The position numbers and the translations under genes are program-made. A DNA stretch of 64,000 nt from Antedon mediterranea (taxonomy: Eukaryota > Animalia > Echinodermata), in NCBI RefSeq assembly GCF_964355755.1, contig NC_092672.1, positions 22,705,237 through 22,769,236 of the forward strand, written 5' to 3'. Below the pieces are notes generated by a model, which saw only the letters and a list, made by a program, of their open reading frames with translations, was not told the DNA's origin and ran no database searches. Within the stretch, counting starts at the first letter, position 1, and each line of letters begins with the position of its first letter. Of this stretch, positions 1 to 64,000 are shown one piece after another.

Positions 1-386
1 GATCCCTTTAATAGAGCTTAGTTGTAGAACCCCTATTAAAGAGGACACCACATAATGTGGACCGAACAAAGTGTGATCCCTTTAATAGAGGTTAGTTGTA
101 GAACCCCTGTTAAAGAGGACACCACATAATGTGGACCCAACAAAGTGTGATCCCTTTAATAGAGGTTAGTTGTAGAACCCCTATTAAAGAGGACACCACA
201 TAATGTGGACCCAACAAAGTGTGATCCCTTTAATAGAGGTTAGTTGTAGAACCCCTGTTAAAGAGGACACCACATAATGTGGACCCAACAAAGTGTGATC
301 CCTTTAATAGAGGTCAGTTGTAGAACCCCTATTAAAGAAAACACCACATAATGTGGACCCAACAAAGTGTGATCCCTTTAATAGAG
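1..386. repeat. 74-bp tandem repeat, about 5 copies, cut by the window start
   Basis: GATCCCTTTAATAGAG recurs at 1, 75, 149, 223, 297 and 371. Shares CCCAACAAAGTGT..CCCTT(T)AATAGAGGTTAG with the 17.4-18.0 kb array. Confidence 0.95.
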
Positions 387-482
387 TATCAATTTATATA
401 CTGTTTTACTGAAAAAGGAAGATGGAATCATATATTAATCAATTTATTAATTAATGATTATCCAAATTATGTTCTCTACAAG

Positions 483-1340
483 CAATAGAGAGAAATGGCG
501 AACCGCGATGACGTCACTCAAATTTCACCGAGTGGGTATAGATTGTAAACAAACCATTTCGCCACATGTTTTTGTATGGGAAATTCCGATGGGTTGAGTT
601 AAAAGGGAGGTAGAAAAGAACGTTTAAAACACACATAATAGCAGTATCTTTTTTTTTTTGCAACACCCTTATCAATTTTAATGTTATATGGGCAAATCTT
701 AACATATTTTATTTTAATTTGGATTGAATTAAGACGCGTTTTTGTTATATACTGTACCCAGCTCTAGGCCCTAGATAGTTGGCATGTATGCTGTAGTACC
801 TCGAGCCTAGCACGGATTATCGGTTATTATAAAAATAATAATATTGGAAATTCGTTATTGCGTACTGTACTCACTACTACTAATTTAGCTAGGGTGCTGC
901 TAGGCGTCTCCTAGCTAGGTAGTAAGACTAAATAGAGCCTCTCTAGTAGATGTAGGACTAGCATTAGTTTCAGCTTGACAACTGCCATTTTGTTATGTGG
1001 CTAGTGATGCTTCCTGCAGGGGGGCTACCGCCAGTAATGATGCTTGATAACACCATTCTACTATAATACTATAGGCCAAGTCTAATGTAGACCTACAGAT
1101 ATGAGATATTTTTAGGAATATGATTGTGAATGATGGATGACTTTTATACATATTTCATTGATTTATTGTGTAAATACACAAATACAACAAGAATTATGAG
1201 CGTTACAGCAACAACATTGGTTAGACAACGCCATGATTCACGTGTATAAACATAGGAAATGTGTCGCCCTCAACGGTTTGTTATGATTTTATACCCACTC
1301 GGATTTTAGACGTGCGTCGGTTCGCCATTTCTCTCTATTG
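483..1340. mobile_element. Non-autonomous TIR DNA transposon (MITE-like), about 860 bp
   Basis: Perfect 23-bp TIR CAATAGAGAGAAATGGCGAACCG / CGGTTCGCCATTTCTCTCTATTG, plus an inner inverted match CCGAGTGGGTATA / TATACCCACTCGG. AAG flanks both ends (possible 3-bp TSD). No transposase ORF. Confidence 0.85.
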
Positions 1341-2899
1341 AAGATGAGTATCATTTCACTTTAGTTTGTCCCTTTTATTCAGATATTAGAACTAAATATA
1401 TTTTCATTTTATACAAATAACCCCTCTAAATTAAAATATATTTATCTTATGTCTACTACAAATATCTCATTACTAAGCTTGGAAAATATATATATTTTTT
1501 TCATTTTAACGTAGAACAGAATTCTTAAACGCACTCTAATGTTATTGATTGAATTGTTACATTGTATATTATTTGGGCCAAAAGCCATATAAATAACTAT
1601 TTTTTTGGATCATTCCAAGAAAGAAAGTATACATAAATATATTTACCCTTCAAATTGTACTGCTGTACTTTTTTGGTTGGTTTATAGCCTTGTTGGTTGT
1701 ATTCAAGTAAACTGGAAATCACCTGCAATTGTTTATGAACAAAATTGAAGGAAAATTAAGAAATATAGGATATTTAGTTTAAGGAAACGGAGACAGACTA
1801 AAACAGCATGGATTAGTTTGCTTTATTATTAGATTAGTAGGCTAGCCTAGGCTTAGGATATGTTAAAATAGCAGCCATGCATGTCATCACGACACTAGCT
1901 AGAGTAGTGATAATACAACATGCAGAACAGTAGTACTACTGTAGCTAGTTTGGGCCTACAACTACTAGAGGCCTAGGGCTAGACTTTAGAGGCCTAGGGC
2001 TAGACTTTAGAGGCCTAGCCTAGTAGGCCAAAATAACAAAAGTGATCATGAATGAATGGAAATAAATCTCGTTTGTGTGGTAATGACATGTAGGCTAATA
2101 ATAGGTTAATAATATAGTATTGTTGGGCTTTGTTTCTAGCCTACTATAGGCTAGTACTATGTAGAGGCCAATAAGACAATTTGCGGTCATACACAGCCAT
2201 GTAATCAATCAGCTAGCAAGGTGGGGCAAGCCAAGGCTGAAGCGCCTAGCTTACTAGCCAGCATGCAGCGAGCGGCGAGGCCTCCATTTTGTTGTCGATC
2301 TTTGATCATAGTTTGTAGGCCTATGCCTATAGTAATAAGAGATAATAATAGACATATATGTCAGGCCTACCTTTTATAAAACAGCAAGATTTGTGCCTCA
2401 TCCTTAATTTGATGCGATTAGCCAATAATACCCATTCTAGACCTGGCATCTCTGTGCTGCGTGATCGCCGATTTTGCCGCCGAGCTACACTGGCACAAAC
2501 AAAGGGAGCCGTTTTTGGCTGTTGGCTTGCAGTTTTCTGATTGGTTGTTTACGGTCTGCCGGCCTATACGACGCATGCTCCATTATTTTCAAAAAGTTGT
2601 GCAGTATTTCTTATTCTTTAATCGATTTTATTTGATTTAATTTAAATAATTGTTTGTTGCAATAATATAGGATTACAAATAATAATATAAATTGTATTTT
2701 GAATGGTAATTACGGACCATGCTTCTATTCCCGTCACCTCAACCCAGAACACCCCCCCCCCACCTCTCCCCTGGGTCCCCCTGGGTCCTCTCCCGTACTC
2801 CCACGACGTACACCCAGCCATCCGCTTTCGCTCTTCTCCGAATTCCCTTGGTTGTTAGGAAAAAAACTAGTTGCAAAACCAATTGAAACAACCTTGCCC

Positions 2900-3265
2900 G
2901 GTTGAAAAACCGATTGGACCAGTTGACTAGTTGAACTCAGTTGAGCTTTGGGAATACCAGTTGGCCAGTTGGAAAAACCAGTTGACCTGTTGAAAAACCA
3001 GTTGACCAGTTTGAAAAACCAGTTGACCAGTTTGAAAAACCAGTTGACCAGTTGAAAAACCAGTTGACCAGTTTGAAAAACCAGTTGACCAGTTGAAAAA
3101 CCAGTTGACCAGTTGAAAAACCAGTTGACCAGTTGGAAAAACCAGTTGACCAGTTGGAAAAACCAGTTAGACCAGTTGAAAAACCAGTTGACCAGTTGTT
3201 AAAACCAGTTGAACCAGTTGGAAACCAGTTAGACCAGTTGAAGACCAGTTGGACCAGTTGAAATT
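2900..3265. repeat. About 19-20-bp tandem repeat (AAAAACCAGTTGACCAGTTG)
   Basis: Directly visible, roughly 15 copies, degenerate at the edges. Confidence 0.9.
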
Positions 3266-4023
3266 TCCAACTGTTCTCAACTGGAATTTTTACCTGGGTT
3301 GTAGTTGTAAATGGTATAATTGTTTATTTCGGGAGAAGATATCAACAAATTAGTAATTCTTCGAACTATGGTTTCTGTTTTACAAACGAATCTTTCTTTC
3401 CACCAATCGCTAAAATACCTACTAGTTGCTATTATGACATTTGACATAATCACCACCTGGTCTATCTTGTTCTGCTTATTTTCTCATCCGTAACTTGAAC
3501 TGAACTTGATTGTATCTCTTTTATATCTCTTATATAGTCTGAATGAGATGTGCAACAAGTATATAATAAACATTTAAAAAATTAGACAGAAACCGCTAAA
3601 AAAGTTGTCTTATAAAATCTTATATAGTAAAAGACAAATGATTAGGCCTAAAGTACACTGAGAAAGATTAAAACTAAGAAATGTACAAATAGGCCATAAG
3701 CAGTATATCGTTTTATCTCGTTCCAGTGTTAGGGGTCTAGAATTTCTTAACATATTTACAATGTTAATTTTATATAATATTTTTTAACAACATATTTCTT
3801 CACAATCATGTGTCAATTTTGAGAAATCATCGATTGATTTTGGTACTCTATTTTGATATACATCGCGATGTATCGGCGTGAGTGATGTTGGTTCCGCAAA
3901 GGAAACATGTTCAAAATTTATCCGCAACATCCAAAAATCTGTACCACGTGATTGTACTTCACCAATCATAGTATGATTACAGATTGGGGAATCCCCTAAA
4001 ACGCACGGAGTGCAGCAGTTTAA

Positions 4024-5607
4024 AGGGGGATTCTGGGTTTAAAATTGCTTTTAAATATCGTTTATTTATTAAATAAAAAATATTATAACAATATAGACAT
4101 TTCAGAATGAAGAAGTAATAACGAGAAATTGAAAAAATTAAATTTCATATACATTTTAGGGTAAATTCATGGAAAGTCTGTTTTTTAGCAGCTTGGGGAA
4201 GCTCATTAATATTCATGAGATATTCACAAAATCACGTCACCAGTGGATTCGAAACTCGCGACGTCATGTACGTTGTGTTTGTCAACTAATTTACATCTCT
4301 CTCCCCTGTCAAACGACGACCACCATTGTGATCATTGTGAAATACATTTTTTGTAGATTTTCTAAGCTAGGCCTAAAGTGTAATAATAACAGTAGTAGCA
4401 TATATTTATTTGACATTTAATGAAATACAAAATTTAGTACAGATACGGAGTCATAAATTATACTATTTTTATACCTCTATAGTACAGATCGTATTATCGG
4501 CTTCACGTACAATACTACTCTAGGCCTAGCCTAATAATAATATGGGCGAGAGCCATTCTGACAAGGGATTCCATGCCACGATGGCTACGTTAAAACAATG
4601 GGGCCCATGGGCCTAGCTAGCCTACTACTAGACGATTGGCCCATAAATAAATAACAAAACCCATCCTATCAACCAACCAAACTCTTAAACAATCTAAACC
4701 TAAAACATTCTACAAAATCGGCTGTAAATATTGAAGCAAAACAAGGTCCGATCGCCGTCCACACGTATGGTGTCCCGATCGTCTAAGTAGGCCTAAAATA
4801 AATAGGTTTAGTTTACTCTCCAAAAAAGCGGATACTCATGCATCAAGCAAGTAGACCAGGTAGTAGGAAGGAGACCTAGCCGATCCGGCCCAGTTAAAAA
4901 TTGAGCTAGCTAGTGTAGTAGACCCTATGCGAATTGATACTACCAGGCCTTTTACTATAGGCTTCACTACACAAATATTCCAACTCTCTCATTCGAGCTA
5001 TATTATCTATACCATTCCGGTAGGTCGAGTCGACCTTCAATCAAATACTGTACATCGTTCATGTTGTGATTATAGACGGGGTATACTCGACCCGACCAGT
5101 TTGGTATTGTTGTATCTGCTTATCACGTGACGATGCCAGGCATGGGCAGCAGAGAGAGCACGTGTATCGTCGTCTCGCTCGATCCTCAGCAGGAATGTAC
5201 AGTATACGTTACGCTTCATTGATTTTGATTTTTCCCTAAGTCGGTGCGAAAATCGGCAAACGTAAAGTGCAAACATATCTACTTTTTCACTGTTTTGATG
5301 AATTTTCATAAAAAATTGACTTTATAAATGGGAAGACCGACTAAAATTACATCAGATAAGTATAATTTTACAAAAGTAATTGATATGGTTTATGATAACG
5401 AGTCGTCGGAAGATGGACCATTTCACGAATTTCCTATTTTGTAACCACAGTGTGATTTTGCCGTAGCTGCACTTGTAATCTGGCCTGATTTCACAGCCTT
5501 CGTTCTGCTTCACTGGACGCTTATATAAATTGAAACTTTTACCGTTCAAGAGACAAACAAATATATTTTACATTTTTTACTATTCATTTTAAACCCGGAA
5601 CCCCCCT
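4024..5607. mobile_element. Non-autonomous TTAA-targeting DNA transposon (Kolobok-like), about 1.6 kb
   Basis: TTAA at 4020-4023 and 5608-5611. TIR AGGGGGATTCTGGGTTTAAAA vs TTTTAAACCCGGAACCCCCCT (2 mismatches). TTAA TSD with purine-purine termini fits Kolobok. Confidence 0.8.
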
Positions 5608-6077
5608 TTAAGTGTGTAAAAAATCAACACAAATGTATCCTTCGCGAGTCGAGGAATTTTGGTTTATTTTGCTACTTACAAACATTGTAAACGGACATTT
5701 TTAGTGAAAGAAAAAGATATGCTTGTTTGAAAATTGTTTCCTGCTCAACATGGTGTATGATTATGGTTTGTTAGAAACACAAATTAGAGAAAATAAGAGG
5801 CCAAACAAAAGATAGCTAGCCTAGCGCCAATGTCCTATCTAGGCTCTAGCTTAGCTAGAGTGTAGTAGGCTACTGACTTTCAATATACTTCCTAGCTAGG
5901 TTAGGACTGAGGGGTAGCAACATACTACTCTAGGCTAATAATGCTAAATGTCTAATAACGGCAGTCAACCCGACAATTATAAACAGATGATTAATATTTG
6001 CAAGAAAACCATACAAAACTTTTCGTAATAGTGCTTAGGCCCATGTTGAAAACCTAGTTAGACTAAACAAAACCAGG

Positions 6078-6390
6078 CTACATTTGGGTGGCATGGTCTG
6101 AGTCCTTGGTATCTAGGGCCTATATATGTTTACCACACTATTTTTCAATTCGATTTCAATCAGCTTTTGTTATTTCACAACAAAAAAAAGCTATAGCTTT
6201 TAGTATTAAAAAGTAGATGAACATATGAAATATCTACATTTGGGTGGCATGGTCCGAGTCCTTGGTATCTAGGGCCTATATATATGTTTACCACACTATT
6301 TTTCAATTCGATTTCAATCAGCTTTTATTATTTCACATAAAAAAAAAGCTATAGCTTTTAGTATTAAAAAGTAGATGAAGATATGAAATA
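6078..6390. repeat. About 156-bp tandem duplication (2 copies)
   Basis: CTACATTTGGGTGGCATGG at 6078 and 6234, followed by near-identical sequence. Confidence 0.9.
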
Positions 6391-6577
6391 TAACACAATT
6401 CAGCCTATTTTTCTTCTTGGAAATTAATACTTAAATTATGTAATTAATGGATAATTTATTACAGTTGTTCTCCCATTATTTTATATGATTTTACTGATTC
6501 GTACTTTACTCTCATAATTTTTACATCTTTGTACTGTGTATAACTGTATATATATATATATATATATATATACACAA

Positions 6578-6888
6578 ATCAGGCACAGAACATTAATTCT
6601 AAACCGCCCGGTGATATACTGAAATTTAATTAATTAATTTGAAACGATAAAGATGAGGAAATCTGTGAGAATGAGAAAAAGTCGCCCGAACCGAGACTCG
6701 AACTCGGACCGCCTGCTTGAGATGCAGATGTCCTAACCATTCGACCACTGGGGCTTTCATGGTATTGTTCGAACTCGATTGGATAGCGACTCTTCAACAT
6801 TCTCGGCGTGGTACGGCGGAACAGCATTAGTCCTCAGTTGTACGCACGCGCACCAGAGATCAAATTGATACGCCCTCATCTTACAGTA
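6578..6888 (-). mobile_element. Interspersed repeat with internal tRNA(Glu-CTC)-like segment (SINE-like), copy 1
   Basis: Minus strand about 6682-6754: A-box-like TGGTCGAATGG, arm TCTGC-ATCTCAA-GCAGG, T-arm CCGAG-TTCGAGT-CTCGG. Same element at 32435-32720 and 56680-56915. Adjacent to (TA)n. Confidence 0.8.
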
Positions 6889-7099
6889 TTTTTATTCACA
6901 TTTTTATTCACATTTTTATATACATTTATATTGACTACCAAAATTTAAGTTTCAGTATTAACCACCATTTAAGCTCTTTTTTAGTTTCATTCCAAAATTG
7001 TTTATATCTCTACCAAGCTACCTTCTTTGTTTTCTACTCTTATTCAGACTCCACCCGGTCTCCTTTTGTTGTATTTCTTTTATTCCTGTCACCCAGGCA

Positions 7100-7300
7100 G
7101 CACTTGCCAGCTCTTATACTATGACGTTATCCAAATTCCTTCACTTGCACTGATGAAGGGCTAGTGTTGCCTGAAAGCTCTGCTAACTTTTCTGGCTGTT
7201 TACTTTATCGTTTTGATTTAGCTTTTCGCTTTTATTTTTTGTATCTCCATTGAGATCCAGCCACTGATACCCACAGCATTGTCATTTTTTCAGTTATTTG
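7100..7300 (+). mobile_element. Penelope-like retroelement terminal remnant with hammerhead-like core
   Basis: CTGATGAAGGGC-TAGTGTT-GCCTGAAAGC at about 7150-7178. The downstream GATCCAGCCA motif also occurs at about 54897. Confidence 0.45.
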
Positions 7301-8484
7301 CCTTTGGATTTAAATAAACATTGAAATATACATAGAAATTCATTCATAAAAGTACCAATACATGTTCAAATAATATTTCACATCATTTTTGTAACTGAAC
7401 AAGCCAAAATGGCCACCATTATGCCCAAAATGGCTGCCATTTTATCCAATATGACCACCATTTAATCTAAATGGCCACATATATCAATCAAATATTTAGG
7501 AAGCTAAAAATGGCCAAAACTTCAAAATTATCTATTCGTACCCTGGATGGTACGCTCGCGTACTGGTATCCAGGGGTCCCCACAGATGGTTCTAGAATAC
7601 AATAGAACCCACCGGGAACACCCGACACTATTTCTAATCTAAGCATTTGTCTATTTACTGAGGAATTTGAAGCTTCAAATACAGGTTGGAATGTTCCATT
7701 CATCGCAAATCAATACATTTGTAAACGTATATTAAATCTATCAAAATTGTGTTTTTTAAAGAAAATCGGCCTGTCTTCAACATTATGATGCAGCTATTAA
7801 AAACAATTATCGTAGAAGGAGATAGGAAAATGCAAAGCATCCTTATTATTATTATTGTGTGCAGGTATTTTTCAAAATGGACATCCATTAGACAGTGTAT
7901 ACCACAATCGGAAAACACCCCTATTTAGGGCAAATTGTTGAACCTAAATTTGTTTTAATTTGTTTTAATTGTCAATAACTAATTATCTAACTCATTTTAA
8001 TTAGTAAACAGGGTTCACTTTAGGTGGTTAAAATGAGTACCGAAAATACGAAGCAACTTTATATACCATCGATTAAACATTCTAGTAACGCAGATTTACC
8101 GAATTTTGCCCTTACGTAAATTTATATATAGAAGATACTGCATCTCAAAATCCCAAAAAGTCTCAAATTTACTAAATAATCTAAATTTTTCACATACAGA
8201 ATACAATAAATTTACAATCCACTTGACTACCCATATCTTAAATATAATAACACTTGATCAAGTATTAATTTGTAAAGTTATTATTACATAAAAATTGGTC
8301 CAGACCTAAAAAAAGACTATAATTGCAGGGCTATATTGCTCGAAATTAACTGGATATTTTGTGGAGAACTTTTGATATAGTGTGGATAACATATTTATTT
8401 CACAATATTAACTTTCAAAATGTAGACCCTGAACGTCGGAACTAAATTCATTTTCTAGGCCTTTTTTCAGCTACTGCTTATGGC

Positions 8485-8900
8485 CTAAAAATTAAGTTTG
8501 AGAAGGAATTGCATTATATATAAAGCATTCGTGTGTTTTGCCATTGTCAGAAATATTTTTAAATGTTTTTCAAAAATATTACTTGCTAAATCATATTTAT
8601 CATGGGTTAATTGAATTGGTGTAATTTTGAATTCATTATGGATTTTAAGATCATCAAAGAATAAGTGGTATTTAAGATCTAGAGAGGTAGTAGAAAACAA
8701 TTCCCAGAACATGGATAGATTATTATTGTTTAGTTCATCTTTAAGGTTCATGAGTATTGGTTTTCTTAAATGTATAAGTCGTTTGCATTCAAATACGAAA
8801 TGATATACAGTTTCGTTTTCATTACAATTACACAATAAACATATACCTGAATTTTGAGGTGACCGTGCTTCTTTTCTACCTTCAAGTGGTAGTGAATTGG
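8485..8900 (-). mobile_element. 3' remnant of a non-LTR retrotransposon ORF2 (C-terminal zinc-knuckle region)
   Basis: Translation CLLCNCNENETVYHFVFEC matches the C-x2-C...E-T-x2-H-x4-C motif at the end of LINE ORF2. Confidence 0.6.
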
Positions 8901-9048
8901 AGCTGAATTTTAGGCCTGAAGTATATGGTAATACACTTATCTAATAGATTTTTGTTTTCTAATTTTGGAGAGGTTTTAGTGACCAGAAGAATAGTAATTA
9001 CTTTGTTGCATTGACAAATTTACACTTTTGTGCTTTTCTTTTTTTTAG

Positions 9049-12000
9049 CCATCTCTGAAACAGCTTTGGAGAAATTTAAACAAGGGTAAACTAGATGAAA
9101 AACTGTTGCGGCATATTTGGAAGGATGAGTCAGTTGAGATGATTGACTTCTTTGTGTCTCTAATGCAAACCTTTGGGTTAATGTGTGAAAAAAGGAGTAA
9201 AGAGGTATTTACATTTTATTTTAAATATTTAATTCAATTATTTTTTAATATATTCCATCTACTACTCATGTTCTATTTTTTTTCTATAGAATGTTGGACG
9301 AACGTTCTATGTTCTTTCACGCCTAAAGCCCCTACGTGATGATACAGAGGCTGTTGAATATGAAGAGAAACGTGCTGTTTCTCTCTTTCATGACTTTGAT
9401 GGCTACCTTCCAGATGATCTCTTTCAACGTGTTGCGACTAAATTTATTGAGGAATTTCAAATGGAAGATGTTGAGCCTACATTATCTTACGAGCATGTAG
9501 AACTGAACATTGATGGCCATCATCTTGTCATTCTAAATGTAGCTACCATCAACAATCGCCGTTTGTTCCAGGTAAACTTGATAATGCAATCATGCCTTGA
9601 ATGCCAGTAAAATCACAAGTATTATATTGGGGGATTGTTCTTATGTTGTTTATTATATGTTTATTAAACCATTTCTTTGTTTTTGTTGGTCACCACTTCT
9701 GGATATAACAGATATTAAAATATACACTGTCAGTAACTTTAAATTTCCTTGGTTTATTGCCATTTCTGGAATGATATCAGTAGTAATCACTTTGGAATTG
9801 ATTTGTTTTTTATATTGCAGACAACAATTGTCAGAACGACACTCATGAACACAGAATCAGGAAGCAGATCTCCTGAAGATGATGATCCACAACCTAGCAT
9901 CTGTAAGAAGGTAAGCTATAAGTACCAAAGAAACTAATGTTAATAGTATAATTTTGCTTGTTTTGTCAGTGTAAATTTATAAGTTCCTGGGTTGTTTTTG
10001 AATGATTATAAATGTCTGTGTAAATATGTAATATAAGATATAAGATAAGACAAGATATAATTATTTCTCTTTAAATCATTTTAAATGTAGTAAAGTCATT
10101 TTATTGAGATTATTTGAAATATTTTTTATGTTGTCTAGGTCCTTAATTTCCTTGAAAAAGAATTGCAGGTTTTAAGTCAGAATGGTGCACGTGGTGTTGA
10201 AGTAAAGATGTACATCCGTTGTGCATGTTCAAATAGTGAACACACTCATATGCAGGTTGTTCGCAAATTTGACAAAGATGTGTTGCCATGTAGAAGCAGA
10301 AGAATGGATGTGAAACGTTACCGTAAACTGTTTAACAAAATAGAAGTAGAACAAGGTATAGGCCTAATAATCCATAATATATGACATAAAACAAAACATG
10401 CAAACATTCTTATTTTTGTTCTTTAACTAATGATATTCCAAACCTCAAATTTTCAGTTGATGCATTTTAACCTTTATCTCTAGTTTTTATGTTACATGTA
10501 AAAAATACCTTTGCTTAATGATGTTTTATCATTTGTATTTAGCTTCTATCTCAAAATCTGACACTGACCAACCTTCTTCTATAAAGAAAAGAAAAACCGC
10601 TTCAGAAAATTCTTTATCAAAAGTTCAAAGAACTACTGGTAAGATGTTTTATGTTGTTGATTAGCATTATATTTCTATTATAAAAACTATGCACACAATT
10701 TATTTTATTTGCAATTATACACGCCTCCGTGTATCCTTGTCTTTATACACGCCTCAGTGTATCCTTTTCTTTATACACACCTCAGTGTATCCTTGTCTTT
10801 ATACACGCCTCAGTGTATCCTTGTCTTTATACACGCCTCAGTGTATCCTTGTCTTTATACACGCCTCAGTGTATCCTTGTCTTTATACACGCCTCAGTGT
10901 ATCCTTGTCTTTATACACGCCTCAGTGTATCCTTGTCTTTATACACGCCTCAGTGTATCCTTGTCTTTATACACGCCTCAGTGTATCCTTGTCTTTATAC
11001 ACGCCTCAGTGTATCCTTGTCTTTATACACGCCTCAGTGTATCCTTGTCTTTATACACGCCTCAGTGTATCCTTGTCTTTATACACGCCTCAGTGTATCC
11101 TTGTCTTTATACACGCCTCAGTGTATCCTTGTCTTTATACACGCCTCAGTGTATCCTTGTCTTTATACACGCCTCAGTGTATCCTTGTCTTTATACACGC
11201 CTTAGTGTATCCTTGTCTTTATACACGCCTCAGTGTATCCTTGTCTTTATACACGCCTCAGTGTATCCTTGTTTTTATACACGCCTCAGTGTATCCTTGT
11301 TTTTATACACGCCTCAGTGTATCCTTTTCTTTATACATGCCTCAGTGTATCCTTGTCTTTATACACGCCTCAGTGTATCCTTGTCTTTTGATTGTTTAAT
11401 TATGTAAACTGTCCCATTCAGTATTATTTCTATGGAAAAGTAATATTATAGTCATTTCAAATGATTATGATTTTAACAACAATTGTGCTTTACTGAATTT
11501 ATATCATTTATATTATAAACTTGTGGCTCCCCCCGCAACGAAAACAAGTGTGTTTGAATGCACAACTGTCGTTTGAGCAGAATCATCCTGGATCGTGGAA
11601 TACCCTGCAGAACCCGATGGGTATTTTTGCCTGAAATGTAGACCGAAATGTTATGTTGGTTTGTGGTTGTTGTGATTGTTCACCGTGTGCTAAGTTGTGC
11701 AAAATGTCCACGCGGACAGTGGCCCAAGAGCACTTTGTGTGTTCTCTAGCAATGTGGAAGTGACGGTCGTACAGTTGCCATGAAGTCGGATATTGTTTTT
11801 TGAGGCTTTGAATGAATTTCAGATAAGTAAATAATTCTTGCAGATCTTGAGGGTGAGCGGACAGGTATATGGTTGCAAAGTCAAAGAAAGCCGTGAACCA
11901 CTCCTGTTCATCTAACCCCCGTCTTTTCAATTTAGGGACAAGTTCAAGACCCCATTGTATTGTATATTGAACGTCATTGGTGGGTCACGGGGCGAAGATC

Positions 12001-14717
12001 ACACATGTCGACAAACCTATGGGCCTGAATTTTATTCTTTAGGGTTTCAGAAAGAGCTACAGCCTTGACCCCACCGGAATAGTGGAAAGGATTGGAAATA
12101 AGATTTCCTTTGGCCAGATAGGGATATGTTTACATTATGGCGGGGTACTATCGCTAATTGTATCAATTTCCTGGGGGATGCTCGTCGTGAGGTCTCATTC
12201 AGCGGGAGGATCAGTTCTGACATATTTCGTTCGATGATGTTAGTAATATCAACTGTCGACGATGGGTTACCCTTCAATTGTTGAACCTCCGCGGAAAGGT
12301 TTTTAACAATCGCCGTAAGTTCTGCCAGTTCCGTTGCCCCAGTTTTCTTAGGCCTCCTCTTGGCAGGTGTGTTGGTTTTTGCCTTCTTAGTGGGTCGAGT
12401 CTTCGCATCATGTAGATATGGAAGGCAACAAACAACTGACATAGACCATTTTAAATCTCTATGTTTTTGTAGCCTCTTTATCTACCCACTAGACTAGACT
12501 CATTAATGTACAATAGATAGCATATGATGGATCATGTAGATATGGCAGGCAACAAACAACTGACATAGACCATTTTAAATCTCTATGTTTTTGTAGCCTC
12601 TTTATCTACACACTAGACTAGACTCATTAATGTACAATAGATAGCATCTGATGCATCATATATATAGATATAGAAAGCAACACACAACTGACATAGACCA
12701 TAGCAGAACAGTGCATTGAATCAATTGTGATACTGTACTCTTGATTATGACTAATATATATCTGTTTTTTGTATAGATACTCGGACTGCTGCTCCTCTGG
12801 CTACAAGCTCGTTAGGGACAGGTTAGTTGAGTAACATTAGATCATTATGTATCATATGGACAGTTTAAAATTAAAGTTGAATTGAAATTAGATAGAGCAG
12901 TGTTACAACTGCTAATGTAGAAAATACAAGCTAATGTAGAAATGGTAAGCTAAATGTAGAAGATAAAATTTAGTAAAAGCCAAGGTAGGAAAAATGCTTA
13001 TAATGAAACTACTGTTGCCAGTAGCAAAAACCTTTAAGGATAGTGTAGATGTTATGTATTTATATGAAATAATAATTAAATGTGTTGCGTAGCACTGTAT
13101 ACATTATAATATACTGTAACATGATGTAAATTGTATGTAAATATACAGAAACCATCATGTATGTATAGTTTATATATCAGAATGAGACATGCATCAACAT
13201 TCATATGGATGCTTATTTTTTAGTGAAAAATTGCAACACACTCAACTGCTTTTTACATTTTGTATTTCTCAGTAATAGGGAGGTTTCGCAATCTTACGAA
13301 TACGATAACGAAAACGGATACGTCACGCACACATTGCGAAACCTCCCTAATAATTGCGTTTTACTTTTATGCAATAATTTTCTATCATTTGTTTTGCAGT
13401 TCAAGAAAATACATTCCAAGAAAAGTATTTTATATTACTAAAATATAAATATGCTTATTTTACAGAGAAACATTTTAAGATTTGTTTTAGAGTGGTGACT
13501 AGTGGCAATCATAGTATAATAATTCTCAAACACTTGTTTTTGTAGTAAATACATCACAAGAACAATTCAACAATTTGAAGTATGATCTTGGTTCACTCTA
13601 TATTGGTGAGCGACTGCTGTTGTTGAAATGCTGTCTATTTGAACACGTAGACTTACAGCACCTTGGCAAGTCAAGTTGCACAGCAAATTACCTATTAAAC
13701 CAACTACATGAACGTCGTTATATCACACCTACTAATATCCGTCTGTTGCTAGAGGTGGCTGAGATTTCACAGTTGAAAGATGCTGAAGATCTCATAAATC
13801 AATATGTTGTAACCAACAAGGTTCCAAACACTGATGAAGGAACAAAGTCAGTTTCACCATATAGGAAACGACTGTGCATGGCATTGCAGCAATTTGACCC
13901 ACATAAGTTAAATGATGTAATTGCTTACTATGGATTGAACTTATTAAGTTTACCAACAATTTGGGAATTAGTGTTTTACCTTGAAAGCAATAGAAAATTA
14001 CTAGAAGAATCAGAAAGAAAGAGGTTTGCTGAGCTTCTTGGACCAATCGCTGAGAACATACTATTCAATGGTATGTATGTTGTATCATGTATAAACATCA
14101 TTTATAACAATTGAAGTTAATTTATGTGATTTCTTACATACACAGTGTGATTATAAATAATGTAAGCCACGTAAAGTATATTCAATTATAAATCTCATCA
14201 TATTTAAATATTGATAGCATAACCTGCATCATTACACCAGAATTGTTAAAAGAGTAAAAATCAATCTCATAATTATACTGTAAGACATACATGTTAAGAC
14301 CATTTGCACTGTACACAATATCTTGTTTGACACAACTTTATCTATGTTTGTTAAAGAGTAATTACTAATTTTTAAGAACAGAAAGTTTACACATTCACAT
14401 TTTGAACATTTTTGCTGACATTAAAGTCTTTTATACTGAAGAAAAAACTTGCCTATCACAAATAGGCCTATGTGCATGGAAACATGCCCTTAGAAATAAG
14501 AGTACCTTTTTGAATGGGCCTGCCTTGCGTATGCATGCAAAAATCTATTAGAAAATATGTATTTTTAAAATTTGTTCCTATGTTTTTGTTATAGTTTTGT
14601 AAAAAAAAAATGAAAACAAATTTGAATTGAATGTTACCTATGATGACTTAAATGGCCTGTTTCAACTATGATACTATACAATAAAAGTTTTTCTAATTTT
14701 TTTTTCCAGATGAATGA
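9049..14717 (+). CDS. Roco-family block A: COR region + Ser/Thr/Lys-rich linker + tandem DED-like domains; 5' exons not found in the window
   Basis: Phase-consistent exons 9049-9204, 9290-9571, 9821-9910, 10139-10355, 10543-10638, 12777-12821, 13546-14070, 14710-14717 (TGA). Translation PSLKQLWRNLNKGKLDEKLLRHIW..FGLMCE..FYVLSRL..FHDFDGYLPDDLFQR resembles COR. Confidence 0.75.
10715..11388. repeat. 29-bp minisatellite, about 23 copies
   Basis: Unit TTATACACGCCTCAGTGTATCCTTGTCTT. It produces the three overlapping spurious ORFs. Confidence 0.97.
11520..12420 (-). mobile_element. Degenerate DIRS/Ngaro-type retrotransposon gag-like fragment in an intron
   Basis: WFTAFFDFATIYLSAHPQ..LFTYLKFI..WQLYDRHF followed by C-x2-FH..C..C-x-FKH-x-C-x2-C-GG-x-H, typical of DIRS-group ORF1. 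Broken by a stop and a frameshift. Confidence 0.65.
12407..12700. repeat. About 124-bp tandem duplication (about 2.3 copies)
   Basis: ATCATGTAGATATGG at 12407 and 12531, partial third copy at about 12655. Confidence 0.9.
13546..14070 (+). CDS. Single phase 1-1 exon encoding two DED-like death-fold units
   Basis: FNNLKYDLG..LLLLKCCL..LLNQLHERRYITPTNIRLLLEV and SPYRKRL..WELVFYLE resemble caspase-8/FADD-type DEDs (recognised by eye, no HMM run). Confidence 0.65.
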
Positions 14718-14789
14718 GCAATTCCACTTCTATCCAAGCAGACAATTGAAAGAGTACCACAAACATGTGAAAATATCAAGACAATACTA

Positions 14790-15530
14790 TTGCCATGCAA
14801 GGCAACCGAACGAGTAGGGTATCGTAACCAAAACGAGTATCATTACCATGCAAGACAACCAAACAAGTAGGGTACCGTAACCAAAACGAGTATCATTACC
14901 ATGCGAGAAAACCAAACGAGTAGGGTACCGTAACCAAAACTAATATCATTACTATGCGAGACAACCAAACGAGTAGGGTACCATAACCAAAACAAGTATC
15001 ATTACCATACGAGACAAACAAACGAGTAGGGTACCATAACCAAAACGAGTATCATTACCATGAGGACAACCAAACAAGTAGGGTACCATAACCAAAACGA
15101 GTATCATTACCATGTGAGACAAACAAACGAGTAGGGTACCATAACCAAAACGAGTATCATTACCATGAAGACAACCAAACAAGTAGGGTACCATAACCAA
15201 AACGAGTATCATTACCATGTGAGACAACCAAACAAGTAGGGTACCACAACCAAAACAAGTATCATTACCATGCAAGACAACCAAACGAGTAGGGTACCGT
15301 AACCAAACGAGTATCATTACCATGCAAGACAACCAAACAAGTAGGGTACCGTAACGAAAACTATTATCATTACCATGCAAGAAAACCAAACGAGTAGGGT
15401 ACCGAATCATAATAAGTATCATTACCATGCGAGACAACCAAATGAGTAGGGTACCATAACCAAAACGAGTAGGGTACCTTAACCAAAACGAGTAGCATTA
15501 CCATGCAAGACAACCAAACGAGTAGGTTAT
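14790..15530. repeat. 53-bp minisatellite, about 14 copies
   Basis: ACCAAAACGAGTATCATTACCATG at 14827, 14880 and onward. Lies between the block A stop and the first block B exon. Confidence 0.95.
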
Positions 15531-15697
15531 CGTAAATAGATGCCTGATATATGATTGTTGTTATTTCCACTTCCATGATAGTGTTGTTTTTCTATATACA
15601 TTTGTGCTGCTAATAATAATAGATAATTTTCCACAATGTTTCAAACTAGAATTTTAAGAATTTAAAATGTAAATTTTGTTCATTTTTTTTTATTTAG

Positions 15698-18600
15698 GGA
15701 AAAATGTATGAACATCAAATGACAAATCTTGACTTCATTCTGTTTTGGATTCGTTCAGTTTTTGTAAATGTAAGAAAAGGACAAAATAGCAAGATAATGC
15801 TAATTGGTACACATTATGAGAGCCTTGGTAAAACTGAACAAGAAAGACAACAAAGGGTACATATATCATCACATTTCCTTTTAAACAGTACAAAATTGTA
15901 TATTGTCATTAAATCATTGGAAACAATATGTAGTTCCATCTCTAACATTGGCAATCATGTATGATTGTTTTATACGTCATGTCATGAGCATACTACTGTA
16001 CTGCGCTGGCTTATGATTAACTAATTAACTTAACTTAATTTTTTTTTCATTTCGATATAATAAAACAAATAAAAGGGTATACAAATATCTATGATTTAGC
16101 ACACATTTTGAATATGTTTTCTTGTATTGGTTACAATGTACACTGGGTAAGTAAATGCGTAACATAACTTAAATGAAACATTTTTTGCACTTTACAAAAG
16201 GGGTTTTGGTTGGCTAAGCACACTCTAAATCTTCCCTTGACATAAGTATAATTCAAATATGATGTTATTTATTTTAGGTAAAGGAAATAGAGAATATACT
16301 TTGGAAAGCCCTGGAAGGAAAACCATTTGAGGACATGGTGTATCAAGGAGAGCTCTTTACCATTGAAAACAGTGTCTCATTTGAAAAGAGCGGTGCTTCT
16401 AAAATCATCCTCAAAATACAAAAATTAGTCCAGATGATGATTCTTACTTTTCCAATTAAATGGCTGCAAGTACTGCTGGAAATACAACAGTTACGAAAAG
16501 CCAAACTATATCTACCAACTTCTGAGGTTAGAATAAATATCGTTGACAAATCGATTGATGAATGTGTCTTTTAATGTTTAACATCCATTACATTTGAAGC
16601 ATTAAACCCTGTTTTTCTGAGTGTTGCATTGAATGGTGTTAATTAAAGTGAAAAAAAGCAAACTTGTTTCATTACATTTGAAATTGTGTGGGATACAAGT
16701 TTGTTATTGATAGTAATATAACAGTAATCCCTGCTTTTCTGTCTGTGTTAATTGACTGTTTATGGTGAATCTTCAACAAATGTTTATCAAACAGGACCGG
16801 TGCAATTTTAGTAGAGTACCAAAACAAAAGGAGCATTTTTTGTCCTCTAATAATTATTGAAGTAAGTGGTGAACCTTGAGTTTACTGTTGGTTGGGAAAA
16901 TTTCAGAATTCAAATCTACCCTTGCATGGTAAAGTATTATGTCCTATATAAACAACCTTTCAACAACGAAATGAATGATAACATCAACAGAAAACCAGTT
17001 TGTAATTAATCAGCATTTGTTTTTTCATTACATTTTTCATTATGATATTTATTTAACTTTTAGATTAATGATTTACTTGCTCGTTGTAAGATAACTGACA
17101 GAAAACTGTTTCTTGAGTACTTGCATGACATCCGCGAAATTCTGTTCTACCCAGATGACAAGATCCTCAAAGAAAAAATTGTTATAGATTTGATGGGAGT
17201 AGTTGACAAGTTTAAAACAATCATCACAGTTATAGATCCCAGCATTCAGGTTAGCAAACTTCACTTCTTTGAGTGGTGTCAATCATTGGTGAATATCAGA
17301 CGTAAACATTGTGGTAATTTTTTTTTAGTGTGATGGATTTAGCTGCAAAAATGTAATATCTGCCACACAGAGAATGAAATTATACCTTATTATTTCTATT
17401 ATATTCTAATAAACATATTACTGTAGCACTCCCATTAAGGGAAGACCCAACAAAGTGTCCCCTTAATAGAGGTTAGCCATGGTCTTAATCTGTCTCTCTT
17501 TCATTTCACAAGTAAGTTTTAATAAGGTTTAAGGGAAGGCCCAACAAAGTGTCCCCTTAATAGAGGTTAGCCATGGTCTTAATCTGTCTCTCTTTCATTT
17601 CACAAGTAAGTTTCAATAAGGTTTAAGGGAAGGCCCAATAAAGTGTCCCCTTAATAGAGGTTAGCTATGGTGTTAATCTGCCTCTCTTTCATTTCACAAG
17701 TAAGTTTCAATAAGGTTTAATGGAAGGCCCAACAAAGTGTCCCCTTAATAGAGATTAGCCATGGTCTTAATCTGTCTCTCTTTCATTTCACAAGTAAGTT
17801 TTAATAAGGTTTAAGGGAAGGCCCAACAAAGTGTCCCCTTAATAGAGGTTAGCTATGGTGTTAATCTTCCTCTCAGTCATTTCACCAGTAAGTTTTAATA
17901 AGGTTTAAGGGAAGGCCCAACAAAGTGTCCCCTTAATAGAGGTTAGCCATGGTGTTAGTCTGCCTCTCATTCATTTCACAAGTAAGCTTCAATAAGGTTT
18001 TCCCAAAGGAGAGGTTCTACTGACCAGAAGAATAATAATTACTTTGTTGCATTAACAAATTACACTTTTGTGCTTTTATGTTTTTTAGCCATCTCTGAAA
18101 CAGCTTTGGAGAAATTTAAATGGGGGCAAACTAGATGAAAGACTGTTGCAGCATATTTGGAAGGATGAGTCAGATGAGATGATTATCTTCTTTGTGTCTC
18201 TAATGCAAACCTTTGGGTTAATGTGTGAAAAAAGGATTAAAGAGGTATTTACATTTTATTTAACATTTTAGTTTAATTATTTCTTCATATATTCTATCTA
18301 GGACTCATGTTCCATTTTTGTTTCTATAGAATGTTGGACGAATGTTCTATGTTCTTTCACGCCTAAAGCCCCAACGTGATGATACAAAGGCTGCTGAATA
18401 TGAAGAGAAGCATGCTATTTCTCTCTTTCATGACTTTGATGGCTACCTTCCAGATGATCTCTTCCAACGTGTTGCAACTAAATTTATTGAGGAATTTCAA
18501 ATGGAAGATGTTGAGCCTGCATTGTCTTATGAGCATGTAGAACTGAATGTTGATGGCCATCATCTTGTGCTTCTAAATGTTGCTACTATTAACAACCGTC

Positions 18601-21600
18601 GTTTATTCCAGGTAAAATAATAATAAATAGTTTTATTCAATTCTACTCAAAAGTCTATTATTTCGACCAAAAAACAATGAGGTAAAAAAACAATAATGAC
18701 AAATATTGTATGACGGCAGAATCCAATGAAGATGAAAATCTTGATAGACAAGTTAATTATATGGACTTTTAGATTTGAGTAAAAATGTTTAAAGGATTGA
18801 TTTGTTTTTTTTTGTAATTGCAGACAACAATTGTCAGAACGACAATCATGAACACAGAATCAGGAAGCAGCTCTCCTGAAGATGATGATCCACATCCTAG
18901 CATCTGTAAGAAGGTAAGCCAGTATCAAACATTCTACACTTTATTTAGAATTACCTCCAACTTGTTGCTTTTACATCTTTCACAAGCATAATTCTATTTA
19001 CACAAGTAGTCATTAGAAATACTGATATATGCCTCTTAATTTGTTCCTTTTTAATTGTTATTGCATTACTGTTACAACTTTATTTATTTTTCAGGTGCTT
19101 AGTTTCCTTCAAAAAGAATTACACTTTTTGAGTAAGAATGCACATGGTGTTAAAGTAAAGATGTACATCCCTTGTGTGTGTGCTTCAAAAGGTGAACCTA
19201 CTCATATGCATGTTGTACGCAAATTTGACAAAGATGTGTTGCCATGTGGAAGCAGAGGAATGGAAGTGAAACGTTACCGTAATCTGTTTGGAGACAATGT
19301 CCTATCAAAGGGTAAATTATTATTTGTATTTTTATTGTTTAAGATCGCATGAAGCCTAGGTAGGATGTTGACGAAAAATGAATAATATAATACAATCTTG
19401 CAATAATGCAATGTTATTTTTCTCTAGGGGAAAACTACAAAATCACTTTAACGGATTTGTAGAAATTTAACACAAAAAATGAACACATACTTACCAATAT
19501 TTTTTCCTTTCCAAAATGTCAGATATACGTGTATATATCAAATAAGTTATAGTATTATGCCCTAAATAATAGTTTCAAAAATGCTGGTTTCAACTGATAG
19601 ATGTATTTTTGGGCAAAGTTCATTTCTCTATTTGTTACTATGCCTTGAGACCCTTGTTGTAAATGTATGTATCATTTGTGTCTGTACACATTAGAAGCTA
19701 GATAAAATTACAAGATTTACAGTACGCATTTTTTATGATTTTCAATTCATAGTGAAAGCCTAAATATTCTGTTATTATTTAACCTTTTTTTTTTGCCAGA
19801 GGAGTCCATTGAAGACAAGTATGTGAATAACATTGGTAAATATGACTTTCATAGATACAGACGTATTTCGTATCATAATATATTAAATACACTTCTACTA
19901 GTAAGCAACTACTACATAGGCATTGGATACAATATTAAAAATCTATTTGCAAATCTCATAGGATTTTTATATTTTTACGTCTGTTATTGAAATAGAATTA
20001 ATATCACTTTCATAGCATACAGTGTTAGTACCTATAATCACTTTCATAGCATACAGTGTTAGTACCTATAATCACTTTCATAGCATACAGTGTTAGTACC
20101 TATAATCACTTTCATAGCATACAGTGTTAGTACCTATAATCACTTTCATAGCATACAGTGTTAGTACCTATAGTTGATGAGGAATATGATACCACTCAAT
20201 GTAAATGGCATAATTGTTTCAAAATATTACTTCTTCTTTGTACAATATAGTATTGTTTACACATTAGTACAGCAATTAGTACATTCTGGAAGACTTGATT
20301 GAACCTTATTTTTGTATTATTATAGTAGCCTTAATATTGCTTATTATGTTTTAAAAACATTGTTTGTTTGAACTTTTGAGACAGATCCATGTAAAAATAA
20401 TAAATAGAAAATTTAAAAATGTTTTTTTTTAAATCATAGACTATGTGGATGACCTTACTATTGAAAGTGTGTCTACAGAGATGGATCTTTCCTGTAGACG
20501 ATTTGGTGTTCGTTTGGGGCTTACGTGGTCTACAGTGAATACTATATTTGATAATGAAAAGCAGACAGATAAAGCTACAGCAAACATGCTGAAACATTGG
20601 AGAAGCAGCATTGGTAGTGACCTTAATCAGCAACAAGTATTGTGCACCGCACTAAGGCAGCATGATCGTAATGATCTTGCTGATCTGCTGTTTCAGAAAT
20701 ACATTGACGATGAAATACCCAAGGTTATCAAACCTTCAGGTATATAGCATTATATTGTGATTCCTGCCATTAAATAGTATAAAAATAATGAATGTTTATA
20801 AGTACAATGCCACAAATAATTTATGAGGTGAACATATATAAAATTTTCATCTTTCACCTAAGAAAATATTTTTACTATTTTTACCTTTACTTTTAATGAA
20901 AGGAAAGGCCTAAATCATTCAAATGGTTGATCCAACGTGGTCAATCAACTACAACCTAGCCTCTTGTAACTTGTGGTTGCTCACTCACCGTGTAACAAAA
21001 ACAAACATGCAAAAACTAAATTTCAGTGCTCTTGTGCACATATATCAACATTGCACTCTCAATTAAAACTCAAACTCATTAAAAGAGCAATAGCACATTT
21101 TAATAAAATATAACTCACAATTCTCCAAATGGATTAAGAATCTTCTTAGGTGTGTTATAAAGGTTGTGTTGGTTTATTTAATTTATTCCGATATTGTTTG
21201 TATTAATATTTTTATTTAAATTTGTTAATTGACACAAAATTATGTTTATTTTCTATGCACAAATGATTCCGAAATAAAAGATTGAATGGAATTGTGAGTT
21301 GAATTTTAATAGAAACAGAACTCAATATCTTAACGCCTTTATTATTTCACAGCTCGTTTTGATGATCAAGATCTACTGTTCATCTGTGACAATTTAGGTC
21401 AACATTGGAGAAGATTAGCAGTGCGCCTTGGAATTAAATGGGATGTTATCAGTAATATCACAGGTAAAAACAGACATGATGAAGATGACATAATGGTAGT
21501 CCTGGTTAAGTGGAGAGGTAGACAAAGAGCAGCACATCAAATACCTACAATGATCAAGGCTTTAAAACAACAAGGACGTGTTGATTTAGCTGATAGCCTG

Positions 21601-22196
21601 TGTACAAGACATGAATACATAGATGACGTCAGTTCAGAAGTTCCAATGTTTACAGACCAATCAGGACAAGGTGGGTAAACGCTTATTATTCTTAATATGT
21701 TATTGTAACTATATACCTGATTATTTTTATTTAATTTACTTTTATAAGATTGTTGAGAGATGGACAAACATGATTAAATATTACATTTTGTTTTTCAAAT
21801 GTTAAAGCCTATAGGCATATTGGAAGATTTTTTTAATTCAAGTATTAAAATTGTTGTTTTCATTATTAATAATTGTATATAACATACACGATCAAAATTG
21901 TTTTAATTAAATGTATTTTTACAGGATGCTTAACAGACTTGGACTTCCTGATAATTTCTCTGAAGATGACAGAATGGAAGAGTTTTTGCAGGGGTCTTGG
22001 TATTGCTGATGTTGAACTATCACAAAATGAGAGAAAATATTTAATGCTTACTGTAGAAGCAACTATGGAATCACTGGTACAATGGCGATGTAAGCAAGGA
22101 AGAGATGTGAACCAACGAGAGGAAGTAATAAAAGCCTTGAGAGCAGTTAAGAGAATGGATATTGTACAATTACTAGAAACCAAGGAAGAGATGTGA
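15698..22196 (+). CDS. Roco-family block B: 3' part of Roc GTPase + COR + three death domains; no P-loop exon or start of its own found
   Basis: Phase-consistent exons 15698-15856 (LIGTH, Roc G4-like), 16278-16526, 17064-17249 (LEYLHDIREILFYP, COR-like), 18089-18244, 18330-18611, 18824-18913, 19095-19311, 19800-19835, 20440-20739, 21353-21670, 21925-22196 (TGA). Confidence 0.78.
17420..18021. repeat. 94-bp tandem array (6 copies), probably an internally amplified MITE
   Basis: AACAAAGTGTCCCC at 17449, 17543 and onward, bounded by ACTGTAGCACTCC and GGAGAGGTTCTACTG. Confidence 0.85.
20003..20172. repeat. 34-bp minisatellite, 5 copies
   Basis: Unit ATCACTTTCATAGCATACAGTGTTAGTACCTATA. Confidence 0.95.
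20440..22196 (+). CDS. Three tandem death-domain exons
   Basis: Each has DD hallmarks: W-RRLAVRLG / WKSFCRGLG, ML-x2-W / LV-x-W, and AL-x3-R-x-DLAD / RMDIV. Confidence 0.8.
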
Positions 22197-22956
22197 ACCA
22201 ACGAGAGGAAGTAATAAAAGACTTGAGAACAGTTAAGAGAATGGATATTGTACAATTACTAGAAACCAACGTGTCTATTGAAAACCTACAGTAGACCATA
22301 TGAACTGCAGTTATATGGTAACTCAGTTCAACAAATAAACAATTTGTATGAACAATAGGAGATACATAGTTAATAAAGGACAATAAAGAAGACCTATTGA
22401 AACAATGTTTTTAGAAGTCTTGAACTATGTCTTAATAGACCAAAGTACTCTAATATAGGTCACGTACCTGACATGAGATTACGTGAATGACAAAAAATTT
22501 ATATATTTGTAGGTATTTTTGTATCTGCTTAAATCTGAAATAAAAAATAATGCCTTTCACAAAGGCAGTGCTCCAATTTTGGACGTGGAGTAGAACTAAT
22601 AGACAGTGTACTACTGGTTGCTTGAAGATGATCAGTCAACAGCCTAGACTCTTCTCAAGTGTGTGGTTACTCAATCTCTGTAACAAAAATAAATGCTCAA
22701 AACCGAATTGCAGCATTCAATTGTATATACTGATGCCACATACAGTGCCATACTGTAGTATATTTATTTAATGTCATATCACCCACAATGTGCATGTGAT
22801 TTAAGTTGTGTACTCACAAAACCATACCACATACTGTATTATAACAAAACAATTATCAGCTGCTATCTATACTAGTATGTGTGTGACTCTGAAAACCTAA
22901 AACAGAATGCTTCCTTTCTCCCCATTCATCACCAAAATAAAAGATATTTTTACTAG

Positions 22957-23025
22957 CCATACAGATGCCATACAGATGCCATACAGATGCCATACAGATG
23001 CCATACAGATGCCATACAGATGCCT
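22957..23025. repeat. 11-bp tandem repeat, 6 copies
   Basis: Unit GCCATACAGAT. Confidence 0.95.
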
Positions 23026-24073
23026 CCAATCAGTCAATCACATCCAATATTAGAATGTAGCTTGACTCATTTATGCTATATTGTGATGAAACTGTGCAAT
23101 AAGTAATTGAATTTTTTGTGTCTTTTTGTTATATATATATATACAGTCAGTCATGTCAATGATAGAGATACATTGTCCAAGATGAGTCTTAGCAATTTGT
23201 GCGGCTATGTTGGCTATGGTTAGTGTTAGCGCTTGTGGTGTACCCAAAGTTTTACATGGGAAATATGTGTAAATAATAACACACTGTATATTAATTAGCA
23301 ATATACTTGAATGTTAACATTCATAATTGCGCTACATAAATTTAAAACCATTAAAAGATTTGAATGTCTCATGGCATAGCTTTTTTCAATCTTTTTTATT
23401 GAATTGACTAAAATTTTAAACTTATCTGGTAAAGGTAATGTACAATTTTGTGGTTTATGCGTTAATCACAATTAAATACATCGAATATATACATTTACTA
23501 AAGCCAAATTAGTTACTGCATAATATATTTCATATTCTATTTTAATAAATGATATACAATATATATTTTGTTTTGTATTGTATTTTTGTTTGTCTATTTT
23601 CTTTTAAATCTCAATGCGAGTCACAAGTAAATTCATATAATGTTAAGGTAAATTGGTTTCAATCTTGCAAACATAAATGATTATTATTACATTATTTCTG
23701 AATTTAGTAAATGATTTGGCTATTGATTTGTATGCACTTAATTTAGGACAGACTAACTTTTTTTCGACATCCTGCACAGAAGCCTTACAAATTTGTAGTA
23801 ATTAGACTTACAAATGTTGATTGATGGCCATATCATCTTTTTTTGATAGTTGACAGACTTGCTAAACAGAACAAAAGGTGCGGAGATGGGATAATTTACT
23901 GTATAACAGCAATTATTTTTTACCCCCGGTGTGTCATTTTTCAATAATGGTTGCCCAGGTATGGCACCTTTTTTTGTAAGTATCACTATATCTATAAACA
24001 TTAAATATTTTGTATGAGAACTTATGGCGAAATTACTTTTATTTTGTTTGTGGATATAATTTTGTATATAAAT

Positions 24074-26007
24074 TAATATTGTCTTGATTGACATACAATA
24101 AAATTACACTATACTGCTGTCATAGTACTTGGCTAACAAGCCCTATAGGACTAATATTGTCTTGATTGACATACAATAAAATTACACTATACTGCTGTCA
24201 TAGTACTTGGCTAACAAGCCCTATAGGACTAATATTGTATTGATTGACATACAATAAAATTACACTATACTGATGTCATAGTACTTGGCTAACAAGCCCT
24301 ATAGGACTAATATTGTCTTGATTGACATACAATAAAATTACACTATACTGCTGTCATAGTACTTGGCTAACAAGCCCTATAGGACTAATATTGTATTGAT
24401 TGGCATACAATAACATTACACTATACTGCTGTCATAGTACTTGGCTAACAAGCCCTATAGGACTAATATTGTCTTGATTGACATACAATAAAATTACACT
24501 ATACTGCTGTCATAGTACTTGGCTAACAAGCCCTATAGGACTAATATTGTATTGATTGGCATACAATAAAATTACACTATACTGCTGTCATAGTACTTGG
24601 CTAACAAGCCCTATAGGACTAATATTGTCTTGATTGACATACAATAAAATTACACTATACTGCTGTCATAGTACTTGGCTAACAAGCCCTATAGGACTAA
24701 TATTGTATTGATTGACATACAATAAAATTACACTATACTGCTGTCATAGTACTTGGCTAACAAGCCCTATAGGACTAATATTGTATTGATTGGCATACAA
24801 TAAAATTACACTATACTGCTGTCATAGTACTTGGCTAACAAGCCCTATAGGACTAATATTGTCTTGATTGACATACAATAAAATTACACTATACTGCTGT
24901 CATAGTACTTGGCTAACAAGCCCTATAGGACTAATATTGTATTGATTGACATACAATAAAATTACACTATACTGCTGTCATAGTACTTGGCTAACAAGCC
25001 CTATAGGACTAATATTGTATTGATTGGCATACAATAAAATTACACTATACTGCTGTCATAGTACTTGGCTAACAAGCCCTATAGGACTAATATTGTCTTG
25101 ATTGACATACAATAAAATTACACTATACTGCTGTCATAGTACTTGGCTAACAAGCCCTATAGGACTAATATTGTATTGATTGGCATACAATAAAATTACA
25201 CTATACTGCTGTCATAGTACTTGGCTAACAAGCCCTATAGGACTAATATTGTCTTGATTGGCATACAATAAAATTACACTATACTGCTGTCATAGTACTT
25301 GGCTAACAAGCCCTATAGGACTAATATTGTCTTGATTGACATACAATAAAATTACACTATACTGCTGTCATAGTACTTGGCTAACAAGCCCTATAGGACT
25401 AATATTGTATTGATTGGCATACAATAAAATTACACTATACTGCTGTCATAGTACTTGGCTAACAAGCCCTATAGGACTAATATTGTATTGATTGACATAC
25501 AATAAAATTACACTATACTGCTGTCATAGTACTTGGCTAACAAGCCCTATAGGACTAATATTGTCTTGATTGACATACAATAAAATTACACTATACTGTG
25601 TCATAGTACTTGGCTAACAAGCCCTATAGGACTAATATTGTATTGATTGACATACAATAAAATTACACTATACTGCTGTCATAGTACTTGGCTAACAAGC
25701 CCTATAGGACTAATATTGTATTGATTGGCATACAATAAAATTACACTATACTGCTGTCATAGTACTTGGCTAACAAGCCCTATAGGACTAATATTGTCTT
25801 GATTGACATACAATAAAATTACACTATACTGCTGTCATAGTACTTGGCTAACAAGCCCTATAGGACTATTATTGTATTGATTGACATACAATAAAATTAC
25901 ACTATACTGCTGTCATAGTACTTGGCTAACAAGCCCTATCGGACTAATATTGTATTGATTGGCATACAATAAAATTACACTATACTGCTGTCATAGTAGT
26001 TGGCTAA
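24074..26007. repeat. 78-bp satellite, about 25 copies, between convergent genes
   Basis: Unit TAATATTGT(C/A)TTGATTG(A/G)CATAC...CCCTATAGGAC. No unique spacers. Confidence 0.97.
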
Positions 26008-27284
26008 TTAAATCTAGGAATATTTGCAAAGGAAAATGAACATTAGAAATGATTTTTAGTTGACATGGCATGACAATGTGTAATCTTCAAACATTTCACT
26101 CTCGATGAAATGACAAGAATCCGAGTAACTGACCTGAACTGCCAGGCACACAAAAAATGTCGCCATAAGCTCAGTTCCTTTCAGTTTTGTTCTATTCTTT
26201 TGGGACTGAAAGGAACTAAGTGCAACTTTAAATCATGTCACGACCAGTATAGCAATGAGTTTGTTGTTTCCATATAGGTGTGTTATAATCATAAAGATAG
26301 AATATCTTTGTTGGCTTTATTATATCTATTGGTTATATTTAACCATTATGTCAAGAAATAAAATGGTCAAAATGCGGCCATTTAATAATAACAATGTCTA
26401 GTACTATAGTAACGTTTTCATGCAAATAGGAATGACGAATACAGAACGGCCAGAACAAACATACAATCTTGACTTACTGTATTTCCAATGGGGTTGGAAA
26501 GTTTTTTTAAACTAAGAGAAAAAAAGTAACAAAAAGTTTAAATCCGCAAATTAAATCATATTCCTGAGAATAATTTTTATTTACTGAAATTAAATCGTTA
26601 GTTTTACATGATTTGTTGTCATATTAAATGTTGTGATTCTCTGTGTTTAGAGAAGGATGCTTTAGACCAGGTCCGCCTTATTATTAGCCAATCAAAATCG
26701 TATAATTTTTGGAGGGAAAATGTTATCCTCCTCTGAAGCCTAAAATGTGCATGTCCAGTATAAAAGTAGAATGTAATAGATATTAGAGGAGAAGAGAGAA
26801 TAAGATCAGAGTAGACAAACGGAAAGATGATGATAAAGAGAATTATATATACGCCTGAGAAAGCTCGGAACCAACTAAAATATATATATATAAAATATAT
26901 TCACTACATTTGTTTATAATAAAGATTAATATTTGGATAATTTCATATTTACTCATGGATGAACACCAGCTGAAAGAGCTCCACAATTTGGATTTCATAT
27001 TCATTTACATGAAACTTACTCATGCGTGAAAACCAAATCAAAGCTGAAAGAGCTCAACAAAGACTCTGAATTCTTACAGTGTAATGGATGTTAAGTTTTG
27101 TAATTGTATTATTGTTTGTATTGTGAATACAAATTGGTACGACAGCACACGCATGTAAAAATTGAATTGTGTCAATATTCATTTTTCTTTCAACATATAC
27201 AGTAGACAATTTGCGGCATTTGACACAACCTTGATACTGGTGGTAGTTCCTGGATTAACATACTTAATCCTGACATAAACTGCA

Positions 27285-30200
27285 TTATAGCCTAACTGGA
27301 CCATGATACAGCAAACCAAGTAACACAATACCAAAAGCTATATCAATGGCAGGAGTTGTTGTAACTTGCACAAACTTGTTATTGATGGTAGTAGTTCCTT
27401 GATTTACAGGCTCCCCTTCAACACGTCTACCATTTTGGTGCACACTAACTATTGGTTTATGTGTAGCACATTGTTCATCTGAGCTCTTCTTTTGAGATAT
27501 TTCATCCCCATCTTTCTTTTGTTCAATGTTTACTATGCCTATTGTATTTCCTTCACTTTTACCACTATTACAGTTCAGGTTACCATTTTCATGAAATTGT
27601 ATTCTAGAATTGTTATTTACATTTTCTGGTTCTTCAATTTCATTGATGCTCTTATCGGTAAACTTATCTCTCTTGTCTTGATCTTCAACTTCTTTACTGG
27701 TAAACTTATCTCTCTTGTCTTGATCTTCAACTTCTTTACTGGTAAACTTATCTCTCTTGTCTTGATCTTCAACTTCTTTACTGGTAAACTTACCACTCTT
27801 GTCTTGATCTTCAACTTCTTTGGTGCCATTGCTTGAACTAATCACTGACAGGTTACTGTCAAGAGGTTCATTATCCAATGATACTGCTGACAGTATACCT
27901 TCTGTTAATATGCTATTGTTTTGTTGCGATTGTTCATCATTGCATTCTTGCACATCAGAATCAGCAAACTGGTAAAAATAAATGTTAAATTGTATTAAAT
28001 TGTATCAAGAAAAAAAATATTAGATTAAAAATCATAAACTGAATGTTTATGATTTGAATACGGAGAATATTTCATGAAAATTAACTGATTGACCATTTAA
28101 TGAGGTTGAACCAAGCACAGGCAATCTCTCAGTAAATGAAATATACTCTATTCAACATTATTAGTTTTATAGCACAGTACATATGATGATGTGTTAATTT
28201 AACATCATTAAAGTAAGTACATGTAAATGAGGATGTGTTAGTGATGAAGGAACATACTTCACATTGTAAAGTTTGTTGGTGCAGCGAAGATTGGAAATTG
28301 AGAGTTTTAAGTAAAAGCCTACCTCGTCTGAATTCAATTCATTTAATTGTTCATCTAACTTGCGTTGGTGTAAACGAATTGAATATCCAATCATAGCATA
28401 CTGTATGACACGTGCTGCCTCATGTCGTCTCTTTACATCTTCTCTCACCTTCCAGCCTCTAAAACCTACAACATATCAATTCTAGTTAGTGACAATTAGT
28501 GGCTTGGTTTGGTAACAGCATGATGCCTGCAAGATATTTGTCAAAACACTATGACAATCAATACCTGCTTGAATGATGACCACAGCTGCCTCTTGTTTAC
28601 TTTTGGTTGCCAGGATCTTTCTCCACCACATCTGTATTACACCAGCACTTAAATTGAATTCCTTCAATCTTGCAACTTCAAGTTTATCCAACTAAATGAA
28701 AAATAACGGAATATAATAAATATACAATGATGCAGATTCTTACTTACTTTTTTACAAGCTAAAAGTATTATAATTTGATGCTACAACTTTTTCATAATGT
28801 TATAATAAGATAGGAATCTTACTGATTTTCAATGATTTACACACATTTAACTGGGTAATAATTTTTAATAAAATGGTGTTTTTTAAATTGTGTCAAATTA
28901 ATTGTTCTTTTGATTTATATTTATATACTTTTTTAAAAAGAAAAATGCCTCAATTTTACATAGTTAATTTTGGTGAATTTCCTATCTTATTATTAAGTTA
29001 TACGACAAAAATATTCCTGTAGCACTACTTTTAAAAATAAAGACACTCATTCAGTTCTACTCCACAGGTTTATATTATACAGATATTGCCTGCTTAGAGG
29101 TGAAATATAAAAATTGACATCCCCGAGGGAACGATATTTTTCTCGAGGAACTATATTACATCTGTTATATTAAAATATGTGGCAAAGTGTAAGTAGACTT
29201 GGCTGGGTCGGCTAGCCTAAGTAATAATACTGCCTAGTTCACCTTACCTTGGCGAAAAATGACCGTAAGTCAAATAATTGCTAATGATTCCTTTGCCATA
29301 AAATATTCACTTAAATTAATTAAAATTTAATTTATTCTACTGCAAATATAAAATAATTAAATTATTATTAAACTACTTTTAAAGATGTATTGTCCCCCAA
29401 AAAATGAAAAATAAAGATGAAAAAAATCAAATTTTGAATAGACCGCTTTGTAGTTAACATAAAGTTATTCACTTCCACCGAAAAAAAATCCGAAAAAAAT
29501 ATTGATTTCGCTTATAAAAAAATCAAAATAAGTTTACCATTTTTTCGAACTCATCGGCTCAGAAATTAGGCCGGTAGAGCTAACTCATACATATGCATGA
29601 TATGTTAATGAGCATCCACACAGCAGAGATCTGATCTAACAATGGACGATGCACGTTGTATGTACAACAACACCACCACCACCAGAGATCTGGCCTGATC
29701 GTATAAATATGTAACGCAGAGCTGTTTATTTGTCGGTAAGTAGGCCTAGACGGTTATTTTAAATATAATAATATATATAACGCAATAATATCAGGAAGGT
29801 AAATTAATTAACTTAGCCTGGGATTTTTCCGTTCAGGGCTAGGCCTAGAATAATTATTACATGCTGCTGCATATTACTAGACTAGTAGCAAGCAGACTGT
29901 GACAATCGGGTCCCTGCAGAAGATGCCCAGCTAGGCCCTATACATTGTACTCTTCATAGACTGGCCTAGGCTATATGCCATCAATCTTAGCTACATTCCA
30001 AAAATACAGCCAGCTTGCTGTACCATATATATTTACAGTTGAAGCTTGTTTAACTAATTTTTATGATAAAAATAAAACAAACATTTTTCAGGGAAAATGG
30101 TTGCAATACAAGCCTGAAATTGAGAACCTTCCAGCAGCACTGTACAGTACAAGTAGACAGAGGGGAAAAGCCAGCTTAGCCATTTTACAACACAAACAAA

Positions 30201-33200
30201 TGTTCTCTGTACTGTAGTAAGTCAAATATTTATTTTCTCTTTTTATAAGTTATAACATTATAAGTAATGTGTTTTAATTACCATAGAAAGGTAGTATACT
30301 TATTTGACTATGTCAAAGTAAGCAATTTCACTAGCCCAATTTTGCACTAAATATGCATGATCTATTTTTTCCAGATTTTCATACTTTGCTTTTACTTTGA
30401 GCTGATGAAGACTTGAACAGAGGTCACCCAAAGACAACAATGATAGACTCGGTATTGGAATATGATTGGATATTGCAGGAAAAATATTTGTGACTCTCCT
30501 GCTGCATTCTGCCAATATGTTCTTGTCCAGCTTGTAAAATATTGTATAATTTTTTTTGTATTATATGTACAGTATATTATTTTGTAAACATAACATTCAA
30601 TAAAAAAAAAACTACTACAAACAGTACACAGGATAAATTCTTCAAATTTACTTACACTTCATAATTTTACTGTAAATATTACAGTGCAAAAGGAGTTAAT
30701 AAAATATATATATACAGTATATCTTATTGAATTCCTGTATTGTTTTTTGTGTCAATTTGTCTACTAATTATCAATGTGTTGATTGTGGCAGTAATTACGA
30801 CAGCTATAGTCTTCTAAGATCGCTCACATCCATTACAAAGTGTCATTTTAATAGTAAGAAACGTTTCAATAAATTGTGAATGTTGCCACTGTACGATACA
30901 TTTTATGTTTCTCACTACTTGCTCTTATTGTTCAATCAATCAACCTACAAAAAAAAGAAATTTGTGTCAAAATATCTGCATAAAATGTTTATTTGCGGAA
31001 TGTTAATTTCAACCTATTGCATTTGATACAGAAAATATTTTTAAAATATTGCATCAGTAAAACATCCAAAACAATATTTAGATTTTCTTTTTTTTTTATT
31101 TTCACTGCCGAATAGATAGTTGAAATCTTTAAAAATTAAACCAATTCATCATGATTAAAACAAAAATACATCCCTTCTGGTGGTGGTCTACTGTAGCCCT
31201 AGCTAACAGTGTACTGCCTAGCTAGGCCTACTACACTCTACTTCTAGAGACAGAAGTAGGCAGCAGTTAGGCTACTCGAGACTGTCAGTGGTAGTAGTAG
31301 ACTAGTAGTACAGTAGCAGCAAATTCGGGCCTAGGCCTAGCTAGGCCTCTCCTGTTAGCTTAACAAAAACTCACCTAAATGAATAAGATTCAACATCAAA
31401 GTTACCAACTGTAATTCTAACTTAGCATTCTGCTAGCTATAGTTTTCGTGTTTTCTTCAAGATTCGTCTCGCATCACTACTCGTCGACTCTCTCGCACGC
31501 ATGCATTGCTATCGTTGTTGGCTGTTGATTTGGAAAGCATCATCATCCACACGATGTATCCATACAATATGAATATTTATGAGCTAACTCAGGTCAAGGG
31601 TTACATTAAACCGGAACACATTTGTCTTCCAGACAAATAGCTTCCGGTTGGTTAATTTTTGCATTAAATTGCGATTTTCCCGTGTAAAAAATTATTTTTT
31701 TCAATCCAAATTGAGGTCAAAGTGAATAACTTTTATGTGCAATTAAAATGGCCTATTCAACAAAAATATTGAAAAAAAAAATTTTTTCAGGGGGACAATA
31801 CATCTTTAAGTACCTGTCCCTCTCTTAGGAATATCTTTGTTTTTCCAAACAAAAAGCTTTTCATTTTATTTTCTTTGTCTGCTTCAGCTAAAACCAGATT
31901 CGTAATAACAGCACATTTACTTTTTGTATCCAAATCTTTTACATCTTCTGAGTTTGACCTTATTAATAATTCATACCTCTTAAGAAAATCACTGTACAAC
32001 ATTCTATAAGAAAATTGTCATTATCATTTCAGAATCAAGTATAACAAACAACACACTGGCAAGTATGTTAGTAGGTGTTCAACATGTACAGTATGCACAG
32101 GGATATATATAGTATATATTATAAACAACACACTGGCAAGTATGTTAGTAGGTGTTTAACATGTACAGTATGCACAGGGATATATATAGTATATATTATA
32201 AACAACACACTGGCAAGTATGTTAGTAGGTGTTCAACATGTACAGTATGCACAGGGATATATATAGTATATATTATAAACAACACACTGGCAAGTATGTT
32301 AGTAGGTGTTCAACATGTACAGTATGCACAGGGATATATATAGTATATATTATAAACAACACACTGGCAAGTATGTTAGTAGGTGTTCAACATGTACAGT
32401 ATGCACAGGGATATATATAGTATATATTATAAACATCACAGGCACAGAATAAATTCTATACCGCCCGGTGATATACTGAAATTCAATTAATTAATTTGAA
32501 ACGATGAAGATGAGGAAATCTGTGAGAATGAGAAAAAGTCGCCTCCACCAAGATTCAAACCCGGAACCTTCTGCTTGATGTCCTAACCATTAGACCACTG
32601 GGGCTTTCATGGTATTGTTCAAACTCGATTGGATCGTCGTGGTAAGGCGGTATAGCACTAGTCCCTCAGTTGTACGCACACGCATCAGAGATCAAATTGA
32701 TACGCCCTCATCTTTCAGTATATATATACATATATATATATGTATTGTAAGTCCTAGAGCAAGCTGTTTAATTGGGATTGTAATAGTAACAAACACAGTA
32801 AAATACAAATTACAACAAATAAGAAGGTTGTAACATGTTTAGTGCAACCTATAAAACAATACAACACAACCATTTTAGTTTTTGCTTAATTATTCAATAT
32901 CGAAAACAAACAGGTGTAAGCTGACCTGGTAGGGAAGCCTGTTGCACTGATCTCAATTGTTTCAAGTTAACTTAACTAAACAAGGGTATCCACCAGTCAT
33001 AGATGGGTACATTGTTAGTGCAAAAAGACACAAAACAACAGCTGTGAGCTGAACTGGTAGGGAAGCCTGTTGCAATGATCTCAATTGTTTCAAGTTAACT
33101 TAACTAAACAAGGGTATCAACCAGTCATAGATGGGTACATTGTTAGTATAAAAAGAACACAAAACAATAGCTGTAAGCTGACCTGGTAGGGAAGCCTGTT

Positions 33201-36200
33201 GCACCGATCTCAATTGTTTCAAGAACACCGCAAGCACGTAGTTGATTTATAACATGAACGTTATCAAAGCTGTCTGGTTGACACTCAAGACTTGGTTTGA
33301 TACAGCGGATGTAGTGAGGTGTTGTTTCATGTAAAGTAGCCATAAGACTGTCCAATGAATTCTAAGATATAAGATAGAATTGTTAGATTGTTACCCCGAA
33401 GATTACATGTAAAAACTAAATGGTATCAACCAAAATAAGTATAAGTAAATACAAAATGGATTGAGGAAATATGTCTGATAATCAAAAAAAAAAAATATCT
33501 TGCATATATTTATTATTATAAGTTACATTTTCAACAGAAGTTAAAAAAAAATTGGGAAGAAATAATTTGAGTGATCCTGCAGATGTTTATTTGATTTATT
33601 TCAGCGTCATAAAAAACAATTTACAGATAAATTACAATTAATATAATATACAGGAAACAAAATATGAAACATCAACAATATACAAAAACAGGGATGCTGA
33701 GGAAAACCCATAAAAGTCCTTGTTTCTCCTTTTTTCAAGAAAAAGCAAAAACAACAACAAAGCAAAAAAACCTATCTAAATTCTAAAGCAAGAGCTCAGT
33801 CTTGAAGCTATTTTTCAATACTAAATTCATCAAGAGTCTAAATTAAGTTTTGAATGAGTTTCAACTTTCAGGATTCTGTACCTTAAATTTTGATACCACT
33901 GTAGAAGTCTTTTTGCCTTTTGTTTTACTTGGACTCTGAAAAAAATTCATAAAATTAACATATTTTAGGTTAAACAGAACTATTGACATAACTGACAAGA
34001 TGCAAAGACATTATAAATATCACACATTTATTCGGCATTGTTCTTTGTTTAAAAGTTTCATGATGTAACATTGATGAAGACAGAACTTAAAAAGCAATGG
34101 TATAGTGTTAGTACGGTGTTAGTATGGTGTTACTACATTGTTAGTATGGTGTTACTACAGTGTTAGTATGGTGTTACTACATTGTTAGTATGGTGTTACT
34201 ACATTGTTAGTATGGTGTTACTACAGTGTTAGTATGGTGTTACTACATTGTTAGTATGGTGTTACTACATTGTTAGTATGGTGTTACTACAGTGTTAGTA
34301 TGGTGTTACTACATTGTTAGTATGGTGTTACTACATTGTTAGTATGGTGTTATTACATTGTTAGTATGGTGTTACTACAGTGTTAGTATGGTGTTACTAC
34401 ATTGTTAGTATGGTGTTACTACATTGTTAGTATGGTGTTACTACATTGTTAGTATGGTGTTACTACATTGTTAGTATGGTGTTACTACATTGTTAGAATG
34501 GTGTTACTACATTGTTAGTATTGTGTTACTACAGTGTTAGTATGGTGTTACTACATTGTTAGTATGGTGTTACTACATTGTTAGTATGGTGTTACTACAT
34601 TGTTAGTATGGTGTTACTACAGTGTTAGTTTGATGTTACTATGGTGTTACTACATTGTTAGTATGGTGTTAGTATAGTGTTACTATGGTGTTTAAAAACA
34701 AATGATAAGATCAATCACCTGTAAACTGGTAACATTAGCATCAACTAATTGTTGCACAAACTTCTTGCTGCTAATTTTAAGCAAATCTACAAGTTCTGCT
34801 GGAATACCATCCTAAACACATCAAATGATACACAATAGATTAATTAGTAAATGAACATACACCTGTGAACACTGCACATCAAATCTACAAGTTCTGCTGG
34901 AATACCATCCTAAAAACATCAAATGATACACAATAGATTAATTAGTAAATGAACATTCACCTGTGTACACTGCACATCAAATCTAATGAGCAAATATAAT
35001 GTAATAGCAATAAGGTTTCCATTCAAAGTAAATATTATAGGGATACTCGGAAAAAAAGCCATGGTAATAGGGCAGGAGGGCAAGTTGGTAAATTGATTGT
35101 TCGTTAACTTGATGAAATTGTAATATTGGAGAGCATATGTGGTTAAATAGGTTGAAACACTCTTGTCGTTTTCTAAATTGAATTGTGTTAGTGAACCAAT
35201 TCTTATTTTGATATAAAAACAGAGAAATGTAATACTGTAAGCTGAGAACGTACTCCAGACTGAAAAAAGATGGCAGCCGTAAATGTGTTCAAAAACATTA
35301 TTTAACATAACAAATAATAATCTAATATAATACATTCACATATTCTTGTCAAAGAACAGTGAAGATTTATAAATCGCAATGGAATGAATAAATTCTAGGT
35401 AATCTAGCATTTTTGTATTTGAGGATCATATAGAATGCGTTCACGGTTATACGCTTAACACGCTGCATTGTGTATTGTTCTCACGCAGATAGGCTCAACA
35501 CAGGCATATAGCAGTGCGTACTGCGTAGGGCATATCTGATTGGTCGATTGAAAGCCGCTATTTTGTTGGTTCCCTCTCCATAGAGAATCACCTTTTGAAC
35601 TGCGATAACAGAGCATAATAATAGATAGAGCATTACCTATAGCTACAAACAGCCATTCATACATTTTACTGTGGTATTTATTTTCAGTTATAAGATTATG
35701 AGAAATGAGTTTAAACGAAGCAGATGCACTATTCCATAATTGTAATGCTTTGAGAAACTATTTATGAACTTCTAACCCCCTTTTTTTGTGAATATACTGT
35801 AAAACTGGCTTTCAGTTGTAAGTATATTACCTTATTCTTTTCAATTAGACCATCCACTTGGTACGTAACTTTCTCTGCATAGTGATGCACAACAAAAGCT
35901 GGTGATGTCACTGATATGTGTGCACGAGATAAGCTTGCACTGCTGATGGTGTCATGAAGAAACTCACAAAATGAACTTGGATCTGAATGTCTGTTTAACT
36001 TGCATTGCTATAAACAAGATAAACTTGCAATTAGTTCATAGAAAGTAAATGACATAATAACATGATTGTGATCCTTAGATGGACAGTCTTCACTAAGCAC
36101 AACAACTTGTAGTTTGCAACCGGTTGTGGTGCTACTGTACTTTTGCACCTAACTCACTGGGTAAAAGGTCACTCACCATCACTGATGTGCAGTAGGTGAA

Positions 36201-39200
36201 TATTTTTAAATTGGTGTTAAGCTTGAGGTGCAAAAGTACATCAGCACCAGGTTTTCTAGTGTAAACTAGGCTCAAAAGTCCATTGTTTATCTTCTTACAA
36301 ACGACAGTTTATTTTTATTGAAAGACAAACTATGGTTTGTAAGACAAACTATGCCTGTATGGTAAAAACCACTGTTTCTCAAAATGTCAAATTCAAAATA
36401 GGAAAGAGTTATTATTTTACGACGTACTGTACTACGATTGAGAAAGGCAAATTCTCAATACATCTTTTTTTACAGCAGTTTATCTTTCAATAAAAAGACA
36501 AACTACAGAATACAGGTCTTTTCCAACCATAATTGGCGAAAAACTATGGAATAGCAACACTTACTTGATTCATAAGTGCAAATATACTGATGTTGCCTTC
36601 AATAACATCAAGACATGTTTATTGACAGTGGAATAGCAACACTTACTTGATTCATAAGTGCAAATATACTGATGTTGCCTTCAATAACATCAAGACATAT
36701 TTATTGACAGTGGAATAGCAACACTTACTTGATTCATAAGTGCAAATATACTGATGTTGCCTTCCATAACGTCAAGACATGTTTTATTGTCAGAAAAGTC
36801 TTCAAATTGCCATGGAATTCCCTCAGATTGACAGTCATCCTAGAATAATATAAACATGGCTGTTTAATCAGCAGTATAATTATGTTTATAAAGGTTCATC
36901 ATTATCACTGTTAGAGAAAAAAAGTGAATGATAATTCTCATAAACTTTAATTATTATTGTTATCTTAATTATTTTATATTATATTATAATTATACTTGTA
37001 TTTTGATATTTTTTTTACAAGATTCGTTTGATATAAACTAAAAGAAGTGCCATATTATTTTTCTTCATTTTTTTTTTAAATAAAAGAACTGTTGTTATTA
37101 TCACTCTAATAAAACACCGTAGCACCAACTGTATATTAGCATACTCTATATATAGAAAATAAGTTTGTTGGAATACCTGTTCTGCTTTGAGGAAGTTGTG
37201 CACAAAATGTTGCTGAAGCTTCTCATTTGCATAATTTATGCATAATTGCTCCAAACTGTTAAATGAAAAACTTTCAAATCCGTAGACATCCAGTAGACCA
37301 ATGTAAGACTGCCAACTCCTGGCCATGGTACAGCCATTGATGAATCCAACGAGCCAATCAAAAACTCTGAAACGTTAAACCATAATTTAGTCAGTCTTCA
37401 AAGCTAGTTTTTTTTTGGTAAAACCAAAGTGGGGTTGAAAAAGTTTGCATGTAAACATTTTCTCCTGTTACATACTAACTACATGACAAAGAAAAAAATT
37501 AGGCAGAAAGCAGTCAGGCCATGACAGAAAGAGAGATTAGGCAAGAAAAAAAAATAAATTAAATTAACTAAATATTAGAGTTTGAATGTAATGTATGTTT
37601 ATTTTATTTTTGTGAATGTTTAAAGGTGTATGCAGGATTTGTTGTGGGCAATCCGCCTCGGTGCAGCCCAGCATGCATATGGGGAAGCAAATAAAAGTTA
37701 TTGGATTTGTACAACATCTTCTGTGGGTTTGTTTTGAATGTATAACAGGTCAGTAAAAAGGTAAATACTGCACAACAAGAATCATTTTCAAAAGAATAAA
37801 TAGGTTTCTTTCACTACAAACAAATATAGCTTTAATGTTTGTAAAATACCTGGCATAGAGTAACTTTGCAAGACAATCTCTCCTTGTATGACATTCATCT
37901 TTTAAGCAAGGCTTCATAAAGACACTCTTTCTACGCTTGTGAGATGCAGTGATTTGTCGGAATGCAAGAAATCTAGTTAAGGCATCAACATCAAGACCAA
38001 GTAACTGTGCAGCAGCATTAACAGAGGTGTCAACTCCTGATGAAGCAACATCAATAGTACAACAATATGATATATTGAATAATTAGTAAATTAGAAAATC
38101 TCTCTTTGGCTGAAATATTTTATCAACATTTTTTGAAGATGGAGAAGAATATTAATAAGATTATTTAAGATTTTAAAATGATATAATTATTAACGATATT
38201 TTTTTAGATATTTTTTAACCAACCTACCATAACATTAAGGTATTCCTTATGTCCGTTTTAGTTATTTCTCATATATTATATTATGGTAGAAATAAAAACA
38301 AATAAAAAAATACTTAAAAGATATATATACTGTTGATAGAATATTTTGAATTATAAGTAAACGCCAATTTATTATAAACATAATCTATTAAAACTTTAAG
38401 GTCGCAACTACTTTAAGCTAAACTATAAATACTGTATGCAATCTTAAAGGTCGCAACTACTTTAAGCTAAACTATAAATACTGTATGTATGCAATCTTAA
38501 AGGTTGCAACTACTTTAAGCTAAACTATAAATACTGTATGCAATCTTAAAGGTTGCAACTACTTTAAGCTAAACTATAAATACTGTATGCAAACTTAAAG
38601 GTTGCAACTACTTTAAGCTAAACTATAAATACTGTATGCAATCTTAAAGGTTGCAACTACTTTAAGCTAAACTATAAATACTGTATGCAAACTTAAAGGT
38701 TGCAACTACTTTAAGCTAAACTATAAATACTGTATGCAATCTTAAAGGTTGCAACTACTTTAAGCTAAACTATAAATACTGTATGCAATCTTAAAGGTTG
38801 CAACTACTTTAAGCTAAACTATAAATACTGTATGCAAACTTAAAGGTTGCAACTACTTTAAGCTAAACTATAAATACTGTATGAAAACTTAAAGGTTGCA
38901 ACTACTTTAAGCTAAACTATAAATACTGTATGCAATCTAAAAGGTTGCAACTACTTTAAGCTAAACTATAAATACTGTATGCAATCTTAAAGGTTGCAAC
39001 TACTTTAAGCTAAACTATAAATACTGTATGCAATCTTTTTACTGGTATAATACAGAAAATAATTAAACCCCATAACCTTTATATCATTTACCTTGTTTTT
39101 CAGAATCAATTTCACATGGTCCAGTAACATCATCACTAATAAACTCTACATTTCCAAGATGAAGTATACCACTTAAAACCTACAAATAAACACCTTTTCA

Positions 39201-42200
39201 AATTCAATTCAATAATTCAAAAAATAGAATTTATAACATTACTATTAGATTTATGTACTGTATAAAAAACATCAAAGTCTATTATCACTAATTTATATAC
39301 TACCATATGGTTTTCATTACCATAAATTTGTAAAAGTTGTTTTGAATCAATATACTATCATAATTGTAAAAACTAGGTAAAAGATCACTGATGTTTACTG
39401 TCCACATGTGCTGGATTAGTTCAACCAAGGCATCTAAACACATTGCTTTGGTTCAGTTAGTTCACTGATGCTTACTGTCCACATGTGCTGGATTAGTTCA
39501 ACCAAGGCATCTAAACACATTGCTTTGGTTCAGTTAGTTCACTGATGTTTACTGTCCACATGTGCTGGATTAGTTCAACCAAGGCATCTAAACACATTGC
39601 TTTGGTTCAGTATAGTTCACTGATGTTTACTGTCCACATGTGCTGGATTAGTTCAACCAAGGCATCTAAACACATTGCTTTGGTTCAGTTAGTTCACTGA
39701 TGTTTACTGTTCACATGTGCTGGATTAGTTCAACCAAGGCATCTAAACACATTGCTTTGGTTCAGTTAGTTCACTGATGTTTACTGTCCACATGTGCTAG
39801 ATTAGTTCAACCAAGGCATCTAAACACATTGCTTTGGTTCAGTTAGTTCACTGATGTTTACTGTCCACATGTGCTGGATTAGTTCAACCAAGGCATCTAA
39901 ACACATTGCTTTGGTTCAGTTAGTTCACTGATGTTTACTGTCCACATGTGCTAGATTAGTTCAACCAAGGCATCTAAACACATTGCTTTGGTTCAGTTAG
40001 TTCACTGATGTTTACTGTCCACATGTGCTGGATTAGTTCAACCAAGGCATCTAAACACATTGCTTTGGTTCAGAATAGTTCACTGATGTTTATAATTCTT
40101 GAGCTGTGACCTGCTAAGTCCAACATTAGACATTGCTTACTAACTAAGTAAGTAAAAGTTTCTTACTTTAAATAATTCTTGTTGCTGTGACCTGCTAAGT
40201 CCAACATTACACATTGCTTGCTTTGTAACTATAAAATCTTGTTTATCCTTTTGATTACATGCATCTTCTGAACGGTTTAGTGGCACATAGTTTAAGTTGT
40301 CTGAACTCAATACATTTGGTAGTAACCAGTTCCTCCTTTCCCTTTCATTTGCGCCAAACAGCATCTATGATAATTTGAAAGAAGAAATGTTAATGATATT
40401 ATTAAAAAGACTAATAATGAGAATAATATAAACTAATAATATATTTCATGCTTTGATAACATTAGTAGAGTGAGTGCTTTCTTGCCCTATATTACAAAAT
40501 ATTACAAAGTGACAATTTTGTTTCAAGATGTTTAATATCAGTACCAGAAAGATCCTTTTCACATTTGCCTACATTGATCTCCAGACTTATTACATGTTTT
40601 CATATTTACTCACGAACCTTGTGAAATCACGGGGGAAGTATTGTCATTGTATAGTTGATGGTGCTATCATTAGTACAATCTCAAGTTTGTGAGGAAAAAA
40701 AAGTCACGCTTCAATACTTTCAAATAGGTGTACGGTCAGTTAAATACCAGGACAAAGCACAAATGCGCAGAACAAACAAAAAAACAGGCCCCTGTGAATA
40801 TCAGTAGAATTTTAACAACCTGATTACAACCAGAGGGTATATGTTTGCTATTAGCCTACTCACTTTAGAAACATGGCAACAGAAATATATTGCAGGGTTT
40901 TCTCTAACCTGCAGAAAATATGCAAATGTATCACAGTTCCAACAGTTAAGTTAAACAGTTGGTTATCCGGTTTAAAGGTACACAAAAATGAAACGTAATT
41001 AATACTAACTTGGTAAAAGATGTGAAAATTCCTGGCACCATCACATTGATAAACAACTCTAGTTTTCTCAAGAAGATATGTCTGAATAGAAGCACCAACA
41101 ACATGATTTCCACTGAAAAAAAAATTGTAAAGTTAAAATAAGAATTGCTCTTGTGTGTAATTTCATTCTTCCCTGCTATGACACACAAAATGGCATATGT
41201 AGAAACTCAAAATGCATGGCCTGTATACAGTATGTTGGTTGAACATTGACAAATAAAAATAATGTATGAAACTTACCGACTGAATTGTAGCTGAATGTAC
41301 TTTCCAAAGCGGCTACTATTGTGATTCCTGGACGTGCTAGCATTGCCTAAGAAAATGAAATAATAGTTGTCTAACAGAGATGGAGTTGTATGGAGGTGTA
41401 GGGTACTGAGTGGCAAAAAATTATTACTGTATATATATATACTGGTGCAGGCCATCAAATATTGCCATCAATTGCAATTAATTCTACTAGTCTTAATGAT
41501 ACCAAATCTGCCAAAAATTAAATTTGAGCATAAAATCTCACCAAATTCATATTTAGAACATACTGTAAGTTCCCCACTGCTGATCAACAGTTTTAGCCTA
41601 TATATTATATTAGGAGTTTAAAGGATTTTGGCACCATGACTGAAGGTTAAAGATATGCTAGAATTACAAAATGTAAAATCAGTACACAAACTGCTTTAAA
41701 TTATCATTTTAAATTTCATTTTACATAAAGCGTTAATCAATTTTAGGTTAGGTGTAGCTTTATTTATTTATTTTTAAATCAGTATGATATTTATTGACTT
41801 TTATATTTCAGTTTTCTCAGGGAAGAGTTAAATTTAATTTAACTCTTCCCTGGTTTTCCTTGTAATTTTAATGGTACACTATCATTATGCTCATTTTTAT
41901 TTGGTTCTCATCTCTTTATCGACTGTTCTTATTCTATTTTTTCTTTATCTGTTGATGATAATGATGATGAATATAGAAAATTTGATATATTGATATGATT
42001 TAAAAATTCTGATTTTGTATATTTAACAAAAATAAAGGTCCAACTTCTAGCAATCTTTATTAGGACCATAACAGTACATAGATGTTTTTACATTTGAGAA
42101 TGACATGTGTATCTTACTGTACTTTATTAAAGATAAACATAATAATTACCAAATGCTTCAAGAATAGGATTTGAGTCTAATATTCTACGTTCAATGCAAT

Positions 42201-45200
42201 CTGCTGGTGATGGTGTAAAACCACTATGAACAAAAAAGACAACAAGTTATCACAAATAAGTAACAAAACAGAGACAAATCTATAATTATGATGAAATAAA
42301 AACTGTAACTTTACATACATGAGAGTGTTTAATGATATTAATGTGTTTATTTTTATTACCCAGGGTTACATACTGCCACCATTGTCAGATATTTTAGTAA
42401 ACATCTTGCATTCCATGTCTGTAATAAAACAATAATAAATAACAGAGAATAACAAACGTTTTTGTATGCTCACAAAAAATATTGACTAAACTGCATTTGT
42501 GAAAATGGGTTGCCAACATTCCCTCTTTGCACGTCTGGCAAGCATTTATGTGACATTCAATAAATGCTGATTTTGTAACAGTGTCCTTTGAAACAGTAAA
42601 AACAAATTATAGCACTCTCTATTACTTGTCCATGCTTTTAGCCTCTCTATTTTTATTTAAGTTTGGGCCTCTCCATTATTTCAAAATAAACAAGAAATGG
42701 TTTTAAAGGTAAAAAATTGACTCTGATTACATTGGTGAAAACAAACGTAAAACTGAAATTGTTGAATTACCTTTCCAGAACCACTTTCACCGCTGACAAT
42801 TATTGACTGATTAATCTTGTATAGTCTTCTAGTAAGATTACACAAAGCTGTTTCTGCAATTCCAAATACATGTGGTGGGTGTGCCTGAAAAAAAATAAAA
42901 TAAAAAGATGTATATTCCCCAAAAAACATGAAAATGAGGATTAATAAAATCAAGCCATTTTACTGTTTTAAAAAAGTTATTCATTTTAAAGAAATAAAAA
43001 CAAACAAATATAGTGTTTTTACTTTAAAAAAAGACAAAATTAATGGTTAAACTTAACCAAATGTTAAAAAATTACAGTTTTTCAGGTAAATAATGTTTTT
43101 TTTTCAATTTTTGGTCAAAGTGAATAACTACAGTATTATGTGACATAAAATAGCATATTCAGCAAAACAATTATCTTTTCAGAGGAGCTCTGCATATATC
43201 TCTAAGTTCTCACTTGTAAGTGCAACTGAGGACATATTAATATTTTTGCCCAATATTGAAGATAAAGTGAAGTCAAGATTTTAATAGTGATGTCACCAAC
43301 ATATAAATTTTCCTAAAAATCAATAGTATACTAGCGAATCATTGTTTACCTTTTGATCACTATGGTAACGATGAATCATATGAACATCAAAATGTCCAGT
43401 TTCTTTGAAAGGATTTAAAGTAACAAGGGTGTTGCCAGTCTGAGTGTGGTATCTACCAGCTAAGTAGCGCTCACGTAAACAGTTCAGCACTATGAACAGA
43501 AAAACTTAGGTTAAGTAACAAGTGTGTTGCCAGTTTGAGTGTGGTATCTACCAGCTAAGTACCGCTCATGTAAACAGTTCAGCACTATGAACAGAAAACA
43601 TTAGAAGTAACAAGTGTGTTGCCAGTCTGAGTGTGGTATCTACCAGCTAAGTACCGCTCATGTAAACAGTTCAGCACTATGAACAGAAAACATTTTGTTA
43701 AGTAACAAGTGTGTTGCCAGTCTGAGTGTGGTATCTACCAGCTAAGTACCGCTCATGTAAACAGTTCAGCACTATGAACAGAAAACATTTTGTTAAGTAA
43801 CAAGTGTGTTGCCAGTCTGAGTGTGGTATCTACCAGCTAAGTACCGCTCACATAAACAGTTCAGCACTATGAACAGACAACATTAGAAGTAACAAGTGTG
43901 TTGCCAGTCTAAGTGTGGTATCTACCAGCTAAGTACTGCTCAAGTGTGTTGCCAATATTTTGTCAAATTTTCTTCAAATTATTCGCTGTTCTACTCTAAA
44001 AATGTATTACTGAACTATAAATTTTATTTTAAAGTGAGTATTTAATTTGGAAAAATTTGAAGGAAAATGTTGGATTCATCCAAATTGTGGTCTTTGATCT
44101 CTAATTAGTTAGAGGGAGGCAACAGCTAATGGTAAAAAATAGGTGATCATCTGGCTTTAAATTAGATTGAGCTTTTAATTAAAGGAGTCTTTAATAGAAG
44201 GAAGACCTGTATAGTACTAACAACCATTGAAACATGTGTCTACTATTAATTCACTTACCAGCAGGTTCTGAGAGAGGATTAAGCAAAACAAGATCATCTG
44301 TATTGATCCAATCTGTTTGAGTACACAGCACTGGATAGCCAGCATGACCACGTATCACAACCTCCTAGACAATGAAGTTACAAGCAATATTTAAAATACA
44401 TTATATAGAATACTTAGTAGCAAGGTTGGGTTGTTAACATAGATGGTATGCTTCCCTCCCCTCCTTACCTCACAATTATATTTTGTGTCTATAATCTTGC
44501 CATCACTAAAACATGAATTAACACACGCTGGAACCCAAACCTCTTACCTGGCCATTAGATTTAGTGACTATAAACTTGCCATCACTAAAACATGAATTAA
44601 CACACGCTGGAACTCAAACCTCTTACCTGGCCATTAGATTTTGTGACTATAAACTTGCCATCACTAAAACATGAATTAACACATGCTAGAACCCAAACTT
44701 CTTACCTGGCCATTAGATTTAGTGACTATAATCTTGCCATCACTAAAACATGAATTAACACACGCTGGAACCCAAACCTCTTACCTGGCCAATAGATTTA
44801 GTGACTATAATCTTGCCATCACTAAAACATGAATTAACACACGCTGGAACCCAAACCTCTTACCTGGCCATTAGATTTAGTGACTATAAACTTGCCATCA
44901 CTAAAACATGAATTAACACACGCTGGAACTCAAACCTCTTACCTGGCCATTAGATTTTGTGACTATAAACTTGCCATCACTAAAACATGAATTAACACAT
45001 GCTAGAACCCAAACTTCTTACCTGGCCATTAGATTTAGTGACTATAATCTTGCCATCACTAAAACATGAATTAACACACGCTGGAACCCAAACCTCTTAC
45101 CTGGCCATTAGATTTAGTGACTATAAACGTGCCATCACTAAAACATGAATTAACACACGCTGGAACCCAAACCTCTTACCTGGCCAATAGATTTAGTGAC

Positions 45201-48200
45201 TATAATCTTGCCATCACTAAAACATGAACTAACACACGCTGGAACCCAAACCTCTTACCTGGCCATTATATTTAGTGACTATAATCTTGCCATCACTAAA
45301 ACATGAATTAACACAAGCTGGAACCCAAACCTCTTACCTGGCCAATAGATTTAGTGACTATAATCTTGCCATCAATAAAACATGAACTAACACACGCTGG
45401 AACCCAAACCTCTTACCTGGCCATTATATTTAGCGACTATAATCTTGCCATCACTAAAACATGAATTAACACACGCTGGAACCCAAACCTCTTACCTGGC
45501 CATTAGATTTAGTGACTATAAACTTTCCATCACTAAAACATGAATTAACACACGCTGGAACCCAAACCTCTTACCTGGCCATTAGATTTAGTGACTATAA
45601 TCTTGCCATCACTAAAACATGAACCAACACACGCTGGAACCCAAACCTCTTACCTGGCCATTATATTTAGTGACTATAATCTTGCCATCACTAAAACATG
45701 AATTAACACACGCTGGAACCCAAACCTCTTTTTCATCATGTATCCACACCATTAACCCCTGAAAGTACAGTAAACAGTTCATTATTCAATTCAATCAACT
45801 TTTATTATCCACAATCTGATTCTTTTGGTTGTGGCAGACTCACAAATGTAAATAAACATTTAAAACAAACATTTAAAATACACATGTATACAAATTATTG
45901 CTAAAGAGTAATTTTTGTAAAGTCTAACAGCTTTCATAATAAATTATTCATTTGGAGCTTTGAGGACTAAAATATGTATTGAAAAGAGGATGTGTTTCAT
46001 TTTGAAGGATCTAATATTAATTATTCTGTATATAAATCTTTATGTTAAAACCATTAATGAATACGTACATGTGTGACGTTTCAACTTGTTTTAACAAGTC
46101 AGGGAATGACTATTTGTAATCTGTAATAGTCTGTGATTTTCCGAAGTTCTTTGCCTTTTTAGGGGGCGCTAATCTACAACTAGCAAAGCTACAGTACTCC
46201 TAGCAACTACTAACATCTAGTCAGTTGCCAGATGAAGACTTATTAAAAACAAGTTGAAACGTTGCACATGTACGCATTATTTTTAAACAATCTACTGATT
46301 TAAAGAAGGGCTAGACAGATGGAATTAGTAAATTAACCAGCCATGTGTGGGCAACCATTTCATTCCATGTTTTGATACCCTATGAATAACTGTGCCAAGT
46401 GTCAGAATGTTCACTTCAGGTCTACTAAAGTAGGCCTACTACAGTATCATGACAGAGAGAATATCAACAGCATTTTCCTTTACCTTTTTGAAACGACATG
46501 CTGGTTTCTTTTCAACTTGTGGTGGAATGCATCTAGGCCTAGATTTAGTAATAATCTGAAAAAAATAGCGAAATGCTAAATTTTTACAAACAAATTTTTA
46601 TGAACATATAACCACTTGTGACCTAGCCTAGCTAGGAATTTAAATGGTTATTTGGCCCTATACTACTATTATAGCCTAGACAGGCCTGCCTACAGTACTA
46701 AGTACTAGGAACAGCTAGGCTAGGCTTTTGCAGAAAAGTGTAGTCGGTCTGATTTGATTTGAATTGATTAGAAAATCATCATAAAAGATTTTGCAGGATA
46801 GCCCAAAAAGCTTAGGCCTAAATAAACATTCATCCCTTATAGTACCAAACAAATATTGACCAGAACCAGCAATCAGCAACGCTCCATACTGAACACCCGA
46901 TTTTATCTGAACCAAAATAAAACGTTATCGATTTTACCATATATCAAACATAAAACTACCGCATTGGGCCCTGCGCTAATACGATCGGGCCCAGCAAATG
47001 AGACGATAGAGACCAAACTGGTTCCTAACACATGAGACGATCGGGCCAACGCATGAGACGATCGGGCCAACGCATGAGACGATCGGGACCACATTTTCTG
47101 GGCCCAAGACGATCGGGCAGCAAATAAAAAAATTTTACTGTGATAACGGCCTAGACTTTGGTTAGGCCTAATATAGTTAGTAATAATACGATTTCGATCC
47201 AAGTCGGCCCTAAACCGTCTCGGCCAAAGTCAAGTCGGCCCCAAGTAAACCCCAAGTCAAGTCGGCCCCCCGTCAAGTCGGCCTCAAGTCAACTCGGCCT
47301 CAAGTCAACTCGGCCTCACGTCAACTCAGCCAAAAAATAATCGGTCAACTCGGCCCCATTAAAGTATGGAACGCAAAAAGTGCAAATGAAGGGGATTGAT
47401 AAAATAATATTTCTTCACAATTTTTTAACTATGAATAATTCTGACTTTTAATGAATATCAATATTTAGACAATAATATATTTAGCAACAAAAACAGGAAT
47501 GATTTCACCAACTTTCCTTTATTTACGTTTAATAAAATTTCAAATTGCACAATTGAAAACAATTCGTAGCTGCGCCTCCCTGTGCGTTTGGCAGCTTTTT
47601 TGATATCTACAACTGCTATGTGTTTTCGCTGACCGGGGGATTCCTCTTTTTTAAAAACGCAAAGCATGGACAAAAACGATGTACGATCATTTTTTCTATG
47701 GCCAAATGTGATGGAACGTAGGCCTCCGTCTTCGATTTACTAAATGCAATAGGCCTACCTGCACATGTTTTTGTAACACGCGGGTACTTCTATTCATATC
47801 GGCAATGAGTTCACAGGGAAAAATTTCATTTGAAAATTTTGTTTAGCAAAATTGCTAATCAATTTAAATTTAAATTAATTTTTTAGTCAAGAAAGATAGT
47901 TTTGTATTGTATTTTTTGCTACACAATTGTAGAAATGTGTAGCAAAAAGGTTGTTTTGTATAGCTTTTTGCTATGCTACACTGGCGAAATTATTCCCTGG
48001 TTCATTTTTTTATATGATATTATTATATTATATTTTTTATTTCTTCATTTTTTAGAGTGGATAGGCCTAGAGGCCTAGTAATAATCATAATAACATTAAG
48101 TACTTTTTGCGTTCCATACTTTAATATTGTGGCCGAGTTGCAGTTGACCGATTAGTTTTTGGCCGAGTTGACGTGAGGCCGAGTTGACTTGGGGCCGAGT

Positions 48201-48574
48201 TGACTTGGGGCCGACTTGACGTGGGGCCGACTTGACGTGGGGCCGACTTGACTTTGGCCGAGACGGTTGGGGCCGACTTGACCTGCACCCAATAATACCC
48301 TACCCAGGCCTACCTACCTAGCCTAGGCTACTAGCTAGGCTATATAGCTAAGCCTAGGCTAGGAGTATAGGCCTACTACTAGGCCTAGCTAGGCTAGGCT
48401 AGCCTGGCATTTATTGCACCTGACCTGCATTATCCTACATAATTGCCTGTACCTAGCCTAGCTAGGCGCCGCCTAGTAATTGCGGCGCTAATGCAGTTTC
48501 GTACCCACCCCTTAAAATTACTCAAAATCTTCATCCAACCTACTCACGAGTTGTCTACAGCATTCTGCAATCAT
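27285..48574 (-). CDS. MYO19: Unconventional myosin XIX-like, 23 exons, about 1096 aa
   Basis: Exons 48548-48574 (tentative start), 46484-46555, 45654-45758, 44259-44364, 43350-43489, 42771-42884 (GESGSGK), 42360-42418, 42150-42223 (SNPILEAFG), 41277-41346 (NHNSSRFGK), 41010-41112, 40167-40364, 39092-39179, 37850-38036, 37177-37366 (LLDVYGFE), 36729-36839, 35831-36007, 34719-34811, 33882-33935, 33183-33361, 31814-32003, 28565-28691, 28323-28465, 27285-27968. They sum to 3291 nt, in frame. [28 protein letters not shown] and three IQ-like motifs match class XIX as recalled. Confidence 0.88.
27655..27822 (-). repeat. 42-bp in-frame coding repeat, about 4 copies ([14 protein letters not shown]), in the myosin tail
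   Basis: Unit GGTAAACTTATCTCTCTTGTCTTGATCTTCAACTTCTTTACT on the + strand. Confidence 0.95.
29383..31805. mobile_element. Non-autonomous TTAA-targeting DNA transposon (Kolobok-like), about 2.4 kb, in a MYO19 intron
   Basis: TTAA at 29379-29382 and 31806-31809. TIR AGATGTATTGTCCCCC / GGGGGACAATACATCT. Related decayed ends at about 42903-43205 and about 53845-53860. Confidence 0.85.
32045..32435. repeat. 77-bp minisatellite, 5 copies
   Basis: Unit begins AAACAACACACTGGCAAGTATG. Explains three near-identical spurious ORFs. Confidence 0.95.
32435..32720 (-). mobile_element. tRNA-containing interspersed repeat, copy 2
   Basis: Collinear with 6578-6888, with internal deletions. Flanked by TA-rich runs. 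Confidence 0.8.
34100..34692. repeat. 22-bp minisatellite, about 26 copies
   Basis: Unit TTGTTAGTATGGTGTTACTACA. Confidence 0.95.
38392..39037. repeat. 49-bp minisatellite, about 13 copies
   Basis: GT(C/T)GCAACTACTTTAAGC at 38401, 38450 and onward. Confidence 0.95.
39385..40091. repeat. 77-bp minisatellite, 9 copies
   Basis: TCACTGATG(T/C)TTACTGTCCACATG at 39385, 39462 and onward. Confidence 0.95.
43420..43952 (-). repeat. About 93-95-bp tandem array made of a MYO19 splice acceptor + 5' part of exon 5
   Basis: CAGCACTATGAACAG (minus strand: ctgttcatag|TGCTG) occurs five times between about 43485 and 43875. Confidence 0.92.
44494..45730 (-). repeat. 79-bp tandem array made of the last 75 nt of MYO19 exon 3 + donor GTAA
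   Basis: CTTACCTGGCC recurs every 79 bp from about 44547 to 45653 (15 donors). Confidence 0.95.
47190..48290. mobile_element. Non-autonomous element with long (about 180 bp) TIRs built of 15-bp subrepeats, in MYO19 intron 1
   Basis: CAAGTC(A/G)..TCGGCC repeats at 47200-47355 are mirrored at 48130-48280. TTAAAGTATGGAACGCAAAAAGT mirrors ACTTTTTGCGTTCCATACTTTAA. AATAATA on both flanks. Confidence 0.85.
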
Positions 48575-50032
48575 AAAATTGTAAAAAATCGAAATTTTTT
48601 TATTTAAAACTATTTTTAATCAATTAATACTGACCACCCTTCGGAAATACATCGCCAGCTTAGCTTCGCGAAAATCATCGCTAGGCCTGCCGATAAAAGT
48701 ACGGAGGCCTCACAGGACATTAACTCTATTAATAGAGTAAACAGTTGCGTTCTATAGAGGGCGTAGTTACTAACGTTTAAAGCCCGCACCAAATAATTAT
48801 AATTTTCATTATTTCCGACATGCGTTTCGTATTTTTAATAAAGAAAAGAAATACTATACAATTGCTGTATTCATCATTGTGGGTATCATCATAATTATGT
48901 TATGTTTTTAATTTGTTCTTTCATTTTACTAGTAGAATTTCACACAGAAAAGAAGATAAATATGGAACTGCTGACTCTTGAAGATATAAGTACTACTGAC
49001 CAATTTTCCTCTGTTTTAGTTTATTTTACATTATGGTTTGTAGGTCAAATAAATAAATGAAATGAATAAAAAGAATTACAGTACTTCATTCCTGAGTTAC
49101 ATTGTTAATGTTATAACACAATAATCAAGCTATGACGAATTAATTGTTTTAGTATTTGTTATCACTAGCTATACTAGAAACGCTAATGGTTTCCCTGTTT
49201 TAAGATTTTATAGAAGTATATTATTATTAATTAACATTTTTTATGTTTTTAATTTGTTCTTACATGGAAATAGGAAATGCAACAAAAACAGAAAGATATA
49301 ATTTATTGAAATGTAATGTACAGTAATACAATAATTATAATAAAAATGTTTTCCATCAATTACTAGAATTTATTTTACTTCTGCTGACACTGAATACATC
49401 ATTTCATGTCTTTCATAACTTTTTTTTTATCTTCTTTCCTGTTGTGTTTATTAAAATAAAATCAAATAAAACATTAAATAATGAAGCAACTATTCATTAA
49501 TTTATTTCAACAATATTTTATGAGGGTGGTCCATCCAGCCGAAGCTGATCATTAGGGACCCTTACAAAAAATATAATTTGACAAGACAATAACACACAAT
49601 ATTCAAAATAAATAGAATTTCTAAAAATTAACAACATAATTAAACACAAAATATTTCTTTATGAAAAAAACTTAAAATCCGTTTCACGAGGAACATGTAA
49701 AAAATATTTTATTATCGCCATAATATGATCATAACAGCGTCCTCTATAGATCGATGCCCTATGAGGCCTCCGTACTTTCATCGGCAGGCCTAGCGATGAT
49801 TTTCGCGCAGGCCTAGCGATGATTTTCGCGAAGCTAAGCTGGCGATGGATTTCTGAAGGGTGCTCAATTATTAATTGATTAAAAATAGTTATAAATAAGA
49901 AATTATCGATATTTTACCATTTTATGCTTGCTGAATGCTGTAGACAACTCGTGAGTGGGCTAGATGAAGTATTGAAATCATTTTGAGTAATTTTAAGGGG
50001 TGGGTACGAAACTGCATTAGCGCCGTAATTGC
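48476..50032. repeat. About 295-bp inverted repeat (arms about 48476-48770 and 49731-50032) containing the putative MYO19 first exon and upstream region
   Basis: GCGCTAATGCAGTTTCGTACCCACCCCTTAAAATTACTCAAAA mirrors TTTTGAGTAATTTTAAGGGGTGGGTACGAAACTGCATTAGCGC. Both arms carry ATG + 8 codons + GTGAGT. Confidence 0.9.
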
Positions 50033-50409
50033 ATTAATTTAGTAACTTACTTTTTTGCCTACTGGAATGTAATTATTGCTTTTTTCCATCAAAATAGTTG
50101 TCTTTTTGATAGGCCCGCCTCCTCTCACTTAATTCCCCAAAACCAACAGTTCCTTTTTTTTTTCAAAAACACCGCCGCGCGCCACCTATAATAAAGTATC
50201 TAATAAAAAAAATAAAAAAAATCGCTGTGTACCGCCCTCTCTGTTATGACTCGGTGACCTTAAAATAAACAACAGCTATTAATTAAAATTACACATGTTT
50301 TTTGCTATGATTTTGCGATCAATCAATCAACAAGATAGAAGCCAAGGTTTAGCTAGGCTACAGAACAGTCAGTAAGCATACAGTTACGTAGGCCTAGAAA
50401 ATTAATAAA

Positions 50410-52453
50410 ATGAGTCTTGATGATAGAAAGAGCTTCTATGTTTGTAGTTGTTACTACACCCATAACATATTTTTACCTAAGTTTAAACTGCATGTGACGT
50501 AGGCCTATATAGATGATAAAATATTTGCTAATATTTGGAAACCGGTAAAACCTGTTGCTGCCAAATCTTCTTTGTACTAGGCCTAGGCCTAGACAGCAGA
50601 ACCTGGTCTGGTCCTAGTTAAGTAGAACTAGTAGGCCTGTCTAAACTAACCCTACCCTAGACCTTTATTTTGGAAATTAGATTTTTGCCGCTGTAGCCAT
50701 ACTGAAAACTTTACATATATGAATTTATGATATAGGCCTTAGTCTAGGGTATGCAGTATTTTTATAATTTACATGCACAGGTCAAAATTAACAAATTATG
50801 CATTATGATGGTACAGTACGGTAGTACTGTAGTTTCCATAAGTGCTCCGTTTAAGCACTGAGTGAGTACATAATTATATGGTATGTAATTTAAATGTGAA
50901 TGGGAAATAGAGAGAAACAAGCTTCAAATTGGAGCTACTGTATAGTACATATAATATTAATAATAAAATGTGAATTGTTTGTGTATTATTTTGTAGATTA
51001 TTAAAAACAAAGGGTGTGACAATGAAGAAGGATTCACAGACGTTCTGAGAGTCGTAAGTAATTGATGTTTTAATTTATGTAATTATGTTAAGTTATCTGG
51101 CTGATAATGGTACAAGTAGCAAAATACAGTTCATGTGTGTGTTGTAGCAGAATACGGTACCTGTATAGCAGAATATGGTACATGTGTAGCAGAATACGGT
51201 ACCTGTGTAGCAGAATAGTGTACATGTGTAGCAGAATACGGTACATGTGTAGCAGAATACGGTACATGTGTAGCAGAATACGGTACATGTGTAGCAGAAT
51301 ACGGTACCTGTGTAGCAGAATACGGTACCTGTGTATCAGAATACGGTACCTGTGTAGCAGAATACGGTACCTGTCTAGCAGAAAATTTTTCCCATAGTGG
51401 GACATTCAAATGCAAAACTATATTTTCTTTATTTTATTTCATACCATTAAACACATGTTATCTCACTAACAATTCATTTCAGGTTAAAACAGAAGTAAAA
51501 CGTAGAAAATCACTTGGCCGAGATTATTTAAAGAGAAAAGAGACAATTTTAAAACATTACACACCACTCCATCAAGAGATATACAAACTACAGGTATGTA
51601 ATTAAGTAGTAAAAAAATTAAAAGAATATTTTACCTGTTAACTACACCTTGCTGACGAAACACAACTATAAATGCATGTCTGATTTTGTAAAGAACAACT
51701 ATTACAACAAATGTTTAGCTTGACTATTTGCCTGACTACAACTGACAAGGACAACTTCCCCCTTTAGTTATATATTTAGTCAAGATATTTAACTAAAAAA
51801 TTTGAAATAGTTGGAAAATTTTTCTTCTTTATGGTATTATTTTCTCATTGAAATTGTTGTAGATTTCATTTCTGAGCCTAACATTTCTGAAGTTGGTTGA
51901 ACATAGCAAGCAGAAAAATGCATCAATGCAAAGTTTGATAAAACTCATGAGTACTGAAAAAGGTTTGTTGATAGTTGACCTATTGTAATCAAATTCTATA
52001 AAAAATTAGTAAAGGATTCTAACTTAAATAACTGTACATTGTGAAGCTCATTCTGCCGTGGAACAGTAATCGAAAAAGATAAAAATCAAAGCTATACACT
52101 AGTAGAGCAAGCTTTCCTATATGATTAAAACTATTTGACGAAAAGGCATATTTCAAACACATTAAAGGAAAAGTTAAGCACACAAAAAATGGCAAAATTA
52201 CATGTTTTTGCATTGTTATTTTGTGAACAATGGATGTTCTATAACTCATTAAAATGGCATTCAAAAACTTGCATATTTACTGTAATTACGTTTTATGTTT
52301 CACATTTAACTGTTTTTTTTTTATGTAGGAGAGCGTATTTACTCTTTTCCAATATTTACTGAAGAGTTTTGTAATTCATTTAAAGAAGAAATAGAACATT
52401 TTGAAAACACAGATTTACCAAAAGGAAGACCAAATACAATGAACAATTATGGT
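50410..52453 (+). pseudogene. OGFOD2: 5' half of OGFOD2 (2OG-Fe(II) oxygenase domain-containing 2); exon 1 has an in-frame TAG, catalytic exons absent; exons 2-5 open
   Basis: Exons 50410-50544, 50997-51053, 51483-51593, 51863-51962, 52329-52453 give FYVCSCYYTHNIF..LHVT*A..IIKNKGC..EVKRRKSLG..RIYSFPIFTEEFC..EEIEHFENTDLPKGRPNTMNNYG. This matches recalled human OGFOD2 (RIYRVPVFTAPFC..EELEHFEQSDMPKGRPNTMNNYG). Confidence 0.85.
51143..51382. repeat. 21-bp minisatellite, about 11 copies
   Basis: Unit TGTAGCAGAATACGGTAC(C/A)TG. Confidence 0.95.
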
Positions 52454-53093
52454 GTAAGTGTGGCTACCGTAAATGCCCTGCTTTGCATAAACTAATCAAA
52501 AACCCCACCTCAAATATTAACTCCCCTACCCCATTAACATCATTTGGTATAAATGCCCCTCATAAACATTAGTAGGGTAGGAAGGAGGGGTTACCGTGCA
52601 CCCCCATGATGTATTTTTTTAATGTACATTTTTGTAATCCTGAATATATATAATTAACATTTTTTGATGTTCCCAAGACGAAATATTGTCCCATGGGGTC
52701 TTTTGGGAGCCATTTTGGTGGCCATCTTGGATTTATCAAAATCATAAATATAGACGGTACTTGACAAAGACTGATCATAGAGGTCTGATTTTGGTCTTAA
52801 ATTGTTCAGAATATGCACATTTCTATGTACTATAATGAAAAGTTTTCGTTCAAAATGGCCGTAAATTCCACTTTTGACCTTTGACCTTGTTTTTACATAA
52901 GGGTCATATCTTGGTAACCCCTGGTCATAAAGATTTTATTTTTATCTTAAATTGTTCAGAATATCCATATTTATATTAGCTTTAATGGAACATATTTTTG
53001 AAATTTGACAGGAAATATCATTTTTTACCTTTGACATTATTGCATAACGATTTTCGCAATAATTTAGACTATTTTTGTATTTTGTGACAATTG

Positions 53094-53537
53094 TAACAAA
53101 AGGTGTGTACACACTATAACAAAAGGTGTGTACACACTATAACAAAAGGTGTGTACACACTATAACAAAAGGTATGTACACACTATAACAAAAGGTATGT
53201 ACACACTATAACAAAAGGTGTGTACACACTATAACAAAAGGTGTGTACACACTATAACAAAAGGTGTGTACACACTATAACAAAAGGTGTGTACACACTA
53301 TAACAAAAGGTGTGTACACACTATAACAAAAGGTGTGTACACACTATAACAAAAGGTGTGTACACACTATAACAAAAGGTGTGTACACACTATAACAAAA
53401 GGTGTGTACACACTATAACAAAAGGTGTGTACACACTATAACAAAAGGTGTGTACACACTATAACAAAGGTGTGTACACACTATAACAAAAGGTGTGTAC
53501 ACACTATAACAAAAGGTGTGTACACACTATAACAAAA
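53094..53537. repeat. 23-bp minisatellite, about 19 copies
   Basis: Unit TAACAAAAGGTGTGTACACACTA. Confidence 0.97.
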
Positions 53538-54322
53538 TGGCATGTTTTTTTGTTTAGTAATGTATGAAATATTTATTTTAGATGCCCCACGGTACAGAGG
53601 GTTACTTGTAAATTTAACAATTGGTGAACATATGAAAAATTGACATAATTCGTTTTTGCTTTAGCGTACATTCTAGGCTCCCCGACGAGGGGGTTAGATT
53701 GTAGTAATTTAAACCAAAAAAATAGTAAAATTGGCTGCTAGTCAGTGGGTTTTTGCTTGAATGTAACCATTTATTTTGTCATTTTATAAGTGACCAATTT
53801 ATTTATTTTTTCATTTTTTTTTTCATCTTTCATGTTTTTTTGTGGGACAATACATCTTTAATGAAATTGTTGTTAATATAAAAGTTGCTTTCAAAAGACA
53901 TCAGACCTCCCAACTCTCTCCCTAAAATACAATTTATTTTGGATTAACCAACAAAATATCCAAAGTTGTTAAAAAAAATGTTACTACTCTAGAAATAAAC
54001 TGAACGTAAGATATTCATGGATTGTTTAATAAGTGAAGTAATAAGTTTGCCATGTTTACTATTATAAATAATAAGTGTTCTTGGATTGGATGTATTTTTT
54101 TTGTAAGTAAATATTATAGCACCCCTCTATAGTGTGGACATGCTTTTATAAAATCTTCCAATATTTCTAAGTTGGGAAGTCCAAAACTTCCGTATAATGG
54201 TTATCTTCAAAATTATATTAATAATTAGAGCATAGCATTTCATATTTGTATAGAAGCCTTTACCAGTGACATTGCTTTAAATCTTAATTACTTTACAGAT
54301 TCACATTTTTATTTCTTGCCAG

Positions 54323-57300
54323 GAAAAGTCACGCCCAAGTAAGAGAGACAGAAAGTACAAAGGAATAACATTTCCTGGTATAAATTGGGGGAAAAAAATT
54401 TTTCGTCAAAAGGTAAGTTTTTCTCTAATCAGTTTATTGAGTTTGGTGATTTACGAATTGATTTAGAAATAAATATTCATGTACATTTTGATAAACTAAA
54501 TGTATGTTTTTTAGTTCAAAACTACCACAAACAGCAAAACCACCACAAATAGTGGTAAGTTCATTTTATTTTTCTAACAGCTATACAATGTCAAGTTAAC
54601 TCAGTTCATCTAATAGATAAATTATGATTTTCTTATACTTTATTTTGTATTTAATCAAATTTTAGAGGTGAATACTGAAACACCTGCAAAAGCTAAAGAT
54701 GTGAGTACTACAATATAGCATTTGTTGACTGTTCTATTTAACTCAACTCTACCTCCTCAAAAAGAATAATCCATCTTTCTTTCAACTCACAAATTCATTA
54801 CTTGTATACTGTTTAAAATGAGGAATTAAATCTATTATACTTTTAACATTATAGCCCTGGCGAAAGAACAGTGTTTAACTTTTCCTTATTCTATTAAGAT
54901 CCAGCCAATGATAACCATTGACAGTAATTTGCCTTCGAATTTATATACTTACTTTTAACATGGTATATAACATTACACTGATATGAATGGTTCAGAAAGT
55001 AAAACATTTACCTCTATGTTATTTATATAAAATTTGTTATTTTTATTTCTTGTGCATCAGGTTAGCAAGAAATCAACTGCAGAAGGTAAGTGTGTAATTA
55101 ACTTAAATTCTTAATACGTTAATTGTGCAAGTATAAAATAATGGAACATGCTGAGTGAATAATAATAGAATTAGTGAATGATAAAAATGATGATTCACAA
55201 ATAATAATAATAAAGTTGATAAAATTAACAGTGAAAGTGTTTACTACAATGAATCAAGATAGCCTTTCTACCCAAAGAAGAGCCATTTAATAACCTTTTA
55301 CATCTTTTCTTGTTATTTTAGGTTTAATTAGTTTTATCTTTTAAACATTTTAATTGTAGAAAAAGTGATTTACTGAAATATTGTTGCTACAGTATATAAG
55401 TGCATTATAAATTTATTTTTTATCTTATATAAATATCATGTGTAATATTTTACTGAAATGAGAAAGAGGTAGATCACTATTATTCAAATTGTCATTTAAG
55501 TGCAATAATGTTAAAAACAAAAACCAAAAATTAGGGTGAGACCACGAAACACAACCAAAAAAATGAACGTAAAGATATAATAATAAAGATAATGACAACA
55601 GAAAATTACCACAGAGAAGATGTCATTGATAATAGTAAGATTTAGACAAATTATAATAGTTGTAGAGATGATAATGATGATATATTCAATGTCTATTATC
55701 TTTTTACATATATTTAGTCTATTTGATTTGTAAACAATATTTTTTACACATTTTTCCCGTTGATTAATAAAGGAACTGAAGATGCATCATTGAATGTTCA
55801 ACAATCGTTGGATAAATATATTATTCAGGAAATTTTTTCAAAACAAGAAGTAAAACAGTCTCCTTTGGAAACTTTTAACATTTGGGATCACGGGAGACAG
55901 TTAATCTATCAAGGAATACATCAGGTAAGTTTTGGACATTTTGTATGTTTGTATGGTCTATTGTTTGTGTATTAACAGTTTTAATGCCTAATTATGGCAG
56001 TATCTTATCTGTATCACATGGATAGGATTCTGCTGTGTGTAGATAGGTGGGAACATGCCCACTGTAAAGATTGTTGTTTAGGCCTTCCACCTATCTTAAT
56101 GTTAACAGATTACCCAACAAACCTCTGTGTATCTCTTCACACACCCAATCTATAAGTTTTGCAAGCTATCCATAGACTTCTCTCACTACATGTGAAGTGA
56201 ATTTGAAGAGCTTTTTCTCTATTTAGAACTCTTAACTATTTATAAAGTTTACTTTTCTTTATTCTAATATATTTGTATTCTATTCACATTATTTCTATAT
56301 TGCTGTTTTAAGAGATAAGTATTTCTTTGATGATATGCGGTCTATATGTTCTGGATATATTTATTGATTTTAGAAAACACTGCATTCTATTACATCAGTA
56401 GGCTTTACTATCCTTGTCAAATAGTTTATAAATAATTGTTTTTATTTTGTATGCAGATCTTTGTGACATCAGAGGCAGTTTATGTTGCTGTCTTTGATTT
56501 GAGTAAAGACCTCGATGATCCTGCAATAGTAATAGATCCTAATGGGGTAAGTATTTCAGGGGTATTAGATTAGATTAGATGTTGTTGACAATCTCATTCA
56601 TTAGTTAAAAGTAAATTGCTTTCATTGCATTGCAATGTAGCTGTGTCAAAGAATGTCATACTTACTTTTATATATATAGACTAGTGCTGTTCCACCGTAC
56701 CACGCCGACAATGTTAAAGAGTCGCTATCCAATCAAGTTTGAACAATACCATGAAAGCCCCAGTGGTCTAATGGTTAAAGCAGAAGGTTCCGGGTTCGAG
56801 TCTCGGTTGGGAAGATTTTTTCTCATTCTCGCAGATTTCCTCATCTTATCATTTCAAATTAATTAATTCAATTTCAGTATATCACCGGGTGGTTTAGAAT
56901 TTATTCTGTGCCTGTAATGTTTATATGTATATATGTATATAATAACATAAAGTTGAAATTATACGATTTTTATTTGGTACTAAAATAATATACAATTTCT
57001 TATAGATTTTTATTATTTGAAATTAAATTATTTTTTACAGCAAGAACGTGAACATCATTGGACAAATCGTCAGTTTTTACTGTCTTCGATCCTGTCAGTT
57101 TATTCCCATAGTCGTATATTGGGACAGAATATTGAGAAGGAAGTAAATTTACCTGCTATCCTTGTTGTTGGCACACACAAGGCAAGTCTGGGAGAAACAG
57201 AAGAAGAACAAAATAAAGAGGTTAGTAATAATCTAGAATAGGTTTGTGTTTACAGTTAATACAAAGCTTAAAATATTTGTCTTGGGCACATGTACCACAG

Positions 57301-60300
57301 TGGGTATAGTAAATTTAAACTGTAGGACTAATAATCAATCAATTTTCACAGTTATAAATCCACCAAATGTAATTTAGCTTTTTGTGCAAATTAAGTTGAC
57401 ATGACATAAAACAAGTGATTGTCAAATTTGAAATATATAAAAAATATACTTGATGAAAATGAAACATAGAAGAGGTAATTTAGACTTTATTAATATTACT
57501 ACATGTTAGCATTTTAAGGTTTTAAAATAAAGTTTTGGGGAGAAAAATTAACAATTCTTTTTGTATGTTTAAATACGGTGCTGTTTTTATTTTCTTTTGT
57601 TTGTATATATTATGTAGTAGTGTTTACTTTTTGTTTAATCTAGGCAGAGGTGGTGTTACAGAAAGTTAAAGACTCCATGAAAGGAAAACCATATGAAAAA
57701 CATGTACTTGGATACTATGCTGTTGAAAACAGTAGGGAGACTACAGACAAGAGCTTTAGTGATCTGAAAAAAGTAATTCAGGATCTTATGAACCATTTAA
57801 AAAAGTCTATTCCATTAAAGTGGATGCGGTTTAGATGTGAAATGTATAATCTGAGGAAGGACAAATTGATATGTTCTGCAGAAGAGGTAAATTTTTATTT
57901 TATTATAATTTTTTTTTTTAGGGAAAGCAAAACTTGTTCAATAAATATTGTGAGGCAAAGCACCTTTCTTTAACAACACATTCAAGACTATCTGCTCTTG
58001 AAAACAAATCACCAGATTCTATTATACTTGTAATTGGTGATGTTAATAAATGCCACCTTAACTATCCGGGCTATGTTCAATACATTAATAAACCAACTAA
58101 CTCCCGTACCACTTTAGGTGCCTCGAATCATAACACAATATGTATGTTGCCGAAATACAGGCAATACTTTAATAATAAATTTAAGCCTGCTACAATTAAA
58201 TACCGCTCCTGGACAAGAGATGCAATGGTCAGACGTGTACTATGACAACACTGGCATAAATGCTAGTGTGACTGTCATCAATGAATACATCAAGCAATGC
58301 ATCAACAACGTGATCCCAATTAAACATAAGAAGTCATACTTACACAACAAACCTTGGATGTCTAAAAATATTGCAACATGCGAAAAACAGCGTGCCTTTG
58401 CTAATAATGTCTACAGTCTCGTGAAACAAAAAGAAATTAGAAATTCAAAAACTGTGATAGCCAAGCAGCATGTAAAGCAATGCAAACCATAACTGGTTTT
58501 AACTGTAAACAAAAAAAGGATATAAATGGTAATACAAACTAAACTTGTAAATAACCTCAATGAATTCTATTGTAGATTTGACAAATACGACTTTAGTGAT
58601 TGTATTAATGCAAAAGTTAAGTTACTAGAAAGCAAAGTTAAACTATTAGATCATGAATCTTACATGTTGCATGTCAATGAACACTTAGTTAAGCAGGTTT
58701 TAGGTGTTAAGGTAACTAAATCTATGGGCCCTGACGGTATTAGTAATAAAGTCCTGAAATGCTTTAGCCACCAATTGTCGGCAGTTTTCACTAAACTATA
58801 TCAATGCTCTATAGACTTTGGATTGATCCAAAATATTTAGAAAACTTCTCTAATTTCTTCTTTACCAAAAGCTAAAAATAAACCTCCTACTTACCTCAAT
58901 GATTACCGTCCCATCGCGTTAACATCAAATCCCATGAAATGTCTCGAATCATACTAAGAGCACTGGGAAAGTCAAAAGATGAATACCGCAAATGATATTA
59001 ATCAGTTTGCATATAAACCAAACCAAGGTGTGGATGATGCTGTGATCATATACAATGTCTATAAACACCTAGAAAAACTAAGATCCTACTGTATATCAGG
59101 TTAACCTTTATTGACTTTTTCAGTGCCTTTAACCATACTTTAACTGTATTCAATCCCACCTACTCATTGATAAGATGTATAAATTAAATTTCAATAATAA
59201 AATTTTCTTTGGCTTAAGTTACCTGAGAGAGAGACCACAGTATGTTAAAATCAGTGATACACAATCTGAATTACGCAAAGTTAGCACGAGCGCACCACAA
59301 GGCTGTGTCCTATCACCCATTTTATTCAAACTCTATACCAGTGACTACTTATGTAAAGAGCCAAAATGCTCAATTATCAATTAAGCTGAAGACACTGTCA
59401 TAACAGGTTTTATGTCAGATAAACCAAATGGCTATTTTGATGATGAAGCTAACCAGTTTGCATAATGGTGTAGAGATAATTTTTTAGAGCTAAACATTAC
59501 GAAAACTAAAGAACTTATTATCGATTTTAGAATTAAGAAACCTCAAATTGAACTTCTCCTTATTGATGGTGAAGATGTTGAACGAGTCAACAAATACATA
59601 TATTTAGGAACCATAATTGACGAGAAACTCACTTGGATCGACCAAGCCGTGGTAAAGAAAGCTAACTAAACTATACTTTTTAAGGAAACTTTTAATGTAG
59701 ATAGTAAAATACTGTTACTTTTTTATAAAGCTGTTGAATATAATCTGTTACTATGGGAACACTTCACAATTGATTACTATAAAAAGCAATACAAGCGTGT
59801 AGTCTACAACACCGATTTGAATACCGTCTCCTAATTGTATGAAGATTGTTTGATTAAAAAAGTGAAAGCAATAATGGATAACGATACCCACCCGCTCAGG
59901 CCTTCTTTTATGCTTAATCAAACCGGACGTAGAGTACCGCTTAGAATACGAACTTCATGATACCGATTATCATTCGTCTCACAATGCATTTTCGAGTATA
60001 ATAACACAAGTTGATAATAATTATAATCAATCTTACACAGAATTTATAATATTAATTACACTCTCTGTAAATTATATTTCTTGTTTCGTTTTTATATCTG
60101 TATTTTATAGTACTGTATTTTTATATAAACTGTAGTTTTATATGAATTTGTTTACATTACATACTGTGTATTTTATATGAATTTGTTTACATTGCATATA
60201 ATAATATGAATTTGTGTATTTTTAACTTTTTTAAGTTATTCTAAATGTTTTATGCTGTTTATTGCCTTGAAATTTCAAATTATATATTTTTTGGCAATAA

Positions 60301-63300
60301 AGTTATCTTGGATCTTGAATATGCATTGGCTTATAACTTTTAATTCAGGTTTAGATTTATTATTCATTCATTCAATTCATGTAAGACTTTGATAAAGGTT
60401 TTTCCTTTTATATATTATGTTTATTTCTGTTATATTTATATTTACTTTTAATTTATGTTTGAACAAGGAAAGTCTTACATGAATGAATAATAAATCTTGA
60501 GTATTGTATTTTGACGTTGAACTTGAGTGCAGAAAGTTATTTTGAAGAAACACCTACTTATTGTGTGGAGTACAACACTTGTATATTTATTTAAATTTTA
60601 AAAACATGCATTTTTGTTGATTTTAGGTTAAAGAAATGGCCAGACAAAACGGAATTGGTAATGAAAGCCAACAGTTAATTATGCTTAACTTTCTGTACGA
60701 CCTTGGTGACATAATCTACTTGCCTGATAATGAATTATTACGAAATCAAGTGGTGTTGGACCCAATGAGTCTTGTTCAGTTTGTAACAGCATTTGTGACA
60801 GTCGTTACACCCGATGAGTTTAAAGTAAGTGGGCTTATGTTGATGAAAAAAACACTCATTCGTTCAGAAGTTGACAGATAAAAAAAATGCTAGATTGGTG
60901 AAACTTTTAATTAGTCTTAAACTTTCTCTAATTTATCTGTAAACCCTAACACAATAAAGTTTGTTTCATTTGACACAAATGTTCCAATTGTGGTAAAACA
61001 TGTGATGAATCTATATATAGGAGTATTTTTAGAATGTGGTACGCAATGTCGATACTGAAACATACCCACACACAATAATATTATGCTGCTTTGCAGCAGG
61101 CTATCTCCATCTACAATAATTGTTTTGTGTATGATATAATTGTGAAGGTCCACCCAAATTCATCAAAGGTGTCAAAACAAAATTGGCTTTGTTTAAATTT
61201 GTTTCAATATTTGGACAATTTTTTACTACATACATGACCACCATCATATTTGCAGGTATAGCCCTCCAGTACACATATACAATAGCTTGTCTACATTTTT
61301 TTTTATGTCAAAGCTTCATTACAGTATTAAGAACCATTTGAGGGCACTTCCTAGATACAGGATACGAAAAGCAAGCATACCCTCTAGTTAAATTAATTAT
61401 ATTGGTTCTCATAAAAATTCTCTTCTTTCTCTTAACATTCAATCACTACTGGTTCATGGACACAAAAGTACATTTTGATTGTTTTGTTATTTTAGACACC
61501 TCAGTACCTTGAAGCCTTTAGAAACCTTGACAAAGGCATACTGGATGAGATGTTGTTAAAGAAATTGTGGGAGAAGAAGGGTATTGATAGTAAGAAATTC
61601 CAATACCTTGTAGACCTGATGATTCGATTTGGTTTCATTTGTGAGAGAACAACCTCCACCAGCCAAGCCAACACAGCAAGTACATCTACAGTAAGATTTT
61701 TTCTCAACTTTTTTGCACAAATTTATTTTACGGCCAATATTTTATATGTTTTTTTAAGAACAACCCTGTTGTTGACATACCCTGACTTCTGAGAGGTAGT
61801 TTAAATGGGATATAAAGGAATTTTTGTAATTGATGAAAGCTGCTTACGTTTTGCCCAATAACGCAGTTAGGCCGTCTCAGTCTTGAACCTTCCTTGCTAC
61901 TGGCCTGATTTTAACAAGACTTAGTATTAAAGATGTTAGATACATTGCTTTAAGCACTATTATTTTACTGTACTTGATTAAAGTTTGATCAAGGCAGATT
62001 AGATTTTATTGCATTTTTACACATTTTAACATTAATTATTTCAGAAATCAGTTGTCACGCGATCATTTTTTGTACCACTACGACTTGCTTTTGAGACGTC
62101 ACCATCCAGTGAAGTGAAGTCTGTGCATGATGGGCTCTCTATCAGCATCTATTACGACCTTTGTGGACATCTGCCTGACATACTGTTTCCATATTTAGTG
62201 ATTGATTTCATTAATGAATATCAGAAGGAGACAGAAGATGAACCACAACTATCCCATAATCATGCTGAGCTCTACATAGACCAATGTCATAATGTGATTC
62301 TGTCTCTTGTTCAATTGATAACTAAAGAAGATGAGCGAAAGTTCATGTTAAAGGTGACATTAAATCTTAAATTTAAACTACCAATAGTGTAATGTTATGA
62401 TTTGGTACTATTAATATGTTATATACAAGTGTGCGACAATAATGCATGCAATAGCTTTCAAATCCTAAAAATAATATGCTACAACAGATCAAGTGAAGCA
62501 TATTAAAACTAGAATGGCACTCCGAGAGTGCATACCTCCGCCTACTGTAAAATTCTTAATGCTGCGTGTGATTGGGCTAATTTCACTACAACAATTTGTA
62601 TGCAAGTTTGGTGTAAATGTTATTTAACCAGCCTTTCAACTGACAATAGTTTCAGTTGACTATCAATAGAACAGCAACGACAAAAACAAGAAATTGAAAT
62701 TCCAGTTTATTTGTTACTTTGAGACTGCTCGCCAGCTTTTGAAAATGCTCTCCAATCTTTTAAAACTAGCAGGTTTGAAAATAATAATAAAAAGTCCAGA
62801 ATTGGCATCCTGAGATCCATAAGATTTATTACACACATAATACACAAATATACTTATGTACTTTAAAATGTTTGTCTTTAGGCAACAATTAAAGGCAGAA
62901 TGGCAATTGCAGAAACAGCTACCACAGAATGTGAACCTTCTCCTGAAGCATGTAAACATGTATGTTATGATTTCTTTTAAAACATGCACCATTGGTGGCG
63001 ACATTCAATATTTTTATTCATCGATAAGTCCAGAAAATACGAATACACCGCACAATGAATACGTAGTACCGGGACGATTCGGCCAGGATACGATTCGTGT
63101 ACATACATCATTTCTGCCAGGGGACATAATTGGCATATATTTCGCATCTTACAAGACTTATTTTCAGTACAGGTTAAAATCTCACACACATAGTTTCCAG
63201 AGGGGTTGGCCATGTTTCAGAAATTCCCACTAGAGGGTGCGCGAGTGAAGCAAACAAACTCTCTAGTTAAAAGGAATTATCAACTTTTTTTTCTTACAGG

Positions 63301-63501
63301 TTATGTCAACGCTTGAGATGTCTTTCAAACATTCTAAAGATGGTGGTAGAAGGGGCATTAAATTCCATCGATGCATTCCCTGTGATTGTAGTAAGACATC
63401 TGAGAAGAAACACATGCAAGTTCTTGGAGATTTTCAGGAAGAGATGTTGCCATGCAAAGGAGATCGGATGAATGTTAAACGCTACAAGAGGCTATTTGGC
63501 A
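54323..63501 (+). CDS. Roco-family block C: micro-exon linker + 3' Roc + COR; probably continues beyond the window
   Basis: Phase-consistent exons 54323-54412, 54515-54554, 54666-54700, 55061-55085, 55773-55924 (FNIWDHGRQLIYQGIHQ), 56457-56546 (AVYVAVFDLS), 57041-57220 (ILVVGTH), 57644-57886 (IPLKW), 60627-60824 (LNFLYDLGDIIYL..VVLDP), 61496-61690, 62045-62353, 62882-62959, 63300-63501. Same exon layout as block B. Confidence 0.8.
56680..56915 (+). mobile_element. tRNA-containing interspersed repeat, copy 3 (5'-truncated)
   Basis: Reverse complement of 6578-6835. TGGTCTAATGG and GGTTCGAGTC boxes. TA-rich flanks. Confidence 0.8.
57940..60015 (+). mobile_element. Decayed non-LTR retrotransposon (APE-RT, Rex1/L2-like) in a Roco intron
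   Basis: GDVN, NKPW, KSMGPDGI, LNDYRPIALTS, QFAY, FIDFFSAF, APQGCVLSPILF-LYT and KTKELIIDFR motifs. Many stops and frameshifts; YADD is degraded. Confidence 0.9.
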
Positions 63502-64000
63502 GTAAGTTCAGCAATACTAGAGTACAAATTATACAAATCACTGGTGCATTGTATTTCAGATTAAATTTCATGGGAAGGGGCTTTATTTTAGATTTTGGAT
63601 CATTTGCCATAAGTAGCATTTAGTGTATACTTTTACTGCTTCCTTATCTATTATTGTAATAGAAGTGTAGATACATACAGGTAATGATTCAACAAATTAC
63701 ATGTAATAGAATTTAAACAATAACTATGAAGCGGTTAAAATATGTGCAACAAGATCATCATCATCATCACCCTTCATAAATGAATAGAATAAACTTTAAA
63801 ACGTCATTAAAGACAAGCAATTACCCATAATGTTTAATGTCTGGTAAACAAGCATCATGACACTAGCAGTGGCACTGTGGCTTGGTGTATTACTGTACAT
63901 TAGTCCTTGGTTAAATTCATAATACTAAGATGTTTCTCATGACCCAACAACAACACCGCAATTTACATAGACGAGTGATAATGGTAAGCGGTAAACTGCA

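What the first reader, a model, noticed from the sequence alone, without database searches (positions are those of the whole stretch)
49924..63501. Candidate three-part chimeric gene: MYO19-type first exon + OGFOD2 N-terminal half + Roc-COR
Seen: the 27-nt mini-exon 49924-49950 (MLAECCRQL|gtgagt, phase 0) can join OGFOD2 exon 2 (50997, phase 0) and so bypass the stop in native OGFOD2 exon 1. OGFOD2 exons 2-5 are open and end in phase 0 (NNYG|gtaagt). The next exon found (54323, phase 0) leads through four micro-exons into Roc G3/G4 and COR, with every phase matching and no stop found. Known: OGFOD2 normally continues into its oxygenase catalytic fold, and Roc begins with a P-loop; neither was found here. 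Inference: a young fusion gene built from three unrelated loci, with the OGFOD2/Roco breakpoint in the repeat-rich interval 52454-54322. I do not know of such an architecture.
Basis: partly seen in the sequence, partly recalled or inferred. Interest (0 to 1): 0.88.

Follow-up and report, generated by a model that had tools for sequence, protein, structure and literature searches.

The report
Feather-star OGFOD2–Roco chimeric gene copy
In a feather star, the front half of a housekeeping oxygenase gene (OGFOD2) sits in frame before the back part of a Roco GTPase gene; the join recurs in other gene copies, but this copy carries an early stop and is likely a decaying by-product of local gene duplication rather than a working new gene.

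Summary
The fusion is real in two parts, not three. The window is from an Antedon feather star. OGFOD2 exons 2-5 join 13 Roco exons in one open frame with canonical splice sites. The OGFOD2 catalytic exons and the Roc P-loop are absent. Two RefSeq A. mediterranea models carry the same junction (XP_071943911, XP_071943897). Both parent types lie on that chromosome: full-length OGFOD2 copies, and an unfused Death-Roc-COR gene (XP_071944715) whose P-loop half precedes the same linker exon. A spliced contig from a related organism shows that unfused join. The 'MYO19 first exon' is wrong. It lies in the arm of a 1.5-kb inverted-repeat element with a 6-bp target duplication, inside MYO19 intron 1. 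The true MYO19 exon 1 is 50089-50051 on the minus strand, and MYO19 is intact. This fusion copy has a stop in exon 1 and Gly-to-Arg in Roc G3. No fusion transcript was seen, but the test was weak. Best reading: a young Sdic-like chimera, formed by intronic rearrangement in a duplication array, amplified and decaying. One feature is unusual: a 96-97% identical Roco 5' cassette sits on three different tails.

The parts
27285..50089 (-). MYO19, complete: 23 exons, 1100 aa, open frame
   Evidence: chain open; 95% to P0047, 69% to Anneissia P0048
50051..50089 (-). True MYO19 coding exon 1 (13 codons, phase 0, GTAAGT donor); the upstream Met of homolog P0046 reads Lys here
48483..50025 (.). Non-autonomous inverted-repeat (MITE-like) element in MYO19 intron 1; arms about 280 bp, 46-bp perfect ends, 6-bp target-site duplication at 48477-48482 and 50026-50031; family not identified
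49924..49950 (+).
50090..50409 (.). Head-to-head gap between MYO19 and OGFOD2; inferred bidirectional promoter
   Evidence: sequence; promoter activity is inference
50410..50544 (+). OGFOD2 exon 1, with a 6-nt in-frame insertion that gives TAG at codon 31 (50500-50502, within TAGGCCTA)
   Evidence: homologs lack the two extra codons; not checked in reads
50997..51053 (+). OGFOD2 exon 2
   Evidence: 19 of 19 to P0003, P0042, P0044
51483..51593 (+). OGFOD2 exon 3; Glu-to-Lys at 51498, where all 4 runs laid read the Glu letter
51863..51962 (+). OGFOD2 exon 4
52329..52453 (+). OGFOD2 exon 5, last OGFOD2 exon in the window, phase 0 exit
   Evidence: PF25238 E 4.9e-15; 100% to A. mediterranea proteins
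52454..54322 (+). Junction intron: low-copy OGFOD2 intron 5 to about 52569, then a high-copy repeat (from about 52570), a 23-bp array (53094-53537), then Roco-side intron; break inferred at or after the repeat
   Evidence: depth rises at 52530-52590; no contig bridges
54323..54412 (+). First retained Roco exon (linker inserted in Roc between G2 and G3); in the unfused gene it follows a P-loop-side exon
54515..55085 (+). Three further Roco linker micro-exons: 54515-54554, 54666-54700, 55061-55085
   Evidence: spliced joints in runs X5 and X10; homology to P0052 and P0017
55773..55924 (+). Roc G3 exon; the G3 glycine codon reads Arg at 55895
56457..57886 (+). Roc C-terminal half: exons 56457-56546, 57041-57220, 57644-57886
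60627..63501 (+). COR exons 60627-60824, 61496-61690, 62045-62353, 62882-62959, 63300-63501; the gene runs off the window; the closest relatives continue into two Death domains
   Evidence: PF16095; 92-100% per exon to P0202; Death x2

Best explanation
The locus is a two-part OGFOD2::Roco chimera, likely made by an intron-to-intron rearrangement (deletion or unequal crossover at a repeat) in a young tandem-duplication cluster of Antedon, and this copy is likely a decaying pseudogene. Shown: the OGFOD2 5' half (exons 1-5, no catalytic exons) is followed in phase 0 by a Roco gene cut just after its P-loop half; both parent types exist; the junction recurs in other gene models; this assembled copy has a stop in exon 1 and a G3 Gly-to-Arg change. 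Inferred: OGFOD2 had been duplicated, so the copy beside the intact MYO19 was redundant; the break fell in or after the repeat in intron 5; the fused unit was copied and recombined with neighbouring Roco paralogs in COR, which gave different tails; any transcript from the OGFOD2 promoter yields little or no stable protein, and such a protein would have neither oxygenase nor GTPase activity.
For: Same junction, residue for residue, in P0003 (XP_071943911, 937 aa) and P0038 (XP_071943897). Three full-length OGFOD2 model groups (P0002; P0041/44; P0042/43), two C-half models and three MYO19 models share the same 38.96-Mb contig. Unfused type P0052 (XP_071944715): Death + Roc with P-loop + the same linker exons. 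An 871-nt spliced contig of run X10 has 502 other letters before 54321, and its end translates to the end of P0052's upstream exon. Each fused copy has a different defect: window, stop in exon 1 and G3 Arg (Gly in 106 of 106 stored proteins that match the motif; Gly letter in all 3 runs); P0038 and P0001, native start replaced by upstream sequence; P0038, donor after the first Roco exon read through with Gly for Val; P0003, modelled without exon 1. Weak hint: in run X5 the exon-5 contig runs unbroken to 52456, three bases past the exon end, which fits exon 6 or intron 5 but not a branch to 54323; X5's Roco exon contigs all carry the CA variant at 54368-9, whereas the window, P0003 and P0038 have the AC/Thr form. 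Two more 5'-truncated Roco fragments lie in the same window.
Against: The fused frame is still open over 743 codons, and P0003 is open over 937. The unit exists in several copies. The linker and G3 exons are spliced in X5, and their partner exon could not be seen, so a fusion mRNA is not excluded. The lesions at 51498 and 55895 appear in no run laid, and the exon-1 stop was not read-checked, so some may be assembly errors or belong to one haplotype. No read or contig bridges 52569-54230. RefSeq models are automated predictions and may come from the same individual as the window.
Confidence: 0.7

Rival explanations
1. Functional young chimeric family. The housekeeping promoter drives a GTPase-dead half-Roc/COR/death-fold protein that would dimerise through COR with intact Rocos as a decoy or adaptor. 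Translation would start from an alternative first exon (the transposon-arm mini-exon or the 6-nt ATGATG exon at 50805) or by re-initiation.
For: Long open frames. At least 3 fused copies. The 5' cassette is 96-97% identical among window, P0003 and P0015, while their COR 3' halves are 76-80% identical and the switch is at one intron. Tails differ: Death x2 versus tandem DED (fold match to caspase-8 tDED, E 2.3e-4). The mini-exon has the only GTRAG donor among 26 open ATG..GT candidates in 48000-50990. Dimerisation through COR is described for the C. tepidum Roc-COR (PMC4104024, passages).
Against: Different 5' defects in each copy; G3 Arg here; no junction seen in X5 or X10; the mini-exon route drops the conserved CSC-bearing exon 1; the AlphaFold model of P0003 has pTM 0.31 with pLDDT under 50 over residues 125-253 (shallow mixed alignment, weak evidence). 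In human duplications under 2% of NOTCH2NL-NBPF fusions keep an ORF (PMC6169893 section 6).
Confidence: 0.13
2. A 5'-truncated Roco segment is inserted in OGFOD2 intron 5, and exons 6-7 of this OGFOD2 copy lie beyond 64000. The fusion would then be only a possible mis-splice.
For: The window ends inside the Roco gene; no genome is held; exon 5 in X5 appears to continue to exon 6 or intron 5.
Against: RefSeq models P0001, P0038 and P0003 all end the OGFOD2 part at exon 5 without picking up downstream exons; the exon-1 stop makes this OGFOD2 copy dead either way.
Confidence: 0.11
3. Mis-assembly: two array units were joined at the repeat or 23-bp array in 52570-53540.
For: The junction is repeat-rich and no contig bridges it; the region is multi-copy.
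Against: Three sequence-distinct copies (window, P0003, P0038) share the same junction with different flanking variants and tails; the window holds no N.
Confidence: 0.06

Closest known systems
Sdic of Drosophila melanogaster (PMC7475035, passages)
   Same: Adjacent genes duplicated and fused by deletion, then tandem expansion, unequal crossover and gene conversion; copies alike at the 5' end and divergent at the C-terminal end.
   Different: Sdic is expressed and affects sperm competition. Here no fusion transcript is shown, the copies carry disabling lesions, and the 5' partner gives coding exons.
3'-truncated human segmental-duplication genes with fusion transcripts: SRGAP2B/C, ARHGAP11B, NOTCH2NL-NBPF (PMC6169893, abstract and section 6)
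   Same: A partial duplicate keeps the ancestral promoter and 5' exons and runs into exons of a neighbouring duplicated family.
   Different: Those fusions rarely keep an ORF. This one is in frame, but expression is unproven.
RefSeq model XP_071943911.1 (A. mediterranea, 'uncharacterized protein')
   Same: Same OGFOD2-N + linker + half-Roc + COR architecture and junction; 91-100% per exon up to 60824.
   Different: Has the G3 glycine, a different COR 3' half (77-82%) and a tandem-DED tail; it is an unannotated automated model.
Expanded Roco families with death-fold domains: Trichoplax (PMC4104024 section 5 part 1), brown algae (PMC11378527, abstract), Aplysia TIR-Roco (PMC9334734, passages)
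   Same: Clustered Roc-COR genes with varied flanking domains and a proposed immune role.
   Different: Those keep a whole Roc. None of the passages read describes an oxygenase fragment replacing the P-loop half.

Membership tests
Roco GTPase | COR domain following Roc | tested here: met
   PF16095 on exons 60627 and 61496 (each exon alone is below the curated cut-off); P0003 passes the cut-off; fold matches to LRRK2 and C. tepidum Roco
Roco GTPase | P-loop (G1) and G2 half of Roc | tested here: not met
   No match to P0052 residues 84-199 or to the P0017 P-loop in the window; Pfam Roc profile matched only at positions 45-90 of 119 in P0003
Roco GTPase | G3 DxxG glycine | tested here: not met
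   Arg at 55895 in the window; Gly in 106 of 106 stored motif matches and in solved Rocos; reads show the Gly letter, so the change may be private to this copy or an error
Roco GTPase | GTP binding and hydrolysis, COR dimerisation | not testable with these tools
   needs biochemistry
OGFOD2 2OG-Fe(II) oxygenase | N-terminal OGFOD2-like region | tested here: met
   PF25238 positions 1-90 of 123
OGFOD2 2OG-Fe(II) oxygenase | Catalytic fold with HxD...H (role of these residues recalled) | tested here: not met
   The conserved HYD and distal His columns lie after residue 175; no match in the window
MYO19 exon (for the mini-exon) | Homology to the N-terminus of MYO19 proteins | tested here: not met
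   Motifs ECCR and C[CR]QL in 0 of 49 stored proteins, which include 5 MYO19 homologs; the homologs match 50101-50051 on the minus strand
Cut-and-paste-type non-autonomous element (48483-50025) | Terminal inverted repeats and target-site duplication | tested here: met
   46-bp perfect ends, 6-bp flanking direct repeat
Cut-and-paste-type non-autonomous element (48483-50025) | Dispersed copies or an empty site elsewhere | not tested
Functional chimeric gene (Sdic type) | Two parent genes present, junction in DNA, several copies | tested here: met
   (from gene models; no long read)
Functional chimeric gene (Sdic type) | Spliced fusion transcript | tested here: inconclusive
   contigs only, the two sides laid separately, junction not seen
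Functional chimeric gene (Sdic type) | Selective constraint or phenotype | not testable with these tools
   no paralog DNA for dN/dS; lesions point against constraint

The most novel reading that the evidence does not exclude
A cassette made of the MYO19/OGFOD2 housekeeping promoter, the OGFOD2 N-half and a P-loop-less Roc is being copied onto different Roco tails (Death x2, tandem DED) in Antedon. This yields a copy-number-variable family of constitutively expressed, GTPase-dead Roc-COR death-fold adaptors that tune intact Roco immune or cell-death signalling, with a transposon arm supplying a rescue start exon in this copy.
Probability: 0.12. Interest if true: 0.75.

Novelty: new member of a known kind. 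Interest (0 to 1): 0.36.

Why it matters
It is a well-resolved case of chimeric-gene birth and decay in an echinoderm Roco cluster: both parent types, the break intron and several copies with different tails are identified, so expression and selection can be tested directly. If only decay is found, it is an ordinary product of segmental duplication and a warning about automated models (XP_071943911). If the cassette is expressed, it would be an unusual way to diversify death-fold signalling proteins under a borrowed promoter.

Tried and rejected
No genome is held, so downstream exons and element copies could not be searched. No holder is on record as RNA; X5 is 'RNA?' by the tool's guess, and X5 and X10 show GT..AG joints. 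5 of the 11 listed runs were laid. Rfam: 0 matches in 46000-64000. The bacterial promoter scan does not apply. No terminal inverted repeat was found for the repeat in the junction intron. The AlphaFold model is too poor to judge Roc folding. The ESM Atlas gave no answer. Earlier findings: nothing in 4 look-ups. An early idea that the window's COR 3' half is unique was dropped: P0202 matches it at 92-100% per exon. An early idea that the exon at 13545-14069 is the N-terminus of the 15.7-22 kb Roco was dropped: it matches the C-terminal tail of P0003. Literature: OGFOD2+Roco gave 1 paper, a Parkinson review (listing); OGFOD2+fusion gave 26, 10 listed, none on topic by title or abstract start; Antedon mediterranea+genome gave 49, 20 listed, none on this locus; the TAGGCCTA search gave 283, 15 listed, none relevant. 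Subscription papers were not searched and no supplements were read.
Full report
Source. The window is AT-rich, intron-rich animal DNA with no N. OGFOD2 exon 5 is 100% identical to Antedon mediterranea proteins and 90% to Anneissia japonica, so it is from an Antedon feather star; I did not establish which assembly. No genome is held.

Exon check. The exons listed under parts have AG/GT ends and form an open chain: 0 stops in 751 codons from the mini-exon, 0 in 743 from exon 2 with the donor at 51053. Native exon 1 has two extra codons relative to homologs, the first being TAG. OGFOD2 matches stop at residue 175, and the conserved HYD and distal His columns lie beyond it. The Roc P-loop half is missing. 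In-frame joining is expected by chance most of the time, because 10 of 13 Roco exits and 4 of 5 OGFOD2 exits are phase 0.

The mini-exon is not from MYO19. It sits in the right arm of an element at 48483-50025 with 46-bp perfect inverted ends and a 6-bp flanking direct repeat; the left arm holds its mirror image. MYO19 on the minus strand is complete (23 exons, 1100 aa) and starts at 50089-50051; this exon matches P0046 at 17 of 17 residues and aligns with the Anneissia N-terminus. The element therefore lies in MYO19 intron 1. MYO19 and OGFOD2 are head to head, 320 bp apart. In Anneissia the two genes have neighbouring accessions on contigs of the same length, which suggests the pair is ancestral (inference). 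The mini-exon does have the best donor among 26 open ATG..GT candidates nearby, so its use as an alternative first exon is possible but untested.

The OGFOD2::Roco junction recurs. RefSeq models P0003 (937 aa; PF25238 + partial Roc + COR) and P0038 (207 aa) carry the same join. On the same 38.96-Mb contig are three full-length OGFOD2 model groups, two C-half models, one more N-half model, three MYO19 models and many Roco pieces. The unfused type is P0052: Death domain, Roc with P-loop, then the same linker exons. A spliced 871-nt contig of run X10 (organism B) runs through all linker exons to 56487 and has a different upstream exon whose end matches P0052. So the linker micro-exons are native Roco exons, and the fusion replaced the Death + P-loop half with OGFOD2 exons 1-5. 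Of 203 stored proteins, 36 hit the OGFOD2 N-half, 152 hit Roc-COR and 1 (P0003) hit both; one search listed only the best 150 of 2776 hits, so other fusions are not excluded.

Break position. Contigs follow low-copy OGFOD2 intron 5 to 52569 and end there at a high-copy repeat. The break is therefore at or after that repeat and before 54323 (inference). Nothing bridges the interval.

Mosaic tails. Over exons 56457-60824 the window, P0003 and P0015 are 96-97% identical; over 61496-62959 they are 76-80% identical. Trees agree: a tight starred trio for the 5' part (16 of 26 rows kept for coverage), a loose group for the 3' part (25 of 26 rows). The window's tail matches P0202 and P0104, which end in two Death domains. 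P0003 ends in a tandem-DED fold. That P0015 belongs to a fused locus is inferred only from its accession being next to P0038's.

Signs of decay. Window: stop in exon 1; G3 Gly-to-Arg against Gly in 106 of 106 motif matches and in all 3 runs; Glu-to-Lys at 51498 against all 4 runs. P0001 and P0038 begin with sequence that lies upstream of the native start in the window and skip it; P0038 reads through the donor after the first Roco exon; P0003 is modelled from a 6-nt ATGATG exon that also exists here at 50805. Against this, the window-only letters are seen in no run, contigs drop rare variants, and the stop was not read-checked.

Expression. Run X5 (organism A, RNA by the tool's guess) splices OGFOD2 exons 3-4-5 and the Roco linker, G3 and next exon. 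Its exon-5 contig (depth 136) ends at 52456, sharing GTA with intron 5 (branch depth 49); a strong branch to 54323 would have cut it at 52454 (my inference from contig-graph behaviour). All its depth at 54368-9 (93 of 93) is the CA variant, whereas X1 has both (148 of 463 CA) and the fused models have the window's form. This hints that X5's Roco RNA comes from another copy; that individual may simply lack the fused copies. It is not proof of silence.

Mechanism. Inferred order: tandem duplication of a MYO19-OGFOD2-Roco segment; intronic deletion or unequal crossover joining OGFOD2 intron 5 to the phase-0 Roco linker intron; copying of the fused unit and exchange with Roco paralogs in COR; independent decay. 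This works like Sdic (PMC7475035, passages) and like human 3'-truncated duplicates (PMC6169893, abstract and section 6). It is not a member of the active Roco or OGFOD2 families, because defining features fail. My searches found no paper on this fusion; they cover open-access text only.

Verdict. Observation partly confirmed; the three-part reading is rejected; a two-part chimera is supported at the level of assembled DNA and gene models. Most likely a decaying duplicate (0.70), possibly a functional decoy family (0.13). Interest 0.36.

Noticed in passing
window, 23 sites including 50500-50507: TAGGCCTA occurs 23 times against 0.58 expected, clustered near the promoter-like regions. The exon-1 lesion reads as TA becoming TA-GGCC-TA, like a TA-target transposon footprint (speculation). 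One site is inside MYO19 exon 2 (46534).
   Followed up: partly
window 8967-14718 and 15698-22196 (+): Two more 5'-truncated Roco genes of a more distant subfamily: one has only the COR 3' part plus a DED-like exon (13545-14069), the other runs from Roc G4 through COR to three Death domains. Their shared exons are 85-94% identical in DNA.
   Followed up: partly
window 43418-43942, 44464-45730, 36547-36793, 32903-33223: Tandem arrays built from MYO19 exon ends plus splice sites; 44464-45730 holds 16 copies of an exon 3' end and donor. They offer many alternative donors and probably mislead gene models such as P0047.
   Followed up: no
window 47218-48263: A second inverted-repeat element with 16-bp subrepeats, beside the first, also in MYO19 intron 1; no convincing target duplication found.
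   Followed up: partly
window about 57950-60000: Broken LINE-like reverse-transcriptase fragment in a Roco intron (named by eye, not scanned); the unfused P0052 locus has it too (93% over 59529-59660), so it predates the fusion.
   Followed up: partly
window 57041-57220 and Antedon paralogs: The G4 motif reads GTHK followed by Gly or Ala in the aligned paralogs, without the Asp of typical Roc G4 (typical form recalled); nucleotide specificity of this subfamily may differ.
   Followed up: no
P0020, P0017, P0051, P0203: Crinoid Roco proteins show varied architectures: two Roc units in tandem (P0020), kinase-Roc-COR-Death (P0017), DED-Roc-COR (P0051), ankyrin-Roc-COR (P0203). At least 25 Antedon models hit one COR exon.
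   Followed up: no
window 6552-6907, 32411-32739, 56679-56941: Three copies of a dispersed repeat of about 300 bp, 82-88% identical; SINE-like by eye, no Rfam match for the copy at 56.7 kb.
   Followed up: no
window 11583-12481 (-): Two ORF fragments that look like a retroelement gag-like region, by eye only.
   Followed up: no
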